Shown: positions 1 to 64,000 of the stretch, piece by piece
Numbering within the stretch: the first letter of the stretch is position 1
Layout of the letters: each line of letters starts with the position of its first letter
Source of the DNA: Dipteris shenzhenensis
Lineage: Eukaryota
NCBI GenBank assembly: GCA_047967505.1
Contig: CM106538.1
Strand: one strand, 5' to 3'
Length of the DNA stretch: 64,000 nucleotides
The notes under the pieces: model-generated
What the model saw: the letters and a program-made list of their open reading frames with translations, nothing else
What the model was told of the DNA's origin: nothing
The model's database searches: none
Position numbers and translations under genes: made by a program

Positions 1-247
1 CATGACCACTTTTGACTTTCCCTTTTTACCAACAACCATCCTCTAGGTTGTGCCCTCTGTGTGACTTGCGGATTCCATCTCCTTATCTTGGATGTTGCTG
101 GCAAACTCCCATTCCATCTTCTGGCTAGGGTCGTTGGACTGATCCGTTGGAGATGCCAAGCTATTTTCTCACTTATCACTTGCTACCAACTAGGTATTGA
201 TAGCCTTCTTTGGGTAGTTCCTTGCCTCTTTCTTGCATAATGGGTTG

Positions 248-790
248 TCACATAACCATAGCAAGAGTTGGGGATGACCCCAAACCTAACTTGATGCACA
301 AAGACATAGTAGGAGTTGAGGACGACCCCAAACCTAACTTGATGCACAAAGGGCACACCATTGGCCTTTTTGATCTAGACAAAGTTAGGAGTGTCTTGGA
401 TCCTATCCCATAGGATGCAAGCATCTTCGGGGGTGGAGGAACAAGGAGAACCCTTCCCAAGGTTGATGCAATGCCCTCCATTGAGTCACCTAGAATCATA
501 CGTAAATTCGAGAAATCAATCCACACAGGGCACTCTCTGTAAAGAAATTCATCGATGCTGAATGTAGGTCTCCACAGGAAAACCAACATTGTCATGCTTG
601 CAAATACATAGGAGTGAGGGGCCAACTCATTCCTAAGCTTCTCTGAGACTAGCCGAAGCAAGAAGAAGCCTTTTCCAAGAAACTTGGCGGAGAAGGAAAT
701 AGAGGTATTATCGCATATGTAAAGAAGAAAATCCTCCATTTCGTCCATTGAAGGAATTTTCTCGATAAAGTTTAGAGATATAGACCTCCA
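248..790 (-). pseudogene. Fragment of a LINE ORF1-like (DUF4283-type) protein
   Basis: The translation '...SAKFLGKGFFLLRL...MLVFLWRPTFS...CPVWIDFSNL...IASTLGRVL' resembles the recalled DUF4283 pattern (LGxGFFL, W.P.F, PVW, IAS.LG). The C-terminal part degenerates into a short tandem duplication (about 270-351). Confidence 0.6.
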
Positions 791-1524
791 TTTGCTAGTA
801 TACTGAGCTCTAGCTTGACATTAGCCAAATCCGGCTTGGAAGACACTACATGCTTCTTGCCCACCTCAAACCAGGGTTTGTTTGCGACTTACCTCACTCT
901 CCTGTTTGCGTAAGTGTGCATCAGCTTGGTTACCAGATCATCATCAAGTTCAGAGAATCCCCCTTGCATCCTTTTGGCCACTGTCTCAACATACGATGTG
1001 TGATGCAAATCATCCTCTTTATGAGTGGCACGATTCAACTCAAAGGATTCAAGTCAGAGCCTTCATTGTGGGGGTCCTCTTTCACCCCACATTCCAAGGC
1101 AACCTCTTTCTCTTTAGACATTTCTGCACATGCTTTGGCCTCGTTTACTGACTCAGCCCATCTTGGGTGCTTGGCCCAAGATCTCTCACACAACTTAGGT
1201 GGAGAAGTGACATACGAAATGCTCATGCACTAATGAGGGAAAAGATCCTTCTTGATAGCATATAATGTTTTGGCTACAAACCCCCTCCCTATTTGGATGG
1301 TGTAGTTGGTGACCATCTTTTCTTAAAAGGATCAAAAAGAGGGGTATTCAACACCCTTAAGTGACATAATAAACCGAAGTTGAAAATTTTATTAGAGTAA
1401 ATTGAATGATGTGTTAGAATAAATAAATTGAATATGGTGTTAGAACAAATATAAACCTATGTTTTTGTTTTTTCAATGAGACCTTACAAAAAATTAGGTG
1501 ACAACAATAGAGATAATTAAATAC

Positions 1525-1752
1525 TTTTATAATAAAAAGAAGAAATTAGAAGGAGATTGAAAAAGTAAAGCGTAAAAAAGGAAAAAAATTATACATTAAT
1601 TAATTATTAATACATCATGTATTTTCGGGCCAAACCAACATAAGTTAACTAATCTCGCAATTGATATACATAGGGGATAATATTAGTTACATAAGGGACA
1701 ATATATAAGTTAAATCACCCAATTGATATGCATAAGAGACAAGTAAATAAAT

Positions 1753-1789
<37 letters not shown>

Positions 1790-2534
1790 TAAAAAGAATA
1801 GGAATTTAAAAATGTATTTATTAGTAGAAGAACAACATTACAGTTTGGTCCCACAAAGAGGACGTTCGACCGCCACTGAAGAATGCATGTAAGAAGACAT
1901 TTGAACACCACTTGTGAAGGGTATGAAAGCATTAGATTTCATTTGAAGGTAGTGGGAAGTGCATTGGGAGATGTTGGGGAGGGGGGGGTTGGTAGTTCCA
2001 TAAAGTATATTATTAAAAGTAAAATAAGGGCGATATAAAAAATGCTATTAACTAGTAAGAATTAATGCTTATAAGAAAGGATAACAAATTAATAGGAGAA
2101 AAGAGGAGGGGGGGGCATGAAAGATTAAACTAATGGCAAAAAAGAAAAGAAAGTAAGGGGGGTTAATATAAAGTAATGGGGGGGGAGGAATAATAAAGTA
2201 ATGGGGGGTTGTATAAATAAAATAAGAGGGGGGGCGGGGGAATGATTTGGGTTTGTATAGTTTGTATAAAGTAATGGGTTTTTCAAAAAAATGTAAAGGG
2301 GGGTTGTATAAGTGAAGGAGTGGCAAAAATGGGGAGCATTGGGGGGGGGGGGGGGTGTACAAAGTAAAGGGTTTTGAAAGATATGATAATGGGGGTTAAA
2401 TACATAAAGTAATGGCATTGGGGGGGGGGGGGGGGGTGTATAAAGTAATGGGTTTTAAAAGATAAGGTAATGGGGGGTTGTATAAATAAAGTAATGGCAT
2501 GGGGGGGGAAGGAGCTAATAAGTATCGGTATGTC
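1525..2534 (-). repeat. Left copy of a long inverted repeat (partner at 16779-18614); G-tract rich, with a (TA)n run
   Basis: 1525-1997 is the reverse complement of about 18150-18614, and 1998-2534 of about 16779-17305. The same spurious peptides appear in the ORF track on opposite strands. Confidence 0.92.
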
Positions 2535-2558
2535 AGAGAGTCAAAAAGTGTATGTGTG

Positions 2559-2560
<2 letters not shown>

Positions 2561-2632
<72 letters not shown>

Positions 2633-2735
2633 GAACTTTGCAATGATATAAGCATGATGCATATGCACATGCATCCATACACATCATACACATGCACACA
2701 CACCCACACACATCATGCTTAAATCATTGCATACT

Positions 2736-2792
<57 letters not shown>
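2561..2792. repeat. Microsatellite-armed inverted repeat (hairpin): (TG)n(AG)n plus unique arm, loop, unique arm plus (CT)n(CA)n
   Basis: gtgaactttgcaatgatataagcatgatg (2631-2659) is the near reverse complement of catcatgcttaaatcattgcatacttcat (2711-2739). The flanking microsatellites are also mutual reverse complements. Confidence 0.85.
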
Positions 2793-2794
<2 letters not shown>

Positions 2795-4368
2795 CTCCCT
2801 TCCCCTTGATAGTGTGAGAATGAGGAGGGTATTAGGAGATTATCTCCTGGTATGGGGAGTATTGGCATTACCACCCTATAAGGCGCCACTCTATGGGGAT
2901 TAACACAAAGGAGAAGGAAATACATGATGAATATTAACACAGCTATGGGAGGGACAGATTCGTCCCCCTAGTCTTTCACATAGAGGATACAGTCACCCTT
3001 CATCCCAGCAATGATCCAAAATACCCCGAATAGGGACTAGGTAATTGGGGATTCATGTTTTCTTTAAAGGTGAAGTATGAACCTTAGATATGGGAGTAAG
3101 GACAATGGACAAGGAATGTTTCTATGGAGGCCTTTTAATTGCATAGGTGCTCATTTGCCCCATTATGGGGCTCTTTGATAATAGAAAAATGAATGAGTTG
3201 CTTCCTAAGGTTGGTGAATACCCTTAGTGACTATTGTAATTTTTAATATGAAGAAGACAAGCCAGGACACGGACTTGCAAGGGTAGCTAGTGGACATTTG
3301 GGTGTCTTTGAATGACATGTGGTTAAATACTCCAGGGTTATAGGGCTACCCTCGAGATAATGAAGAGGACACATGAAATGCCACATACAATATAGTCACC
3401 CTAGACTACTAGCCTAGAGAATACCATTGACGGCCTAATAGACAGCGCAGTAATAAATTATGGTACTAGCTCGTGGAATCAATGGGATAAGTATGTGCAC
3501 ACTTACTTTGGCACCAAGATTAATGAAGAGGCAGAGTTTGGCGTGCAATACCCCAGGAAAAACATATCTAGACCTTTATGCCTTCAAGGAGGGTAAACAC
3601 AATACCCCATAAGGCTTTGGATTCCTAGGGAGTAGCTCACACATTGAATGTGAGTCTTTGGCTATAGGGATCCAGTAGAGATCCGAACAACTAAAGGAGA
3701 TACACTACGAACGGTGGTTCTAATGCATTGGGGGAGATGCCTCTGACAAGAAGGGAGGACGACAGATGGTTCACAGGCCAATGATAGCTCAACTTACTTT
3801 GCCTAAAATGGAGGAGACCTAGGTGAGTGCCTCACAATGGGAGCCTCCCTTCAAGCCAGGCGAATTGGCATCGAGAACTTACCAACGTAGGGAGGGAATA
3901 CCTTTTGTATTAGATCAGACCCTGCCTCCTAACATTTGGAAGGAGGGATGCTTGATATACGTTGCATGGCTCCTCCAAGGAGCTCAGTTCCAGCAGAGTG
4001 CTGAGGCAACGAGGCACGAGGATGCTCCTCTCAGATCCCTAGAAGCCTGGCTCATAATGCCCACCTTATGATTGGGAAATGCGACTAGGTGGGAGTGTTC
4101 AGACTTTTGCATGTGGGCTAACGTTTGGGACGAGTATGTTTGAGGGAAATAGGAGATACATTAGTCATCTCTATCGACTCGTCTTTGTAGAGATCCCATA
4201 CTACACAGAGTTATGTAGGAGCACTCTAAATACATTACTTGGCTACACCAAGGGAACCCCCCGCTTGCATGCACATGCGGATGAGACGAGATAACATCGC
4301 ACTAGATGGTGTCGGTCCTAACATAGTGTGCATGATCGTTATGCTGGAGGATACTAAGGCATGATTAG

Positions 4369-4539
4369 TGGAAGTGCTCTCAATAGAAGCAATAGCGGAA
4401 GAGGGAGAGAGAGAAACAGAGAGCCACACAAGTTTTGGTGGGTGTAGAACCACCCTAATCTTCTTTTTCATTCATTTATATATGTGTTTGAGTATTGTAC
4501 ATAACTGAGGTAAAGGCATAGTGACGTTTAACCCCCACA
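4369..4539 (-). repeat. Copia 3' LTR
   Basis: TG...CA termini; about 16 substitutions (by-eye count) versus the other LTR; adjacent PPT at 4540-4550 (AAGTGGGAGGT on the minus strand). Confidence 0.95.
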
Positions 4540-4592
4540 ACCTCCCACTTAAAGGACAATGTGCCTTTAAGGGAGAACAACTAGTGAGCATA

Positions 4593-7500
4593 CTATCCAA
4601 TGCCCATCAATACATGACAATACTCAAAGTGCTGACTAGGTAGACTCTTCATCAGCATATCTACAGGGTTATCATCTGTATGGAACTTGACAAGCTCTAT
4701 GCGCTTGTCCTCAAGTATCTCCCTGATGAAATGGTACCTGACCTCAATGTGTTTGGTCTTTGCATGAAAGACCAGATTCCATGCTAGCTGAATAGCACTC
4801 ATGGAATCACTATGCAATGTCGATACACCTGTATGATTCCCCAAATCTCCCACTAGCCGATCAAGCCATATAGCCTCCTTGCAACCCTCTGTGGCTACAA
4901 CATACTCAGCCAACATACTCAGCCTCTGTGGTAGACAAAGCAATGCACTTCTGTGCTGAGACATCCACGACACTACACCACCTACAAAGGTGAACACATA
5001 ACCAAAAGTGGATCTCCTACTATCCACATGCCCTGCATAGTCTAAATCTGTGTACCCAAGTACACGCATGTCTCCTTTACCAAAGCAGATGCACATCTCC
5101 TTGGTACCCTTCATGTACCTCATGATGCACTTAACTGCCTCCCAATGCCTCTTTCCTAGATTAGCCATATACCGGCTAACAACTCCCACTGCAAATGCAA
5201 TGTCTGGTCTAGTAGCTATCATAGCATACATAAGACTCCCAACTGCTGATGCATAAGGAACCTTGGCCATCATGGCCCTCTCCTCATCTGATTTGGGACT
5301 ATCTGTATGACTCAGTTTCACATATGGAGGCAATGGAGTACTCACTGCCTTCCCCCCCTCCATATTGAAACGCTGCAATACTTTTGTAACATACTACTTC
5401 TGTGAAAGCCAAAGGAGTTTCCTACTTCGATCACATGTGATGCGCATACTAAGAATATGACCTGCAAGCCCCAAATCCTTCATATCAAAGACCTCATGCA
5501 ACTTGGCCTTTAATGCATCTAGCTCATAAGTATTCTTGCTAGCCAATAGCATCCACATATAGTGTCAGGAGTATCAAGCTATTATCCTTAGCCCTTTTAG
5601 TGTAGAGGCAGTGATCAATTTCACTCCTTCTAAAACCATGGGACTAAATGAAAGCATCAAACTTTTGATACCATTCTCTAGGTGCTTGCTTAAGACCATA
5701 GGAGGACCATAGAGACTCTTCTTCAGCTTGCAAACTAAATGCTCTTTGTCCTTTTCTTCAAAGCCTTCTGGCTGCACCATGTAAATTTCCTCATGCAAAT
5801 CCCCATGCAAGAAAGCTATCTTGACATTCATCTGCATAAGCTCCATATCCTCTGATGCCACTAGTCCAAGCATGCATCTAAGTGTGGTCATCTTCACAAC
5901 TAGAGAGAATATCTCATCAAAGTCCACACCCTTCTCTTGCTTGAACCCTTTAGCAACCAAACGGGCCTTGTACCTAGGCACATCATCACCTGTGACCTTC
6001 ATTTTGTAGACCCATTTACATGGCAATGCTTTCTTTCCATGTGGCAAAGAAACCAAGAGGAAACCAAGTCCCAAGTCTTATTCTTCATAAGTGAACTCAT
6101 CTCTAATTGCATTAGCATACTCCCACTTGCGTTGATCCTCGTGCATCATAGCCTCTCTGTAGCAAGAAGGCTCCCCGCAATCAGTAAGCATCACATAGTC
6201 TACCCCTGGAACAAACCTATCAGGTGGTCTAGACACTCTAGATGATCTTCTCGAGGGCATTTCAGCTTGCTGTCCCACTTGCATATCAGCCACATTTGGC
6301 TCATCATTTCCACCAATAGATGATCCATCATCTACCCTTGATTATATACGTATGGGAGTACTTGGTGGTACCATTTCTTGCACATTTGGTGCATGGACAA
6401 CTTGATGTCTATCAACATATGTAGGTGGATTCACATCTTGGAAAGTGATTCTCCTCATTTCCACATCCCTCATGGGTGCCTTATGCATCTTCTTCTTATT
6501 GAAGACTACATCATGGCTGCCTATGATCTTCTTTGCTTCTGGATTCCAGAGACGATAGCCCATCTCTCCACTTTCACCATAACCCAGAAAGATGCATTTC
6601 CTAGACTTAGGATCTAGCTTCTTTCGAAGCTCTTTCGACACATGTGCATATGCCTCACACCCAAATATATGCAAATGAGAGTAAGAAGGCTTCTTGCCAC
6701 TCCATGCCTCTTCAGAAATACCACCATCCAAACTCTTACTAGGTGATCTATTGATCACATGCACTGCAGTCTTCATTGCCTCAGCCCAAAAACCACCAGA
6801 AAGACTTGCATTGGAAAGCATGCATTGCAACCTTTCTTGAATAGTACGGTTCATCTTTTCTGCAACTGGATTCTACTCTGGAGTACGAGGGGATGTGAGC
6901 TCCCTCTTAATCCCACGTGTATCATAGAAATGCTAAAAGTCATGAGAGAGATACTCTCCACCATTGTCAATCTGTACGCGTTTAAGCATTCTACCTGACT
7001 GATTCTTAACCAAGGCCAGCCATTTCTGAAATACCTAGACCACATCACTCTTTCGAGCTATAGCATAATTCCACACTTTCCTAATTGCATCATCAATGAA
7101 TGTCACATAGTATTCAGTCCCGCCTAATGACCGTGCAGGCATGGGACCACATAGGTCTGAATGCACCAAATCTAGCTTTTTAAACTCTTTCTTTCCCCTT
7201 CTTTTATGGGCTGATTTAGTCTGCTTCCCATAGAGACAGTGCTCACAAAATTCAAAATCAGAGAAACTCAAATGCGGTACATAACCCAAACGACATAAGA
7301 GTTTCATCCCATTTTGGCTCATATGGCCCAACCGGCAATGCCATAAAGAAGTGCTTGGCTGCTCAGTTATTGCAACAACATGATCAAATACCCCTGATAC
7401 ATGTAAGGGATACAAAGTCCCACACTTGGCACCCCTGGCCAAAAGCATAGAGCCCTTCTGAATTTTCCAACTTTGAAAGCCAAAAGTGGTGTGAAAACTA

Positions 7501-8673
7501 GCATCATCTAGCTGACCCACTGAAATAAGACTCTTGAACAACTTAGGCACATGTCTCACATGTTTCAAAATAAATGCAGACCCATTTGCAAAAGAAAACT
7601 TTATGTCACCTACTCCCACCATGTCACATGCATAGTCATTTCCAAGATGCACACAACCTGTCTTTCCACTGTCATAAGTGGAGAACCATTCCCTATGGGG
7701 AGTAACATGGAATGAAGCACCAGAATCTCCAAAATCCAATCCTGGGAATATGCATCATCTAAAGTGGTAAGCAACTCTACAGATAAACTAGACATGAAGA
7801 GAATGTCATTGTCACTATCATGTTGGCTGCATTGATCTCCTCGATCTTCACTTTTCCTTTGTCCTCCCTTGGACTCTCTTCCTTTTGATTTGCACCCCAA
7901 TTTGCATTCTTTTTCTTATCCTTTTGCTCTCTTTTCAGCTTGTAGCAATCCTTTTTCATATGGCCCTTCTTGCCATAGTGGTAACACTCAATGTTCTGTG
8001 CCCTGGATTTGCTACGAGACTTCCCTCTTTCTTGGGACTTCCCCCTGAACTATGATCTGCCCCTTTGCACATTTAAGGCTGCATCCTGCTTGTTGTCGTC
8101 CATAGACTTCTGTCTAATCTCCTCGGCCAACAAGCTACCCACAACATCATCAAATTTCAGTACTCCACCAGGTGCAGAGTTACTAACAGCTGTACGGAAG
8201 GTATCCCATGAGGATGGCAATGAACACAAGAGACATATTGCCTTAGTCTCCGCATCAAAATTCATCTTCTGAGCGTGAAGCTGGCTGAAAATAATATTGA
8301 ATTCATTCAAGTGAGAAGCAATGGAGACCCCTTCCTTCATCTGTAGCTCAAACAACCTCTTCATGAGGTAAACTTTATTAGAGGCAGTTTCCTTTTCATA
8401 AGTGGCACATAGTTTCTTCCACAAATCATCCATAGTCTCCTCATTTACTACTGTGAAATAAACTGACTCTGCAAGATGAAGTCTAATAGTAGATTTTGCT
8501 AATGCATCCAACTCATTCCAATCATCCTCAGACATATTTGCAGGCTTAGCTTCAATCCCTGTCAAGGGTTTAATCTACTTCTTTTGAATAAGTACATCCC
8601 TTATCTGTTCTTTCCACAAAGAAAAGTTTGTCCCGTCAAAATTTTTAATGTTGAAAAACTCCTTTTCAGACAT
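4593..8673 (-). pseudogene. Copia gag-pol polyprotein with multiple stops and frameshifts
   Basis: Gag MSEKEFFNIKNFDGTNFSLWK and ASNKVYLMKRLF; PR DSGASFH; GAG-pre-integrase LWHCRLGH; INT VHSDLCGP and FIDD; RT CKWVYK and YKARLVAKGF, with YVDD broken by a small deletion near 5550; RH DSMSAI and KHIEVRYHFIRE. Confidence 0.96.
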
Positions 8674-10167
8674 GGAAGAGAATGCAATAATGCAAATAAA
8701 GCAAAATCCCAAATGCTAGTGCCTACAAGAGAGAATCACACCAAATACCAGGTGCACCCAAATGTGTATGCCACAATAGAGTGAAATATCACCAAAACTC
8801 ATGTCTCAAAGCATTTGACTCATGTGCATATACTATGCATCCATATGAGCAAATCTGGCCCAAAAGAAAATGCCAACTGCAATGGCAATCCAAAATGCCA
8901 ATAAGTGCCAAATGACTCAAGTATAAACACCGTCCACTAGCATATGCATTAATAATATCTCATCCAAGAGAGCATAGCACTATCAGTGCATCACCTGCAG
9001 TGTGTCAAAGCTGTCCCTCAGCATAAAATAGCATCCATGTGCAAAGCGTCCATAAAAATAGCATCCCACAAGGTAATTTGGGCCTATCAGCGCATCCAAT
9101 AAGGACCGCAATGCATCCAAATGGCCTATAAATCATCCACTGCAACCCAATGCACACCACGAACGAGCGCACACTACTCAAACTCTGCAACCACAGTGAT
9201 CAGCATAAGGCATGCTCAAGAAATCATAGTCCCACGGTAATGACCGCTACTAAAAATAGAACCTAAGATGCCTCAAAACATGGGCATCATTGCATAATCG
9301 GACTCAGCAAGAAAATCTGCAAATATCTCTCTTCTGCCAGAACTCCAAAATCCCAACCGATGAGTGAGAAATGGGAGTCAATACTTATCCAATGGGAGTC
9401 AACACTTATCCACTACCTGTGGCATGAATCTAAGGTTTCAAAACCTTAGAATGAAAAATGCATAACAAAGAGATGAAATTGAATACACAAAGATCTATAA
9501 CTCTAAAAATCCTCCATCGAATCATGTAAGAACTAACAGGTAGGGGTTTTTAGGCATCCGAAATGCAATGGGACAGACGGTTTTGGAAACCGTGGTCTGA
9601 ATCATCGGGTCCAACACACGGAGTAAAAAACGCTTTTGGAAACAGAGCTATTTGTAAACTCCACCAGAGTGCAAATAATGAGCAACATAGAAGTTTTAGG
9701 ACCTCCTGAGTCCACCGGAACTGACAGATCTGCAAATGGTTGCTCCAAACTTGAGTTCCAACACCCAGGCAAAAAAAAACACTCGGGCAGAAAAACGCAA
9801 AAACTGACACAGTGAGTCAGAAATCCAATGAAATGATCCCAGATTCAAGAATGAAGATGTTTCCAAGCTCCTGAAGTGAAGTGGACACCAAAAGCAAGCA
9901 ATAGTTGCCTCTACAAGTCAATACGGAGTCTCTGTCATCGAACAGAACAGGGAAAAGCTCAAAAAACGACTTTTTCTTTGAAAACACTTAACAAGCTCTC
10001 AAAACCACTTCGCAAAACCAAAGTGACTTTTCCAAAGGGTCCTCCAAGGTCTCTACACAGTCGGATGCAAGTAAAGTCACCCACAAAGCTTCCCACAGAG
10101 CTTCTCCTTCCTCCCACAGAGTTGCTGAGCTTCTAGGCATTCACACACGCTCAGCTAGATCACACGG

Positions 10168-10179
10168 GCTCTGATACCA
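10168..10179 (-). promoter_or_regulatory. Primer-binding site, initiator tRNA-Met
   Basis: TGGTATCAGAGC on the minus strand, 2 nt from the 5' LTR. Confidence 0.95.
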
Positions 10180-10181
10180 AT

Positions 10182-10352
10182 TGAGAGTGCTCTCAACGGA
10201 AGCAATAGCAGAAGGGGGAGAGAGAGAGACAGAGAGCCACACAAGTTTCGGTGGGTACAGAACCACCCTAATCTTCTTTTTCATTCATTTGTATATGTGT
10301 TTGAGTATTGTACATAATCGAGGTAAAGGCACAGTGACCTTTAACCCCCATA
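10182..10352 (-). repeat. Copia 5' LTR
   Basis: Matches 4369-4539; the right terminus reads TA instead of CA and is followed by the ATTAG TSD. Confidence 0.95.
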
Positions 10353-13300
10353 ATTAGAAGAAGAACCACGGTGGTCTCTAGGCATATGCTGCATGATGTT
10401 AAAAATAGGTGACTCGCTCTCCACTAGACGAGTAGATGAGAGGCTGTAGCTGGTTGTTAGAAGAAACATAAGTCCACAATGAAAATGCTGTCAATAGTGA
10501 GAGGCAGTTAGCCTCAACCAGGACTAAGAGGTAGAGAAGACTATGAGACCACAGCTGAGTGGTATCGAGACCATTAGGCACGGGGATGCTACTAATATGT
10601 CATAGAGGACGAGCCTGTATGCCCAGCTTGGACTAGGTTACATAAGCAGGGAAGTGGTCCTTCTAGCACTAGGGCATGAGCTTACAAGGGGACAAGAACG
10701 TACATATATGCGCGAAGCGGCTATGTATATATTTGTCATGCTTACAAAAAGCCCCCCACCACATGTTGAAGTTTTATATTAGGCAGTTTCTTTTATATTG
10801 CTTCGCCAGGGATCCGCTCACTTGCTAAATACATTTAGGTGACGTATAGAACCTTTCGTACGTTGAAAGAAATGAGGTACGCAATTCCTGGATCATCTTG
10901 CATGCTCGAATAGTTAGCATTAGATTGGAGGGAGGATCACTATGATCTCCAAGAGAACTATGCGCGAAGTAGAGCTTTATGGTTCGTATACCATCAGCAC
11001 TCATAGTACCGGTCTCTGAGAATGGCATGGTAACCTTCATAAAATAAAATCCAGTAGTTGACAGTATAGCTATAGAGATCTTATCGCGTCTCAGTAGGTA
11101 ATGGTACTACTTTCAATATGTAGCTTGGAGTGTATATGTGCAACTGACATGGCCTATTAGTGATCTTAGAAGATATGTCCCAAGGTGGCCCACTACATAT
11201 TAATTTCTCAAATTTTTAATACGCAACGGCTTGGATATGCAAGCTAAGTCTCACGTAATCTTATTACATCAAGGAGTCTGAGACAAGAGAGTCATATTGA
11301 CATAGCCATGGTATTAGGGAGCCATATTTTCAATATATATAGCAATGGAAAACTGTGAAATCCCCTTATGCTCTAGTTTTTGAAGCTTGGATAACATTTA
11401 CATATCAATTGTAGTCCTTAACATGTCGAGATATGTATATGGGACTAGAAGTGGACATGGGACTTTAGCTCGCATCTACATTCACTATAAAATAGTCAAT
11501 GAATCTTTGAATTACTAATTGTACTATCATGTGACACTCAAAAAGATGATTTAGAGAATGGACATAAGTATATTGGATAGGACGAGCTGTTATTCCTTTG
11601 CCTCCTCTTGTATGACAGCCAAAACTAAAAGTTGATGTTGGATGGACCAGGACCTACAACTTATCCACCAAATGAATTATGGATTGTTGTGGGCACACCT
11701 TATGTGTAGGATTGTGAGCTTACTAGCATGCTTTTTAGAATACTACTGTAGATGGACATGGGTAACAAATGTATAGGGGCATTGAAGCCTGTCTTCCCAA
11801 AATGTGAGACTAATTATGGTTTCTTTTTTGGATGGTGGCAGGTGAGTCCCTATACTTCTCTGCGTGGTTTCTGGAGGAGCATGCATGATGGAGCCAGATG
11901 GTGACAATAGGATGGAAACTGAAACTATAAAGAACTGAATTTTTGGCTATCAGCTTTTTTCACTACCTTTTAATCTACAAATACTATTAATCCCATGGAT
12001 CGTATGGATGGAACTTCTCTTGATGATTTTTTGAAAACAGTTGGATATTTTGTGGCAAGTAGTTATTCCACATGTTCGGTTTGAAGCCTGCTTTGACTGA
12101 TATCCAAAATGAGAAAAACTAATTATGGAGGCCTTGACCTCCTTCTATTGACGAGCAGTTTTTTGTGGATAACTCTAGACAATGAACTTGACTTGGATAA
12201 GATAGCTCTTGGAAGCTACAAACATTTCTCTTAATCCTGAGGTTTTATACATAATGATCTTCTGACAGTATGAGGGCTAATGTTCTTTTTATGGAAATGA
12301 GGAAATGACTGCTTTTACATTGCATAGGTTATGTTTATAAATGACTTGGGCAGTTAGTAGAATATGGATGATATGTTTGATTGCCTTAGGGGATGAATGG
12401 GTTGAATGAGAATATGCTATTTCAGTTCCATTAAAATAGGACTAAATACTAGTAGTGAAGCTTAAGGGGAATAGTTCCAAGTAACCACCTAGAGATGACA
12501 AAATGGATTGGGGTAAGTACCATTTGCTCTTGCTTGGGCATATACTCATTATAATGGAAATTTACAAAAGAAAGAGCAGTAAGAGGTATTGATTGGAATT
12601 AGCTTGGCGTATTACCTATAGTCTTGGGATTGGGAACTAGAAGAGAAAGATTTATCTAAGAATGTACTGAAGTTGCATGTGAGTAGATAGGATAAAACAC
12701 ACACACACACACACTCCTCCCCTTGGGGACCCTTGTGACCCTAGGTGTGCATGATGGGTCCACATGACTTTTATGCTACGGCCCCCCACATTGGTATGGG
12801 AGAGGAGTATCCTATCACTTGTTTAACACTTTGATGACCTTGGATATTATTATTGAAAGTTGGAGAAAAAGGTGCCTTCACTTTGTTGGATTTTTTGGTC
12901 CTTTATGTTTACTGTGAGATTTGGTAAATTTGGAATGTCTTTTCCCCAAAGTTATTAATCAATGGGAATTAGTGGATGGTGGTTTCACATACATGATTCC
13001 TAGTAATTTCGAAACATGACAAATGGGAGTTAGAAATTGATGGGACCAAAAAGGATATTGTTGGAGGAATTTTAATGGACATGCTTGGCAAGGAAATGGC
13101 ACATGCTATGAGAGGAGCATGGTGGAAATATGGCCACGTAGCAAATATTAAACTAAGAGAGCATGCCCCTTAATGCAAGAGAAGGTACACTCTTCCTTCA
13201 CCTCTAAGATACTTACTGAAACGGCTTCCACACAGCTCCAAGAAATGTGTGAAACTTCACATATCCCCGCATATCTAAGAGCTCACCTCCATCTGCTTTG

Positions 13301-15378
13301 AACACTCACACAGCTCGAGGAAAACTACCCAAAAATCCTCACACCTTCAGATTTGCAAGGAGGCTCATCCCCCAATCGTCACTAATGAGTGCAAGGGCTA
13401 TGCGCATTGAGGAGCGTACTGTTTGAGCTCTTCCTTGGGATTCCTTAGCAGCCAGGCCATGCAGGAAGGAGACAGACTTACGACCCCATTCTTGAAGAGG
13501 GAGGCTACCAAGCAGCTCGACACTCAACCATGGGCATTCAGCCCTAGACGGATGAGCCCTTTCAGGTAAGCTTGCTTCATTACCCCTCGGCATTTCTTAC
13601 TCATTTTCACCCTAAGAACTCGACGATTCTCTTCACCGGGAAGTGGCCGTCATCTTTTCTCCACGTAGCTTGAAGAAAACAATATGGGAGCTTGTGTATC
13701 TGCCTCACTGATCGATCGTTTACCTTACATTAGATACAATTTCTCGTCTTGCCTCCTATCTTATCGGATGCTCTCCCCAAAACTATTCTCCGTATCATCT
13801 TGAAGGAGCATCTGGAAACACAATGATTTGTCAGGTTCGATACGTTGCTTTCTCTGAGCTTTAGGAAGAAAAAGTTTTGGCATACTAGCGTGGGCAATAC
13901 TGGACACAGTAGCTCATAGAAAAGAGTCTTCATTGCTTTTTGGAGCACATAGTGTATCACTAGTCGCTTTGTGGCCTCCTGGTTATTTAACAGTTTCTCG
14001 TGATTGCCCTATGTCTTGTGCAATGGCCCCTGGTCATTTGCACGTAGCTCAATGGTAGCATCCCGAATCATGCCCTTTGTGCCTGGAGAAAGATGATGGC
14101 AATATGTTTCCCCCCCCCTCCTAGTTACCATTGACACCCTTCGTCTCCTAACAGAAGAAATATTCATTCACACCGACCAGCCCAGCTACTTCCATTTTTT
14201 CAAGACTTGTTTTGGGCCCTTGGATGCTTCTAGCTTTTGAACTCTATGGTTTCTTAGGACCTAGGAACCTACGAGCTCACTAATGTAACACTTACTATTG
14301 AAAGAAGTACCCTGCTAACAGGTTTGGTCACTGGAATCGTTACGCAACTGTCGTTTGGCTTGAAGTGTATCTACTACATCACACAGTTTGTGACTACCGG
14401 TAGCAGCGACCCTTGGAGACGCTCCAATATCTATAGATGGTCGTAAGGCTTGTCGGACTCTACAAAATTGGTTGGTTGGATGCAATGCTTTTGCAGATCT
14501 CTGGGTATGCAGTAGTTTCATTTATTTACTTGGCTTTCTTTGTGTTTCCTAGCTCTACTACTGAGTGAGCAATCGGTGAGGAAGCCATGCACTGCTACTA
14601 ATATACTTGGCTACAAACACGACGTTTATTTGAGTAGAATGTGAGAAACTACTCTGTAGAGAAGTTGCGTAGAGCAAACGCCTTAGCATCGATGTCACTA
14701 CCGAGCTTTTTCCTCCTCTGGGTCGCATATACTATACTTTATGCATGCAACTAGCCTCCTTCCAGAGACCCTCGAGGTAGATGCACGGAGACTTCTACAA
14801 ACTCTCTCCCCTGTATGTGAATGCAGAGAGATACCTCCTGGGAAAGTTGTAAGTGCTCATTTACCTTGGAATCGACAACCTCTTACTCTTTTTCGATCCA
14901 AAATTGACTTCAATTGAGATCTCCCTTTGACCATGATATACAGATTGATCGGAAAGTCCTTTTGCATATTATCTACTAACACAGGCTCATTTTGGAGACA
15001 CTACTGTTAAGGGAGTATTGTTTTGTTTACTGTACTTTATGGGACTTTTTGCATGCGTACTTATTGGGTGATCCTTCCCGTGCCCTTTCCTTTTCCTTTT
15101 TCTTGTTGGGTGCATTCTTTCATGATATTCATGTACTTAGCCATTTAATAACCTTTGATTGGGATGATGGAAGTTGATATGATCTCAGGTACCCCATGCT
15201 TGAGGGGATCACTAGAAAAAGGTTTGGACCCTTGATGATTTAGTATATTGTTGAACTAATTCTTCGGATACACTTGGACATGTTGTGATCATGGTAGTTT
15301 GCCTTGTATGGAGAGAATCTACAATGGAATGTAATAGCTATTTACTAAGCGAAGAGAATAGTCTTGGGACCTTATGCA

Positions 15379-15703
15379 AATACTGGAAGGCAAGAATCAT
15401 ACACATTGAGGATCTCCATAGGCATTTCCTAGTTGGGCCTACATATGTCTAATAATGGAATTGAAACTGCATCTATGGCTTCGTTGTTTACACTTCACTT
15501 TTGCGAACTAGCTAATTGCAGTAATTTACCGGTTGTAACAGAATACTGGAAGGCAAGAATCATACACATTGAGGATCTCCATAGGCATTTCCTAGTTGGG
15601 CCTACATATGTCTAATAATGGAATTGAAACTGCATCTATGGCTTCGTTGTTTACACTTCACTTTTGCGAACTAGCTAATTGCAGTAATTTACCGGTTGTA
15701 ACA
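15379..15703 (+). repeat. Near-perfect 163-bp tandem duplication
   Basis: aatactggaaggcaagaatc...ccggttgtaacag occurs twice back to back; the identical ORFs at 15433 and 15596 are 163 bp apart. Confidence 0.93.
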
Positions 15704-16778
15704 GCAACAACTTTTAGCTATTTGTTAGAGAGTATAACTTCTACTACAAATGTTCGATTGATACACTTCCAAAATAAAAATTATAGCTTGTCCAAAGATT
15801 ACTTGAGAGCGTAGTAATTTACTGGCTATAACAAAACAGCAACTTTTAGCTGTTTTGTAGAAGGTATAACTTTTGTTATAAATGCCTGATCGATATGCTT
15901 TCAAAAGAAAAATTATAGCTCGTCCATAGATCTGCAGCTTCTCAGTTCAAGTTAGAATGCGATTCTTTATGTATCAGAAGATATGCAGCATGCAATATGG
16001 CTGTCCACAAATGTCTGACACTACTTGAGAATGGAGTCCTTTGTAAAATTGATTACCATTTTCTTATAACATCCTCTATTTTGGGATAGTAAAAAACATG
16101 TTATCTAATTCAGGATGTACTTTAGACATGCTTCATCTTAACCCCCCATATGGATATAGATGTCTTGAGAATTACTTGTATAAGCACTTGATAAAATTTA
16201 TAAATGCCAACTACCTTGAAAATGCTAAGATTTTATTAATGCTAATCTAGATTGAGTGACAAGGATAACAACGGTGTGCCAGCCTTGAAGCCTGGCTTCC
16301 ACATTAAAAATGTATTGTTCTAACTTTCATTTTTGTTGTGATGGTGCCAGATGAGCTGGCACACCTCTCCATTGAATTTGCAAGTAGTCTTGGGCATGGT
16401 ATTGCAGGCAAGGATGTTGGCAACCTTAAAGGATACACTTGGGAGACTTATGATGAGAGATATAGTACTCTTGACCCTATCATGCACACTTAGAGAAATA
16501 TATATGTTAGCAATGAGAACTGAAAATTGAACTACCTTGTAACTTGTTGAATTTAGATACTATGGTATGGTTTTTGCCATTGGGGAAATTGATAAGGAGT
16601 TATTCTCTTGGATTCTTGATTAGAGATATAGCTATAAATTATTCTCTTGGATTCTCGATTAGAAATGTAGCTAGAGTAATTAGATAGAATTCTTCTTACT
16701 TAGTGATTCTCTTTGCTGCACCCTTAAGCATTAACATAAATAGAATTATAGTCATGATTAAACAATGGTTGCCAAGGG

Positions 16779-18614
16779 TGACATACCGATACTTATTAGC
16801 TCCTTCCCCCCCCCCATGCCATTACTTTATTTATACAACCCCCCATTACCTTATCTTTTAAAACCCATTACTTTGTACATCCCCCCCATGCCATTACTTT
16901 ATGTATTTAACCCCCATTATTATATCTTTCAAAACCCTTTACTTTGTACACACCCCCCTCCCATGCTTCCCATTTTTGCCATTCCTTCACTTATACAACC
17001 CCCCTTTACGTTTTTTTGAAAAACCCATTACTTTATACAAACTATACAAACCCAAATCATTCCCCCGCCCCCCCTCTTATTTTATTTATACAACCCCCAT
17101 TACTTTATTATTCCTCCCCTCCCATTACTTTATATTAACCCCCCTTACTTTCTTTTCTTTTTTGCCATTAGTTTAATCTTTCATGCCCCTCCCCCTCCTC
17201 TTTTCTCCTATTAATTTGTTATCCTTTCTTATAAGCATTAATTCTTACTAGTTAATAGCATTTTTTATATTGCTCTCATTTTACTTTTAATAATATACTT
17301 TATGGCATTTTTATTGCTTCCTATTTCTTATCTTCTTCTTTTACACCATCTCTTACACATATACACATGCACGCTTTCTTCTTTGTTGTTTTTTACACAC
17401 ACACATTCACATTAACATACACACACTTGGGACACACTTATCACATCTCCCCTCCCCCCTCTGCTTTCTTATAAGCATTAATTCTTAACTAGTTATTAGT
17501 ATTATTTATAGCCCCTTTATTTTATTTTTATTAATATTATTTATGTCATTCTTATTGGCCTCCTATTTCTTATCTTCTTCTTTTACACACGCACTTACAC
17601 ATAAACACACACACTTTCTTTTTTTTTTGTTCTTAACACACACACACACACACATTAACATACACACACTTATGCGCCACCCCCTCGCCCACCCCCCCTC
17701 CCCCCCGTGCTCTTCTGCCTTCACTTAGATTAGGTACCTTAATGTTATGGCATACTTTATATTATTTATTGACATTATGCTAATTCATATGCATTAGTTG
17801 ATTGGCATTACACTTTTTCTTAAGCTTACATTTTCCTCTCTATGCCTCACATGCACCACTTACAAACTTAAACACACTCTTAGACTTTCCATATATTCTC
17901 CTATATAACCGAAGACCCAACCCAGCCCCTCTCCCTCTTCTGCCTTCATTTAGATTATGTAACTTAATGTTGTGGTGCAGTTTATATTATTTATTGACAT
18001 TATACCAATGCATATGCATTAGTATTTTGGCATTATACTTTTTCTTAAGCTTACGTTTTCCTCTCAATGCCTCACACGCACCACTTACAAACATAAACAC
18101 ACTCTTAAACCTTTCCATATACACTTGTATACAACCTAAGACCCAACCCAAACTACTAAACCCCCCCCTTCCCAACATCTCCCAACGCACTTCCCACTAC
18201 CTTCAAATGAAATCTAATGCTTTCATACCCTTCACAAGTGGTGTTCAAATGTCTTCTTACATGCATTCTTCAGTAGCGGTCGAACGTCCTCTTTGTGGGA
18301 CCAAACTGTATTGTTGTTCTTCTACTAATAAATACATTTTTAAATTCCTATTCTTTTTACTTATATATATATATATATATATATCCATTTATTTACTTGT
18401 CTCTTATGCATATCAATTGGGTGATTTAACTTATATATTGTCCCTTATGTAATTAATATTATCCCCTATGTATATCAATTTCGAGATTAGTTAACTTATG
18501 TTGGTTTGGCTCGAAAATACATGATGTATTAATAATTAATTAATGTATAAATTTTTTCCTCTTTTAAGCTTTACTTTTTCAATCTCCTTCTAATTTCTTC
18601 TTTTTATTATAAAA
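16779..18614 (+). repeat. Right copy of the long inverted repeat, with about 850 extra bp made of internal tandem duplications
   Basis: Begins tgacataccgatacttattagc, the reverse complement of 2513-2534. The segment 17305-18150 is absent from the left copy and contains duplicated units of roughly 230-245 bp. Confidence 0.9.
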
Positions 18615-19639
18615 CCCTTCAAGTCTTCTCATCTCTCCTCTCCCTCTAGTCATGTACCTTACCCTCTTCCTAAAGTCTTCTCATTTCGCCTCTCTCTCTA
18701 GTCATGTACCTTCCCTCTCCATCACGTCTTCTCACCCCTATCTCTCTAGTCGTGTACCTTCCCTCTCCATCACATCTTCTCACCTCTCTTCTCTCTCTAT
18801 TCACATGTCTTCCACTCTAACTCACCTCCCCTCTCTTTCTCTCACTCTTCTTTCTCTCTATGTCCACTTCACTCCCTTCCCTCTTCTCTCACCTAGGGGC
18901 CGCGGCCCCCAAGAGTCCTTTCTCTCTCTTCCTTCTCTCTCTCTCCCCTCCCCTTCCCTCCTTGCTCTCACTCCTCTCCCTCCCTTACTCCTCTCACTCT
19001 CCTCTCATCCCTGGGGGCCGCGGCTGCCAGGGCTTCTATCTCTCTCTCCTCTCCTCCCCTCACTTTCTGTCTCTCCTCCCCTCATTCCTCTCACTTCTCT
19101 CACCTTCTATCTATCTCTCCTCTCCTCCCCTTCTACCCTCCCCTCACTTTCTCTCTCTCTCTCTCTCCTCCCCTCATTCCTCTCACTTCTCACCTACCCT
19201 CCCCTCACTTTCTCTTTCTCTCTCCTCCCCTCATTCCTCTGACTTCTCTCACCTGTGGAGTTCGCGGCCGCCAAGGCTTCTCCTCTATCCTTTCTATCCT
19301 CTCTCTTTCCTCAATTTCTCTCTCTCCTCTCCCTCCCCTCACTCCTCTGTCTCTCTCCTCTCCTATCTCTCTCTCCTCCCCTCCCCTTTCCCTCACTCCC
19401 CTCCCTCCACTCACTTTCTCTCTCTATCCTCTCCTCCCTCCACTCATTCCTCTCACCCCTGGGGGCCGTGGCCGCCAGAGCTCCTCCTTCTCTCTCCTCT
19501 ATCTCCTCACTCCCCTCTCTTCCCTCACTTTCTCTCTCTACTCTCCCTCTCCTCACTCCTCTTTCTCTCTCCCTCCCCTCATTCTCTCTCTTCTCTCCCT
19601 TTCCTCACTCCTCTCACCCTGGGGGCCACGGCTGCCAGG

Positions 19640-19690
<51 letters not shown>

Positions 19691-20780
19691 CCCTCACTCC
19701 TCTCTCTCTCTCTCTCTCTCCCCTCCCTCTCTATGCTGCCCTCTCTCTCTCAGCCCCGCTCAGCCCCTACCGCTGAGCCCCTCTGCCTCAACCACCCCTC
19801 ACCCGCTCCTCTCCGCCTCTCTCCTGCTAGCCTTACTCAGCCCCTCCCTCTAGCCCCCGATAGCCCCTGCCCAACCCCTCCCGCTAGCCCCTATCACTCA
19901 GGCCCTCCCACTAGCCCCTCTGCCTCAGCCACCCCTCACCCGCTCCTCTTCGCCTCTCTGTGCTTTGCCTATGCTCCCCTCCCCTACCATCTCCCCTCCC
20001 TCTCTACACTGCCCTCCCTCTCTTAGCCCTGCTCAGTAGCCCCTCCCACTAGCCCTCGATAGCCCCCCCTCCCCTACCGTCTCCCCTCCCTCTCTACATT
20101 GCCCTCCCTCTCTCAGCCTCGCTCAGCCCCTCCCGCTAGCCCCTGCTCAGCCCCTCCCGTTAGCCCCTATCGCTCAGCGCCTCCCGCTAGCCCCTCCGCC
20201 TCGGCCACCCCTCACCCGCTCCTCTCTGCCTCTCTCCAGCTTACCTCAGCCACCCCTCACCTCCTTCTCACTTTCCGCCTCCGCCATGCCTCAGCCTCAG
20301 CCACCCCTCCACCTTGCCTCGCCTCAGCCTCGCCTCACTCTTCGCCTCGCCTCCCCTCACCTCCTTCTCTGCTTCCTCCCTCTGCCGCCACCTCCCCCTC
20401 CTACCCCAGCAGCTTCCTCCCCTCCATCCCCCCACCTCGTGCTCAAACCTCTCTCTCTCATACCCTTCTCTCTCTCCTCCCTCCCTCCTTTCCTCCCTCT
20501 CTCTCCCCCTCCACCCCTCCATCCCCCCACCTCCCTCTCGAACCTCTCTCTCTCATACCCCCCCTCTCTCTCCTCCCTCCCTCCTTTCCTCCCTCTCTCT
20601 CCCCCCTCCACTTCCCTCTTCCTCCTGGAGGCCGCGATCCCTAAGGCTCCTCTCTTTCTCTCTAAACTTTCTCTCTCTCTCTCTAGTTCCTCTCACCTCT
20701 CTCTCTCATACCCGCCTCTCTCTCTCCTCCCTCCCTTCTTTCCTCCCTCTCTCTCCTCCCTCCAGTTCTTTCTTCCTCCT
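18615..20780 (+). repeat. 2.1-kb CT-rich polypyrimidine low-complexity tract with a recurrent GC-rich motif
   Basis: Mostly C and T on the plus strand; a motif like gggggccgcggc(t/c)gccagg recurs near 18896, 19012, 19257, 19461, 19621 and 20627; (CT)n run at about 19642-19688. Confidence 0.9.
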
Positions 20781-23700
20781 AGAGGCAAAAATGGTAAAAC
20801 GGTATTTAATGCTCAATCAACCATGCAATGCATATCTGATCGGCATAATACTTTACTTGCACCTCAACCTAGGTAATATTGACTTGTTTAAAAAAAGGCA
20901 CACCCATCATATAAGTACTTGGTTGGATAACACACCTAAGGGCGTGTTTTTTTACGGATGTGCATATCACTAGGGGGGAAAGGGTGTATAATGCATGATC
21001 AATCATGCAAAGCATATCCAATGGTCACAATACTTTTCATGCACCTCAACCTAGTTTAACTTGACTTGGGTCACAATTTGTTGCACGCACCTCAACCTAG
21101 TTGAAACGGACTTGCGTGCAAAGTGGAGCCCCCATCTGAGAAGTACTTGTTTGAATAACACACCTAGGACCGTGTTTTTTTATGGTTGTGCATGACACTA
21201 AGGCGAAAACGGTGTTTTATGCTTGATCGACAATGCAAAGCATATCCGATGGGTACAATACTTTGCACACACCTTCAACTAGGTGGAATTCACTTACATG
21301 CAAAGTGGCATGCCCATCCCATAAGTACTTGATCGGATAACATACCTAGTAGCGTGTTTTTTTACGGCACACCTAGGACCGTGTTTTTTTATGGTTGTGC
21401 ATGACACTAAGGCGAAAACGGTGTTTTATGCTTGATCGACAATGCAAAGCATATCTGATCGGTACAATACTTTGCACACACCTTCAACTAGTTGGAATTC
21501 ACTTACATGCAAAGTGGCATGCCCATCCCATAAGTACTTGATCGGATAACATACCTAGTAGCGTGGTTTTTTACGGATGTGCATGACACTAGAGCAAAAA
21601 TGGTATTTAATGCTCGATTGACACTGCAAAAGATATCCGATGGGCACAATACTTTTCCTACGCCTTAACCTAGGTGGTATTGACATGTTTTCAAAGAGGC
21701 ACACCCATCCAATAAGTACTTGGTCAGATAACACACCTAAGGGCGTGCTTTTTTACGGAATGTGCATATCACTAGGGGAAAAATGGTATATAATGCATGA
21801 TCGACCATGCAAAGCATATCCGATGGTCACAATATTTTGCATGCACTTCAACCTAGTTGACACGGACTTGCGTGCAAAGTGGAGCTCCCATCTGAGAAGT
21901 ACTTGTTTGAATAAGACACCTAGGACTGTGTTTTTTTATGGTTGTGCATAACACAAGAGCAAAAACGGTGTTTTATACTTGATCGACAATGTAAAGCATA
22001 TCTGATGGGCACAATACTTTGCACACACCTTCAACTAGGTGGAATTTACTTACATGCAAAGTGGTCCACCCATCCCATAAGTACTTCATCGGATAATATA
22101 CCTAGCAGTGTGTTTTTTTATGGATGTGCATGACACGAGCAAAAATGGTATTTAATGCTTGATCGACAATGCAAAGGATATTCGATGGGCACAATACTTT
22201 TCCTACACCTTAACCTAGGTGATATTGACATGTTCTCAAAGAGGCACGCCCATCCAATAAGTACTTGGTTAGATAACATACCTAAGGGCATGCTTTTTTA
22301 CGGATGTGCATATCACTAGGGGAAAAACGGTGTATAATGTGTGATCGACCATGCAAACCATATTTGATGGTCACAATACTTTGCAAGCATCTCAACCTAG
22401 TTGAAACGGACTTGCATGCAAAGTGGAGCCCCCATCTGAGAAGTACTTGTTTAAATAACACACCTAGGACCGTGTTTTTTATGGTTGTGTATGACATAAA
22501 GGCAAAACCGGTATTTTATGCTTGATCGACAATGCAAAGCATATCCGATGGCATAATACTTTGCACATACATTAAACTAGGTGAAATTGACTCACATGCA
22601 TAGTGAAGCGCCCATCCCATAAGTACTTGATCGGATAACGTACCTAGTAGCGTGTGTTTTTTTACGGATGTGCATGACACTAGAGCAAAAATGGTATTTA
22701 ATCCTCGATCGACAATGAAAAGGATATCCGATGGGCACAATACTTTTCCTACGCCTCAACCTAGGTGGTATTGACATGTTGTGAAAGAGGCACACCCATC
22801 CAATAAGTACTTGGTCAGCTAACACCCCTAAGGGCATGCTTTTTTACGGATGTGCATATCACTAGGGAAAAAACGGTGTATAATGTGTGATCGACCATGC
22901 AAAGCATATCTGATGGTCACAATACTTTGCACGCACCTAAACCTAATTGAAACGGACTTGCGTGCAAAGTGGAGCCTCCATCTAAGAAGTACTTGTTTGA
23001 ATAACACACCTAGGACCATGTTTTTTTATGGTAGTGCATTATACTAAGGCAAAAATGGTGTTTTATGCTTGATCGACAATGCAAAGCATATTCGATGGGC
23101 ATAATACTTTGCACACACCTTAAACTAGGTGAAATTGACTTACATGGAAAGTGGAGCACCCATCCCATAAGTACTTGATCGGATAACATACCTAGCATCG
23201 AGTTTTTTTATGGATGTGCATGACACTAAGGCAAAAATGGTATTTAATGCTCGATCGACCATGCAAAGAATATCTGATGGACACACTACTTTTCCTATGC
23301 CTCAACCTAGGTGGTATTGACATGTTTCAAAGAGACACACCCATCCGATAAGTACTTGGTCAGATAACATATTTAAGGGCGTGTTTTTCTGCGGATGTGC
23401 ATCACTATGGGAAAAATGGTGGATAATGCGTGATCGACCATGCAAAGCATATCCGATGGTCACAATACTTTGCATGCACCTCAGCCTAGTTGAAAGAGAC
23501 TTGCGTGCAAAGTGGATCCCCCATCTAACAAGTACTTATTTGAATAACACACCTAGGAGCGTGTTTTTTTATGGTTGTGCATGACACTAAGGCAAAAACG
23601 GTGTTTTATGCTTGATCAATAATGCAAAGCATATCCGATGGGCACAATACATTGCACACACCTTCAACTAGGTGGAATTGACTTACATGCAAAGTGGCGT

Positions 23701-26700
23701 GCCCATCCCATAAGTACTTGATAGGATAACATATCTAGCAGCGTGTTTTTTTACGGATGTGCATGACATGAGCAAAAATGGTATTTAATGCTCGATCGAC
23801 CATGCAAAGAATATCCGATGGGCACAATACTTTTCCTATGCCTCAACCTAGGTGGCATTGAAATGTTCTCAAAGAGGCACACCCATCGGATAAGTAATTG
23901 GTCAGATAACATACCTAAGGGCATGTTTTTTTGCAAATGTGCATATCACTACGGAAAAAACGGTGGATAATGCGTGATCGACCATGCAAAGCATATCCGA
24001 TGGTCACAATACTTTGACGCACCTCAACCTAGATAAAATGGACTTGGGTGCAAAGTGGATCCCCCATCTAAGAAGTACTTATTTGAATAAGACACCTAGG
24101 ACCATGTTTTTTTATGGTTGTGCATGACACTAAGCCAAAAACGGTGTTTTATGCTTGATCGACAATGCAAAGCATATCCAATGGGCACAATACTTTGCAC
24201 ACACCTTCAACTAGGTGGAATTGACTAATTAGACATATTGCCCTCCATGCTCATAGTTTGGTCTGTGCTTGATTCGTATTCAAACAATGGTCCTAGCACA
24301 GATGATGTACTGTTCAATGAAGATCTTTCCCTAGCGGTTAGACTTGAGCCCAAAACGACCTCTAAGTCAACATTTGAAGCACTATCTTCTGGAACAATTT
24401 CAGGTCCTAAGATACGTCCGGACCTAAGATGCATGTATGTTTCTAAGGTTCAGGTTGGATTTGAGCTATGCTATCAAAGTGTTCAAGTTGTAACAATCAA
24501 AATGTGCAAGTATGGTGGAGAGAATTATTGCAATGCGCTGTAATAATTATTGCAGCGCCCTGAATTATTGGGGCTTCTTACTCACTCAGTCTGGTCAATG
24601 CACTTGTGTTATGGAAATGTTAACCCATGCAAAGTGGCATGCCCATCCCATAAGTACTTGATCGGATAACATTCCTAGCATCGTGTTTTTTTACAGATGT
24701 GCATGACGCTAGAGCAAAAATGGTATTTAATGCTCGATTGACAATGTAAAGGTATCCGATGGGCACAATACTTTTCCTCCACCTCAACCTAGGTAGTATT
24801 GACATGTTATCAAAGAGGCACACCCATCTGATAAGTACTTCGTCAAATAACACACCTAAGGGCGTGCTTTTTTATGAATGTGCATATCACTAGGGGGAAA
24901 ATAGTGTATAATGCGTGATCGACCATGCAAAGCATATCCGATGGTCACAATACTTTGCACGCACCTCAACCTAGTTGAAACAGACTTGCATGCAAAGTGG
25001 AGCCCCCATCTGAGAAGTGCTTGTTTGAATAACACACCTAGGACCGTGTTTTTTTATGGTTGTGCATGACACTAAGGCTAAAACGGTGTTTTATGGTTGA
25101 TCAAAAATGCAAAGCATATCCGATAGGTACGATTTTTTGCACACACCTTAAACTAGGTGGAATTGACTTACATGTAAAGTGGTGCCCATCCCATAAGTAC
25201 TTGATCAGATAACATACCTAGCAGCGTGTTCTTTTATGGATGTGCATGACACCAAGGCAAAAATGGTATTTAATGCTCGATCAACCATGCAAAGCATATC
25301 CGATGAGCACAATACTTTTCCTACGCCTTAACCTAGGTGGTATTGACATGTTTTCAAAGAGGCACACCCATCCGATATGTACTTGGTCAGATAACACACC
25401 TAAGGGCATGTTTTTTTGTGGATGTGCATATCACTACAAGAAAAACGGTGTATAATGCATGATCGACCATGCAAAGCATATCCGATGGTCACAATACTTT
25501 GCACGCACCTCAACCTAGTTAAAACAAACTTGCGTGCAAAGTGGAGCCCCCATCCGATAAGTACTCAAGTGTTTGAATAACACAACTAGGACCGTGTTTT
25601 TTTATGGTTGTGCATTACACTAAAGCAAAAATGGTGTTTTATGCTTGATCGACCATATCCAATGGGCATAACACTTTGCACACACCTTAAACTAGGTGGA
25701 ATTGCTTACATGCAAAGTGGCATGGCCATCCCATAAGTACTTTATCGGATAACATACCTAGCAGCATGTTTTTTTACGGATGTGCATGACACTAAGGTAA
25801 AAATGGTATTTAAAACTCGATCGACCATGCAAAGCATATCCGATGTACACAATACTTTTTCTATGCCTTAACCTACCTAGGTGGTATTGACATGTTTTCA
25901 AAGAGGCACACCCATCCGATAAGTACTTGGTCAGATAACACACCTAAGGGCGTGTTTTTTTACGGATGTGAATATCACTACAAGTAAAACGGTGTATAAT
26001 GCGTGATCGACCATGCAAAGCATATTCTATGGTCACAATACTTTGCACACACCTTAATATAGTTGAAACAGACTTGCGTGTAAAGTGGAGCCCCCATCCG
26101 ATAAGTACTTGTTTGAATAACACACCTAGGACCATGTTTTTTTATGTTGTGCATTACACTAAGGCAAAAATGGTGTTTTATGCTTGATCGACAATGCAAA
26201 GCATATCCGATGGGCATAACACTTTGCACACACCTTAAACTAGGTGTAATTGACTTACATGCAAAGTGGCATTCCCATCCCATAAGTACTTGATCAGATA
26301 ACATACCTAGCAACGTGTTTTTTTACGAATGTGCATGACACTAAGGCAAAAATGGTATTTAATGCTCGATCGACCATGCAAAGCATATCCGATGGGAACA
26401 ATACTTTTTCTATGCCTTAACCTAGATAGTATTGACATGTTTTTAAAGAGGCACACCCATCCAATAAGTACTTGGTCAGATAACACACCTAAGGGCGTGT
26501 TTTTTTGTGGATGTGCATATCACTATAGGAAAAACGGTGTATAATGCGTGATCGACCATGCAAAGCATATCCGATGGTCACAATACTTTGCATGCACCTC
26601 AACCTAGTTGAAACAGACTTGTGTGCAAAGTGGATCCCCCATCCGATGAGTACTGGTTTGAAAAACACACCTAGGACCGTGTTTTTTTATGGTTGTGTAT

Positions 26701-28435
26701 GACACTAAGGCAAAAACGGTGTTTTATGCTTGATCGACAAAGCAAAGCATATCCGATGGGCACAATACTTTGCACACACATTAAACTAGGTGGAATTGAC
26801 TTACATGCAAAGTGGCACACCCATCCCATAACTACTTCATTGGATGACCTACCTAGCAATGTGTTTTTTTATGGATGTGCATGACACTAAGGCCAAAATG
26901 GTATTTAATCCTTGATCGACCATGCAAAGGATATCCGATGGGCATAATACTTTTCCTATGCCTCAACCTAGGTGGTATTGACTTGTTCTCAAAGAGTCAT
27001 ACCCATCCGATAAGTACTTGGTTGTATGACACACCTAAGGGCGTGTTTTTTTTCGGATGTGCATATCACTAGGGGAAAAATAGTGTATAATGCATGATCG
27101 ACCATGGAAAGCATATTCATGGTCACAATAATTTGCACGCATCTCAACCTAGTTGAAATGGACTTGCGTGCAAAGTGGAGCTCCCATCTAAGAAGTACTT
27201 GTTTGAATAACACACTAGGACCGTGTTTTTTTATGGTTGTTCATGACATTAAGGCAAAAACGGTATATTATGCTTGATCCACAATGCAAAGCATATCCGA
27301 TGGGCACAATACTTTGCACAAACCTTAAATTAGGTGGAATTAACTTACATGCAAAGTGGCGCACCCATCCCATAACTACTTGATCGGATAACATACCTAG
27401 CATCGTGGTTTTTTATGGATGTGCATGACACTAAGGCAAAAATGGTATTTAATGCTTGATCAACCATGCAAAGGATATCCAATGGGCACAAAACTTTTCC
27501 TATGCCTCAACCTAGGTGGTATTGACTTGTTTTTAAAGTCACACCCATTCGATAAGTACTTGGTTATATAACACACCTAAGGGAGTGTTTTTTTACGGAT
27601 GTACATATCACTAGGGGAAAAACGGTGAATAATGCGTGATCGACCATGCATATCCGATGGGCACAATACTTTTCCTATGCCTCAACCTAGGTGGTATTGA
27701 CTTGTTTTCAAAGAGGCACACCCATCTGATAAGTACTTGCTCAGATAACACACCTAAGGGCATGTTTTTTTATGGATGTTCATATCATTAGGGAGAAAGT
27801 AGTGTATAATGCGTGATCGACCATGCAAAGCATATCTGATGGTCACAATACTTTGAACGCACCTCAACCTAGTTGAAACTCACTTGCGTGCAAAGTGTAG
27901 CTCCCATCTGAGAAGTACTTGTTTGGATAACACACCTAGGACCGTGTTTTTTTATGGTTGTGCATGACACTAAGGCAAAAACGGTGTTTTATGCTTGATC
28001 GACAATGCAAAGCATATCTGATGGGCACAATACTTTACAAACACCTTAAACTAGGTGGAATTGACTTACATGTAAAGTGGCGCACCCATCCCATAAGTAC
28101 TTATTCAAATAACACATCTAGGACCTTGTTTTTATAGTTGTGCATGACACTAAGGCAAAAACGGTGTATAATGTAGGATTGCCTATGCAAAGCATATCTA
28201 ATGGAAAAAATAGTTTGCATATCCGTGAACCTATGTGGTGTTGAGTTTCATGCAAAGTGATGCTTCCATACCATAAGTACTTGTTCGGATAACATACCTA
28301 GGAGCACGTTTTTTAACTGTAGTGTATATCACAAGGATGAAAATGTTGTATAATGCATGATTAACAATGTAAATCATATCCGATGGGCATTATACTTTGC
28401 GCACACCTCAACCTAGGTAGTATTGATTTGTGTGC
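20781..28435 (+). repeat. Tandem satellite with a 182-bp monomer and about 546-bp trimeric higher-order repeat (left part, about 40 monomers)
   Basis: aagtact recurs every 182 bp (21141, 21323). The variant tggtatttaa recurs at 21601, 22146, 22692, 23238 and 23779, a period of about 546. Confidence 0.96.
24227..24625 (-). mobile_element. About 400-bp retroelement-like fragment (leader plus possible gag N-terminus) inserted in the satellite
   Basis: Interrupts the monomer ttgact|(ta)catgcaaag with no TSD. The minus-strand ORF begins MHLRSGRIL, a motif typical of Gypsy gag N-termini. Confidence 0.6.
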
Positions 28436-29355
28436 TGTTATGGATAAAATTGTCTAAGGAAAAAGGCATTAATATGTATGTGTGTTTGTATATGTGGCAA
28501 TAGTATAATAAAATATGATGTGCATAGGGCCCAAGGTTGAGGTGGCAGGGCATGACCATGTGCCACCCTTCCATGTAAGAGGACCCATAAGGTGTGTTGT
28601 ACATAATCCATGATAGTAATATTATAAAATGCAAGGTGGCATGGCTCCTCCATGTGCCACCCCTCCACCTAGACTGCATTTAGTGAGATATGGCTCAAAG
28701 TCCATGGGAGAAGCAATATAAAATAGGTGGAGATGGCTATTATATTGAGTTATTCCCTCCATATGGGATAGGCCCATGTGGGGGAGGTATAGAAGGTCTA
28801 AGAGAGCAAGTTAAATAATGGGGAAAGTAGGATGAGGTGGCAAGATTCCTTGTGCCAGCCCTCCACTTGTCCTCCTAGAGGTTTGAACATATTATAAAAT
28901 TGGAAAGAGACCAAGGGAGTATCATAGACTTGAGATATGGGGCTTGATTTATGTGGAAAATTGAGGCAAAGGGTTGTCGCACACAATTGAGAGTGCGTAA
29001 CCACCTAGCTCACATGGGAGACTTTTCCACACACACCATGCATGTGGGAGGATACATTAATGTGGAGAGACCCCCTCTTTTGATATTTCCTCTCATTCCT
29101 TTCTTTCAAATAAAGTATGGTTCTCTTCCCTTGATGTCTCCATCTCTACATTCCTCCTCCTACCACGTACATGCTTCTCTTCCCCTTCTCCTTTTCCCCT
29201 TGTGTCATAGTCTCCCTCTTCCTTCCCTCCATTTCTAATTCCTTTTTCCCTCCTATGACAACCGTTCGCTCTCATGATCTCCTTTTCTCCATGGCCCTTG
29301 AGCGTCGCCATGCCTAGCCTCTAGCCTCTGGTCTCGGTTTCTTTTCTAGCTAATA
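28436..29355 (+). repeat. Gypsy 5' LTR (920 bp), lacking a 71-bp TATA-containing segment
   Basis: TGTTA...TAATA termini; about 8 substitutions versus the 3' LTR by eye. Confidence 0.96.
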
Positions 29356-29359
29356 GATT

Positions 29360-29398
29360 TGGTGTGGCTGCTGGGATTCGAGCCCAGGTCTCCACGGC
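29360..29398 (+). promoter_or_regulatory. Extended primer-binding site: 39-nt antisense copy of the 3' half of tRNA-His(GTG), including CCA
   Basis: TGGTGTGGCTGCTGGGATTCGAGCCCAGGTCTCCACGGC is the reverse complement of GCCGTGG-AGAC-CTGGG-CTCGAAT-CCCAG-CAGCCAC-A-CCA. The T-arm stem-loop is visible directly; the His assignment rests on my recollection of plant cytosolic tRNA-His. Confidence 0.88.
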
Positions 29399-29496
29399 TA
29401 GTGGCGAATCTTCTACTCATATGGGTCACATCTATAAAACTATACCATTTGTGCTCTTTCTAAGCTATTGCGCGTGCATTTGATTCGCGTGTCTCC

Positions 29497-29700
29497 TGTG
29501 CGACAGTTTTTTTTCGGGACTGCTGCAACTTCTGGTTGCGGATAGTTTTCTGTGTTCACCCGCGCGACAGTTCTCTGGACTGCTGCAACTTCTGGTTGCG
29601 GACAGTTTTCTGCGTTCACCCGCGCGACAGTTCTCTGGACTGCTGCAGCTTCTGGTTGCGGACAGTTTCTGCATTCACCTGCGCGACAGTTCTCTGGACT
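29497..29700 (+). repeat. 60-bp tandem repeat (about 3.4 copies) in the Gypsy leader
   Basis: tgctgca(a/g)cttctggttgcgga...cgcgcgacagttctctggac starts at 29521, 29581 and 29641. Confidence 0.93.
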
Positions 29701-30059
29701 AACAGCAGATCCCGCGCCCCCCCTCTCTCTTCTCTTCCTCTCTTTCTCTTTCTCTTTCTCTTTCTCCTCTCCTCTCTTTTTATTAAAGAGTAGGATTGGA
29801 ACCCAAGACCTCCCCCTTCACAAAAGAAAGTCTTATCATTGGGACAACAAGTTGGAAGTGGTAAAAATGTAATGATTTTTGTTCATATATTGAAATCGCG
29901 GGAACTGTAACTCTCTAACCGTAGGGAGTTTGCTCTTGCTGTAAAAAGCAAAAATACTTCATTTTATGTGCTCTATCCACATCTCTTGCTAGATCGCCGA
30001 TTCAGAACTTCTCCAAGCTCACTTCACGGATGCACGCCACACGAGAAGGGTGGACATTT

Positions 30060-30470
30060 ATGTCACTTCTCGACGTGTTTAAGGAGTTGGTGCCTGTTTC
30101 TCCGCACCTTACGGCTACCAATGCATGAGATGTCTTCCTTGATCTTCATGTCGACCTTCAACAGCTGATTGTCCAGTGCATTATTGAAGGAGATGACGGG
30201 TGGAATGATACACTATGGATGATTCATGGTGAAGAACTACTGATACGCTGGGAGGATTTTGACTTTACTTCTACTCATTGTGCAGTGATCGAACTACTTG
30301 CTGCTTCAGAGGTAATTAAAACGGTGTCCTTCATCGAAGGGTGGGATGCTCCCCAAGCTTGGGGGGAGATTTGGTGCATCTGCTTGTTGATTCCTGTGGA
30401 TAAGCTCGTCCTGAATGGTTTATTCACAATCTCATTACAAAGGTTTCTAGGCCTCGGCTATGGTTGGTAA
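30060..30470 (+). pseudogene. Accessory ORF A, unknown protein of about 136 aa with one internal TGA
   Basis: MSLLDVFKELVPVSPHLTATNA*DVFLDLHVDLQQLIVQCIIEGDDGWNDTLWMIHGEELLIRWEDFDF...CLLIPVDKLVL...GYGW*. Homologous to 46455-46830 on the minus strand. Confidence 0.8.
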
Positions 30471-30694
30471 TGTTTCGACCAAGGAATCCATTTGTACCTA
30501 ATCAGTCTTTTGTGCCTCATTTCGAGCTTCAAATTGTAATTCTTTTTGGGCTTAAGATAAACTATCAACAAAGGATTGCAAGCTTATTTGGTGTTGAACG
30601 TTTGGCTCAAGTGTTGAATTCTCCCCACCCTCTCCTCCTACCTATCTTGGACTACCGAGAAACTTGGGATGTCCGAATTTTAGTCTTGGTGTGA
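30470..30694 (+). CDS. Accessory ORF B, 74-aa unknown protein
   Basis: Its ATG overlaps the ORF A stop (TAATG, 30468-30472) and its stop overlaps the RNase H ATG (TGATG, 30692-30696). Confidence 0.6.
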   Translation: MFRPRNPFVPNQSFVPHFELQIVILFGLKINYQQRIASLFGVERLAQVLNSPHPLLLPILDYRETWDVRILVLV

Positions 30695-31158
30695 TGACAT
30701 CTTGGATTCTTCAATTTGATGGAGCTTACAAACCTTCGACCAAGGCGGCTGGCGTGGGTGTGAAGCTCACTTCACCGGGTGGTGAGGAGTATTGTTACAG
30801 CAAGTCTTCACCCACAAGTACTTACAATCAAGCTGAGTACTCGGCGCTCATTTTTGGGCTACAAAAGGCACAAGAACATCATGCCAAGTAATTGGAGGTG
30901 CAAGGAGATTCTCAACTAGTGTGTGAACAAGTTAGTGGAAGGTGGAAGATGCGGAGCAAAGGCTTGGTTCCACGACATCAACAAGCCTTGGAACTTTGCA
31001 ACCAATTTGAAGAGGTAAAAATTCAGCATATCCCTCGAGCTCGAAATCTTGTTGCTGATTTCTTGGCACGTGAAGCTTGTACTTCAATCACGCATGATGC
31101 GAGTGGAAGCGCCACCCCAACAAAGCCGCAAGCCACGAAGGAGGGTGATCATTTGTAA
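30694..31158 (+). pseudogene. Stand-alone archaeal-type RNase HI (aRH) with one internal TAA at 30889-30891
   Basis: WILQFDGA, AGVGV, TYNQAEYSALIFGL, VQGDSQLVCEQVSGRW and HIPRARNLVADFLA: all four D-E-D-D catalytic residues plus the Arg typical of archaeal-type RNase H. Confidence 0.93.
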
Positions 31159-31294
31159 GGAATGCAAAGGTTGTGGTCATCATGAAACTAAGTGTTGGGC
31201 ATACTTAATACGAGTTCATCGACTTCGGAAGATCATCAGGAGGGTTCTCAAGGACATTGCTCAAAAGAAGGATGCCAGACCGCACACCCCTTGA
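31094..31294 (+). CDS. Accessory ORF D, 66-aa basic protein with a CCHC zinc-knuckle-like motif
   Basis: MMRVEAPPQQSRKPRRRVIICKECKGCGHHETKCWAYLIRVHRLRKIIRRV; CxxCxxxGHxxxxC spacing; overlaps the aRH 3' end. Confidence 0.55.
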   Translation: MMRVEAPPQQSRKPRRRVIICKECKGCGHHETKCWAYLIRVHRLRKIIRRVLKDIAQKKDARPHTP

Positions 31295-31436
31295 AGAAAT
31301 AGCATGGCGACTACAAGAACTGGAAGAAGCTGAAGGTGATGTGCAAGCTCTCCAACTGTTGACATTTGTCATGGCATTCTTGTTTGCCGTGATGAACAAC
31401 CTCATGCAACGCCGCGCCTCTAACCCTCGCTTGTAA
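31272..31436 (+). CDS. Accessory ORF E, 54-aa peptide with an acidic helix and a hydrophobic segment
   Basis: MPDRTPLEEIAWRLQELEEAEGDVQALQLLTFVMAFLFAVMNNLMQRRASNPRL*; overlaps the end of ORF D; shorter than the ORFs listed in the track. Confidence 0.4.
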   Translation: MPDRTPLEEIAWRLQELEEAEGDVQALQLLTFVMAFLFAVMNNLMQRRASNPRL

Positions 31437-31651
31437 AGATCGATGTGATATCATGAGGGTTGGTCCTTTTAAGATTGTCTATGTGCTATTCTATGCTGAA
31501 GATTCTTCTCGTGTAATATTTCACACTACACCAGTCACACCCTACCCTGCCTATGTGTGCTTTTTGGATGTATCTTCACCCGATTTTCAGTTCAAGCTTC
31601 CTCTTACTATTGTTCGTCCATAGATAAGCCCCTCTTTTCCATCTTCCAAGC

Positions 31652-32600
31652 ATGGCTAACATTCCCGTGTTTTGTGGACGGGTAGAAGAAAATCCAAATG
31701 AGTATCTTGTGGCCTTCAAGCGCCGTTGTATTTCTCTCAACTTTCTTACTGAAGACAGATGGCTATTGGTTCTTTCCACATTTCTAGAGGGTTTGGCTCA
31801 AGTGTGGTATGAGAAGCAAGCCGAAGACGTTCGCTAAAGCTGGCCAAGGTTGACAGCAGCAATGATTGAGTATTTCGGCAAAGAAGCGGAGTCGGAGAAT
31901 GTGTACTTGCAGGTGGCAAACTTGAAGCAGTCAGAAGGTGAGACGGCACGTCAATATGTGGATCAAGCGGCCGTGCTCCTGGACCGTTTGATTGCCACAC
32001 AAGAGGACAATGCCGGGTTTCGAGCTGGAATGACTCAGCATGTGTTGGGCTACCTTGTAGCAGGAGCGAGTGATGAATTCCGCCTCAAGCTTAAATGGGA
32101 GAATCCAGAAACTATGGTGCTAGCACATGAGATTGCTCAAAAGTTTGATAAAGTTTAGTCTGGACCCCGCTTCAAAGAAGATGATTGTCCCTCCGCAACC
32201 CCCTCAATTCCTGCAACAACAACTTGGGGGGTCTAACTCAGGGGCATACCCCCACCCCTCATCAAGGATGTATCCACCGCCTCCACCTCAAATGTATGGT
32301 CCTCCCTTAGATGCTTACCCTCAATAAGGTGGATATCCTCACCCTCCGCCTCGAAGATTTCCCCAACCTCGCCCACGAGCCCCCCTCCTCTCTACTCCCA
32401 TGGCCCCTCCAACTAAAGAGGCCCCCCTTGCAACAGAACCTGGAGTCAATGACCTAGCCAAGGCCCTGAATGATCTTCGGCTTGAGATGGTGGGCATCAG
32501 AAATCAAGCCAACCGCCCTCCAAGAGACCGTGCTAATGTTGTATTTATGAGTGCCATCAGAAGGGTCATTATCGCACAGAATGTCCCAATATTCCAAGGG
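31652..32600 (+). pseudogene. Gypsy gag with stops and frameshifts
   Basis: IPVFCG...ENPNEYLVAF, FLEGLAQVWY, LKQSEGETARQY, a proline-rich linker and a zinc-knuckle remnant YECHQKGHYRTECP near 32545-32586. Confidence 0.9.
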
Positions 32601-35600
32601 TGAATCTTCTAAGTGAGTCGGGCACTGAGGATTTTGATGTAGAGATCCTCGACCTCGGGAAAAGAAGTCGTGCCACCTCGGACCCCTCTCCAAACCATGG
32701 ACCGGGCCGCCCCAGGAAGAAGGTGTCCTTCTTAGAGCCGTCAGATGCTGAGATGGCAGACCCACCAACAGAGAAGACTAAAAGATCTCGCAGGAGTAAG
32801 TGGTCACCCTCGGATTTTCCCATCGGCTCAGGGCAAGAGGACTATTCGGTCGTTCAGGACCTTGCTCATCGGTCTTTGAGCATCACACTCCCTCAACTAA
32901 TAGCATTAAGCCCTAAGGTGAGACGTGGGTTGCAGCAAGGTCTCTCAACAAGGAAGAGCAAGAAAAAGGGAAAGGTACGAGAGGTATCTTCTATCTCTGA
33001 AGAAATTGATCGGCACCCACATACAGTAGATGTCATCATAGATAATTGCCGTGTCAAAAATGTGTGTGTTGATGGGGGAGCTGCATGTAATATCATGGTG
33101 CCCCGAATCATGAAGAAATTGAATTTGAAATGTACAAGGCATTCCTCCACTCGAATCAAGGTAGCAGATGGTCGACGACTCTCCACCATGGGAGTCATTG
33201 AGGATTTGCCCATCACTGTCAATCGGTTGACCACCACTGTTAATTTCTATGTAGTGGACATTGAAGATATAGGCCGAAGTTACCCAGCCATACTCGGGAG
33301 ACCATGGTTGAGAAAAAGTGATGCAGTCAGCTATTGGAAGACAGGACACATGTCTTTTGGTGCTTCGAAGGAGCAGATCCCAGTGCAACCTGGTGCCATG
33401 GAACCGGAAGAAGAAGAGGAGCATGACAGTGATACTATCTCATCTTCAGTGTCTGAGTCCACGGAAGAATCACACGGGGGGGAGGAATTCTCAGAGGAGG
33501 AAGTTTACATGATGGGGGTGTCTCCGACCCTACCACCTACAGAAAAGATAACAGCTAGTCCTCAACAGCTTGAATCTATGCTTTCCCCAGATCTCACTCC
33601 AAGTGAGAAAGATGAGTTTCTAGAAATGTTCAAAGATTTCCCTGACCTCTTTGCAACTAGCTACCACCACCTTCGCCATGTGACTACCATAGAGCACAAG
33701 ATAGAGCTGAAGCCAGATGCGAAGCCTGTGGCTCAGAAGTATCGGAGATTAGGGCCCCTGCAGACCGATGCTTTGCGCTTAGAGTTGCAGAAGCTTGTAG
33801 AGGCTGGGTTTATTGTTCCGGTTCACAATACTGAATGGGTTTCACCAGTGGTAGTCATCCCAAAGAAAAACAACAAGTGGCGGGTCTGCATCGACTATAA
33901 GAAACTCAATGCCGCCACCAAGAGGGATCATCATCCTCTGCCCTTTCAAGACCTCATTCTTGAGAAGGTAAGTGGTCATGAGATGTATACTTTCTGTGAT
34001 GGTTACTCTGGGTTTTATCAAATCAGAATTGCCGAGGAAGATGTGCTTAAAACCACATTTGCCACGCCCTGGGGGACATTTGCATTCAAAGTAATGCCAT
34101 TTGGCCTCACCAATGCTCCTGTTACCTTTCAAAGATTTATGCAGATGGTGTTTGCTCCTTATTTGGGGGATTTCTTGGAGGTGTTTTTAGATGATTTTTG
34201 TATATTCTTGTCACATAAGGAGCACAATCCAGACTGGTCAAAGACCTTCTATATCAATCCTGGGTTTGGTGAGCACACTCTGGCAGGTATTCTTCTCCAG
34301 CAAGGGGAGGATCGGTTCATGTATCCCGTTCGATTTGCTTCTCGACAATTGCTCGACACTGAGCGACGCTATTCAGAGGCCGACAAGCATGCCTTGTCTT
34401 TGGTGTTTTGCATTGAGAAATTTAAGCATTATGTGGCTGGAAAGTCCTTCTTTATACTCACTGGCACTGGTCTTGCAAAGCAGGTTCTTCAATCACCAAA
34501 TCCCATGGGCTAGTTGGCCAAATGGTTGGCAGTTCTACAAGAATATGATTTCTCTTTCAAAATTGTAAAAGGGGGTTGTTCCAACTTGAAGAATGCTTTG
34601 ATTGATTTAGAGGAGTGCCTTGATGTAACCCTTGTAGCAGCTTCTGAAGGAAAGGAGAAAGTAGTCAAAATCTTGTAGATACCACCATACCAAGGATCCC
34701 CAACTTGTATCCGCAGAGATAGTAGGCGCTACACCCTCCTTGATGGGGTGTTGTACTGTCAAGGCATGGATGGGGTACTCAGACGGGCCATTGATGCAGA
34801 TGGTGCCTGGATGGATTTTGTGGAGGCCACTATGCCAGTGACTATACAGCTAAGAAGATTTTACATGCTCGATACTATTGGCCGACCTTGTTCAAGGATG
34901 TCACTTTGTATTGCAAAACCTGTGAACCATGTCAATTCTTTGGTAGGAAGGATTTGCGTCCTGGGCAACATCACCCAGTAATGTCCATCCATCCGTTTCA
35001 GAAGTGGGGAATAGATTTTGTCGGGCCCTTGCCCATGACTGCCCGCAAAAAGAAGTATCTTTTGGTAGCCACTCAGTACGTCACTAAGTGGGCTGAAGCT
35101 ATCACCCTCTCTGCTGCAAATGGCAAGGCAATTTCAAATTTCATATTTGAACGTATCTGCACAAGGTTCGGGACACCCATGGAGATAGTCTCTGACCATG
35201 GGAGTCCATTCTTAAATGAAGCAGTGGAGTTACTCATGGATCGCATGGGCATTGATCATCACACTTCTAGCATCTATTATCCAGCATCCATGGGTCAAAA
35301 ACAGAGCGGACCAATGGCCTCCTTTGTAAAACCATGGGAAAAATGGCCGCAGGGAATAGGAGCCAATGGGATCACAAGGTCACTGAAGCCGTGTGGGCTT
35401 ACAACATCACTCATAAAACATCTACAGGTCACACTCCTTTTGAGTTGGTGTATGGTACTGAGGCAGTTTTACCACTAGAGATAGAGATTCCGGCCTTGAG
35501 ATTGGCACAGGAATAGAGGATGACAGAAGATGAACATGTAGAGGCTAGATTGGTACAACTTGAGAAGTTAGATGAGACCCGACGCCTTGCACTACACCAA

Positions 35601-35900
35601 ACAGAGATCCAAAAGAATCGACAAAAGGCCCGATTGGATGCTAAGATTCGCAAGGGATGGGAAGAGACTTTGCTGAGGGGGATGTTGTGCTATGCTTTGA
35701 TAACAGATTGGACCACCAAATGGATAAGAAGTTTCTGCCACTGTGGGCTGGTCCATACAAAGTCATCAAAGAACGTAGCAATGGGTCTGCACAAGTTCAG
35801 GAGCTACATGAACCATATGGCAAGAAGGTGATCAACAAGCGTTACCTCAAGCCTTTCTTTGTGCGTGATGGGCCCAGGCATGGAAATGCTGTGCATTCCC
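32600..35900 (+). pseudogene. Gypsy pol: protease, RT (C-terminal deletion), degenerate RNase H, integrase
   Basis: PR VDGGAACNIM and ILGRPWL; RT WVSPVVV, DYKKLN, DGYSGFYQI, MPFGLTNAP and FLDDF; RH region NPDWSKTF..RFASRQL; INT CKTCEPCQ, WGIDFVGP, IVSDHGSPF and WAGPYKV. Confidence 0.95.
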
Positions 35901-35905
35901 TGCCT

Positions 35906-35918
35906 GGGGGGGGGGAAC
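35906..35918 (+). promoter_or_regulatory. Polypurine tract
   Basis: GGGGGGGGGGAAC immediately before the 3' LTR TG. Confidence 0.9.
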
Positions 35919-36909
35919 TGTTATGGATAAAATTGTCTAAGGAAAAAGGCATTAATATGTATGTGTGTTTGTATATGTGGCAATAGTATAATAAAATATG
36001 GTGTGCATAGGGCCCAAGGTTGAGGTGGTAGGGCATGACCATGTGCCACCCTTCCATGTAAGAGGACCCATAAGGTGTGTTGTACATAATCCATGATAGT
36101 AATATTATAAAATGCAAGGTGGCATGGCTCCTCCATGTGCCACCCCTCCACCTAGACTGCATTTAGTGAGATATGGCTCAAAGTCCATGGGAGAAGCAAT
36201 ATAAAATAGGTGGAGATGGCTATTATATTGAGTTATTCCCTCCATATGGGATAGGCCCATGTGGGGGAGGTATAGAAGGTCTAAGAGAGCAAGTTAAATA
36301 ATGGGGAAAGTAGGATGAGGTGGCAAGATTACTTGTGCCAGCCCTCCACTTGTCCTCCTAGAGGTTTGAACATATTATAAAATTGGAAAGAGACCAAGGG
36401 AGTATCATAGACTTGAGATATGGGGCTTGATTTATGTGGAAAATTGAGGCAAAGGGTTGTCGCACACAATTGAGAGTGCGTAACCACCTAGCTCACATGG
36501 GAGACTTTTCCACACACACCATGCATGTGGGAGGAGACATTAATGTGGAGAGACCCCCTCTTTTGACTATAAAAGGAAGGGGCTATTCCTTGATGAGACA
36601 CGCTCATTCTTGTAAAGCCACCTAGCTAGTATTTTGATATTTCCTCTCATCCCTTTCTTTCAAATAAAGTATGGTTCTCTTCCCTTGATGTCTCCATCTC
36701 TACATTCCTCCTCCTACCACGTACATGCTTCTCTTCCCCCTCTCCTTTTCCCCTTGTGTCATAGTCTCCCTCTTCCTTCCCTCCATTTCTAATTCCTTTT
36801 TCCCTCCTATGACAACCGTTCGCTCTCATGATCTCCTTTTCTCCATGGCCCTTGAGCGTCGCCATGCCTAGCCTCTAGCCTCTGGTCTCAGTTTCTTTTC
36901 TGGCTAATA
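35919..36909 (+). repeat. Gypsy 3' LTR (991 bp)
   Basis: Near-identical to 28436-29355 plus 71 bp (36567-36637) containing TATAAAA. Confidence 0.96.
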
Positions 36910-37860
36910 GTGCAAAGAGGTACCCCAATCCGATAAGCACTTGTTCGAATAACTCTTCTAGGACCGTGTTTTTTGACGGTTGTGCATGACGCTAAGGCAA
37001 AAACGGTATTTAATTCTCCCTTCACCATGCAAAGCATATGAAATGGGCACAATACTTTGCATGAGCCTCAAAAGTGGTGGTATTGAGTTACATTCAAAGT
37101 ACTACACCATCTGATAAGCACTTGGTTGGATAATACACCTAAAAGCGTATTTTTTTATGGTTGTGCATGACATTGAGGCACAAATGGTGTTTAATGCGTG
37201 ATATACCATGCAAAGCATATCCGATGGGCACAATACTTTGCACGCACCTCAACCTAGGTGTTATTGAGTTGCAGCAAAGTGGCATGTCCGTCCGATAAAT
37301 ACTTGATCAGATAACACACCTAGGAGCGTGTTTTTAAACGAATGTGCTTGACACTAAGGCAAAAACGGTATTTAAAGCTCAATTGACCATGCAATGCATA
37401 TCCGATGGGTAAAACACTTTACCTGCACCTCAACCTAGGTGGTATTAACTTGTTTGCAAAGAGGCACACCCATATGATAAGTACTTGGTTGTATAACACA
37501 CCTAAGGGCGTGTTTTTTTATAGATGTGCATATCACTAGGGAAAAAAAGGTGTATAATGCATGATCGACCATGCAATGCATATCTGATGGTCATAATACT
37601 TTGCACACACCTCAACCTAGTTGAACTTGACTTGTGTGCAAAGTGGAGCCCCCATTTGATAAGTACTTATTTGAATAACACACCTAGGACCGTGTTTTTT
37701 ATGGTTGTGTATCACACTGAGGCACAAATGGTGTTTAATGCATGATATACCATGCAAAGCATAGCCGATGCGCACAATACTTTGCATGCACCTCAACGTA
37801 GGTGTTATTGAGTTGCATGCAAAGTGGCATGTCCATCTTATGAGTACTTTATCGGATAAC
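36910..37860 (+). repeat. 182-bp satellite, right part (about 5 more diverged monomers)
   Basis: The same monomer resumes in register after the Gypsy TSD. Confidence 0.93.
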
Positions 37861-38009
37861 TTCTCCCACCAATAAATTAAGTACTAATTAAAAATTATAA
37901 TAAATAAGTAGATTATTAAAAAGAAACTAATATTTATGTAATTGTTGCTGCTGTAGCTTATTTGTAAAGGACTCTCACAAAGGAGATAGCTATAGATTTT
38001 GTTCCAGGG

Positions 38010-39707
38010 ATGGATGTGATTTTATGTAGCAAAAGAGAAGTAGTTGCATTTGCTACAATCCATGATAGTGATCCCAATTCAGTTTGCCACTTTCAAAGAC
38101 TTGGCGAAGATAAGGTGGCAGTTACTGTATCAAAGATTCTTAGCGCACATGTTGAGCTAAAGTATAAATGTGAAGATATGGAAACACTTGGAGATGTTAT
38201 GCCCTACAATACATCCAACAAATCATTTATAGCATGGGACAAAGATGAGACTTAAGTAACAGACATTATCAAGAATACAAAGTGCACCACCTTGGATTTT
38301 ACTATAGGGGACATTTTACAAATGAGATCATTTGCAAATAAGACTATAGCAAAAGGTGAAGTATTGGGATTCGAACAAGTGGAGCAATGGTCATTTGCAC
38401 AAATGAGGATTCTAAAAGTCACTGATGATGGTATGGTTGATAACATAGCATCCTTATGTGATCCCTACTATGAGGTAGGCAAGAATATGGGATGGAGCAT
38501 GCAATTTTTAAACATGAGAAAGAGCCACATGGTTTTCAATGATAAAGACAAGGTATACTACAATATCAAAGGACCTAAAAAGCATGCCCATGTGCTAGGA
38601 TCTATCACTTCAAACATGGATGATTTCAATGTACTCAATTATAGAAGTGACATCTTATCTGGAGTGGATGAGTTCATTGGTTTCGAGAAACAAAATGATT
38701 TTAGAAGCGAAGCCTTATCTGGGGTGGATGAATTCTTGCATAGTGAGAAGGGCAAAGATTTCAATAGCGATGTCTTGTCAAGTGTGGATGAGTTCATGCA
38801 TATTAACAAACCTAGTGTCAATCAAGCTTGTGGATTTGTGAAAGCCATGCAAGATGTCCCAATGAGTGATGTTCTCTCAGGAGTGGAAGAGTTTCAAGGT
38901 TCTCAATACTCTTGTAGAATATTGAATTCATTGTATGGTCCTAAGAGTATGCTAAAAACGAGGATGAGATCAATAGAGGATTATTCAATATTTAACTTTG
39001 ATTGTGATATGGCCAAGGATGCAACGACCAATCATGGATGCTTGGTTACAAACAAATGTGAGGAGAAGAAGTGCATAAATACAGATAACAACGTGCACAA
39101 GGAACAAAAACGGTCATACATATGCATGAAGAGAAAGCTAATCCAAGCAGATCCACAAAAGCAACCAAAGAGGAAGAGAGTAATGAAGGAGGAGAACATG
39201 TTAAATGCATTGGGACATCTATGTTGCAAGCGAAGATGTATGCACTTCATTGATCTTGCAGACATCAAGGAATATAGAGGACATGTGTGGCAAAGAAGAG
39301 GAAGCGAAAGAAATGAATACCTTCTCACAAGTCTCTCTTGCTTTCTTCAGAATGGCAATAAAAGGCTAAGTTCAAGACTTGCAAATGGAAAAAAGATTTG
39401 CAATAAGGCATATCGCAATATTATTGGATTATCCCATGGTACATATTGGGATTTAGTCACCAAGGCGAAGGGTGGCAAGAAATTTAGCATTCACAATAAT
39501 AGAGGAAGGTCCAAATCAAGAATCTCAACTGTCAGGGTAGCAGCAATTTCGCAAGACTTCATACATGAAAATGATTTACCTCAACCCCATATATCTACCA
39601 AACTCCCTAACAGTGATGCGATCATTGAAATGCACCTTCTAATGTGGGTATCTATGATGACATCGCATAGTATGAAGAATGGGTCATTTACAATATCTTT
39701 CCTTTAG
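38010..39707 (+). pseudogene. DNA-transposon-related ORF: En/Spm TNP1-like N-terminal domain, SGVDEF repeats and a Cys/His region resembling Sola-type transposase N-termini; truncated
   Basis: ORFs 38010-38255 and 38292-39707 share a frame and are separated by one TAA. Motifs: VVAFATIHDSDP..HFQRLGED..V.V..ETLGD..FIAW; CCKRRC..R..VW..RNEYL..ICNKAY..IIGLS..HNNRG..PH. Family assignment is from recalled motifs only. Confidence 0.55.
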
Positions 39708-42289
39708 TGTTGCTATCAAAGAAATATTTTTTGGTTCTTTCAAAGTTAGATATAAATTTAAATAATTGTAGTGGGGTGGTAGTTTATATATACTCATTAA
39801 GTTTTTTCTTAGGAGATACTTTTTTGAAATTTTACTAAACATATGCAAGATCACTAAAATAGTTGTCTTGAATTACTTTAAAGCTATTTCATTAACCAAA
39901 GTTGAAGGAAAAATATTCGCATACTTTAATAGATATATAATCACAATGTTAGTAATTACGTCTTAGCATGCTTAAGTGACATGCTCTTATGCATTTTAGC
40001 ACATAGGGAATAGCATAGGTAAGATGATGAATCCCATGAGAAACAGAAGCTTTTAAAATTTTAATGTACATGTTCATTTAGATATTCTATCATGATTACT
40101 ATGCATGCTAGACTATAACTTACCAATTGTATTCCATTATATAGAATTATTATAAAAGCATGTTTCTTAGAATTTCTCTAGCTCGTCATAGAATTTTTCA
40201 TTTCAAAAGTCTATTTCTCAACTGCTCTCCTAGAAAACCACTCATCTTCCACATTACTTATTCCCAAGGCACCCAAAAACAAGAAATTATCTCTCTTCTT
40301 GATTTCTAGACTCTATTTGAGGGTAGCTATTTTAATGCCACATGTGATTTCAACTCTGTGAATGGATTATGCATGGATGGATTGGACCCTTGAAGTCTAA
40401 ATACTTTCCTAAAGAGGATTGGCAGCATGTATTCAAGTGTGCACAACCACCACCTTGTAATAAGGCCAAGTGAATTGATGTGAAGCTGCAATTTTTAGAA
40501 GAATTTATGTTGTTGCACTAGAAATTCTATCAAGATGCCCCAAAGGAACAATGAGATTGGACAATTTTCAGCAAAGAGCTTTGCAATTGGAAAGCGTGAA
40601 TCTTCTCCAATCAAAGTTAACTTGGTGCACTTTGCGGAGTACGCATGGTGGAGTTTGTAGAGAAGCATGGTGATTCAGAGGGCATGATATTCAAGTGGGA
40701 GGAGAAAGAGACGAGACTCAAAAGTGGTGTCTCACAGGAGTATCAAGAAAAAAAGTCAACAGCTTCCATGAAAGTCCCTTCATCGACAACTAAAACCAAT
40801 GAATCTCTTTTATGACTACTAGAGGATTACTATTGAAAAGATTGTTTTTGAGCATGCTGAAATATGGAAGGATGAATTGGGTAAGCTTATTCACATGATT
40901 GATTTAGTGCAAAATCAAATGGAAACAAGTAGAATATTTCTTATTAAAGCAAATAAATACTTAGAGGAGTGCTCTTTGGAACTCCAATATGCTGAGGGGA
41001 TCTCTTGCAAAGCATTGGATATCTCTAAGATTCAAGAATCCCTCCAAGAACTAAAGAAAGCAGGTACAGTAGCTTGTGATGAGCCATTGTCTAAAGTAGA
41101 TGCACTATACTCTCAGAAAGATCTACAAGCTTTGCTAATACTAAATTGTTAATGGAAACTTATGCCCCTAAAATGCAAGGACTCCTTCCATTTGGTGGAT
41201 GTCTCAAGTAATTGACATGAATGAGGATTACTGGTGACTCAATTTTGGTGATATGACAACTAAGAGGAGGTACTTGTTATGGTCATGGTAGAGTCATTTG
41301 AATAAGGTTTGTTGGTGACTCAATGTTGGTAATCCAAAAACTAAGAGGAGATTGGTAATCCAAACTAGTTATGGTCAATGTGGGGGTGACTTGATTAAGC
41401 ATTTCTAGTGACTCAATGTTGGTAAGAGGAGAGTATCAGGTGTTGAATTGGCATATGAGATACTATGGGAAGCAGGGTTATGGCTAATTTGTTGGCCTGG
41501 TAGCCATTCTTTGGCCCCATTGCCCAAAGGATAAAGCCCACTACTATCTACAATTTTGAGCATTTCATGTTCAATCAATGCTTGAGGCTTTTTAAAGCCC
41601 AACAATCTTTGTATTAGAACACAAATTTTCAAGCTAAATTCGAGTGAAAAATATATCTTTATGATGAAAGGCATCAAACCAAAGATTGAGATTTTGAAAG
41701 ATTTGGCCAAACTAGCAATTTAGTTACCATGGTTGGTAGTTTTAGGGGTAAGGAAAACTCATCTCTGTGTGTTAGCTAGTTGCTAGCCTGGGCTATCTTA
41801 GGTAACGTTGAACTTAGGAAATAATGATGAGACTCGACCATGGATTCTTCGTGTGAGGACTAAGACTTTCCATGGATTTGCCTTCTTACTATATGATGAC
41901 TTATCCAAACGTTTTAGTCTATGTAAACACCGTAAGAGGTGGCAACATAGGGGAGCATTGCTATAGAATCAAATAGTTTATGTTGACAAACTGCCATAAT
42001 TCCCTTCCACTACTTGTAGTTTATAGTCTATGTGTCATTGTCATGGTGAATCCTCAAATGAGCATGCCTTCCATGGAATTCTCCCTTAATTATTTCTGGC
42101 ATATGTTAAGAAGTTAATGGGTGGCTTAAGGACACAAACCTTGACATTTTGATGAAAATATGACTATACATTAGTGTGTGTGAAATATGAACATTCGCGT
42201 ACAGAGCATGATGTTGCAAACGATCATAGTTCATATAGATGCTTACTCAAGTAAGAGTGGGATGTGGGAAAAGGCAACTTGGCATCCCA

Positions 42290-45200
42290 TGCCTATTTAC
42301 ATAGGCAGATTACCACATCTATAACCATCCAATTGGGAAGGAGATCCGATCTCCCATGTGGAGCAATTTGAACAAATATGCAAAGCATTCAATGCTCCTA
42401 GAGATCTAGAAATGGTTAATATATTCAGCCTCAGCCTAGATGGCAAGACAAGCCAATGGTACAAGGCCCTCAACCCAGAGGAGAAAGTCAACTGAGAGGT
42501 GTTACAGAAAGCCCCTTCATTATAGGCTTTGCCCCTAGTGGTCATAAGTGGAGCTCGATTAGTCAGTTATATCAAGTGAAATATATTGATAAGGAATCCC
42601 TCCGAGACTATATCACTAGGATCAAACACCTCAATTCCTGTTGCAAACCGCATGAGAGGATGAGCGACGAATGAGACTATTGCCACGCTTCCTCATGGGA
42701 TTGGTGGACCCGAAGCTACATGACCACTTAATTGTTATGAATCCCACTTCCTTTGAACTCTGCAGTAAAGTAGTTATCTGTATAAGTGATAATATGATGG
42801 ATAAGGACATCAAGGACAAGACTACAACTCCATCCAAGGTATCACAATCGCTAAGGTCTTCCATTATGGAGACTACCAAGAAGGAGGACAAAGGGTCTAA
42901 AGGTTTAGATATGGGTGAGCTAGCCTCTAGTCTATTGAATCATTTGGGCCAGTAGTGGAGGTCAAGAACCTCCTAGGAACCACCAAGTAACTCCCACTTA
43001 TTCCCTATAAGGGACAATGTTTTGTGTGGGGTATGCAATGGCAATAATGATACCTTTCAATGCCAATTTCCAAAGGTCCTTCCCCAATTGATCTACTAGT
43101 CGAGGCCCCACCTAGGCCTAATAGCCCCACCCAACCTGATGAATGCACAAGGATCCCCTCTAGCCAATCCAGGGTAATATAGGACATGAGATGCTCCATT
43201 ACCACCACCCATACTAGGTCTGCAACTGCCCCCACTTCGTATAACTCCAATAAACCAAATATTGGTGGAAGAACTACCTAATGATTGGGAGGAGGTAGAA
43301 CATGATCATAGTAGACATCCCACCTATCACCCTTATGAGGGGGGAAGTGGCATCAAACACTACCTCTTACATGAGGATCAACATGTTCCAGTGTTCCAGA
43401 CAATGCCCGTGGCTACAAGGGCAAGAGACATGAGCTCCTTGGCATGAAGGCCCCGATTCAATTATACATGTTAGGGTCCACACAAAGCAAGTGAATGCCC
43501 ATATAAGGGTGCAAGAAACCCTCCTCTCTCATGTTTTAAATGCCAATGGCCACATTTTTTAAAGGACTATCCATATAGGATCTTACCCTTGTGGTTTTGC
43601 CCACAACAAGTCCCATGCCCTTGTGTGCTGGAGTGGAGAATTTATTCAAGGATTGCCCCCTAAAAAGCCCAGTGACTCCAGCCACCCTGACCAAGAGCAC
43701 TAGCATCAATTTACTAAGTATTGAATAGGGTCACCTTGCAGTAGTGCCCTTGAAGGCCATCACAAGGATGTAGGAAAGGGCCATAGGCAAGGAGATGAAG
43801 AAGTAGCAAGGAAGGACAAAAAATCCACATTGCAAATTCGAGAGGCATGCCCAAGCCCTCGTGTAGACCAAGAAGGTCACCATGGTGGTCGAAGGCATGA
43901 ATCAGGGCTTATCCAAGATGGTTTAGATGAGAAGACATCCACCCTTTCCACCTCCTCTACCTCTGGACGAGTCCCTTCCCTAGACAATTCGAGGTATGCT
44001 CCCATACCTGGATGTAAATAAGCCAATGGGGGCCCAAGGCCTCACATCTCCAACCCCTCATAAGGGAACATATCCCGACCCAGCCTTAGAGAGACAATGC
44101 TTAATAGATTCTTAGAACTTGGTGCAAGAATGTCAAGAGAAGTTTGAGCATAGACTCAAGGTCAACAGAGGGTCAGAGACCACCATCCACCCTAATCACC
44201 TAACCACTCATAGGTGAGAAAAGGCACTTAGGGTGCTAGAGAGAGTGGAAGAAGAGAAACCTCCTAGCCCTAATAACTCAGGGTTAATGCAATGGATGTT
44301 CTAAGAGGACCCTATGCTGCAAACCCTATGCAACTTAATGCAATGGATGTTCCAAGAAGACCCTATGTTGCAAAACCTAAGAGAGGAAGGAGACCTTTAT
44401 GGCTTGGAGGAGCCTCTATCGATGGGGAGAGAGACCCCCAAGGAACCTTGTGATATTGCCAGGTTAGTGGCCTTCCTCTCCACATAGGTCAAGATGCCAA
44501 TTGCATCCTTGTTAAGAGGGAACCCTCTCCTATGGCGAGACCTCTCAAGATGGATGAACATGCAATTCTTGTCCCACCAACCCTGAAGACAACCAACCAC
44601 AGGAGGAGAGCCAAAACCTACCCAAGGTTCCCATCAATAAGTTAGGCTAGTACTTTGGAGGGGATGACACTAATGCAGCTATCCCCATAACCTACCAGAA
44701 CCAAAAGGTTGATGCCATCCTAGATGGAGGAGCGGGTGTGAGTGTCTGCACCAAAGAATGTTGGGAGAGGTGGGGAAAACCTTCCCTCAAGCAAACCCAT
44801 CTAGCAGTAAATCTAGCCAATAGAGGAATCGATGAACCCCTGGGAGTTCTCATGGGTATTAACATTAAGGTGTTTGGCTTCACATTCCTCGTTCGATTTG
44901 TGGCCATGGAATTCACCCAATAGCCCAGATATGAAGCCATCCTAGGTAGGCCCTTCCTACAAATGTCTAGACTCGTACATGATTGGTGCATGAATAACAT
45001 CTATTTACGGCATGAGGAGCAAATCATGCAAGTGGAACTATGTACATACAAGGCCCACCACTATCAAGACACCTTTTTGCCATGGAATCAGACACAACAG
45101 ACATGACTACAACACTGAAACTATTCCAATCTTATGAGAGAGGCATCGGGAAGGAAGCAGATGAGTTTTTGTATGCCCCTCTCCTCGAGTCAGAGTTCTC

Positions 45201-46255
45201 TCAAAATCGGATGCACATTCTGGCAAACATTGATGTCCCAGAAAGAATAGGGTTCTAAATAATAACCCTAAAGTGTGAAAAGTTGAATATAGTGGTGCCC
45301 CTTAGAATGTTTAACATGCTCCAAGTGAGGGTCAAATCAGACTACCGTATGTGGGTGCCACTACTACTCAGCATAAGTTCTCCTCCAATTAGGGATCTGA
45401 GTTAAGTTACCTCTCTAGTCGGCTCCATGAATGCCATGAAGGAGCCCCCCTCAGGTCCAAAGCTCCCAAGTTCCAAAAGCCCTAAGGCTTCCACCAGCGG
45501 CAAAGGGGGAAACCACCCAAAAGGAAGTGAAGGAGGAGGAGGATGAAAAGGAGGAACTATGACATGTACCTTCCCATTATAAGGCCTACATATGCTAGAG
45601 GATCACAAGATCTTATGCCAGCAATCCAAGAGAACCCAGGAAGAAGGGTGATTCCAAGGATACGATGGCCCAACCAAGGTTAAGGAAGTAAACCTGGCAT
45701 CAGAAGGTGAGGACCCATGATCAATATACATAGGAGATGACCTCACCCCAAACAAGGAGCATGCCTCAATTGCCCTCCAAGAGTATGAGGACTACATGGC
45801 TTGGAAGTACACATACATGAAGGGTATGCCACTAAGGTCATACAACACATGATACCCATGCTAGATGACATCAAGCTAGTGTGATAAAGTCCCTATTCTA
45901 TGAATCCCAAATATGCGCTCATAGTGAGGGAGGAGATCCAAAAATTCATAGATGTAGGATTCATCTATGAGATAGAGCATACAGACTAGGTGTAACCCAT
46001 TGTGATAGTCTTGAAGAAGAATGGAAAGATTCAAGTATGTGTAGACTTGAAAAAGGTCAATGCCACCACAAGCCGCGACCACTACCCATTGCCTTTCATA
46101 AAACATGTTCTAGAAAGAGTAGCCAGAAAGGAAGCTTATAGCTTCCTAAATGGGTTCTTGGGATACAATCAGGTATCCATCACCCCAAAAGATCAACATA
46201 AAACTACCTTTTCAATCGAGTGGGCTGTGTATTGGCCAAGGTGATGATATTTGGA
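42290..46255 (+). mobile_element. Highly decayed Gypsy internal region (gag, PR, partial RT), truncated in RT
   Basis: Gag-like GDPISHVEQFEQIC and ESLRDYITR; PR AILDGGAGVSV and AILGRPFL (about 44710-44960); RT KKNGKIQVCVDLKKVNATTSRDHYPLP and GYNQV..DQHKTTF. Confidence 0.88.
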
Positions 46256-46454
46256 CTTTCCACCAGCATATTATTACATAAGAATTCAAAAAACCCTAAC
46301 TGCTTGGCATAGTCATAATAATAACTTTTGGGATTCCTAGCTTCCTTATAAGACCTTCTTCTTGTGGACTTTCCACTTTCTTACTTTTAATGGTGCAGCA
46401 CTGGAAGAACAACTGGAATTCGACATCTTTTTTGACTAGCCTGGGGAGCATCAA

Positions 46455-46830
46455 TCATCGGATCGGCACCCTCCATCCATCATTGTCACCTAGGAGGAAG
46501 CAACGCAAATGCACCAAGTAGTAATCAGATAGCACTAGTTTGTGAACTGGGATTAAACAACAGATCCTTAAGATGAATCCCCAATCCTCAAGGAGTTCCC
46601 ACCCATCGACAAACCTTACTTCCCGTACCACCTTTGAAGATGCTAGAACCTCGACTGTTGTGCAACTTGGAGAATTAAAATTGAAACCTTACCAATGGAT
46701 GTTTAGAATTTCAATCTTTTACATCCCATGATAAGAGCTCCCACCCATCTTTTGAATCAGCAAGTTGGTGGATCATGTGGTGCTGCAAGTCAACTGGGAG
46801 TTCTAGGAATACATCTTTCCTAGTACTCAT
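46455..46830 (-). pseudogene. Homolog of accessory ORF A (one frameshift near 46713, one internal stop)
   Basis: MSTRKDVFLELPVDLQHHMIHQLADSKDGWELLSWDVKD/EILNIHW*GFNFNSPSCTTVEVLASSKVVREVRFVDGWELLEDWGFILRICCLIPVHKLVLSDYYLVHLRCFLLGDNDGW aligns collinearly with ORF A. Confidence 0.85.
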
Positions 46831-48788
46831 GACTGCCAACCTTAGACTTCAGAGAAAGTCTTCGAAATTTACAACTCAGTCATACAAGCTAATCTAGAAA
46901 TTTGTTTTACCTTTGGATGAGTCTGAGTGGCTGAAAAGGTCTACCAAAGAACATTAATCATAATACACAACAACTGGAAGATCCTCTGCTAATGTAGTCA
47001 ATCTTTGCAAGGTTGGGGATGGCTTGAATACAATTTAGAACTTGATTTCTGATGTAACAAACCAAGCTATGGTTGTATCAATTGATGAGCAATAAATTAA
47101 AGAGGGGTGGTCCCAAATTGATGATTTCTTTCCTATTTCTCATGTGGGTAGCAAGCCATCAGTATAGCAATGATTTCAAGAGTACATGCAGTAAAACATA
47201 CAACCATCAACTCCCCTAAGGGTGGGCACCACTTGTAGAAGTCAAAACCACAATACAAGCTGTATTCAACAAAATTTAGAGATAATTCCTTCCAACAAGC
47301 AAAATGGTTAAAGTAGTAAGGCAACCAGTGGTTGAACCTTTCGAATTTCCAAGGTGGAAATCTGCTTCCACGAGTGGTCACACAGTTGTCGTTCATTTAT
47401 GTGGCTTTAGAGAGCTGATTTTAGCAACTTTGGTAGAAATGTTGGGGCGTGGGTAGCAAATTAAAACATGCTATAGTAGAAAATGTTCACCACGCGTTAC
47501 GCAATTGTTTAGTGCACTAGCGCAGCCAAATGTTGAAGTAATTAGGCTCCATAAAATTGTATTGATGAGCAACAAAAATTTCTTTGCCACTATGGACAAT
47601 TGTATGCTACTTACGGGCACTGGCTTGGATAGGAACAAGCTAAGGGTGTGATTCCAGAGAGGCTAGGGGAGATATCGAGCTTCCAAGAATCATTTTTGCA
47701 AAAACAGCATAAAGCTTGATAATTGAATCGATGCTTGGAAATGAAACGGGTTTATGGACTCCTAAAAAAATGTTGGTGAAGGAATCTACATTGCAACCTT
47801 GCCCAAGAATGTAAGCTTCTCCAAATTCAATTCTAATGATTGAATTGATGCTGGGAAGCGAAAGGGGTCTTTGAAGATATTCCAGTCTCCCAAAAATCGT
47901 TTTGTTTTTTTAAAGAATCTGCTGTTGAAGGTGCATGGGAATTCAAAGCTTCCTCCAAATTCCATCTTGATGTTTGAATTGGTGGAAGTAGTCTCTCGAG
48001 ACCTCTAGCCTTCCAAGAATCAGTTTTACTAGAAACAGTGCTAGAACTTTGCAGAGACTTTTGCTATTGTTCTCTTTTCTTCAATGTTTAGAATTCTTCA
48101 GCTGCGGCTCTTCAACATTCTCTACTTGCTTCTCTTTAAGTAATTCAACAATTCATGGTTTTTATGCATTTCAATGCTGTTGCTTACATTGCAGCAAGGT
48201 CAAGGGAATGGAAAATTGGAGGTGACGAGGGCAGTGAGGGAGGAGAGGCCATGATTGAGGGAGGTGAGGAAAGCTGAGGGATTAGGTGAGAATGAAGAGA
48301 AGAGTAAATTGGAGAGAGTGAGCGACAAAGAGGATCATGGGTAAGGGAGAGGGGATGAAAAGGACGATAGAGAGGAGTGTGACTATGGGAGAGAAAGGGG
48401 AGAGAAAGCATGGGGAGTGAGAGGGAAAGAGAGAAGCACTAGGTGAGAGAGAAAGAGACTGCAGTGATGGGGGCTAGTTCATGAGAGAGGGAGAATTTGA
48501 GAACGCAAAGTGAAGGGATAGTTTTTTTTTTTTAAGAAAAGAAAACGAGGGCAAGAAATAAAGATAATGAGGGGGGTGGGATCAAGCAAAGGAGCATACT
48601 AAATGAATATACACACAAGGCTTTCATAAAAGATCATTAAGAAGGGGTGCTCTTCTTTTCAATATTTCAATTGACAAATGTATAGAAAGACTCATGGAAA
48701 AAAAAAACACCATAAAAGTGAATGGAAAGTAAAGGAATGATGAAACTAATTGCTCCAAATCCATTGTCATTGCTATGTAGATTCACAG

Positions 48789-48804
48789 CCCAGTAGCCAC
48801 ACCA
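48789..48804 (-). promoter_or_regulatory. Primer-binding site, tRNA-His (16 nt, one mismatch)
   Basis: TGGTGTGGCTACTGGG on the minus strand, 4 nt after the LTR end ...ACAACA. Confidence 0.85.
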
Positions 48805-48808
48805 TTTT

Positions 48809-49829
48809 TGTTGTAATCTACTTTGTGCCCCATCATTCAACACTCATCAAAGGCCTTCAATGCCCATCAACGGGAGAGGGAGATAAGAAGAGGGATGAAG
48901 CGATGACATGGGAGGACTAAAATGGAAAGTGGAGAAGAGGATGTGGGAACATGAGTAAAGTGGAGAAGAGGATTTGGCAACATGAGTATAGGGAAAATAG
49001 GAAAGAGAAGGAGGAGGGAGTAGGGGAAGGGTATGAACATCAATAAGAGGTGAGTGTGGAGAACAAAGGAGGAGGAGGAGGCATGATGGTATTGACAAAA
49101 AGGGGAGAGATTCATGAACAATGTGGGGATAGTTTAGAGCATAGTGGCTATACAAGAATTAGCGTGTCGCATCAAAGGAATAGCCCCTCCTTTTATAACA
49201 AAGAAGAGGGGGCTCTCTCCCATAAATGCATCCTCCCAAATGCATGGTGTGGAGAGGGCATCTTCCATGTGGGTGGAAGGTGGTGCACGCCCTCAATTTG
49301 CATCGACAAATTGAGGGATGCATTTTCCACATACTACAAGCCCCATATCTCTAGTGCAAAATGCACTTGATTTTTCCCTCTTATTTAAATACACCCATGG
49401 GTGGGTTGGCACAAATGACTCTTGCCACCTCAACCTACTTTTTCTTTATGAAAATATCATCCCTTGGACTATTCCCCATGGGTCTAGTCCACATAGATGA
49501 GAAAGTCTAAGATGCCCTCTCACCTTTACCAATTAAATACAATATGTCCCCTTGGCCTTGGCCATATATCACTTAATGTTTCATGGGACCATCTAGGTGG
49601 AGGGGTGGCACATGGAGATTCCATTTCAGTTCACCAGACTATATTATCTGCTCCATGGTCTATGTACAACACACCTATGGGTCCTCTTACTTGGAAGGGT
49701 GGTACATGGACATGCCCTGCCACCTCAACCTTGGTCCCTTGCCACTCCATATTATCTTCTACTAATGCCACATACATATATTCACTTCTACTTATTACAT
49801 TTACAATGGAAATTTTTTTGGCAGTAACA
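48809..49829 (-). repeat. LTR (1021 bp) related to the 28436/35919 LTR family
   Basis: TGTTAC...ACAACA on the minus strand; shares blocks such as ccaaggttgaggtggcagggcatg and gaggacccata with the other LTRs. Confidence 0.88.
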
Positions 49830-50819
49830 ATACATGTAGAGATAACGGTGGTCAGATGAGAGTGAATGAAGATGGTACCCAAGCAACAAGGGAGGACGAA
49901 TCAGACATTCAAACAAGAAAATGTTAGGATCTCCCATTTATACTTAACACATTGTAACGGCAGAATTAAATTATTGAAAAGGGCATGACAAACTCCTTTG
50001 TACAAAGACTCATCGAGAGCAATATTTCTAGTAAACATATGACAATGTAAAATTGCAAGCATAGCTATTACTATTTTTCAGGGATGATTATTTCATGTTA
50101 GTTTCATTAAGAAGCGAAACTTTTATATTGGTGTCGAAAGTTTGTATGTGCTAATAAAAATAAAATTTTAAAACATTCTCCAAGATTTGAAACTTTTATG
50201 TGAAAAATTTGAAAGTTTCACCAGGATTTACATATTTTACTTCAAAATTAAAAAGAAAATATACAAATTTGTGCTATATGTTATCAATATTGTGAAACTT
50301 AAAAAAATAGCTAGATAAACTTTCTCTAGGATTTTATATTATTATATATATATACCTTCAATAAAAACATCCATGCTATTTTTGGAGTACAAAATAGTCT
50401 TCCATGTCTCTTGTCTATTTAAATCTTTTAATTTTTTCAATATTCAAGAGTGTTATAGTTTTCTACTTGAATTCTAAGTCAATTTTTATGGATTAAATTA
50501 AATTCATAAGTCTTTGTTTTGTAAGTGGTTTTTCATGGATTTAAATTAATAACTCATGATTTTCTTTTAACATGAATAAAATTCTTAAAAACAAGAAATA
50601 TAAAAGTAGGATTTAATAGTAGTTTTTGCATTATTAGTACAACATTATAGAGAGAGATTGTGAATTTATTATGTGGAAATGACAATGCTAGAAAGTAAAC
50701 TTTTGATTCTCAAATGACATTTTCATAAAGTAGACTTTTCATTTGGGAAGGATTTTTAGGATTAGTCAAATGTAGACATAAAAGTCCAAAATTAATGAAT
50801 ATGTGTTGAAAATGTATAT

Positions 50820-51790
50820 GCAAAAATGTACAAATTGCAATACAAAAATGGAAATGCAGAAATGGAGATGCAAAAATGTGGAAATGGGAATGCAAAAATG
50901 TTGAAATGGATATGTAGAAATGCAAAAATGAAAATACAGAAATGCAAAAATAGAAATGCAAAAATGGAGATGTGGAAATGCGAAAAGGGAAATGTGGAGA
51001 TGCAAAAATGTGGAAACGGAAATGTGGAAATGCAGAAATCGAGATGTGGAAATGCAGAAATGCCGAAATGGAGATGTGAAAATGCAGAAATGGAGATGCG
51101 AAAATGCAAAAATGTGGAAATGCGAAAATAGATATGCAAAAATGTAGATGTGGAAATGCAGAAACGGAAATGCAAAAATTAAAAAAATGCAAAAATGGAG
51201 TTGCAAAAGTGTGAAAACAGAAATGCAAAAATGGAAATGCAAAAGTCCTTAACCAAAAATGCGAAAATGATGCAAAAATGCAGAAATGGAGAAATGGAAA
51301 TGCAAAAACAAATGCAGAAAAGGAAATGCAAAAACACGGAAATGTGGAAACAAAAATGCTGAATGTGGAAATGGAAATGGAGATGTAAAAATGTGGAAAT
51401 GGAAATGGAAATGGAGATGCAAAAATGTGAAAATGTGGAAATGCTGAATGTAGAGACGGAAATGCGAAAATCAAAATGCAAAAATGCGGAATAAAGGTGA
51501 TGCGAAAATGCAAAAATGCAAAATGGGAAATGCGAAAATAGAAATGTGAAAATGCAGAAGTGGAAGTGCAAAATGCAAAAATGGAGATGCAAAAACGATA
51601 AAGTGTGAAAACAAAAATGGAGAAATGTGGATATGGAAATGCAAAAATGGAGTTGCAGAAATGCAGAAATGGAAATGCAAAAGGCAAAAATGTGGAAATG
51701 TGGAAATGCCGAAATAAAAATGGAAAAATAGAAATGCAGAAATGTGAAAATGGAGATGCAAAAATGTGGAAATGGAAATGCGAAAACAGG
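50820..51790 (+). repeat. About 1-kb degenerate short-motif array (GAAATG / CAAAAATG / GGAGATG)
   Basis: Continuous variants of aaatg-containing 6-8-mers; explains the long F/H/I/C-rich spurious ORFs. Confidence 0.92.
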
Positions 51791-52448
51791 AAGAGAGAAA
51801 ATCAATGGAAAAGGTGATGCTCATGTTCAACCATTTGAACCTTGCCATGATAGAAGGCCACCTTCCAATTCAAATTGAAGTACCTTATGGTACCCCAAAA
51901 CAATGCAACGTGAGAGAATGCACAAGGAGGTACAAAAGCCAAGGTAGGCCTTGCAGGCACGAGAGCAAGCTGAGTCCGCTAAAAAAATGGTCGAGATGAA
52001 AAAGCATAGAAGAGAAGAAGTCGAGAAGTGCATCAAGCTACTACAGTAGCAGCTTGATGACATTAGAATGGTTGGGGACAAAGCGGAGCTAGTACGGATG
52101 GAAAAAGTTCTTGAAGATCAGAGAATCGATAAGGAGGCTCTTTACCCAAGAGCTCTACAAAATGTAGAATGCATCGAGCATCGATAAAGATGAAATGATA
52201 GAGAAACTAAAAAGGGTGAATGCAAAAACCAAAGCATTGATGCAGGAGCTACAAGAGAGCTTTCAAGTCAAGGAAGGATGCAGATCGAGCAAAGAGTAGC
52301 CACGGTGGATGAGACAATGACAATGTGCAATTTTGGAAGGATATGTATAATCCTGAAGTCAAATTACACTAGGGCTCTGCAAGAGCTTGCCATGGCTTTT
52401 GAAAGTTTTGACAAGCAATCCTTGTAAGACATTACAAAGATATGGTGT

Positions 52449-53150
52449 TGTAGGCATAAAGTCAACCTTATGGTTGACCAATAGTACTTGGGTACTATAT
52501 ATACTAAGTACTTGTATTGTTTCATCTGAACATTTTTATTGGAGCTTTCTTGTATGTGCACTCTTGCTCACTTGTGTTCACAACCTGTCTCCACTTTGTT
52601 CCTACATTTGGTATCAGAGCACTTTCGTCTCTAGAGCCCATTCCCAAACTTGCTTCCAGACACCCGCAAGCTTGGTGCTCCAGAGCGCATTCTTGTTCTC
52701 ACATTCAGCTCTCCAGCTTTCGTTTGAGTTGTATGGACCTCTGTATGGATCTGTTCGTATAGTTTTGTGATAGTGCCGAGAGTCCGTACAACTTGTCGGA
52801 AGGTGATTTCGAGTCCGTACGACTTGTTAGAAGGTGATTCGAGTAGTTTTGACTGCTTTTTGGCATTTTCGCTCAGATCTGGACTCTTTTCAGCTCCAGC
52901 CTCTCCCGAGTGTGTTCCAGTAGCTCCAATCATCTCCATACTTCTCCAAGCTCTTCCCTACATGTGTATTGTGTTCAGAAGTACTCCTGACAACTTCATT
53001 CAGCTCCATGTATTCATTTTCTTGCAATTGTGAGTGACCCTTACTCCAATAATCGTGAGTGACCCTTACTCTAATATGCTAGCTATCAGAGTAGGCGATC
53101 ATTTTTGCAACCACAAGAGATCTCTCTCATCACCATCTTTCTCTCATCAT
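52449..53150 (+). mobile_element. Truncated Copia-like 5' end: 158-bp LTR (52449-52606), tRNA-Met PBS (52609-52620) and leader
   Basis: TGTAGG...CCTACA terminal inverted repeat followed by TT and TGGTATCAGAGC. The right boundary is approximate. Confidence 0.75.
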
Positions 53151-53449
53151 GCAATTTTGGTGCACCATACTATAGCACGCTAAATACAAGAGCTATGGAC
53201 TACAAACTTGCCAAATGAAAAGTGCTTGTGAGCCTCGCAAGCTTTCTATATGCATAAAATGGATGGGAATAGGTCTCATACCAATGGTAATAGGCCTAAT
53301 ACCATCACTAATAGGCATACTGGCATTGTTAATAAGCCATAGTACCATTGGTAATAGGCCTAATACTACTGATAGGTCTTGTACTCCACCTTTGCTAGAC
53401 ACTCTTTGAACTTCCCAAAGGTATCTAACTTCTCCTTTAGCAAGTATAC

Positions 53450-55000
53450 CCACACGTCCTAGCTATAGTCATCTATAAATGTAATAAACATGTGTGGACA
53501 TGTGCCCACATAAGCTAGAGTGAACCAGCTCTAAGGATGCATTCTCTTGTTCTAGCTTTACAAAAGTGGCTCCTATTGTTGCTTACTCTAAAGGCAAGCT
53601 GTGCAAATAGAAGAATGTGTACGAAGATTGGGAAGTCTTATTGCCATATTATCTTGATGCATCTTTGCAAATGTGTTGAGTGCTATATGTCCAATTAATT
53701 GCTTGTGCCACAATGTACTCACTAAAACTTGATCACAAGAAAAGAATGCATTTATTTGGTACCCTTTTGGTACATACCATCATCACCAATCCCTGAACTG
53801 ACAATGTAGTTGCTCTAACGATTTCTCATTAAGACCTTCATGTCATCAAACTCACCTTTAATCATGTTATTCTTGGTAATGGAAGAAATTAAAAGTAGAT
53901 TCTTTTCAAGTTGGCACATATAAAACATTAGATAGAGTCTTACACATACCATCATGAGTACTCCATTAATATATTAAAGTCCTCTCTTTTACCAAACACT
54001 TTGAATCACCAGTGGTGGTAGCCCTTAGCAGGTATAGGTTCAATTTGCAAGAACTACTCTCCTTTAAGGTCATGTGGTGCATCCACAATTTATATACCAT
54101 GGATACTTCAAGGTAGATACAAGTGCCACCTCATGGAACTCTACACAGTATAACACATCCTTTGTGATGCCCTCGAGTCTTCCTTTGGCTTTGTCTACTT
54201 TGTGTTATGACTAATTCTTTTGATAACCCTTGGCATAATGCTTTTGATGGTAGAAGCATTTCACTTGCTTCCAAGCTTCTTTTGATCGTTATATAAAGTG
54301 GAATGTCCTATGGGCTTTCTACCCTTGGTCTTGTTCCTTGAGAGCTTTCCCTTCTGTCGGGATATGAATGCAACATCATCCACCCCTTCAAATAAGTCTT
54401 GCATCATCTCTTCTTGAATTAACAAGAAACTCACTTAGTAGTTTAGTACTTCTCTTGCCAAGAGCAAGCATCATGATAAAACTTTATTAAGTATTAATGA
54501 ATTTGTAACATTACCACTAATTTTGGAGAATCCACCTTGGTGATCGCTACATGTAATTCGTCTCAAATCCCTTTCACACTTTTAATAAAACCAAACATTG
54601 GATCTCTATCACTTAGCCATAGTGAGAGAAGCTAAGACTAAAGATTGACTACATGGGTTAGAGCTGAAATCAGAGTTGTCTCTCGAAGGATCACCCATGC
54701 CTCAAAGCATCACCCATGCCTTTGGAATCATACTTGTCTCAAAGGATCACCCATTCCTTTGCTATGGTTGTAGCCATCTGAATAAATGGTATCATGCTAT
54801 CCACTAACATCGTCCTGATGATACCCAATGCTTGTGCATCCTTCTTCCTCTATTTTGATCTCATTGTCAACTTTGTCTTTGTAGTTAAGATATTCTTTTA
54901 CAGTAATTGGAGGTAGAGCTTGTCCTCACCAATCACCTCCTTCCATAATGAGCTAGCTTGAACTTCCTTGTTAGATAGTTTGTTCTACTATATAGAAATA
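53450..55000 (-). mobile_element. Very decayed Copia gag-protease relic
   Basis: Minus-strand remnants DAQALGIIR (gag) and a WYI..G...HMT-like protease segment near 54070-54100; many stops. Boundaries are approximate. Confidence 0.5.
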
Positions 55001-56415
55001 TCCTACATTGAGTTCACAGAAGCTTTAGGTTATAGAAAGTACCTAGTTCCATAGAAATATCCCACAGTCCACATGGATATTCGACATAGAATAAAAGTGA
55101 AGAGAGGAGTTGGCTCTAAGAAACCAGTCAAAGTGAGCACTACATGAACACCTCACATGCTCTAACACCATTTAGAAAAATAGAGAGAAAGACTTCCATA
55201 AAATGGAAAGTTCTCACAACATGCACTACACAAGATCAATCAAAATCAATCTGGAGAAAACATGGTAGAATGAACTATATATATTCTAGCAGTAATACAG
55301 TGAACCTGAGAATAAAGATTCATTCTAGGATTCCTATAATGTGAAGAAGGCATTGCTACACTGAAACGCCTACTCCATGCAACTTTAGTAGCCAGAGGTG
55401 GGTGGGAACAATAGAGAAGAGGCACTAGAAGTGAGAGAAGAAGTGACTAAAGAGGCTAGAGTGGAGACAACCTCTTGCAAGCCAACCCTAATTATGGTCT
55501 AGCTGACCCATTATGTTGACTTGCTTGTTGACCTACCTACTATAGGCCTATAAAATGGTTCACTACAATATTATTCTATCATATAGTAAGCTCTATTGTA
55601 ATATAGCCTCTTGCTACTATTACTATGCGTGAAGAAGGCCTAACAACCCTAATAACTAATCTTGAGATGGATTCTCTCCAACCTCTAGTGAATGCCCCAA
55701 GACAAGGCATAATAACACCAACATTATATTTTCCTAATCGAGCCTAATTCTCCTAATGGGTTACATAAGCAAGCACTAATGGGTTAGATAAAGCAAGCAC
55801 TATCTTGTTTCAATACTTCTTTCTTCATTCAACTTCTAGCCCTAAATTTTCCCTTTTTGTTTCTTAGTTTTAATAGTGATAGGGTTGTTCACTTTTTTTT
55901 TTCCTTTAAACAGCATCTAACAGAACAATGTAAGTTGAATGTTTATTGGGATTTAAAGGGAGATAATAGCTACTCTCCATGGCTTTAGAGCTTAAGAATA
56001 GCCTATGTAAAATGGATAAGCTATCCTATAAGAATAGTTGACTGCAATAGATTATACACAACCAAACAATTTTTGCCATTCTCCATAATCACAGACTTGG
56101 GGACAGCAAGTAAGATCATTAAATATGGTCCCAATGACAAAGAAGCAAGAAGGTAAAGCCCTCGTAAAGCTCTCGTAAAGCCATAGAAAGGAGAAAGGAA
56201 TCGCTAGAAATTTTCATGAAACCAATATATAATGAGAGGCCGCAATGAACAAAAGAAGAATAGGACCAAGAATAGGAAGAATTATTAAGAACTTCAATGC
56301 TTCCAAGGACCAAGAATTAGGGAACGCTACATCTAGTATTGCAATTCATCTCCTCTTACAAAATTACAAGACTTAGCATATGAAATTATAAGCTCATGGC
56401 ATGGAGAGGAACGTC

Positions 56416-59040
56416 TATTGGGATATGTGTGATCAAGGGCTTGCTAGGTGCATGTGTGCGTCCACTAGCAATCATATGGTTGTGTGTGTGTGTAGAAGAG
56501 GCACACTTAGTGCCATAGACCATGACACATGTGATGATGTAATGCAAAGGCCCCCACATGGGGTGGTGCCTATGATTGTGGAGTTCCTTTGATTTAGGCC
56601 AGTCCCACTAATGTAGGGGCTGATTGCCATTGCTTTAGGAGAGGTGCCCATGATTTAGACCACCCTCTCTCCCATTCTATAAAAGAGGGACTTCCCTCTC
56701 ACAATGAATAGAACACCCATTTGAATATCTCATGTGTTCTCACTCCCCTCCATGATGAAGCTCTCCTGTCTCCCCAAGTTCCAACATTTGGTATCAGAGC
56801 CATGATCCTCCTTGAGCTTTAGACACCTAGGCTGCCACCTCATCATCTTCTTCGACCTTCTTCCATATCTCTCCCATTTTCCCCAAATCTTGATGCATCA
56901 ATTTCGCTAGATCCAACAATTAACTTTCAGAATTCTTGTGGCTCCAACTTCCCCATGCTAGGGTGCACCTCTTCACCATTGGGATTGATGGAATTCTACC
57001 GTGAGCAGTCGTGCTGCTTCGTTCTTTGCTCACTAAACTTTCAAGCAATTCTACCTACATATGTAATATTTCACCAATTCCTCTTAGCCACAAGTGGGCG
57101 ACACTATGAGCTTGCTGCTCATGAAATTTGAGCTCAAATTCTTACTAGGATAAGGAGAAATCAACAAAAAATTAGTTGGAATAGGCGCATCTTTCCACGG
57201 TGACACAACACGCAATTTTGCCATCCCTCTCTTATGGAAGTAGTACTCAGTAAGAGCTTCCATTTTCCTATAAAATCCCTCTCAAATCTTTTATCTTCAA
57301 CTTCAGTTGAACCCTCCAACTTCATACTGTTCAATTTGGGGGTAACAATGATATCTGCTTCTAATATGAACCATTGAATATGGTTAACTAGAAAGTTTCA
57401 TTATTATCTTAGTTATCTTTGGTCTTTCGGATGTTTGACCATTGAAAGTGATCTAAACCATTTTTCAATCTTATGTTTGGAGCATTGTCTTGCAGTTTGA
57501 CACTTTTGGTAAATGCTCATGATGCATTTATGATATATTTTGAATTGAATGCTATTTTGTGAAGGAATAGACACTGTTTTTCCTCTATATGCTAAGAGTT
57601 ATCTTTGGTCTTTGGGATGTTTGACTATTGGAAGTGATCTGAGCCATTTTTCAATCTTATCTTTGGAGCACTGTCCTACAGTTTGACAGTTTTGGTAAAT
57701 GCTCATGATGCATTTATGATATATTTTGAATTGAATGCCATTTTGTGAAGGAATAGACACTGTATTTCCTTTATGCTAAAAGTTTGGGGTATCTAACTAT
57801 CTCTCCAACCAATTATACTTGTGGAGAAGGAGACTTCTTTGTAAGGGACTAGACACTACCACATTAATGGTAAGACCTTCCCAATATGCCTTCATCATAT
57901 TGTTCCTCTAGCATTGATTATGTATCTCAGAGGAAAGCATTCTTAAAGAATCCTAGAATGAGAGTAAAACCCTGTAATGGTGAATATTTCATCAAGGTGA
58001 ACACCAAAAAAAAGATATGTGCATTCTGTGGAGTACCCAATCATACTATGGAGTATTGCCACCTATAAAGTTTTTCTCTATAAGTGCTCTCCAAAAGACA
58101 AAGCCCAAGAAGAGGAGAGGAATGACTCCCACTACATCTCTAAAGAGAATGAAGCATATCATGTGAAGAAGAGCTACATCAACAATAAAGCAAATCTAGT
58201 TGAAGGAAGAACTCCATCAGTAAATGAAGAATCAAATTTTGTCATAGATGTAGATTGGGCTTTCTAGAGTCTAATATTTTGATCTTTGGTCATCACTTGG
58301 TCATGTAGTCAATTTTGAGGTTCTCTACCTGGATTAGTATTCCAAAAAGAATGTTATGGTTTTGCTTCAGTCCATATAGTCTTTGTAAATCAGCTTTGGT
58401 CACCATATGATGTAGACCATGTGATATGTCTTTGCCCCCATGGTACCTCTTGCAGACTTGAGAAACTAGGTCCACACAAAGGCCTAAGATTCATCCTTAT
58501 ACATGAAAGGGAGATAACCATTTCAGGGGGGTCTATCCCATTTTGTAAACCTTGACCCTTGGGAACCTTTGCTAGCATGAGATCCTAGCCATAGATTTAT
58601 CCTTGACCACCATGAGATGGCATGAGAAACTATGTGACTAGATGTATCCTTGACATAGCAAGAGGCAAACCCTTGAGGGGGGGTATGTTGGGATATGTGT
58701 GATCAAGGGCTTGCTAGGTGCATGTGTGCATCCACTAGCAGTCATATGGTTGTGTGTGTGTGTGTGTAGACGAGGCACACTTAGTGCCATAGACCATGAC
58801 ATAGGTGATAATGTAATGCAAAGGCCCCCACATGGGGTGGTGCCTATGATTGTGGAGTTCCTATGATTTAGGAGTTACCTCCTTTGATGTAGGAGAGGTG
58901 CCATTGATTTAGGTCACCCTCTCTCCCATTCTATAAAAGAGGGACTTCCCTCTCACAATGAATAGAACACCTATTTGAATATCTCATGTGTTCTCACTCC
59001 CCTCCATGATGAAGCTCTCCTCTCTCCCCAAGTTCCAACA
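56416..59040 (+). mobile_element. Non-autonomous 2.6-kb LTR element (Copia-type PBS) with only a gag-like remnant
   Basis: LTRs at 56416-56786 and 58686-59040, PBS TGGTATCAGAGCC at 56789-56801, PPT GAGGGGGGG before 58686, knuckle CAFCGVPNHTMEYC near 58020-58060, and an internal duplication of about 185 bp. No TSD. Confidence 0.9.
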
Positions 59041-59585
59041 TCATATCAAATGATGGTTGCTTGTTTAGCTAGTTCCCCCCATAAGTCAGTTCTTTCATAA
59101 GGATTTTATTTCTACATAGCATAACACTTTGACCTATTTGTTTAAAGTGAGTGGAACATAGAAGCTTCAGACAATTAGGAAGAGAGCACCTTAGGGTTTG
59201 GAGCATATGGTTGTAAACCGGACAAAAGGAAGAAGAATTTTTTCGTCCAATTTTAGAAGGTGTTCATCGAGAACATAAGGAACTAGCACTAGAGCTTTCA
59301 CTAGAGACATTAGATCTTCGCTAAAAATCAACTAATCTGGAGCGGCTTGCATCAAGGGAATTGATATGCATGCCAACTCTTTGGAAATAAAGATTGAGTG
59401 CACTTAGGGATCATGTAAGATATGCACCAATGATGTAGTAATCCAAAGAGTCTAGGATTCAAGAAAGATCACAAATCCTCCTCTAGGCTATACCATGAGA
59501 GGCCATGCTCATAATGACATTTCAAAAAGTGGAGATCTTTGAGACTAAGAGTTAAGGCTAGTCTGAAATGCTTCCATTAAGCATA

Positions 59586-60143
59586 AAGACGTAATGAATC
59601 ATGAATGAAATAATAATTTTATAGAGCACGTGAAACAAATCAATGTACAGTTGCAGTAGGAGCAATGCCACACAAGAGCAAGAAAGAGAAATACATGCAG
59701 GGTTGAGACAAGAAATCCTGCTCATAAGAAAGATGGAATGAGGAACAAACTCTGTCACGTAAGTGAAGATACATCAGGCTAATGAGAGGCTAACTATGGC
59801 CACTAATCAGCTTCACAGTATAGTAGCTGGAAAATGCCCAGCACAGTTCGAGAGCAATACTGTCCGAAAGTACGCTGTCATTGAATACTTAGACGTAATC
59901 TGAGAATGAATGAAAGTGTTTTGATAGAGCAGCTGAAACAATCGAATGTACAATTTCACTAGGAGCAATCACAAAAGAACCAAGCTATATGCAGAATGTT
60001 ATACAAAAGCAAGAAATCCTGCTCTTTAGATGGATGAGGTGGGTAGATAACAGTGTCACAAGCGCGAAGGTACACCAGGTTAATTGTGGCCACTAATCAG
60101 CTAGTTCACAATCTAGTAGATGGCCAGCACAGTTCGAGAACAA
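59586..60143 (+). repeat. Diverged tandem duplication with a period of about 300 bp
   Basis: agacgtaat...atgaatgaaa...caagaaatcctgctc...tggccactaatcagct...ccagcacagttcgaga occurs at about 59587-59853 and 59891-60139. Confidence 0.8.
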
Positions 60144-60435
60144 ACAGTGATAATTTCCTCCCCGTTAAGCTTGCGCACCATGACGTGGTCTGTCAGCTCC
60201 CTCATCTTGCTTGAACAAATACTCATATAGCAATCGAAATTAAAGCCTGATCAAAATGGAAAATCAAGTTCTGAGACTTCACGCTTGCACCTGCTAATGG
60301 CCATTTCGAAAGCAAGATTTCCATGGACGTTTTTGCCTCGATGGCCTTTGAGAAGTACAAGTTTTGCCATTGTTGTCTGATGCAGCTGATGCGAGCGTGG
60401 ACAGCTTCAGAGCATCATAGCTAGGGGAGCATAAT

Positions 60436-62673
60436 TCAGTCGAAAAGCCACGTATGCAACACGTGAGATTTGCCTGGGTCTTCAGTTGCTGAATGATGCA
60501 TATGAGATTTGTCGTTGGACTCATCAGACTGGTCAGCTTCTGCGCCTAATGTATGAACGGAAGGCCCCGCTTTCGCAACAGTACTAGCATTCTGATCAGG
60601 AGACGACTGATCCTTTGCTTGCATTGGCGTTGGAAGCTCTCCAGCCTCTTTCGGTCGACCCATTAATACTGTTTCACCCTTCCCTGCTGCAATCGTATGA
60701 TGATCAGGCGGTGCAGTCGAGTGAGGAATAGACCGGTGTTTTGGCATTGGAAGCCCTCGACCATCAGTCTTAGAGCGGTCCAACGATTGCTCACTCTTGC
60801 CAGTTTTATCGGGATTAGGTTGTTCCATACTAGCATTGCCAGCAGCAGCGGCAGAAGCTTGCTGCGTTCCTTGAACTAGTTGAAGCCCTCGACTATCTTT
60901 CGCGCGATCAAACGTTGCGTCAGGATTAAGCTGTGTACTTTCAGCAGAGCCAGGTGAAGGCTGGTTCTTTGATTCAGCCGGTAGAAGCCCATCTCTCCCT
61001 TTCGAACTTTCCATTGACGATTTATCATTACCAAGCTGCTCCTTACTTGCATTGTCAGTCGAACCAGGAGAAGGCTGGTGCTTTGCATGAAATGTTGATG
61101 AAAGCCGTCGTCCGTCTTTCGGACGCCCTGATTCACTCTTCCCACTTATATCATAATCAGGATGTGCCTTCCCTTTCCCGGGACCTAGTCCTTCGCTTTG
61201 CATTGGACGTTCCAATGAGGCCCTCTTGCCTGCAGGCTGTGGCTTTCCTTTCACTAGACGAACACCTTGCATCCCCTGAAGTGGACGTCCTAATGGAGTC
61301 TGCTTGCCAACCGAATGATCAGGAATTACAGCATGTGGTAACCCTTGGGTGCCCTTTTGCTGGAGTAATTCCCTGTTCACTGTTGGTATCGCCGGGCCGC
61401 CGCCATGAAGAGTATCGCCGTCCTGTTTCGGCCTAGAAGTCCCGTGATCGGCTTTCGCCTGCCGCCGAGAGAATTTCCATCTCCACAACCATGCAATCAA
61501 TTCCACCGAGGGCACAGCCAACTTTAGGCAACGTGTGCTCCTTCTATCAGGCGGTAGAGGCGTCTCCTTCCAGTACATCCAGCATACCAAAGGGAGAAAC
61601 AAGTTGAGCCATTGCTTGGAGCGCGTTCGGAGACTCCATCTGGCAAGGAAGCCAAGTATGAGAATCAAAAGAAGCATCCCGCTCACAGAAAAAACGACGA
61701 CGAGTGCCATCCTATTTCGGAGCAGGCTCAATCCACGTCCACTTGTTGTGACGGTGCTCCCAGGAGAAGGAACTGAGGAAGTGCGTTGGGGTGGAGGCGG
61801 AGGGGAAGCGGCAGCGGGAGGAGGTGGTGGGAAATAAGGTGTAGAGACATGGAAGCCGCTTGAGAAGGACCATGAATATATTGTGTGCAGTTCTGCTAAG
61901 CTTCCTGTCGCCGCACTGAAACCCACATACATATAGTCTCGGATATAAGGAGAAATGTCCAGCTGCATTGCAATCACAGGCTGAGCAGGCTTGATCTGGC
62001 TTTGACTTGCAAAAACCCGGATATATTTTGCGGTGCCATCGTAGTCTATCCAGCTGGTGATCATGCTACCGTCGTTGAGATCGATTCCGGGAATGGAAAG
62101 ATTGTAGGTTCGGACGGATCTGAGCGAATTGATGTCGATGCCGATGTGGTTATCGTTGGGGTCACGGAAAGGGGGGTTGAGATGGGTATCGAATTCGACA
62201 GCCACGATATGGTTATAGGCTTGGCCATTGGTGGTGGAATTGAAGAGGCCAAGGTAACCGCCGGAGGAAACGGTGAGGTCGTCACCGGAGTTGAAGGTGG
62301 GGCAGATGAGGAAGGCCATGCCATCCCCGTAGAGATTCACGCTTTGTTGTTTGTTCATGGAGAAGGTGAAGGAGGTGTTGAAGGAGGCGAGGGAGTGGGA
62401 GGAGGAGTTGAGAAAGTGAACGGGGTGTTTGTAGAGGGCACGCCCGATGGATGCAGTGGTGTAAGGGTTCATTTGGAGGACGCCAGTAGAAGGGGAGATG
62501 ATGGAGGCTTTGAAGGGGGTTACGGTGGAGGTCCAGGAAGCGTATGAGGATGCAGAGAATTGGACGCCATGGCTGCTGGGTGTTGCTACAGAGAGCAAGA
62601 GAAGAAGAAGAAGGGATTGGAGGCAGATGGTCGACCTTCTGTACTTGCAGCAATGAGCTCTTGGAGTCGCCAT
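60436..62673 (-). CDS. L-type (legume) lectin domain membrane protein without a kinase domain, 745 aa
   Basis: Signal peptide (LLLLLLLSVA); lectin motifs GRALY, SFNTSFTF, GDGMAF, VAVEFDT, NHIGIDINS, YVGFSAATG and HTIYSWSF; proline-rich linker; TM segment MALVVVFSVSGMLLLILILGFLA; polar tail of about 400 aa. Single uninterrupted ORF. Confidence 0.92.
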   Translation of the reverse strand: MATPRAHCCKYRRSTICLQSLLLLLLLSVATPSSHGVQFSASSYASWTSTVTPFKASIISPSTGVLQMNPYTTASIGRALYKHPVHFLNSSSHSLASFNTSFTFSMNKQQSVNLYGDGMAFLICPTFNSGDDLTVSSGGYLGLFNSTTNGQAYNHIVAVEFDTHLNPPFRDPNDNHIGIDINSLRSVRTYNLSIPGIDLNDGSMITSWIDYDGTAKYIRVFASQSQIKPAQPVIAMQLDISPYIRDYMYVGFSAATGSLAELHTIYSWSFSSGFHVSTPYFPPPPPAAASPPPPPQRTSSVPSPGSTVTTSGRGLSLLRNRMALVVVFSVSGMLLLILILGFLARWSLRTRSKQWLNLFLPLVCWMYWKETPLPPDRRSTRCLKLAVPSVELIAWLWRWKFSRRQAKADHGTSRPKQDGDTLHGGGPAIPTVNRELLQQKGTQGLPHAVIPDHSVGKQTPLGRPLQGMQGVRLVKGKPQPAGKRASLERPMQSEGLGPGKGKAHPDYDISGKSESGRPKDGRRLSSTFHAKHQPSPGSTDNASKEQLGNDKSSMESSKGRDGLLPAESKNQPSPGSAESTQLNPDATFDRAKDSRGLQLVQGTQQASAAAAGNASMEQPNPDKTGKSEQSLDRSKTDGRGLPMPKHRSIPHSTAPPDHHTIAAGKGETVLMGRPKEAGELPTPMQAKDQSSPDQNASTVAKAGPSVHTLGAEADQSDESNDKSHMHHSATEDPGKSHVLHTWLFD

Positions 62674-64000
62674 GGATTCTGTGATTGTATAAGCTAACGG
62701 ATGGAGAAGATCCTTCCATCATCGTGAAGGGTAATCGTGTTCGCATTCAAGCAAATATTGCAGCGGTACTGCATTTGCCCGAGAAATATTTGTTAAAATA
62801 GTGCCTGCGGTCCGGCGATTAGCAACTCTGCATGGACGGTTCTTCCCATGAACGACGATCTATCAGAGCTTATTGAATCCATCTACATCTCCATTGCCTT
62901 CAAATTTCAATCGTCGCTCACATACGTTTGCATGCAAAATGCACAGCATGCAACTGCATTACCTAGTCGTACCTACGTGTAATCTCCATCGGTTGCAAAT
63001 TAATTAATTATTAATTACACGAAGTTTTAGGCATTTCCCACTTGGGAGCAAAGCCTTCCTTTTACAAATGATTTCCCTTATTTTATTAGGGAATTCAGAA
63101 TTAACCACGTTCTAAAACAAGGAAGATTTTACCCATGTGTAATATTGGACGTTTCCAGGTGGTTAATTTTGTTAGCACTGGCTTGTTAGAGTCCATTACT
63201 TTGGGAACGGATTCCGGGGCTTTGGGCAAAAGTTCTTCAAAAATCCATGTATTTCTTTAATTTCCAAAAAATGCATTAACTAGACTCGAGTTCTTCACGG
63301 CTTTACTCTGGTTGTGTGGGGGTTTGCTCTGACTGACTGGGTACCTTTGATGAGCTTCTCAGGCTTTCAGCTGGTATTGTGTTGCGTTGTGTTGCTCTGC
63401 TCCACATCTCTTACTAGTGAAAACAATGTTCCACATCTCGTTGCTGGTGACAACAAGCGTTGCGAAGTCCGGCTCTTGCTGGGTCGTGAGCTCTTCACGT
63501 TTTTTTCAATATTTGTCATAGCCAGTAAGCCTCATCTGTGCAACGTGCTGTTCGTTCAATTGTCGGCTGCCTCCAGCTATGGACAATTGAAGTTCCTTGG
63601 CTCCCAAAGACATTGCTCTTCTCCTCTCTCGTACTACAAATTCACTTCTTCAAGTATAAGCATGGAGAGCGTGCCCCTCTAGCGTTTCAAACAGTTCACC
63701 TGTTCTTGAGGCCGCAAGTGAAGCCATGCGTATATAAAAGGCTCGTTTAGTTGTTCGTGATAGAGTTTCTCTATCCTCAGTAGCTCGCGGCTCAAGCATA
63801 TCCTCCTTCATAATGTTCATTTCAATGGTGGTGGCGTTGTGAATTGGTTGTTATTTAGAAGTGTCTATGATCCTTTAGCTCTGGCTGCCTCCGTAGTAGG
63901 CATTCACTGCTGTTGAGACAGCGCTTGGAAGACTTCCGTCGAGCTAGACTTCTGACTCCGTCGTTTAGCATTCTGGGTATTCTCTTGCTTACAAGACGGT

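Follow-up and report, generated by a model that had tools for sequence, protein, structure and literature searches.

A young, defective Ty3/gypsy LTR retrotransposon of Dipteris shenzhenensis carries a primer-binding site (PBS) of 39 nt that runs, without a mismatch, along the 3' half of mature plant-type tRNA-His(GTG), from CCA-76 to G37. The site lies on the + strand at 29360-29398 of a 64,000-nt stretch of contig CM106538.1 (GenBank assembly GCA_047967505.1), here called the window, and reads TGGTGTGGCTGCTGGGATTCGAGCCCAGGTCTCCACGGC. An initial annotation had described it as a tRNA-His PBS reaching from CCA to about position 37, and this was borne out: the letters are as described, 39 of 39 pair, and the site begins 4 nt past the LTR, where a PBS belongs. 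The reading favored here, which we consider probable, is that it is a PBS for cytoplasmic tRNA-His(GTG) in which nt 19-39 preserve the trace of a single round of reverse transcription that went wrong in an ancestor of this copy. In that round the reverse transcriptase (RT) would have read through position 58 and been halted by the modified base at position 37; the extra 21 nt would since have been carried along as a passenger.

The element, all parts of which are on the + strand, is flanked by two copies of a 4-bp target-site duplication, GTGC, the left one (28432-28435) within a 182-bp satellite monomer and the right one at 36910-36913. The 920-nt 5' LTR (28436-29355, TGTTA...CTAATA) is paired with a 991-nt 3' LTR (35919-36909). 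Between the end of the 5' LTR, which the 3' LTR and the duplication together place at 29355, and the start of the site at 29360 on the coding strand lies a 4-nt spacer, GATT (29356-29359). The canonical 18-nt PBS (29360-29377) pairs with tRNA-His(GTG) positions 76-59, CCA included, and the 21-nt extension (29378-29398) with positions 58-37, i.e., the rest of the T-loop, the 5' strand of the T-stem, the variable loop, the 3' strand of the anticodon stem, C38 and G37. The untranslated leader holds 3.1 copies of a 60-bp tandem repeat (29517-29700, 95% matches) followed by a CT-rich run. An open frame at 32537-34513 encodes the gag zinc knuckle, aspartic protease, reverse transcriptase and RNase H; integrase, with its zinc-binding domain and core, follows at 34795-35478 in a frame that differs from that of RT. 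A polypurine tract, GGGGGGGGGGAA (35906-35917), stands directly before the 3' LTR.

The LTR pair, target-site duplication, polypurine tract and domain order PR-RT-RH-INT place the element in the Ty3/gypsy class, with a broken coding region: frame shifts separate RT from integrase, and the RT profile is matched over 1-165 of its 205 positions only. The LTRs differ by 8 mismatches in 920 aligned nt (K2P 0.0088) plus one 71-nt gap. The 71-bp segment, which contains the TATA-like CTATAAAAGG, is present in the 3' LTR (36561-36631) and absent from the 5' LTR (29077/29078); other copies have kept it, as seen from contig loose ends at 29082, and this copy probably lost its promoter with it. A short direct repeat, TTTTGA, bounds the gap in the 5' LTR. 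The duplication was established by comparing the flanks with uninterrupted 182-bp monomers, which read ...TTGACTTGTTTGCAAAGAGG..., against ...TTTGTGTGC / element / GTGCAAAGAGG at the insertion; a guessed 24-nt empty target site had no match with up to 3 mismatches allowed. Because the duplication is present and the LTRs are nearly identical, the element must have transposed at least once after it gained the extension.

The insertion splits the satellite array into parts of roughly 20750-28435 and 36911-37715. The array is long, with a dimeric higher-order pattern of ~364 bp, and the 182-bp satellite may be of the centromeric or pericentromeric kind. Past the leader of the element and before its coding region, upstream of gag, come two adjacent RNase H-like ORF pieces (30598-31158, +; Pfam RVT_3, E 7.8e-08 and 1.1e-11). 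This RVT_3 domain is split by a stop and followed by a CCHC-type zinc knuckle string (30598-31294, +). Whether it is part of the element is uncertain, and the region may derive from the tail of a nested LINE or represent an extra domain of an unusual kind; in Tat-type elements, as described in a plant survey (PMC6317226), the extra RNase H lies between PROT and RT, between RH and INT, or after INT, whereas here it is upstream of gag. Elsewhere in the window, a 760-aa open frame (60436-62718, -) contains a legume-lectin domain (E 2e-68), which makes a land-plant host probable; it may be a gene of the lectin receptor-like type, and no other gene seen in the window is clearly cellular. An A-rich minisatellite of ~1 kb (50780-51800) is built of 8- and 14-nt units of the AAATG type in a region with a GC content near 0.31.

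The match to tRNA-His was examined by scanning public metagenome contigs with a 27-nt core of the site (29369-29395), which yielded at least 140 matches at no fewer than 120 loci. All the listed matches lie antisense to tRNA genes. ARAGORN called tRNA-His(GTG) in 135 of the 140 listed contexts, the five misses being three genes cut by a contig end and two gene fragments. In 139 of the 140 listed contexts the gene ends in 36 nt identical to the reverse complement of 29363-29398, so that the site consists of TGG plus 36 nt antisense to the tRNA-His(GTG) 3' end; since the 27-nt core was the search key, 9 of these 36 nt alone are an independent test. The match continues beyond 36 nt in none of those 139 contexts. 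The reference genes come from other plant-like DNA, and the host tRNA is assumed from them. CCA stands next to the gene in only 1 of the 140 listed gene copies. As TGG, which pairs with CCA, is not gene-encoded, the template was a mature tRNA and not a tRNA gene or a SINE.

When tRNA positions are assigned from the ARAGORN cloverleaf, the site falls into consecutive parts: 29360-29362 correspond to CCA (76-74), 29363 to A73, 29364-29370 to the acceptor strand (72-66), 29371-29375 to the T-stem (65-61), 29376-29382 to the T-loop (60-54), 29383-29387 to the T-stem (53-49), 29388-29391 to the variable loop, 29392-29396 to the anticodon stem (43-39), 29397 to C38 and 29398 to G37. At 29399 the element has T, where pairing with G36 would need C. 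The T-loop CTCGAAT, singled out by the initial annotation, was found as stated; it is the tRNA genes' own sequence, with C54, and no change in the element. A 6-nt identity between 29399-29404 and the tRNA D-loop was considered as a further continuation and is within chance. The 39-nt string is unique in the window (one match at up to 3 mismatches), and none of 100 shuffles gave any match.

An origin apart from priming, as a tRNA-derived SINE, a tRNA pseudogene, a retro-copied fragment lying beside a PBS by chance or an assembly artefact, deserves consideration in a repeat-rich window, tRNA-derived repeats being common in plant genomes. We regard it as very improbable. The stretch is antisense to the tRNA, starts with the complement of CCA and continues in perfect PBS register with no junction; it covers the 3' half only, the 5' half with its polymerase III boxes being absent, and is accompanied by neither a tail nor a duplication distinct from that of the element. 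ARAGORN found no tRNA within the window, and Rfam reported nothing over the whole window at gathering scores; over the site itself Rfam gave chance-level hits only, led by a T-arm-like segment of permuted tmRNA (E 2.1). The initial annotation had named an independently inserted SINE fragment as the alternative to be checked, and these features speak against it, as does a contig from another study, described below, in which the site joins the leader at the same point. Viral contigs scanned with the 27-nt core and with the 22-nt start of the PBS gave no match to either. Near 29790-29830, a string that resembles a T-arm on visual inspection was dropped, as Rfam gave it no support.

Further copies of the family were sought among sequencing-run contigs from four runs, aligned to 29000-29516. 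Two contigs, both short, reach the 39-nt site. The first, from run X3 (207 nt), matches 29341-29421 with 4 other letters and is without 6 nt of the extension, 4 at 29382 and 2 at 29387, the first 22 nt of the site being intact; it has the same extension-leader junction as the window copy and then ~23 nt of common leader before the two diverge. In another X3 contig the LTR match ends at 29353 and gives way to an unrelated flank. The second contig, from run X1 (86 nt), matches 29304-29377 with 11 other letters and then has a 12-nt loose end, CGAAATCTCCAT. Aligned by eye, 10 of these 12 letters are colinear with a shortened extension, a faint hint that the X1 copy may have one as well. The X1 run may be the window's own sample; its contig is clearly another copy. 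Positions 1-18 of the site align in both the X1 and the X3 contigs.

Because shortened forms occur in other copies, the extension was inherited in the family and was not made at the last jump of the window copy. The alignments suggest that it is eroding in other copies, with the first 18-22 nt retained; this would be more in keeping with a scar carried as a passenger than with a need for all 39 nt. The window copy and X3 have a common junction with the downstream leader; alignment with a distant relative carries no information on whether this is a deletion junction.

The distant relative, which is truncated, is the related element with a 16-nt site to which the initial annotation had pointed, and it is real. 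Its tRNA-His-type PBS (48789-48804, -) matches at 15 of 16 positions, with A for G at nt 11, and adjoins an LTR (49144-49774, -) that is ~70% identical to the LTR of the element. Its interior is not recognizable, and alignment downstream of its site carries no information. A degraded reverse transcriptase at 44720-46232 (+) is 40% identical over 132 aa to the RT of the element; lying on the + strand within the expected interior of a minus-strand relative, it suggests nested insertions. Three further sites in the window carry the motif TGGTATCAGAGC and diverge from one another after 12-14 nt. With the other primer sites in the window as short as this (12-14 nt, 16 nt), the 39-nt site is exceptional even within the window. 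The TGGTATCAGAGC-type LTR elements are at 4373-10353 (-), 52609-52620 (+) and 56413-59041 (+). One of them is copia-like, with a gag-pre-integrase and Pol beta-barrel ORF (7035-7754, -) and LTR pieces at 4373-4540 and 10186-10353; another has a ~375-bp repeat pair 2.27 kb apart and resembles a TRIM.

Plus-strand strong-stop synthesis is the sole step of LTR-retroelement replication in which the primer serves as template. The RT making this DNA would have copied the tRNA still attached to the minus strand; the stop at A58 would have failed, either because the primer was hypomodified or because the block was bypassed, and copying would have run on to m1G37 beside the anticodon. The over-long strong-stop DNA would still have completed the second strand transfer, fixing the extra 21 nt in the integrated copy. 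From then on the 21 nt would be transcribed, inherited in the element RNA and copied into the minus strand in each cycle, with nt 1-18 priming as usual; they would need no re-copying from tRNA and would not be required for priming.

Several published observations bear on this scheme. The normal plus-strand stop is m1A58, after 18 nt (PMC8599865), in agreement with the upper limit of about 18 nt given in the initial annotation. In tRNA-Lys3 a further stop is provided by m5Um54, and products of greater length reportedly lose complementarity to the minus strand and are not integrated (PMC8599865). The tRNA-His has C54, and a U54-based second stop would accordingly be missing, a connection that we draw ourselves. 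In 44 defective HIV-1 proviruses, 7-54 nt of tRNA-Lys3 are contiguous with the PBS, and these inserts were ascribed to deferred second-strand transfer after m1A58 read-through (PMC12657518). The Arabidopsis nuclear tRNA-His-GUG is methylated at G37 by AtTrm5a, with m1G down 95% in the mutant, and purified Arabidopsis tRNA-His also contains m1A (PMC6344853); human tRNA-His shows an RT signature of m1G37 (PMC6675128). The presence of m1A in Arabidopsis tRNA-His implies that A58 is normally a block, read-through being a rare exception and not a property of this tRNA. The end point at position 37 would thus fit a known block, m1G37, and the bases continue the PBS in register beyond position 59, as read-through predicts (29378-29398 for 58-37).

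Some details sit less easily with read-through. The match covers the base opposite G37, one past a clean stop before m1G37; the chance of such a match is about 1 in 4. The product stayed mobile, unlike those of HIV-1, which needs the extra assumption of a tolerated heteroduplex or of mobilization in trans. The extension is perfect in the window copy and decayed in copies elsewhere, and this could reflect re-copying or selection.

The same end point invites a second explanation, that the primer was a 3' half of tRNA-His (~37-76) produced by cleavage in the anticodon loop and that plus-strand synthesis ran off its 5' end. Run-off at G37 predicts a complementarity that ends in the anticodon loop and includes the base opposite G37, as is found. 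With a 1 in 4 chance of that base matching anyway, and with a half that could be cut elsewhere, this detail does not separate the two explanations; several cleavage positions are possible in the loop, so the exact end gives the half-primer no net support. Priming by tRNA halves does exist, but it has been reported in the plant survey for 5' halves in Ty1/copia elements only (PMC6317226), and the sites concerned pair with the anticodon stem-loop end of the 5' half and are without the CCA end (PMC6317226, PMC10886601); the present site starts at the CCA complement. A 3' half would also leave A58 to be passed while adding a cut made exactly at 36|37, which is less parsimonious, and the decay of the extension elsewhere, with nt 1-18 retained, is what would be expected if only 18 nt matter. 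Priming by a 3' half is, on balance, unlikely. The initial annotation had offered both routes, RT passing 58 and stopping near 37 or a 3' half as primer; read-through appears the better supported, given the HIV-1 footprints and m1G37, and the letters by themselves would be compatible with either.

A third explanation concerns what the 39 nt do now. The full-length site may be functional and maintained, either for better primer capture or as a fail-safe that keeps both 18-nt and 39-nt strong-stop DNA complementary to the minus strand. In its favor, the site is perfect over 39 nt in a family that has diverged (the 11 other letters of the X1 contig fall within 74 nt of LTR end and PBS), and the element transposed after gaining the extension. 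Both other contigs, on the other hand, retain 18-22 nt from the start of the site but have lost part of the extension, and in the distant relative the site is no longer than 16 nt; a PBS was found in none of the 140 listed metagenome core matches (120 fetched loci, 875 kb), and the RNA of 29340-29430 folds no better than shuffles (z 0.25). We consider maintenance of the whole site quite unlikely. Equally low credence is given to a more far-reaching version, in which a lineage of elements uses all 39 nt as its primer site, its plus-strand strong-stop synthesis halting at m1G37 in place of m1A58 or its primer being a 3' half of tRNA-His. Were it true, the length of a PBS would follow the modification map of the chosen tRNA, and a long site would rescue plus-strand transfer at either stop; LTR retroelements would then have a second natural way around their second-jump problem, and 3' tRNA halves would have a target of 39 nt. 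That 3' tRNA fragments target the site is speculation.

If the preferred explanation, read-through followed by inheritance, is correct, the site is a natural germ-line record of how an RT behaves when the m1A58 stop fails: it would proceed to the next base that blocks Watson-Crick pairing, m1G37, and its product could still integrate and be inherited. In the literature examined, as far as the sources cover it, such events had been documented in dead-end HIV-1 proviruses only. Should the pattern be general, genomic PBS extensions could be used to map the modification blocks of tRNAs and the hypomodification of primers in cells where elements transpose. Sites of this kind would be mis-annotated by software that sets an upper limit on PBS length or asks for 12-18 nt. 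Taken alone, the locus is of modest practical importance.

As for known systems, the site has the hallmarks of an ordinary PBS as given in the plant survey, which sought perfect matches of at least 12 bp (PMC6317226): it is found 0-5 nt past the 5' LTR, opens with TGG and pairs with the 3' terminus of a mature tRNA. It differs in length, 39 nt against ~12-18 nt, and in its primer, tRNA-His. The most frequent primers in the survey were Met, Arg, Lys, Asp and Asn, and Ala, Arg, Asp, Lys and Trp among non-chromoviruses; 4-bp duplications were seen in 6.2% of elements (PMC6317226). The main text of the survey, its per-element tables lying outside this scope, has no occurrence of tRNA-His. Within the open-access literature, subscription journals being outside the scope, there was no report of extended or His-type primer sites in plant elements and no heritable primer site extended to position 37; a 20-nt tRNA-His string occurred in none of the open-access full texts, and the main text of a plant tRNA-seq preprint (10.1101/790451) has no per-tRNA data for His.

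The same primer species is used by the tRNA-His-primed HERV-H (PMC6675128) and by Gypsy and Helenus families of bivalves and vertebrates (PMC10886601). HERV-H and the animal Gypsy and Helenus elements are animal elements, and an extension beyond the usual PBS is not mentioned for them in the portions of these reports that were available (PMC6675128, PMC10886601). The half-tRNA-primed Ty1/copia elements Osser, Bryco, Gymco-II and Bianca (PMC6317226) and fungal Helenus (PMC10886601) share with the present site that the anticodon-loop region marks one end. They pair with the 3' end of a 5' half, whereas the site described here covers the 3' half, beginning at CCA.

The closest parallel is provided by the tRNA-Lys3 inserts of HIV-1 (PMC12657518), in which primer-derived bases likewise adjoin the PBS directly, share its orientation and register, and reach past m1A58. 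Those inserts are 7-54 nt long and lie at internal deletion junctions in dead proviruses of somatic cells (PMC12657518). The present extension is 21 nt long, ends at position 37 and belongs to a plant retrotransposon; it has been inherited through the germ line, occurs in shortened form in other copies and was compatible with later transposition. The HIV-1 type of read-through footprint is thus already known, and what appears to be new here is one that is germ-line, propagated and ends at m1G37.

Follow-up and report, generated by a model that had tools for sequence, protein, structure and literature searches.

A candidate cassette of small ORFs with overlapping stop and start codons in the leader of a Ty3/gypsy retrotransposon from Dipteris shenzhenensis

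The host element and the ORFs of its leader

The ORFs described here are carried by a Ty3/gypsy LTR retrotransposon, in its 2.3-kb leader, on contig CM106538.1 of Dipteris shenzhenensis (assembly GCA_047967505.1), within a 64,000-nt stretch of DNA that was analysed as a whole (the window). The element is bounded by two LTRs in direct orientation that match each other in two blocks (28435–29086 against 35918–36570, 99.2%; 29078–29356 against 36632–36910, 98.6%), and both are flanked by the target-site duplication GTGC, as in other LTR retrotransposons. Beside the 5′ LTR stands a PBS-like stretch that, judged by eye, looks complementary to a tRNA 3′ end (ARAGORN and Rfam searches gave no match in the leader, this stretch included), and a polypurine tract stands beside the 3′ LTR. 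This pair of features, together with the domain order gag–PR–RT–RNase H–INT, is that of Ty3/gypsy elements, and the retrotransposon-leader setting given in the original prediction is thereby borne out. Coordinates of all features are collected in Table 1.

The element is dead in this copy, a pseudogene with in-frame stops in two of its leader ORFs and a frameshifted gag–pol region. Pfam domains follow each other in the order Retrotrans_gag (a weak match), Asp_protease_2, RVT_1, RT_RNaseH, Integrase_H2C2 and rve, all of them in broken frames. The nucleocapsid knuckle of gag is broken near 32537, and RT is internally deleted, with positions 1–165 of 205 of the RVT_1 profile matched. The Pfam search found no additional, archaeal-like RNase H (aRH) inside pol.

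Instead of lying in pol, the aRH is encoded in the leader, in a tiled row of small plus-strand ORFs that we call A, B, aRH, D, E and F. A chain of five such ORFs had been predicted, and its junctions were found as described: ORF A, open in this copy from 30219 to 30470, ends in a TAATG whose ATG (30470) opens ORF B, and B ends in a TGATG whose ATG (30694) opens the aRH. The prediction had missed both in-frame stops (at 30126 and 30889) and with them the pseudogene status of the copy. Further along the row, D is strongly basic (19 K+R), carries a CCHC knuckle and overlaps the RNase H frame by 65 nt, and E has a hydrophobic segment (Kyte–Doolittle 1.80) and overlaps D by 23 nt, both in agreement with the prediction. 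B is terminated by two consecutive stops (TGATGA).

The claim that two one-base links in a row are unlikely to arise by chance also held, as none of 300 Markov-1 random windows contained such a chain between ORFs of at least 50 codons. Among the 211 ORFs of this size in the real window there are 7 single stop/start links, and the only chain of two is the one described here.

Table 1. Features of the retrotransposon and its leader, with positions in the window
Feature	Position	Strand	Basis and remarks
5′ LTR (TG...TA)	28436..29355	+	Self-match to 3′ LTR; GTGC on both flanks
PBS-like stretch	29360..29388	+	Read from sequence; begins TGG, 4 nt past 5′ LTR
Three tandem 60-bp repeats, then CT-rich tract	29511..29700	+	Repeat search; in leader
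ORF A, 136 codons in relatives	30060..30470	+	Relatives P0002, P0003; broken by TGA 30126–30128
TAATG	30468..30472	+	Sequence; A stop and B start share one base
ORF B, 74 codons	30470..30694	+	Relatives; invariant core VILFGLKI
TGATGA	30692..30697	+	B stop and aRH start overlap; second in-frame TGA overlaps ATG as ATGA
aRH, stand-alone type-1 (archaeal-like) RNase H, 154 codons	30694..31158	+	Pfam RVT_3; broken by TAA 30889–30891
ORF D, basic, 66 aa	31094..31294	+	ORF list; CX2CX4HX4C knuckle 31154–31195; +1 frame relative to aRH tail
Two mini-ORFs of 7 and 8 codons	31162..31208	+	AUG map; 31162–31185 and 31182–31208, joined by ATGA
ORF E, 54 aa	31272..31436	+	Acidic helix-like N-terminus, hydrophobic segment, basic tail
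ORF F, 56 aa	31453..31623	+	Absent from the original prediction; ends 28 nt before gag AUG
gag, then PR, RT, native RH, INT	31652..35830	+	ORF list, Pfam; broken by stops and frameshifts
Polypurine tract (G-run)	35905..35917	+	Read from sequence; adjoins 3′ LTR
3′ LTR	35919..36909	+	About 62–71 bp longer than 5′ LTR, extra near 36570–36632
Second ORF A copy, diverged, frameshifted	46458..46875	-	tblastn with P0002, E 1e-21

Coding status of the leader ORFs

Relatives of the leader ORFs were compared as proteins taken from gene calls on contigs of 513–1403 bp, so that broken copies are invisible and the sample carries an ascertainment bias. Metagenome contigs (searched through the ORF A and aRH alignments) and viral contigs gave no match.

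ORF A of the window copy has two relatives of 136 aa, P0002 and P0003, with 57–60% identity and the same start (MSLL...) and end (...GYGW) in both. Their start corresponds to the ATG at 30060, from which only 22 codons are open here. The second copy of A within the window belongs to a fragment of a related element that is cut off downstream by another element; a plus-strand pol fragment (44720–46232) abuts it, and a related LTR piece is found at 49138–49774. In a nucleotide alignment of the two copies, identity at codon positions 1, 2 and 3 is 62, 75 and 37% (Fisher p 9e-7), which marks A as a selected gene, and pN/pS is 0.47 in the A frame, the two alternative frames giving 1.06 and 1.47. A has no Pfam match, its AF2 model (mean pLDDT 62.9) found no fold in the PDB with Foldseek at E<=0.001, and P0002 gave in the Atlas weak F-box-like leads only (0.85–0.91), which is chance level. 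By this comparison of copies, ORF A is a fast-evolving gene under purifying selection without a fold match.

The aRH is the best-defined member of the row. Both halves of the interrupted frame match Pfam RVT_3 (2.3e-08 and 1.1e-11), as do its intact 154-aa relatives P0154 and P0155 (84% and 81% identity; RVT_3 4.4e-29). The interrupting TAA stands in a column where all four relatives that cover it have Q. Four of five relatives start at the same Met, and both of those that reach the end share the stop. Its best PDB matches are the RNase HI structures 4e19, 3hst and 2ehg (Halobacterium, Mycobacterium and Sulfolobus type), and its four catalytic-motif blocks align with solved RNase HI.

Between these two lies ORF B, with five relatives at 65–81% identity, four of which share the same stop (ending in ...LV or ...LVS). 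B has no Pfam family and a low-confidence AF2 model (mean pLDDT 47.2). In one of the five, P0033, B is fused in frame to the aRH, in a copy that also has an internal aRH deletion and a frameshift.

This fusion, and the decay of the window copy itself (the stops at 30126 and 30889 and several gag–pol frameshifts), are what one would cite for the view that a single long accessory ORF of the ancestor broke up by frameshifts into the small ORFs, their junctions being products of decay. P0033 is itself damaged, however, and relatives at 57–84% identity keep A, B and the aRH apart with the same first and last residues (2/2, 4/5, 4/5 and 2/2), so that on this comparison the debris view is largely refuted and we consider it very improbable. 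The original prediction had been tied to separate frames with codon-level conservation. Relatives keep A, B and the aRH separate with the same ends, which speaks for the prediction; for D the evidence is indirect, and for E it consists of codon usage. A, B and the aRH thus very probably form a real cassette of separate, conserved ORFs.

ORF D has no Pfam match and no significant sequence match in the PDB. Canonical CCHC knuckles are rare in this DNA, with only 2 in the six-frame translation of the 64 kb (about 128,000 positions). Where D overlaps the aRH, the changes inferred per aRH codon position in two relatives are 5:0:2 and 7:1:2, compared with 9:10:2 and 11:10:1 in the aRH domain, as read from two non-independent relatives under the assumption of minimal codon changes, in which aRH-silent changes are invisible. 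The changes in the overlap thus fall at aRH codon position 1, which is position 3 of D. The canonical knuckle and this substitution pattern lend D moderate support, and we regard it as probably a gene.

Codon usage was scored against 3029 random ORFs (mean 0.023, sd 0.071) and 16 antisense ORFs. E reaches 0.314, a score found in 0/3029 random and 0/16 antisense ORFs; F scores 0.228, B 0.185 (reached by 1% of random ORFs) and D 0.106 (p 0.13, not significant). The test is weak, since A and the aRH, which are surely genes, score just 0.12–0.14 (p 0.05–0.09), and it may reward the amino-acid composition of E. E has no Pfam family. Codon usage, the one line of support for E and F, possibly marks them as coding, and we put it at somewhat less than even that E or F is a gene.

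It could therefore be argued that only A and the aRH are genes, and that B, D, E and F are spacer or uORF-like frames, remnants (an old nucleocapsid knuckle, for instance) or chance ORFs in young copies. The identities of B (65–81%) and the aRH (76–84%) are near those of neutral drift at an estimated nucleotide divergence of about 10%, gene-call databases contain open frames only, the B model is poor (pLDDT 47), the codon-usage score of D is not significant (p 0.13) and E has no usable Atlas match. Yet the B frame is open in all 6 copies seen, with an invariant core and an in-frame gap of 7 codons in P0160; a perfect CX2CX4HX4C in a strongly basic ORF of 66 aa is very unlikely by chance; the substitutions in the overlap favour the D frame; and the codon-usage scores of E and F lie well beyond those of random ORFs. 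Furthermore, plus-strand ORFs of at least 50 codons cover 93% of 30219–31651, a degree of tiling matched by 0/2000 random sequences (mean 26%, maximum 79%). We consider the argument for two genes only to be improbable, and somewhat favour the reading that the leader is a compact multi-gene cassette of an aRH-bearing Ty3/gypsy element rather than untranslated sequence.

Junctions and possible routes of expression

At the protein level, the A/B junction can be followed into the relatives: A ends at the same residue, B starts with MF[RH]P in P0158 and P0033, and P0159 has an internal M at the column of the B start. On these alignments, the one-base overlaps at both successive junctions appear to be kept. 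Of the AUGs in the leader, 40 lie ahead of gag, 13 of them within A alone, a number that would leave leaky scanning unable to reach B or the aRH.

Termination–reinitiation on one RNA is a plausible way to express such conserved overlapping ORFs. The full-length RNA would be translated from the AUG of A, and at UAAUG a fraction of the terminating ribosomes would restart on B; at UGAUGA, again a fraction would restart on the aRH. Past the aRH stop, the only AUGs met before that of E belong to the two mini-ORFs, which could lead ribosomes to E. With such serial coupling, the amounts of the products would fall stepwise, in the manner of caliciviruses, influenza B, SART1 and caulimoviruses (the last with a viral helper protein). 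That B and the aRH are made by stop–start coupling is, in our estimate, a prospect slightly short of even.

Sequence signals around the junctions were compared with those of known couplings. UGGGA occurs at 30665, 27 nt upstream of the UGAUG that ends B, where it is encoded by W-D and kept in four of the five B relatives, and there is none within 100 nt upstream of the A/B junction. By estimate, a given 5-mer occurs by chance in about 6% of 60-nt windows. Fold energies near the junctions gave no significant signal against shuffles (z -0.18, +1.17, +0.42, -1.70, -0.35 and -0.14). The 106-nt stretches upstream of the junctions, where a stem of the Motif 2/2* type would be expected, are not more stably folded than shuffles (z -0.18 and +0.42); the 103 nt downstream of A/B gave z +1.17; and downstream of UGAUG a weak hairpin starts about 30 nt away (z -1.70), with 13/200 shuffles folding as well.

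These folding results also bear on whether programmed -1 ribosomal frameshifting, as in retroviral gag–pol, yields fusions of A, B and the aRH. Both downstream frames indeed lie at -1 to the preceding one, already open 64 nt and 94 nt ahead of the upstream stops, and P0033 provides a natural B–aRH fusion. Against this, inspection of the two overlaps found no canonical X XXY YYZ slippery heptamer, no stable structure follows A/B (z +1.17) and the one after B/aRH is weak (z -1.70; 13/200), and the conserved AUGs placed exactly at the stops would be unneeded for frameshifting. Frameshifted fusions seem to us extremely unlikely.

Stop–start coupling in its simple form does not fit D, because its AUG precedes the aRH stop by 62 nt. 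D would have to be reached by another route, such as reinitiation or leaky scanning after short ORFs inside the aRH, or a frameshift. A Ty3-like +1 frameshift site in the aRH frame (GCG-AGU-G, 31099–31105) was considered and rejected, the relatives having T-S and not A-S. With 40 AUGs ahead of it, gag would likewise depend on shunting, splicing or yet more reinitiation.

Related Tat/Ogre elements are known to be spliced. Splicing is one of the means by which the ORFs might be real and yet each be expressed separately, on a spliced or subgenomic RNA or through an internal promoter, an IRES or a shunt, with the overlaps reflecting mere compaction. Some way around the 40 AUGs before gag, splicing or shunting for example, is required in any case, no structured element was detected at the junctions, and D is out of reach of simple stop–start coupling. 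Set against this, exact one-base overlaps at both junctions in the row seem to persist among relatives. Coupled translation in SART1, caliciviruses, influenza B and hypovirus bears this very signature (PMC10275272, PMC5902531), and compaction by itself would not predict it. Separate RNAs or entry sites are in our judgement an unlikely explanation, one that nevertheless carries some weight.

Comparison with known systems and significance

Wang et al. are reportedly co-discoverers of the so-called pre-capsid structure, a retrotransposon layout with an aRH ORF upstream of gag. This layout, which the original prediction did not take into account, has already been described as structure #4, or 'pre-capsid', of the Tat lineage (PMC10508981; also PMC13468544, 2026). 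Like the elements described there (PMC10508981), the element in the window has a free RVT_3 aRH ORF between the 5′ LTR and gag (31652) and the ordinary pol order PR-RT-RH-INT with no aRH inside pol, a likeness seen in gene layout and domains. Unlike structure #4 as described, its aRH is the third in a tiled row of five to six ORFs. The accounts in PMC10508981 and PMC13468544, as far as the portions consulted go, describe only the aRH ORF and ask how an aRH works from a separate ORF; those portions are silent on neighbouring ORFs and on stop/start overlaps, and supplementary tables may hold more. Our literature search found no report of stop–start ORF chains in LTR retrotransposons.

Accessory ORFs in the same place are also known from seed plants, where Ogre/Tat elements carry sense-strand eORFs downstream of the 5′ LTR and upstream of gag (Ustyantsev et al. 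2015, PMC4408406). The eORFs described there encode plant-mobile-domain or transposase-28 proteins and are reported to be absent from moss Tat-like elements (PMC4408406). ORFs A, B, D and E differ from these eORFs in their much smaller size, in the lack of any Pfam match and in the stop/start overlaps that chain them.

A likeness in layout is also seen with the pregenomic RNA of Caulimoviridae, which has consecutive ORFs with short overlaps or fused stop/start codons (Pooggin & Ryabova 2018, PMC5902531). In that family, according to the same review, such overlapped or fused ORFs imply polycistronic translation, and CaMV needs the transactivator TAV/P6 for reinitiation after long ORFs (PMC5902531). 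A homologue of TAV/P6, the hallmark of a caulimovirus-type system, was not found among A, B, D, E, P0002 and P0158, which matched no Pfam family at E<=1. LTR retrotransposons are described as using frameshifting for gag–pol, not reinitiation (PMC5902531).

At the level of the single junction, the element resembles SART1, caliciviruses, influenza B BM2 and hypovirus CHV1, in which an out-of-frame stop and start share nucleotides (PMC10275272, PMC2793014, PMC2699510). TURBS-type couplings have stop and restart codons that overlap or lie within about 20 nt of each other, out of frame, and this is the arrangement of TAATG and TGATGA. In caliciviruses and influenza B, Motif 1 (UAUGGGAA) lies 34–73 nt upstream and is complementary to helix 26 of 18S rRNA (PMC2793014). 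The UGGGA before UGAUG resembles the core of Motif 1 in its letters, and the first junction is without the motif. SART1 combines UAAUG with a stable hairpin about 34 nt downstream (PMC5902531). The leader differs from SART1 and the viral couplings, as these are described, in having two, possibly more, successive candidate couplings versus one and no significant RNA structure.

Taken furthest, these likenesses would mean that a polycistronic leader of caulimovirus type occurs here for the first time in an LTR retrotransposon family, encoding 5–6 small proteins made from the genomic RNA by serial reinitiation with no TAV-like helper, a reading that from the sequence at hand we consider rather unlikely. 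On this reading, the zinc-knuckle protein D could bring RNase H to nucleic acid, and E would be a small membrane protein.

Should the coupling prove unreal, it would still be useful to annotate the leader of 'structure #4' elements as a conserved multi-ORF region. At least one selected protein without a fold match (ORF A) is added to the accessory genes of plant retroelements. The cassette also offers a concrete, testable answer to the published question about the free-standing aRH, in that it is a third cistron followed by an overlapping zinc-knuckle ORF. If the polycistronic-leader reading is true, it would explain how a free-standing aRH is expressed and dosed. A real coupling would carry termination–reinitiation over to LTR retrotransposons, with two or more successive couplings on one RNA; its examples to date come from RNA viruses, a single non-LTR element and, where a helper protein assists, plant pararetroviruses.

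Host element and its setting

The small reading frames studied here lie in the leader of an LTR retrotransposon, upstream of gag, and its Pfam matches follow the Ty3/gypsy order of gag (weak), protease, RVT_1, RT_RNaseH, Integrase_H2C2 and rve, with every frame broken. The two LTRs are 99.2% and 98.6% identical across two aligned blocks; the 3′ LTR contains ~62–71 extra bases (near 36570-36632) that are absent from the 5′ LTR, the pair being otherwise ~99% identical. GTGC is found on both flanks of the element, which was inserted within a satellite array whose 182-bp units are 60–90% alike (26000-28434 and 36910-37850). The PBS-like stretch, at ~29 nt, is far above the usual 12–18 nt. As read from the printed sequence, it appears complementary to the acceptor and T arms of a tRNA, and a second tRNA-like piece seems to be present in the leader (~29790-29860); ARAGORN and Rfam matched nothing at either place. 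The leader spans 2.3 kb from the LTR to the gag AUG (31652). It contains three tandem 60-bp repeats (29511-29700) followed by a CT-rich low-complexity tract, and the ORF cassette fills its 3′ two thirds. Elsewhere in the window, a 461-aa ORF (38322-39707, + strand) contains repeats of a D/EVLSGVDEF-type motif, and base composition is strongly skewed at 16000-22000 (GC skew to −0.69, AT skew −0.41), which points to a low-complexity or repeat tract with strand bias.

Features of the retrotransposon and its leader
Feature	Position	Strand	Remarks
5′ LTR	28436-29355	+	
PBS-like stretch	29360-29388	+	begins with TGG, just after 5′ LTR
TAATG	30468-30472	+	links ORF B to the preceding ORF, which ends at 30470
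ORF B	30470-30694	+	
TGATG	30692-30696	+	links ORF B to the RNase H ORF
ORF D	31094-31294	+	65-nt overlap with end of RNase H frame; perfect CX2CX4HX4C
Two mini-ORFs	31162-31185, 31182-31208	+	joined by ATGA; before gag
ORF E	31272-31436	+	23-nt overlap with ORF D; hydrophobic stretch
ORF F	31453-31623	+	before gag
Polypurine tract			G-run; precedes 3′ LTR
3′ LTR	35919-36909	+	

A chain of overlapping reading frames

The original prediction placed a chain of five ORFs in this leader, starting at 30060: A, B, aRH (a stand-alone archaeal-type RNase H), D and E. Both one-base junctions are present as claimed, and the ORF map bears out the overlap of D, with its CCHC knuckle, with the end of aRH and that of E, with its hydrophobic segment, with D. 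The A and aRH frames are not open in this copy: the A frame from the ATG at 30060 is closed by a TGA at 30126, and an in-frame TAA at 30889 interrupts aRH. With these stops, and with gag and pol frameshifted and partly deleted, the window copy of the element is dead despite its near-identical LTRs. ORF F and the two mini-ORFs had been overlooked; the initial observation was largely right, except for the two missed stops and ORF F.

Chance was also deemed an unlikely source of the double junction, and two linked one-base stop/start overlaps in series indeed occurred in 0 of 300 random windows; the real window has seven single links, yet just one chain of two. On the plus strand, ORFs 50 codons or longer tile 93% of 30219-31651, a coverage equalled by none of 2000 random sequences. 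The arrangement of chained ORFs is not explained by chance.

Coding status and database relatives

Relatives in the protein databases are gene calls on short contigs (513–1403 bp, where only open frames get called), and plainly belong to copies of this family; public metagenome contigs, scanned with ORF A and aRH alignments, and viral contigs yielded no relative. Because the relatives are known as gene calls and not as DNA, we infer conservation of the junctions from their protein ends. For ORF A, P0002 and P0003 (136 aa) are 60% identical over 113 residues and 57% over 136, their first residue matches the ATG at 30060, and they share the ...GYGW end. Four of the five ORF B relatives (P0158, a cluster of 34 members, P0159, P0160 and P0161) finish at ...LV or ...LVS, like the window copy. 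In the fifth, P0033, B continues in frame into aRH, which has an internal deletion with a frameshift. The aRH relatives P0154 and P0155 (154 aa; 84% and 81% identity) have the same start Met and ...HL end, P0156 and P0005 have the same start but are cut short, and all four encode Q at the position of the window's TAA. A fusion of A, B and aRH into a single family ORF, the outcome that would count against the chain, was not found among these proteins, and a conserved cassette of the three as separate ORFs is probably real. The nearest A relatives are just 57–60% identical, versus up to 81–84% for B and aRH; either A evolves much faster, or its relatives belong to another subfamily.

The sequence evidence indicates that both aRH and ORF A are genes. 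An intact aRH relative matches RVT_3 at 4.4e-29, and the closest solved structures (4e19, 3hst and 2ehg) are archaeal-like type-1 RNases H. The aRH blocks FDGA, AEY, GDSQ and AD-LA align with solved RNase H entries, and we take them to hold the putative catalytic DEDD residues. ORF A has no Pfam family, and its AF2 model (middling, pLDDT 62.9) has no PDB fold match. A second, far more diverged and frameshifted copy (46875-46458, minus strand; tblastn E 1e-21) adjoins a related LTR fragment and is truncated by another element. Across first, second and third codon positions, nucleotide identity between the two copies is 62%, 75% and 37% (Fisher p 9e-7), with pN/pS of 0.47 in frame versus 1.06 and 1.47 out of frame. 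The second copy stops five codons later, its TGA again overlapped by an ATG (ATGA; 46458-46470, minus strand) that, as read from the printed sequence, starts a frame of 23 codons ahead of the truncation point. The abutting, truncating element is a gypsy-type pol fragment (44720-46232, + strand; RT 40% and PR 27% identical to the window element); minus-strand frames around it had no Pfam match. The related element fragment with the second ORF A copy also has a CT-rich tract (~48190-48440, minus strand).

ORF B is probably a gene: it is open in all six copies seen, its VILFGLKI core is invariant, one relative shows a gap of 7 codons that stays in frame, and its codon-usage score is matched by 1% of random ORFs. 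Two points speak the other way: its model is poor (pLDDT 47), and the 65–81% identity of its relatives is not far from neutral expectation.

The case for ORF D is moderately supported. A six-frame translation of the 64 kb holds just two CX2CX4HX4C knuckles, one in D and one at 58018-58059 (+ strand), which may belong to the gag of another retroelement. In the 21 codons shared by D and the aRH tail, the inferred changes concentrate on aRH position 1, which is D position 3 (aRH positions 1:2:3, 5:0:2 and 7:1:2, versus 9:10:2 and 11:10:1 in the aRH domain); these few, non-independent counts come from the P0154 and P0155 proteins, assuming minimal codon changes. ORFs E and F are candidate genes by codon usage alone (scores 0.314 and 0.228; null 0.023 ± 0.071; E reached by 0 of 3029 random ORFs), a weak instrument, since the sure genes A and aRH score only p 0.05–0.09.

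Possible translation by stop-start coupling

Leaky scanning is excluded as a route to B and aRH, since 13 AUGs lie within A alone and 40 upstream of gag. B and aRH may instead be made by coupled termination-reinitiation at the two successive stop/start overlaps, which are apparently kept in relatives; we hold this route as tentative, although overlaps in this arrangement are its typical signature. Such coupling is described for caliciviruses, influenza B, a hypovirus and the non-LTR retrotransposon SART1 (PMC10275272, PMC2793014, PMC2699510), and polycistronic caulimovirus RNAs typically bear fused stop/start codons (PMC5902531). A UGGGA core, encoded by W-D, a residue pair present in four of five relatives, lies 27 nt upstream of the B stop; it resembles the 18S-rRNA-complementary viral Motif 1 as described in PMC2793014, but is a 5-mer only. 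No UGGGA is found near the A/B junction. The B stop is directly followed by a second in-frame TGA (TGATGA), and RNA folding around the junctions gave no signal (best z −1.70, for a hairpin ~30 nt downstream of UGAUG). ORF D does not fit the chain, as its start codon precedes the aRH stop by 62 nt. Between that stop and E, the two mini-ORFs supply the only AUGs, which would let reinitiation continue to E.

Free aRH ORFs upstream of gag are described as Tat 'structure #4' or 'pre-capsid' in four mosses and Selaginella tamariscina, and the authors raise the question of how an aRH placed there might work (PMC10508981, PMC13468544); we saw no mention in them of ORFs on either side or of overlapping codons. 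According to an earlier paper, moss Tat-like elements have no extra ORFs (PMC4408406). According to a review, LTR elements use frameshifting and non-LTR elements use UAAUG coupling (PMC5902531), and our literature search turned up no account of LTR retrotransposons with ORFs chained by stop-start overlaps. The type of element is already known; the chained multi-ORF leader is a new form of it, and merits follow-up.

Follow-up and report, generated by a model that had tools for sequence, protein, structure and literature searches.

The window analysed here, a stretch of 64,000 nucleotides from Dipteris shenzhenensis (GCA_047967505.1, contig CM106538.1), contains an LTR retrotransposon at 28436–36909, embedded in a 182-bp satellite. 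As shown in Table 1, the element has two long terminal repeats (LTRs), a primer binding site (PBS), a leader with a tandem repeat, a small ORF for an archaeal-type RNase H (aRH), gag, pol and a polypurine tract (PPT). An earlier sequence-only reading had given 30694–34513 as the span of its finding, which covers only part of the element. When the flanks are rejoined with the 4-bp target-site duplication removed once, they align across the junction to satellite monomers at 172 bits, the best score obtained, with 167 bits for the removal of 3 bp and 154 bits for no removal. The LTRs are near-identical; blastn aligns 653 columns at 99.2% and 279 columns at 98.6% identity, which gives 9 differences in 932 aligned columns and one 62-bp indel. 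A related LTR piece on the minus strand at 49138–49774 also spans most of the 62-bp stretch that is missing from the 5' LTR.

Table 1. Features of the retrotransposon in the 64-kb window.
Feature	Position	Strand	Details
Target-site duplication, left copy	28432–28435	.	4 bp (GTGC); right copy 36910–36913
5' LTR	28436–29355	+	920 bp (TGTTATGG...CTAATA), without a 62-bp stretch present in the 3' LTR; blastn of the LTR pair, ends read
Primer binding site	29360–29388	+	29 nt complementary to a tRNA 3' end (CCA, acceptor strand, T arm); sequence read
Tandem repeat in leader	29517–29700	+	60-bp unit, 3.1 copies
Upstream ORF	30470–30694	+	ATG 30470; TGA stop overlaps the aRH ATG as TGATG; sequence read
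aRH ORF	30694–31158	+	154 codons, D9/E48/D72/D122; ATG 30694, stop 31156–31158; TAA interruption at 30889–30891
Candidate zinc-knuckle motif, CX2CX4HX4C	31154–31195	+	CKECKGCGHHETKC, +1 frame, first Cys codon overlaps the aRH stop; in basic short ORF 31019–31294
gag	31652–32603	+	capsid-type Retrotrans_gag domain; stops 31835, 32156; frame changes before and near 32537; nucleocapsid zinc knuckle near 32540–32590
Aspartic protease domain, weak match	33026–33313	+	Pfam gag-asp_proteas E 9e-4, Asp_protease_2 1.6e-3, both under curated cut-offs
Reverse transcriptase (RT), fingers and palm	33662–34225	+	RVT_1 profile positions 1–165 of 205; ends at an in-frame deletion junction (about 34207–34226)
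Native RNase H (RH), degenerated to a tether-like domain	34226–34650	+	catalytic positions replaced; in-frame TAG 34511
Pre-integrase region and integrase	34679–35845	+	H2C2 zinc domain, rve core, GPY/F region; TAG 34676; frame changes near 34804, 35310, 35700
Polypurine tract	35906–35917	+	G10AA; sequence read
3' LTR	35919–36909	+	991 bp, with a 62-bp stretch at 36571–36631 containing CTATAAAAGG; LTR comparison

The hallmarks of Ty3/gypsy elements (Metaviridae) are all found: the PBS adjoins the 5' LTR, the PPT adjoins the 3' LTR, and both the LTRs and the target-site duplication are present. The domain order gag-PR-RT-RH-INT is likewise seen in the Pfam and tblastn maps, with the protease match lying under the Pfam cut-off. 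No tRNA gene was found within the 64-kb window, and an Rfam search returned no match. A lectin ORF compared with the protein atlas is placed no more narrowly than Streptophyta. In gag, the Retrotrans_gag match reaches 27.1 bits against a cut-off of 24.1, and the weakly matching protease region aligns with the protease part of relatives. Pol carries a large in-frame deletion, by which the RT has lost its end and the RH region its start, about 122–128 residues in all; residues 226–376 of Ty3 have no counterpart in the window, and residues 413–540 of P0090, 586–707 of P0077 and 278–399 of P0093 are similarly unmatched. Besides this deletion, pol has two stops and three frameshifts. The window copy is thus defective in aRH, gag and pol and cannot itself supply any of these functions. 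The damage in these three parts had been overlooked by the sequence-only reading.

The native RH has lost its catalytic residues. N (34256), H (34388), G (34463) and A (34595) occupy the four catalytic positions, where the six non-Tat gypsy references used for comparison carry DAS, E, TDH and AD, and the alignment to Ty3 (4ol8/7q5b) is concordant for the E and the second D. The earlier claim that these positions are replaced therefore holds for all four of them; the motif FYINPGF, on which it had partly been based, does have N in place of the catalytic D, with the qualification that it sits 8 residues past the in-frame deletion junction and that the start of the RH has been removed. The family fragment P0157 (72% identical) has the catalytic E replaced in the same way. 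The N/H/G/A set agrees with the degraded native RH core of the Tat clade. In addition, the native RH of the window runs directly into the pre-integrase region, leaving no gap for an aRH.

The aRH lies upstream, as an ORF of its own. It matches the Pfam models RVT_3 (E 2.5e-26) and RNase_H (5.7e-8), and P0001, an intact relative, matches structures of the archaeal type, namely Halobacterium RNase H1 (4e19, E 1.6e-17) as well as 3hst and Sulfolobus 2ehg/3aly. All four carboxylates of an added aRH with a DEDD core, D9, E48, D72 and D122, are present in the window copy. The ORF had been described as a complete D-E-D-D archaeal-type RNase H; the type and the DEDD set are correct, but it is not complete, since codon 66 is an in-frame TAA, which is a sense codon in intact relatives. 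It had also been described as unfused, with its own ATG about 1 kb before gag, and this is confirmed: the gag ATG (31652) follows 958 bp after that of the aRH and 494 bp after the aRH stop, and the spacer between them is closed by stops in all three frames. This is the single aRH match in the whole window, no second one being found. The leader ahead of the aRH contains 20 ATGs and the interval between aRH and gag 15. The TGATG overlap between the upstream ORF and the aRH may be due to chance; in the relative P0009, the same leader is joined in frame to the aRH, with 49 of 70 aligned residues identical.

Related proteins extend these observations to the family. A near-length protein search gave 41 matches to the aRH ORF. 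Two clusters, P0001 with 8 member sequences and P0002 with 25 (33 members in all), consist of intact proteins of 154 aa, which are 84% and 81% identical to the window aRH, respectively, over 100% of the query, begin and end at the identical start and stop, and keep all four carboxylates. Seven further close matches are fragments with 71–83% identity. The possibility raised earlier, that the upstream aRH occurs only in this copy, is contradicted by these 33 member sequences with intact ORFs elsewhere. A search for fused forms among longer proteins gave 35 matches, none above 42% identity, so that no close fused form was seen. Similarly, in the fragments P0159, P0175 and P0216, the native RH continues straight into the pre-integrase region with no aRH. 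Judged from these sequences, an arrangement with a separate aRH ahead of gag, a degenerate native RH and a pol devoid of aRH holds at the family level, the position 5' of gag being based on this one copy and on short protein fragments.

In the RT phylogeny, the sister group of the window (SH-aLRT 90) comprises 14 rows, which are mostly elements bearing the aRH in pol and include those of the fern Adiantum; the window falls in a starred clade (95) together with 'zero-structure' loci and apart from the angiosperm Tat elements. A larger starred clade holds both the window and angiosperm Tat and excludes four non-Tat gypsy rows, in a tree built without labelled Athila or Tat A-L references. Among named elements, the closest RTs are those of Adiantum elements that have the aRH in pol. 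A metagenome scan with the RT alignment left 80 loci, many of them short, and among these the aRH was found upstream of gag in none and in pol in 4; a scan with P0001 gave 85 pattern matches, none of which encodes a relative. Six related metagenome loci without aRH retain DAS/E/TDH in the native RH (L002, L005, L006, L007 and L011 fully, L008 for E and TDH only), while L003 and L004 combine an aRH in pol with a degenerate native RH. Within the same RT clade, the native RH residues are accordingly lost where an aRH is present and kept where it is absent. In the aRH tree, the family groups with angiosperm-type aRHs (SH-aLRT 91). A separate capture of the aRH, considered on account of the conflict between the RT and aRH trees, was dropped because the AU test does not reject a clade with fern-type aRHs (p 0.356).

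The locus is very probably a recently inserted, defective copy of a Tat-clade Ty3/gypsy element with the structure #4 (pre-capsid) layout. The order along the element is LTR, PBS, long leader, stand-alone aRH ORF, spacer, gag-PR-RT-degenerate RH-INT, PPT and LTR. In working family members, the upstream ORF would supply the RNase H activity for reverse transcription as a separate polypeptide, and the native RH would remain in a non-catalytic role, as the tether or connection domain that retroviruses also have.

Another reading is that the RNase H is not produced as a free protein. It would either be joined, through a +1 frame change, to an ORF with a CCHC zinc knuckle, yielding an RNA-binding enzyme that could enter the particle with the genomic RNA, or be spliced to gag; we regard this as unlikely. 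The candidate motif in the +1 frame overlaps the aRH stop, the residues flanking it are strongly basic, and in the six frames of the 64-kb window the CX2CX4HX4C pattern is observed 2 times, whereas 100 shuffles gave 0.03 on average. The end of the ORF (...HL, stop) is common to P0001, P0002 and P0008, and the literature itself asks how a separate ORF would work. Against this, Pfam zinc-knuckle models give no match on the +1 ORF even at E 10, and 8 stops lie in the +1 frame between the knuckle ORF and gag. A physical coupling of the stand-alone RNase H to the nucleocapsid-like CCHC knuckle from the overlapping +1 frame is a doubtful proposal drawn from the sequence. If it were true, RNA binding would give the enzyme a way into the particle, and the question raised in print about the separate aRH would have a concrete answer.

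It is less probable still that the upstream RNase H is a decaying relic without a present role, in a family that relies on the RNase H of other elements or of the host. The window copy itself has an in-frame stop, and the GDSQ motif is lost in two of the seven close fragments, since P0007 has other residues there and P0009, after a frame change, diverges before the motif. However, in the 33 member sequences of the two clusters all 154 codons stay open between the same start and stop, and the four carboxylates are kept, at 81–84% identity to the window; the RNase H core is conserved at 86–94%, compared with 59–78% for the tail and 70% for the translated leader; and in the RT clade, loss of the native RH residues tracks the presence of an aRH and their retention its absence.

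A one-off capture or nested insertion, with an RNase H gene of the host or a plant L1 tail as its source, or a rearrangement that shifted the aRH out of pol, is already largely refuted and has only a very slight probability. The window copy does bear many lesions, a large deletion inside the element among them, and plant L1 elements have an RNase H of the same type (PMC4408406). Yet the close relatives of the ORF are many separate sequences elsewhere, of which one shares the upstream leader; an aRH is likewise missing from pol in other family fragments; and no remnant of a reverse transcriptase or of another domain lies beside the ORF in the three forward frames, where Pfam searches of the leader (29357–30693) and the spacer (31159–31664) gave only one sub-threshold LGFP repeat match, which argues against a nested L1 or other element.

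The defective Tat-clade copy with a pre-capsid layout has counterparts in print. Biryukov and Ustyantsev (2023; PMC10508981) reported a Tat 'structure #4' in Tat B of four mosses and in Tat C of Selaginella tamariscina, found the native RH degraded in all aRH-bearing Tat structures, and themselves asked how a separate aRH ORF could function; Prokopeva et al. (2026; PMC13468544) name the layout 'pre-capsid'. The sequence-only reading had not recognised the architecture as a described one, and had itself listed earlier cataloguing among the outcomes that would speak against it. The stand-alone aRH ahead of gag is real, but the arrangement was already published in 2023 from mosses and a clubmoss, and it is catalogued as structure #4 and, in the later paper, as 'pre-capsid'. 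The architecture is already known, and the loss of the native RH and the puzzle of the separate ORF are likewise in print. As the architecture has been published, all that the window contributes is one more case of it, in a dead copy. It can still serve as material for a question already posed in print, namely how an RNase H whose gene lies outside pol takes part in reverse transcription; to this the family brings near-identical LTRs, many intact ORF copies elsewhere, and oddities at both borders of the ORF (TGATG and the zinc-knuckle motif).

The element shares with structure #4 (pre-capsid) the Ty3/gypsy order, a stand-alone ORF before the gag ATG, a pol without aRH and a catalytically degenerate native RH; it differs in that the window copy is defective and that its nearest named RT relatives are the Adiantum elements with aRH in pol, in a comparison made without labelled references. 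Since its RT is sister to fern-type elements of this kind, the family may not belong to any of the hosts or clusters from which structure #4 has been described. Tat 'structure #1', the retrovirus-like dual RH of ferns, hornworts and the angiosperm Ogre/Retand elements, resembles it in the aRH type and in the degenerate native RH as a tether, and its fern members reach up to 68% RT identity to the window, but it places the aRH within pol, after the native RH and before the integrase, whereas that of the window lies ahead of gag. The Tat 'zero structure' (Tat Z1/Z2) belongs to the same broad RT clade and has the same gag-PR-RT-RH-INT order, but retains DAS/E/TDH in the native RH and has no aRH, as in the metagenome loci L002, L005–L007 and L011 and, in part, L008. 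Retroviral RT, too, has taken up an RNase H of cellular type in place of its native one, which decays to a non-catalytic tether or connection (PMC10508981). There, the acquired enzyme forms a covalent part of Pol, while in the window element it is a separate gene; unlike in retroviruses, its delivery to the particle would therefore need another route.

The archaeal-type RNase H (aRH) ahead of gag is a real feature whose outline was read correctly; its architecture is already in the literature, and the present copy is defective. It belongs to a Ty3/gypsy LTR retrotransposon, probably of Tat type, whose plus-strand order is leader, aRH ORF, spacer, gag, nucleocapsid knuckle, protease (a weak match), RVT_1, RT_RNaseH_2/RT_RNaseH and integrase; the features are collected in the table. 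The sequence-only reading had described a complete D-E-D-D enzyme with its own ATG, unfused and ahead of gag. The four carboxylates (D9, E48, D72 and D122), the ORF start and the separation from gag by a spacer closed in every frame all stand, but completeness does not, as codon 66 (30889–30891) is TAA in the window and a sense codon in intact relatives. The intact relative P0001, a protein-collection match 84% identical to the window aRH, matches the solved archaeal-type Halobacterium RNase H1 (4e19; E 1.6e-17), as well as Mycobacterium Rv2228c (3hst) and Sulfolobus tokodaii RNase HI (2ehg/3aly).

Features of the element and of the surrounding window
Feature	Coordinates	Strand	Details
C/T-rich stretch	18000–21000		strongly skewed, GC skew down to −0.69; several tandem repeats
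182-bp satellite array	21368–28430 and 36910–37860		split by the insertion; ~39 + 5 copies, 70–74% matches
LTR retrotransposon	28436–36909	+	direct repeats at both ends
5' LTR	28436–29355		direct repeat
Primer binding site	29360–29388		29 nt, complementary to tRNA 3' end; starts 4 nt past 5' LTR
Leader		+	1.3 kb; 60-bp tandem repeat
Upstream ORF	30470–30696		74 codons, ATG 30470; TGA overlaps aRH ATG as TGATG
aRH ORF	30694–31158	+	Pfam RVT_3 E 2.5e-26, RNase_H 5.7e-8
Very basic short ORF	31019–31294	+	holds the CCHC motif
Strict CX2CX4HX4C (CCHC zinc-knuckle) motif	31154–31195	+	+1 frame relative to aRH; first Cys codon overlaps aRH stop
Spacer, aRH to gag		+	494 bp; stops in 3/3 frames
gag	ATG 31652	+	Retrotrans_gag 27.1 bits (cut-off 24.1 bits)
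Nucleocapsid knuckle	near 32540	+	
3' LTR	35919–36909		direct repeat
Related LTR piece	49138–49774	−	82–86% identical to the element's LTRs; no internal domains of its family nearby
Ty1/copia element	4593–8574	−	several broken frames; Retrotran_gag_2, gag_pre-integrs, Pol_BBD, SH3_retrovirus, RVT_2
483-codon open frame	38256–39707	+	repeated SGVDEF-type peptide; no Pfam match
Gypsy-type protease + RT fragment	44720–46232	+	second, unrelated; RT 40% identical to the element's RT; no aRH nearby
760-codon open frame	60436–62718	−	legume-lectin domain, residues 53–288, E 2e-68; no kinase domain by Pfam in the rest

Alignment with six non-Tat gypsy proteins that carry DAS, E, TDH and AD places N (34256), H (34388), G (34463) and A (34595) at the catalytic positions of pol's own (native) RNase H, which bears out the three motif replacements first noticed and adds the loss of the fourth carboxylate; HMMER alignment to Ty3 (4ol8, 7q5b) concurs at two of these positions, the E and second D.

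The element is flanked on either side by GTGC, and the rejoined flanks match the satellite monomers across the junction with 172 bits when 4 bp are removed, 167 when 3 bp are removed and 154 when none is. The polypurine tract, G10AA, ends one base ahead of the 3' LTR. The LTRs align in two blocks, one of 653 columns (99.2%) and one of 279 (98.6%); of these 932 columns only 9 differ, and the insertion is therefore fairly recent. Between the blocks the 5' LTR has a 62-bp gap; the stretch is present in the 3' LTR (36571–36631), where it carries the TATA-like motif CTATAAAAGG, and since the related minus-strand LTR piece also spans most of it, the 62 bp were lost by the 5' LTR. At the gap site (29079–29086) the missing stretch is bounded by a short direct repeat.

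This copy is dead in several ways: besides the aRH stop codon and the loss of the TATA-like stretch from the 5' LTR, gag is broken by two stops (31835, 32156) and, ahead of the nucleocapsid knuckle, by frame changes; the RVT_1 match stops at profile position 165 of 205, with an in-frame gap at ~34207–34226 that lacks ~122–128 residues relative to P0090, P0077 and P0093 (related pol proteins) and Ty3; and pol is interrupted by TAG codons (34511, 34676) and shifts frame near 34804, 35310 and 35700. It either owes its mobilisation to help in trans or decayed rapidly.

Whether the arrangement is a family trait was examined in protein collections, and the aRH is not confined to this copy. A near-length search gave 41 matches, of which two are intact at 154 aa with 100% query coverage and the same first and last residues as the window aRH: P0001 (84% identity; 8 member sequences) and P0002 (81% identity; 25 member sequences); a further seven near-length matches are fragments (71–83% identity). 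Among the 35 matches of a longer-protein search, those with named sources are all angiosperm Tat polyproteins or similar; none exceeds 42% identity, and no close fused form was seen. P0009 bears the window's leader ahead of aRH (49 of 70 aligned residues identical), so the context, not the ORF alone, is common to both. Conservation between copies is 86–94% in the RNase H core, 59–78% in the C-terminal tail and 70% in the translated leader, a weak hint of constraint on the core. In a full-library protein search with the RH-to-integrase stretch, the family fragment P0157 (72% identical) has the same replacement at the native RH catalytic E position, and in three further family fragments, P0159, P0175 and P0216, the pre-integrase region directly follows the native RH, leaving no aRH in between. 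The flanks of the aRH ORF hold no domain remnant of L1 or another element. Given these related copies, the shared context and the clean flanks, a one-off capture or copy-specific rearrangement is very unlikely.

The nearest named pol relatives, from the fern Adiantum nelumboides (RT up to 68–69% identical), have aRH inside pol. In RT trees, the window element is sister (SH-aLRT 90) to a 14-row clade of mostly in-pol-aRH elements, within a starred clade (95) whose members include elements with no aRH at all and which stands apart from angiosperm Tat. Among 80 loci recovered from metagenome contigs by an RT-based scan, four have aRH in pol and none has it upstream of gag. Six loci without aRH retain the native DAS/E/TDH residues (L002, L005, L006, L007 and L011 fully, L008 partly), and L003 and L004, with aRH in pol, have lost them; the window family, with aRH present and native residues lost, fits the latter side. 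This tracking of native RH loss with aRH presence supports, by correlation, the upstream ORF as the family's putative working RNase H. P0090, an intact pol of 1126 aa, has a degenerate native RH and lacks an in-pol aRH; by RT it is placed as sister to a group of elements without any aRH that keep the native motifs. The aRH tree puts the window family nearer angiosperm-type aRHs (SH-aLRT 91), an affinity given no weight because a grouping with fern-type aRHs also survives the AU test (p 0.356).

In at least four sequences (the window, P0001, P0002 and P0008) the aRH is bounded by a start and a stop codon of its own, and the simplest reading is therefore a free-standing protein of 154 residues that would act in trans. 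Simple scanning does not explain its translation. The leader ahead of it contains 20 ATGs, and another 15 follow between the aRH stop and the start of gag. In P0009, the upstream leader is in frame with aRH. Across its six frames the window holds only two CX2CX4HX4C motifs, where shuffled sequence gives an expectation of 0.03; Pfam zinc-knuckle models do not match the +1-frame ORF. Both the TGATG overlap and the CCHC motif may bear on aRH translation. On the model established for both retroviruses and Tat, pol's native RH would serve as a non-catalytic tether and the aRH would degrade the RNA strand during reverse transcription.

The sequence-only reading had not recognised the architecture as described; its claim to novelty fails under the refuting condition that it set itself, as the arrangement is already published (PMC10508981, PMC13468544). 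Ustyantsev et al. (2015) define aRNH-bearing Tat elements with aRNH at several positions in Pol (PMC4408406), and Neumann et al. (2019) give three aRH positions, each within the polyprotein (PMC6317226). Biryukov and Ustyantsev (2023) surveyed 92 plant genomes (PMC10508981); Prokopeva et al. (2026) name the arrangement 'pre-capsid' and credit it to Biryukov and Ustyantsev and to Wang et al. (2021) (PMC13468544). Another literature search on this layout led back to these publications. Relative to this literature, the candidate zinc-knuckle motif overlapping the aRH stop would be the only new lead.
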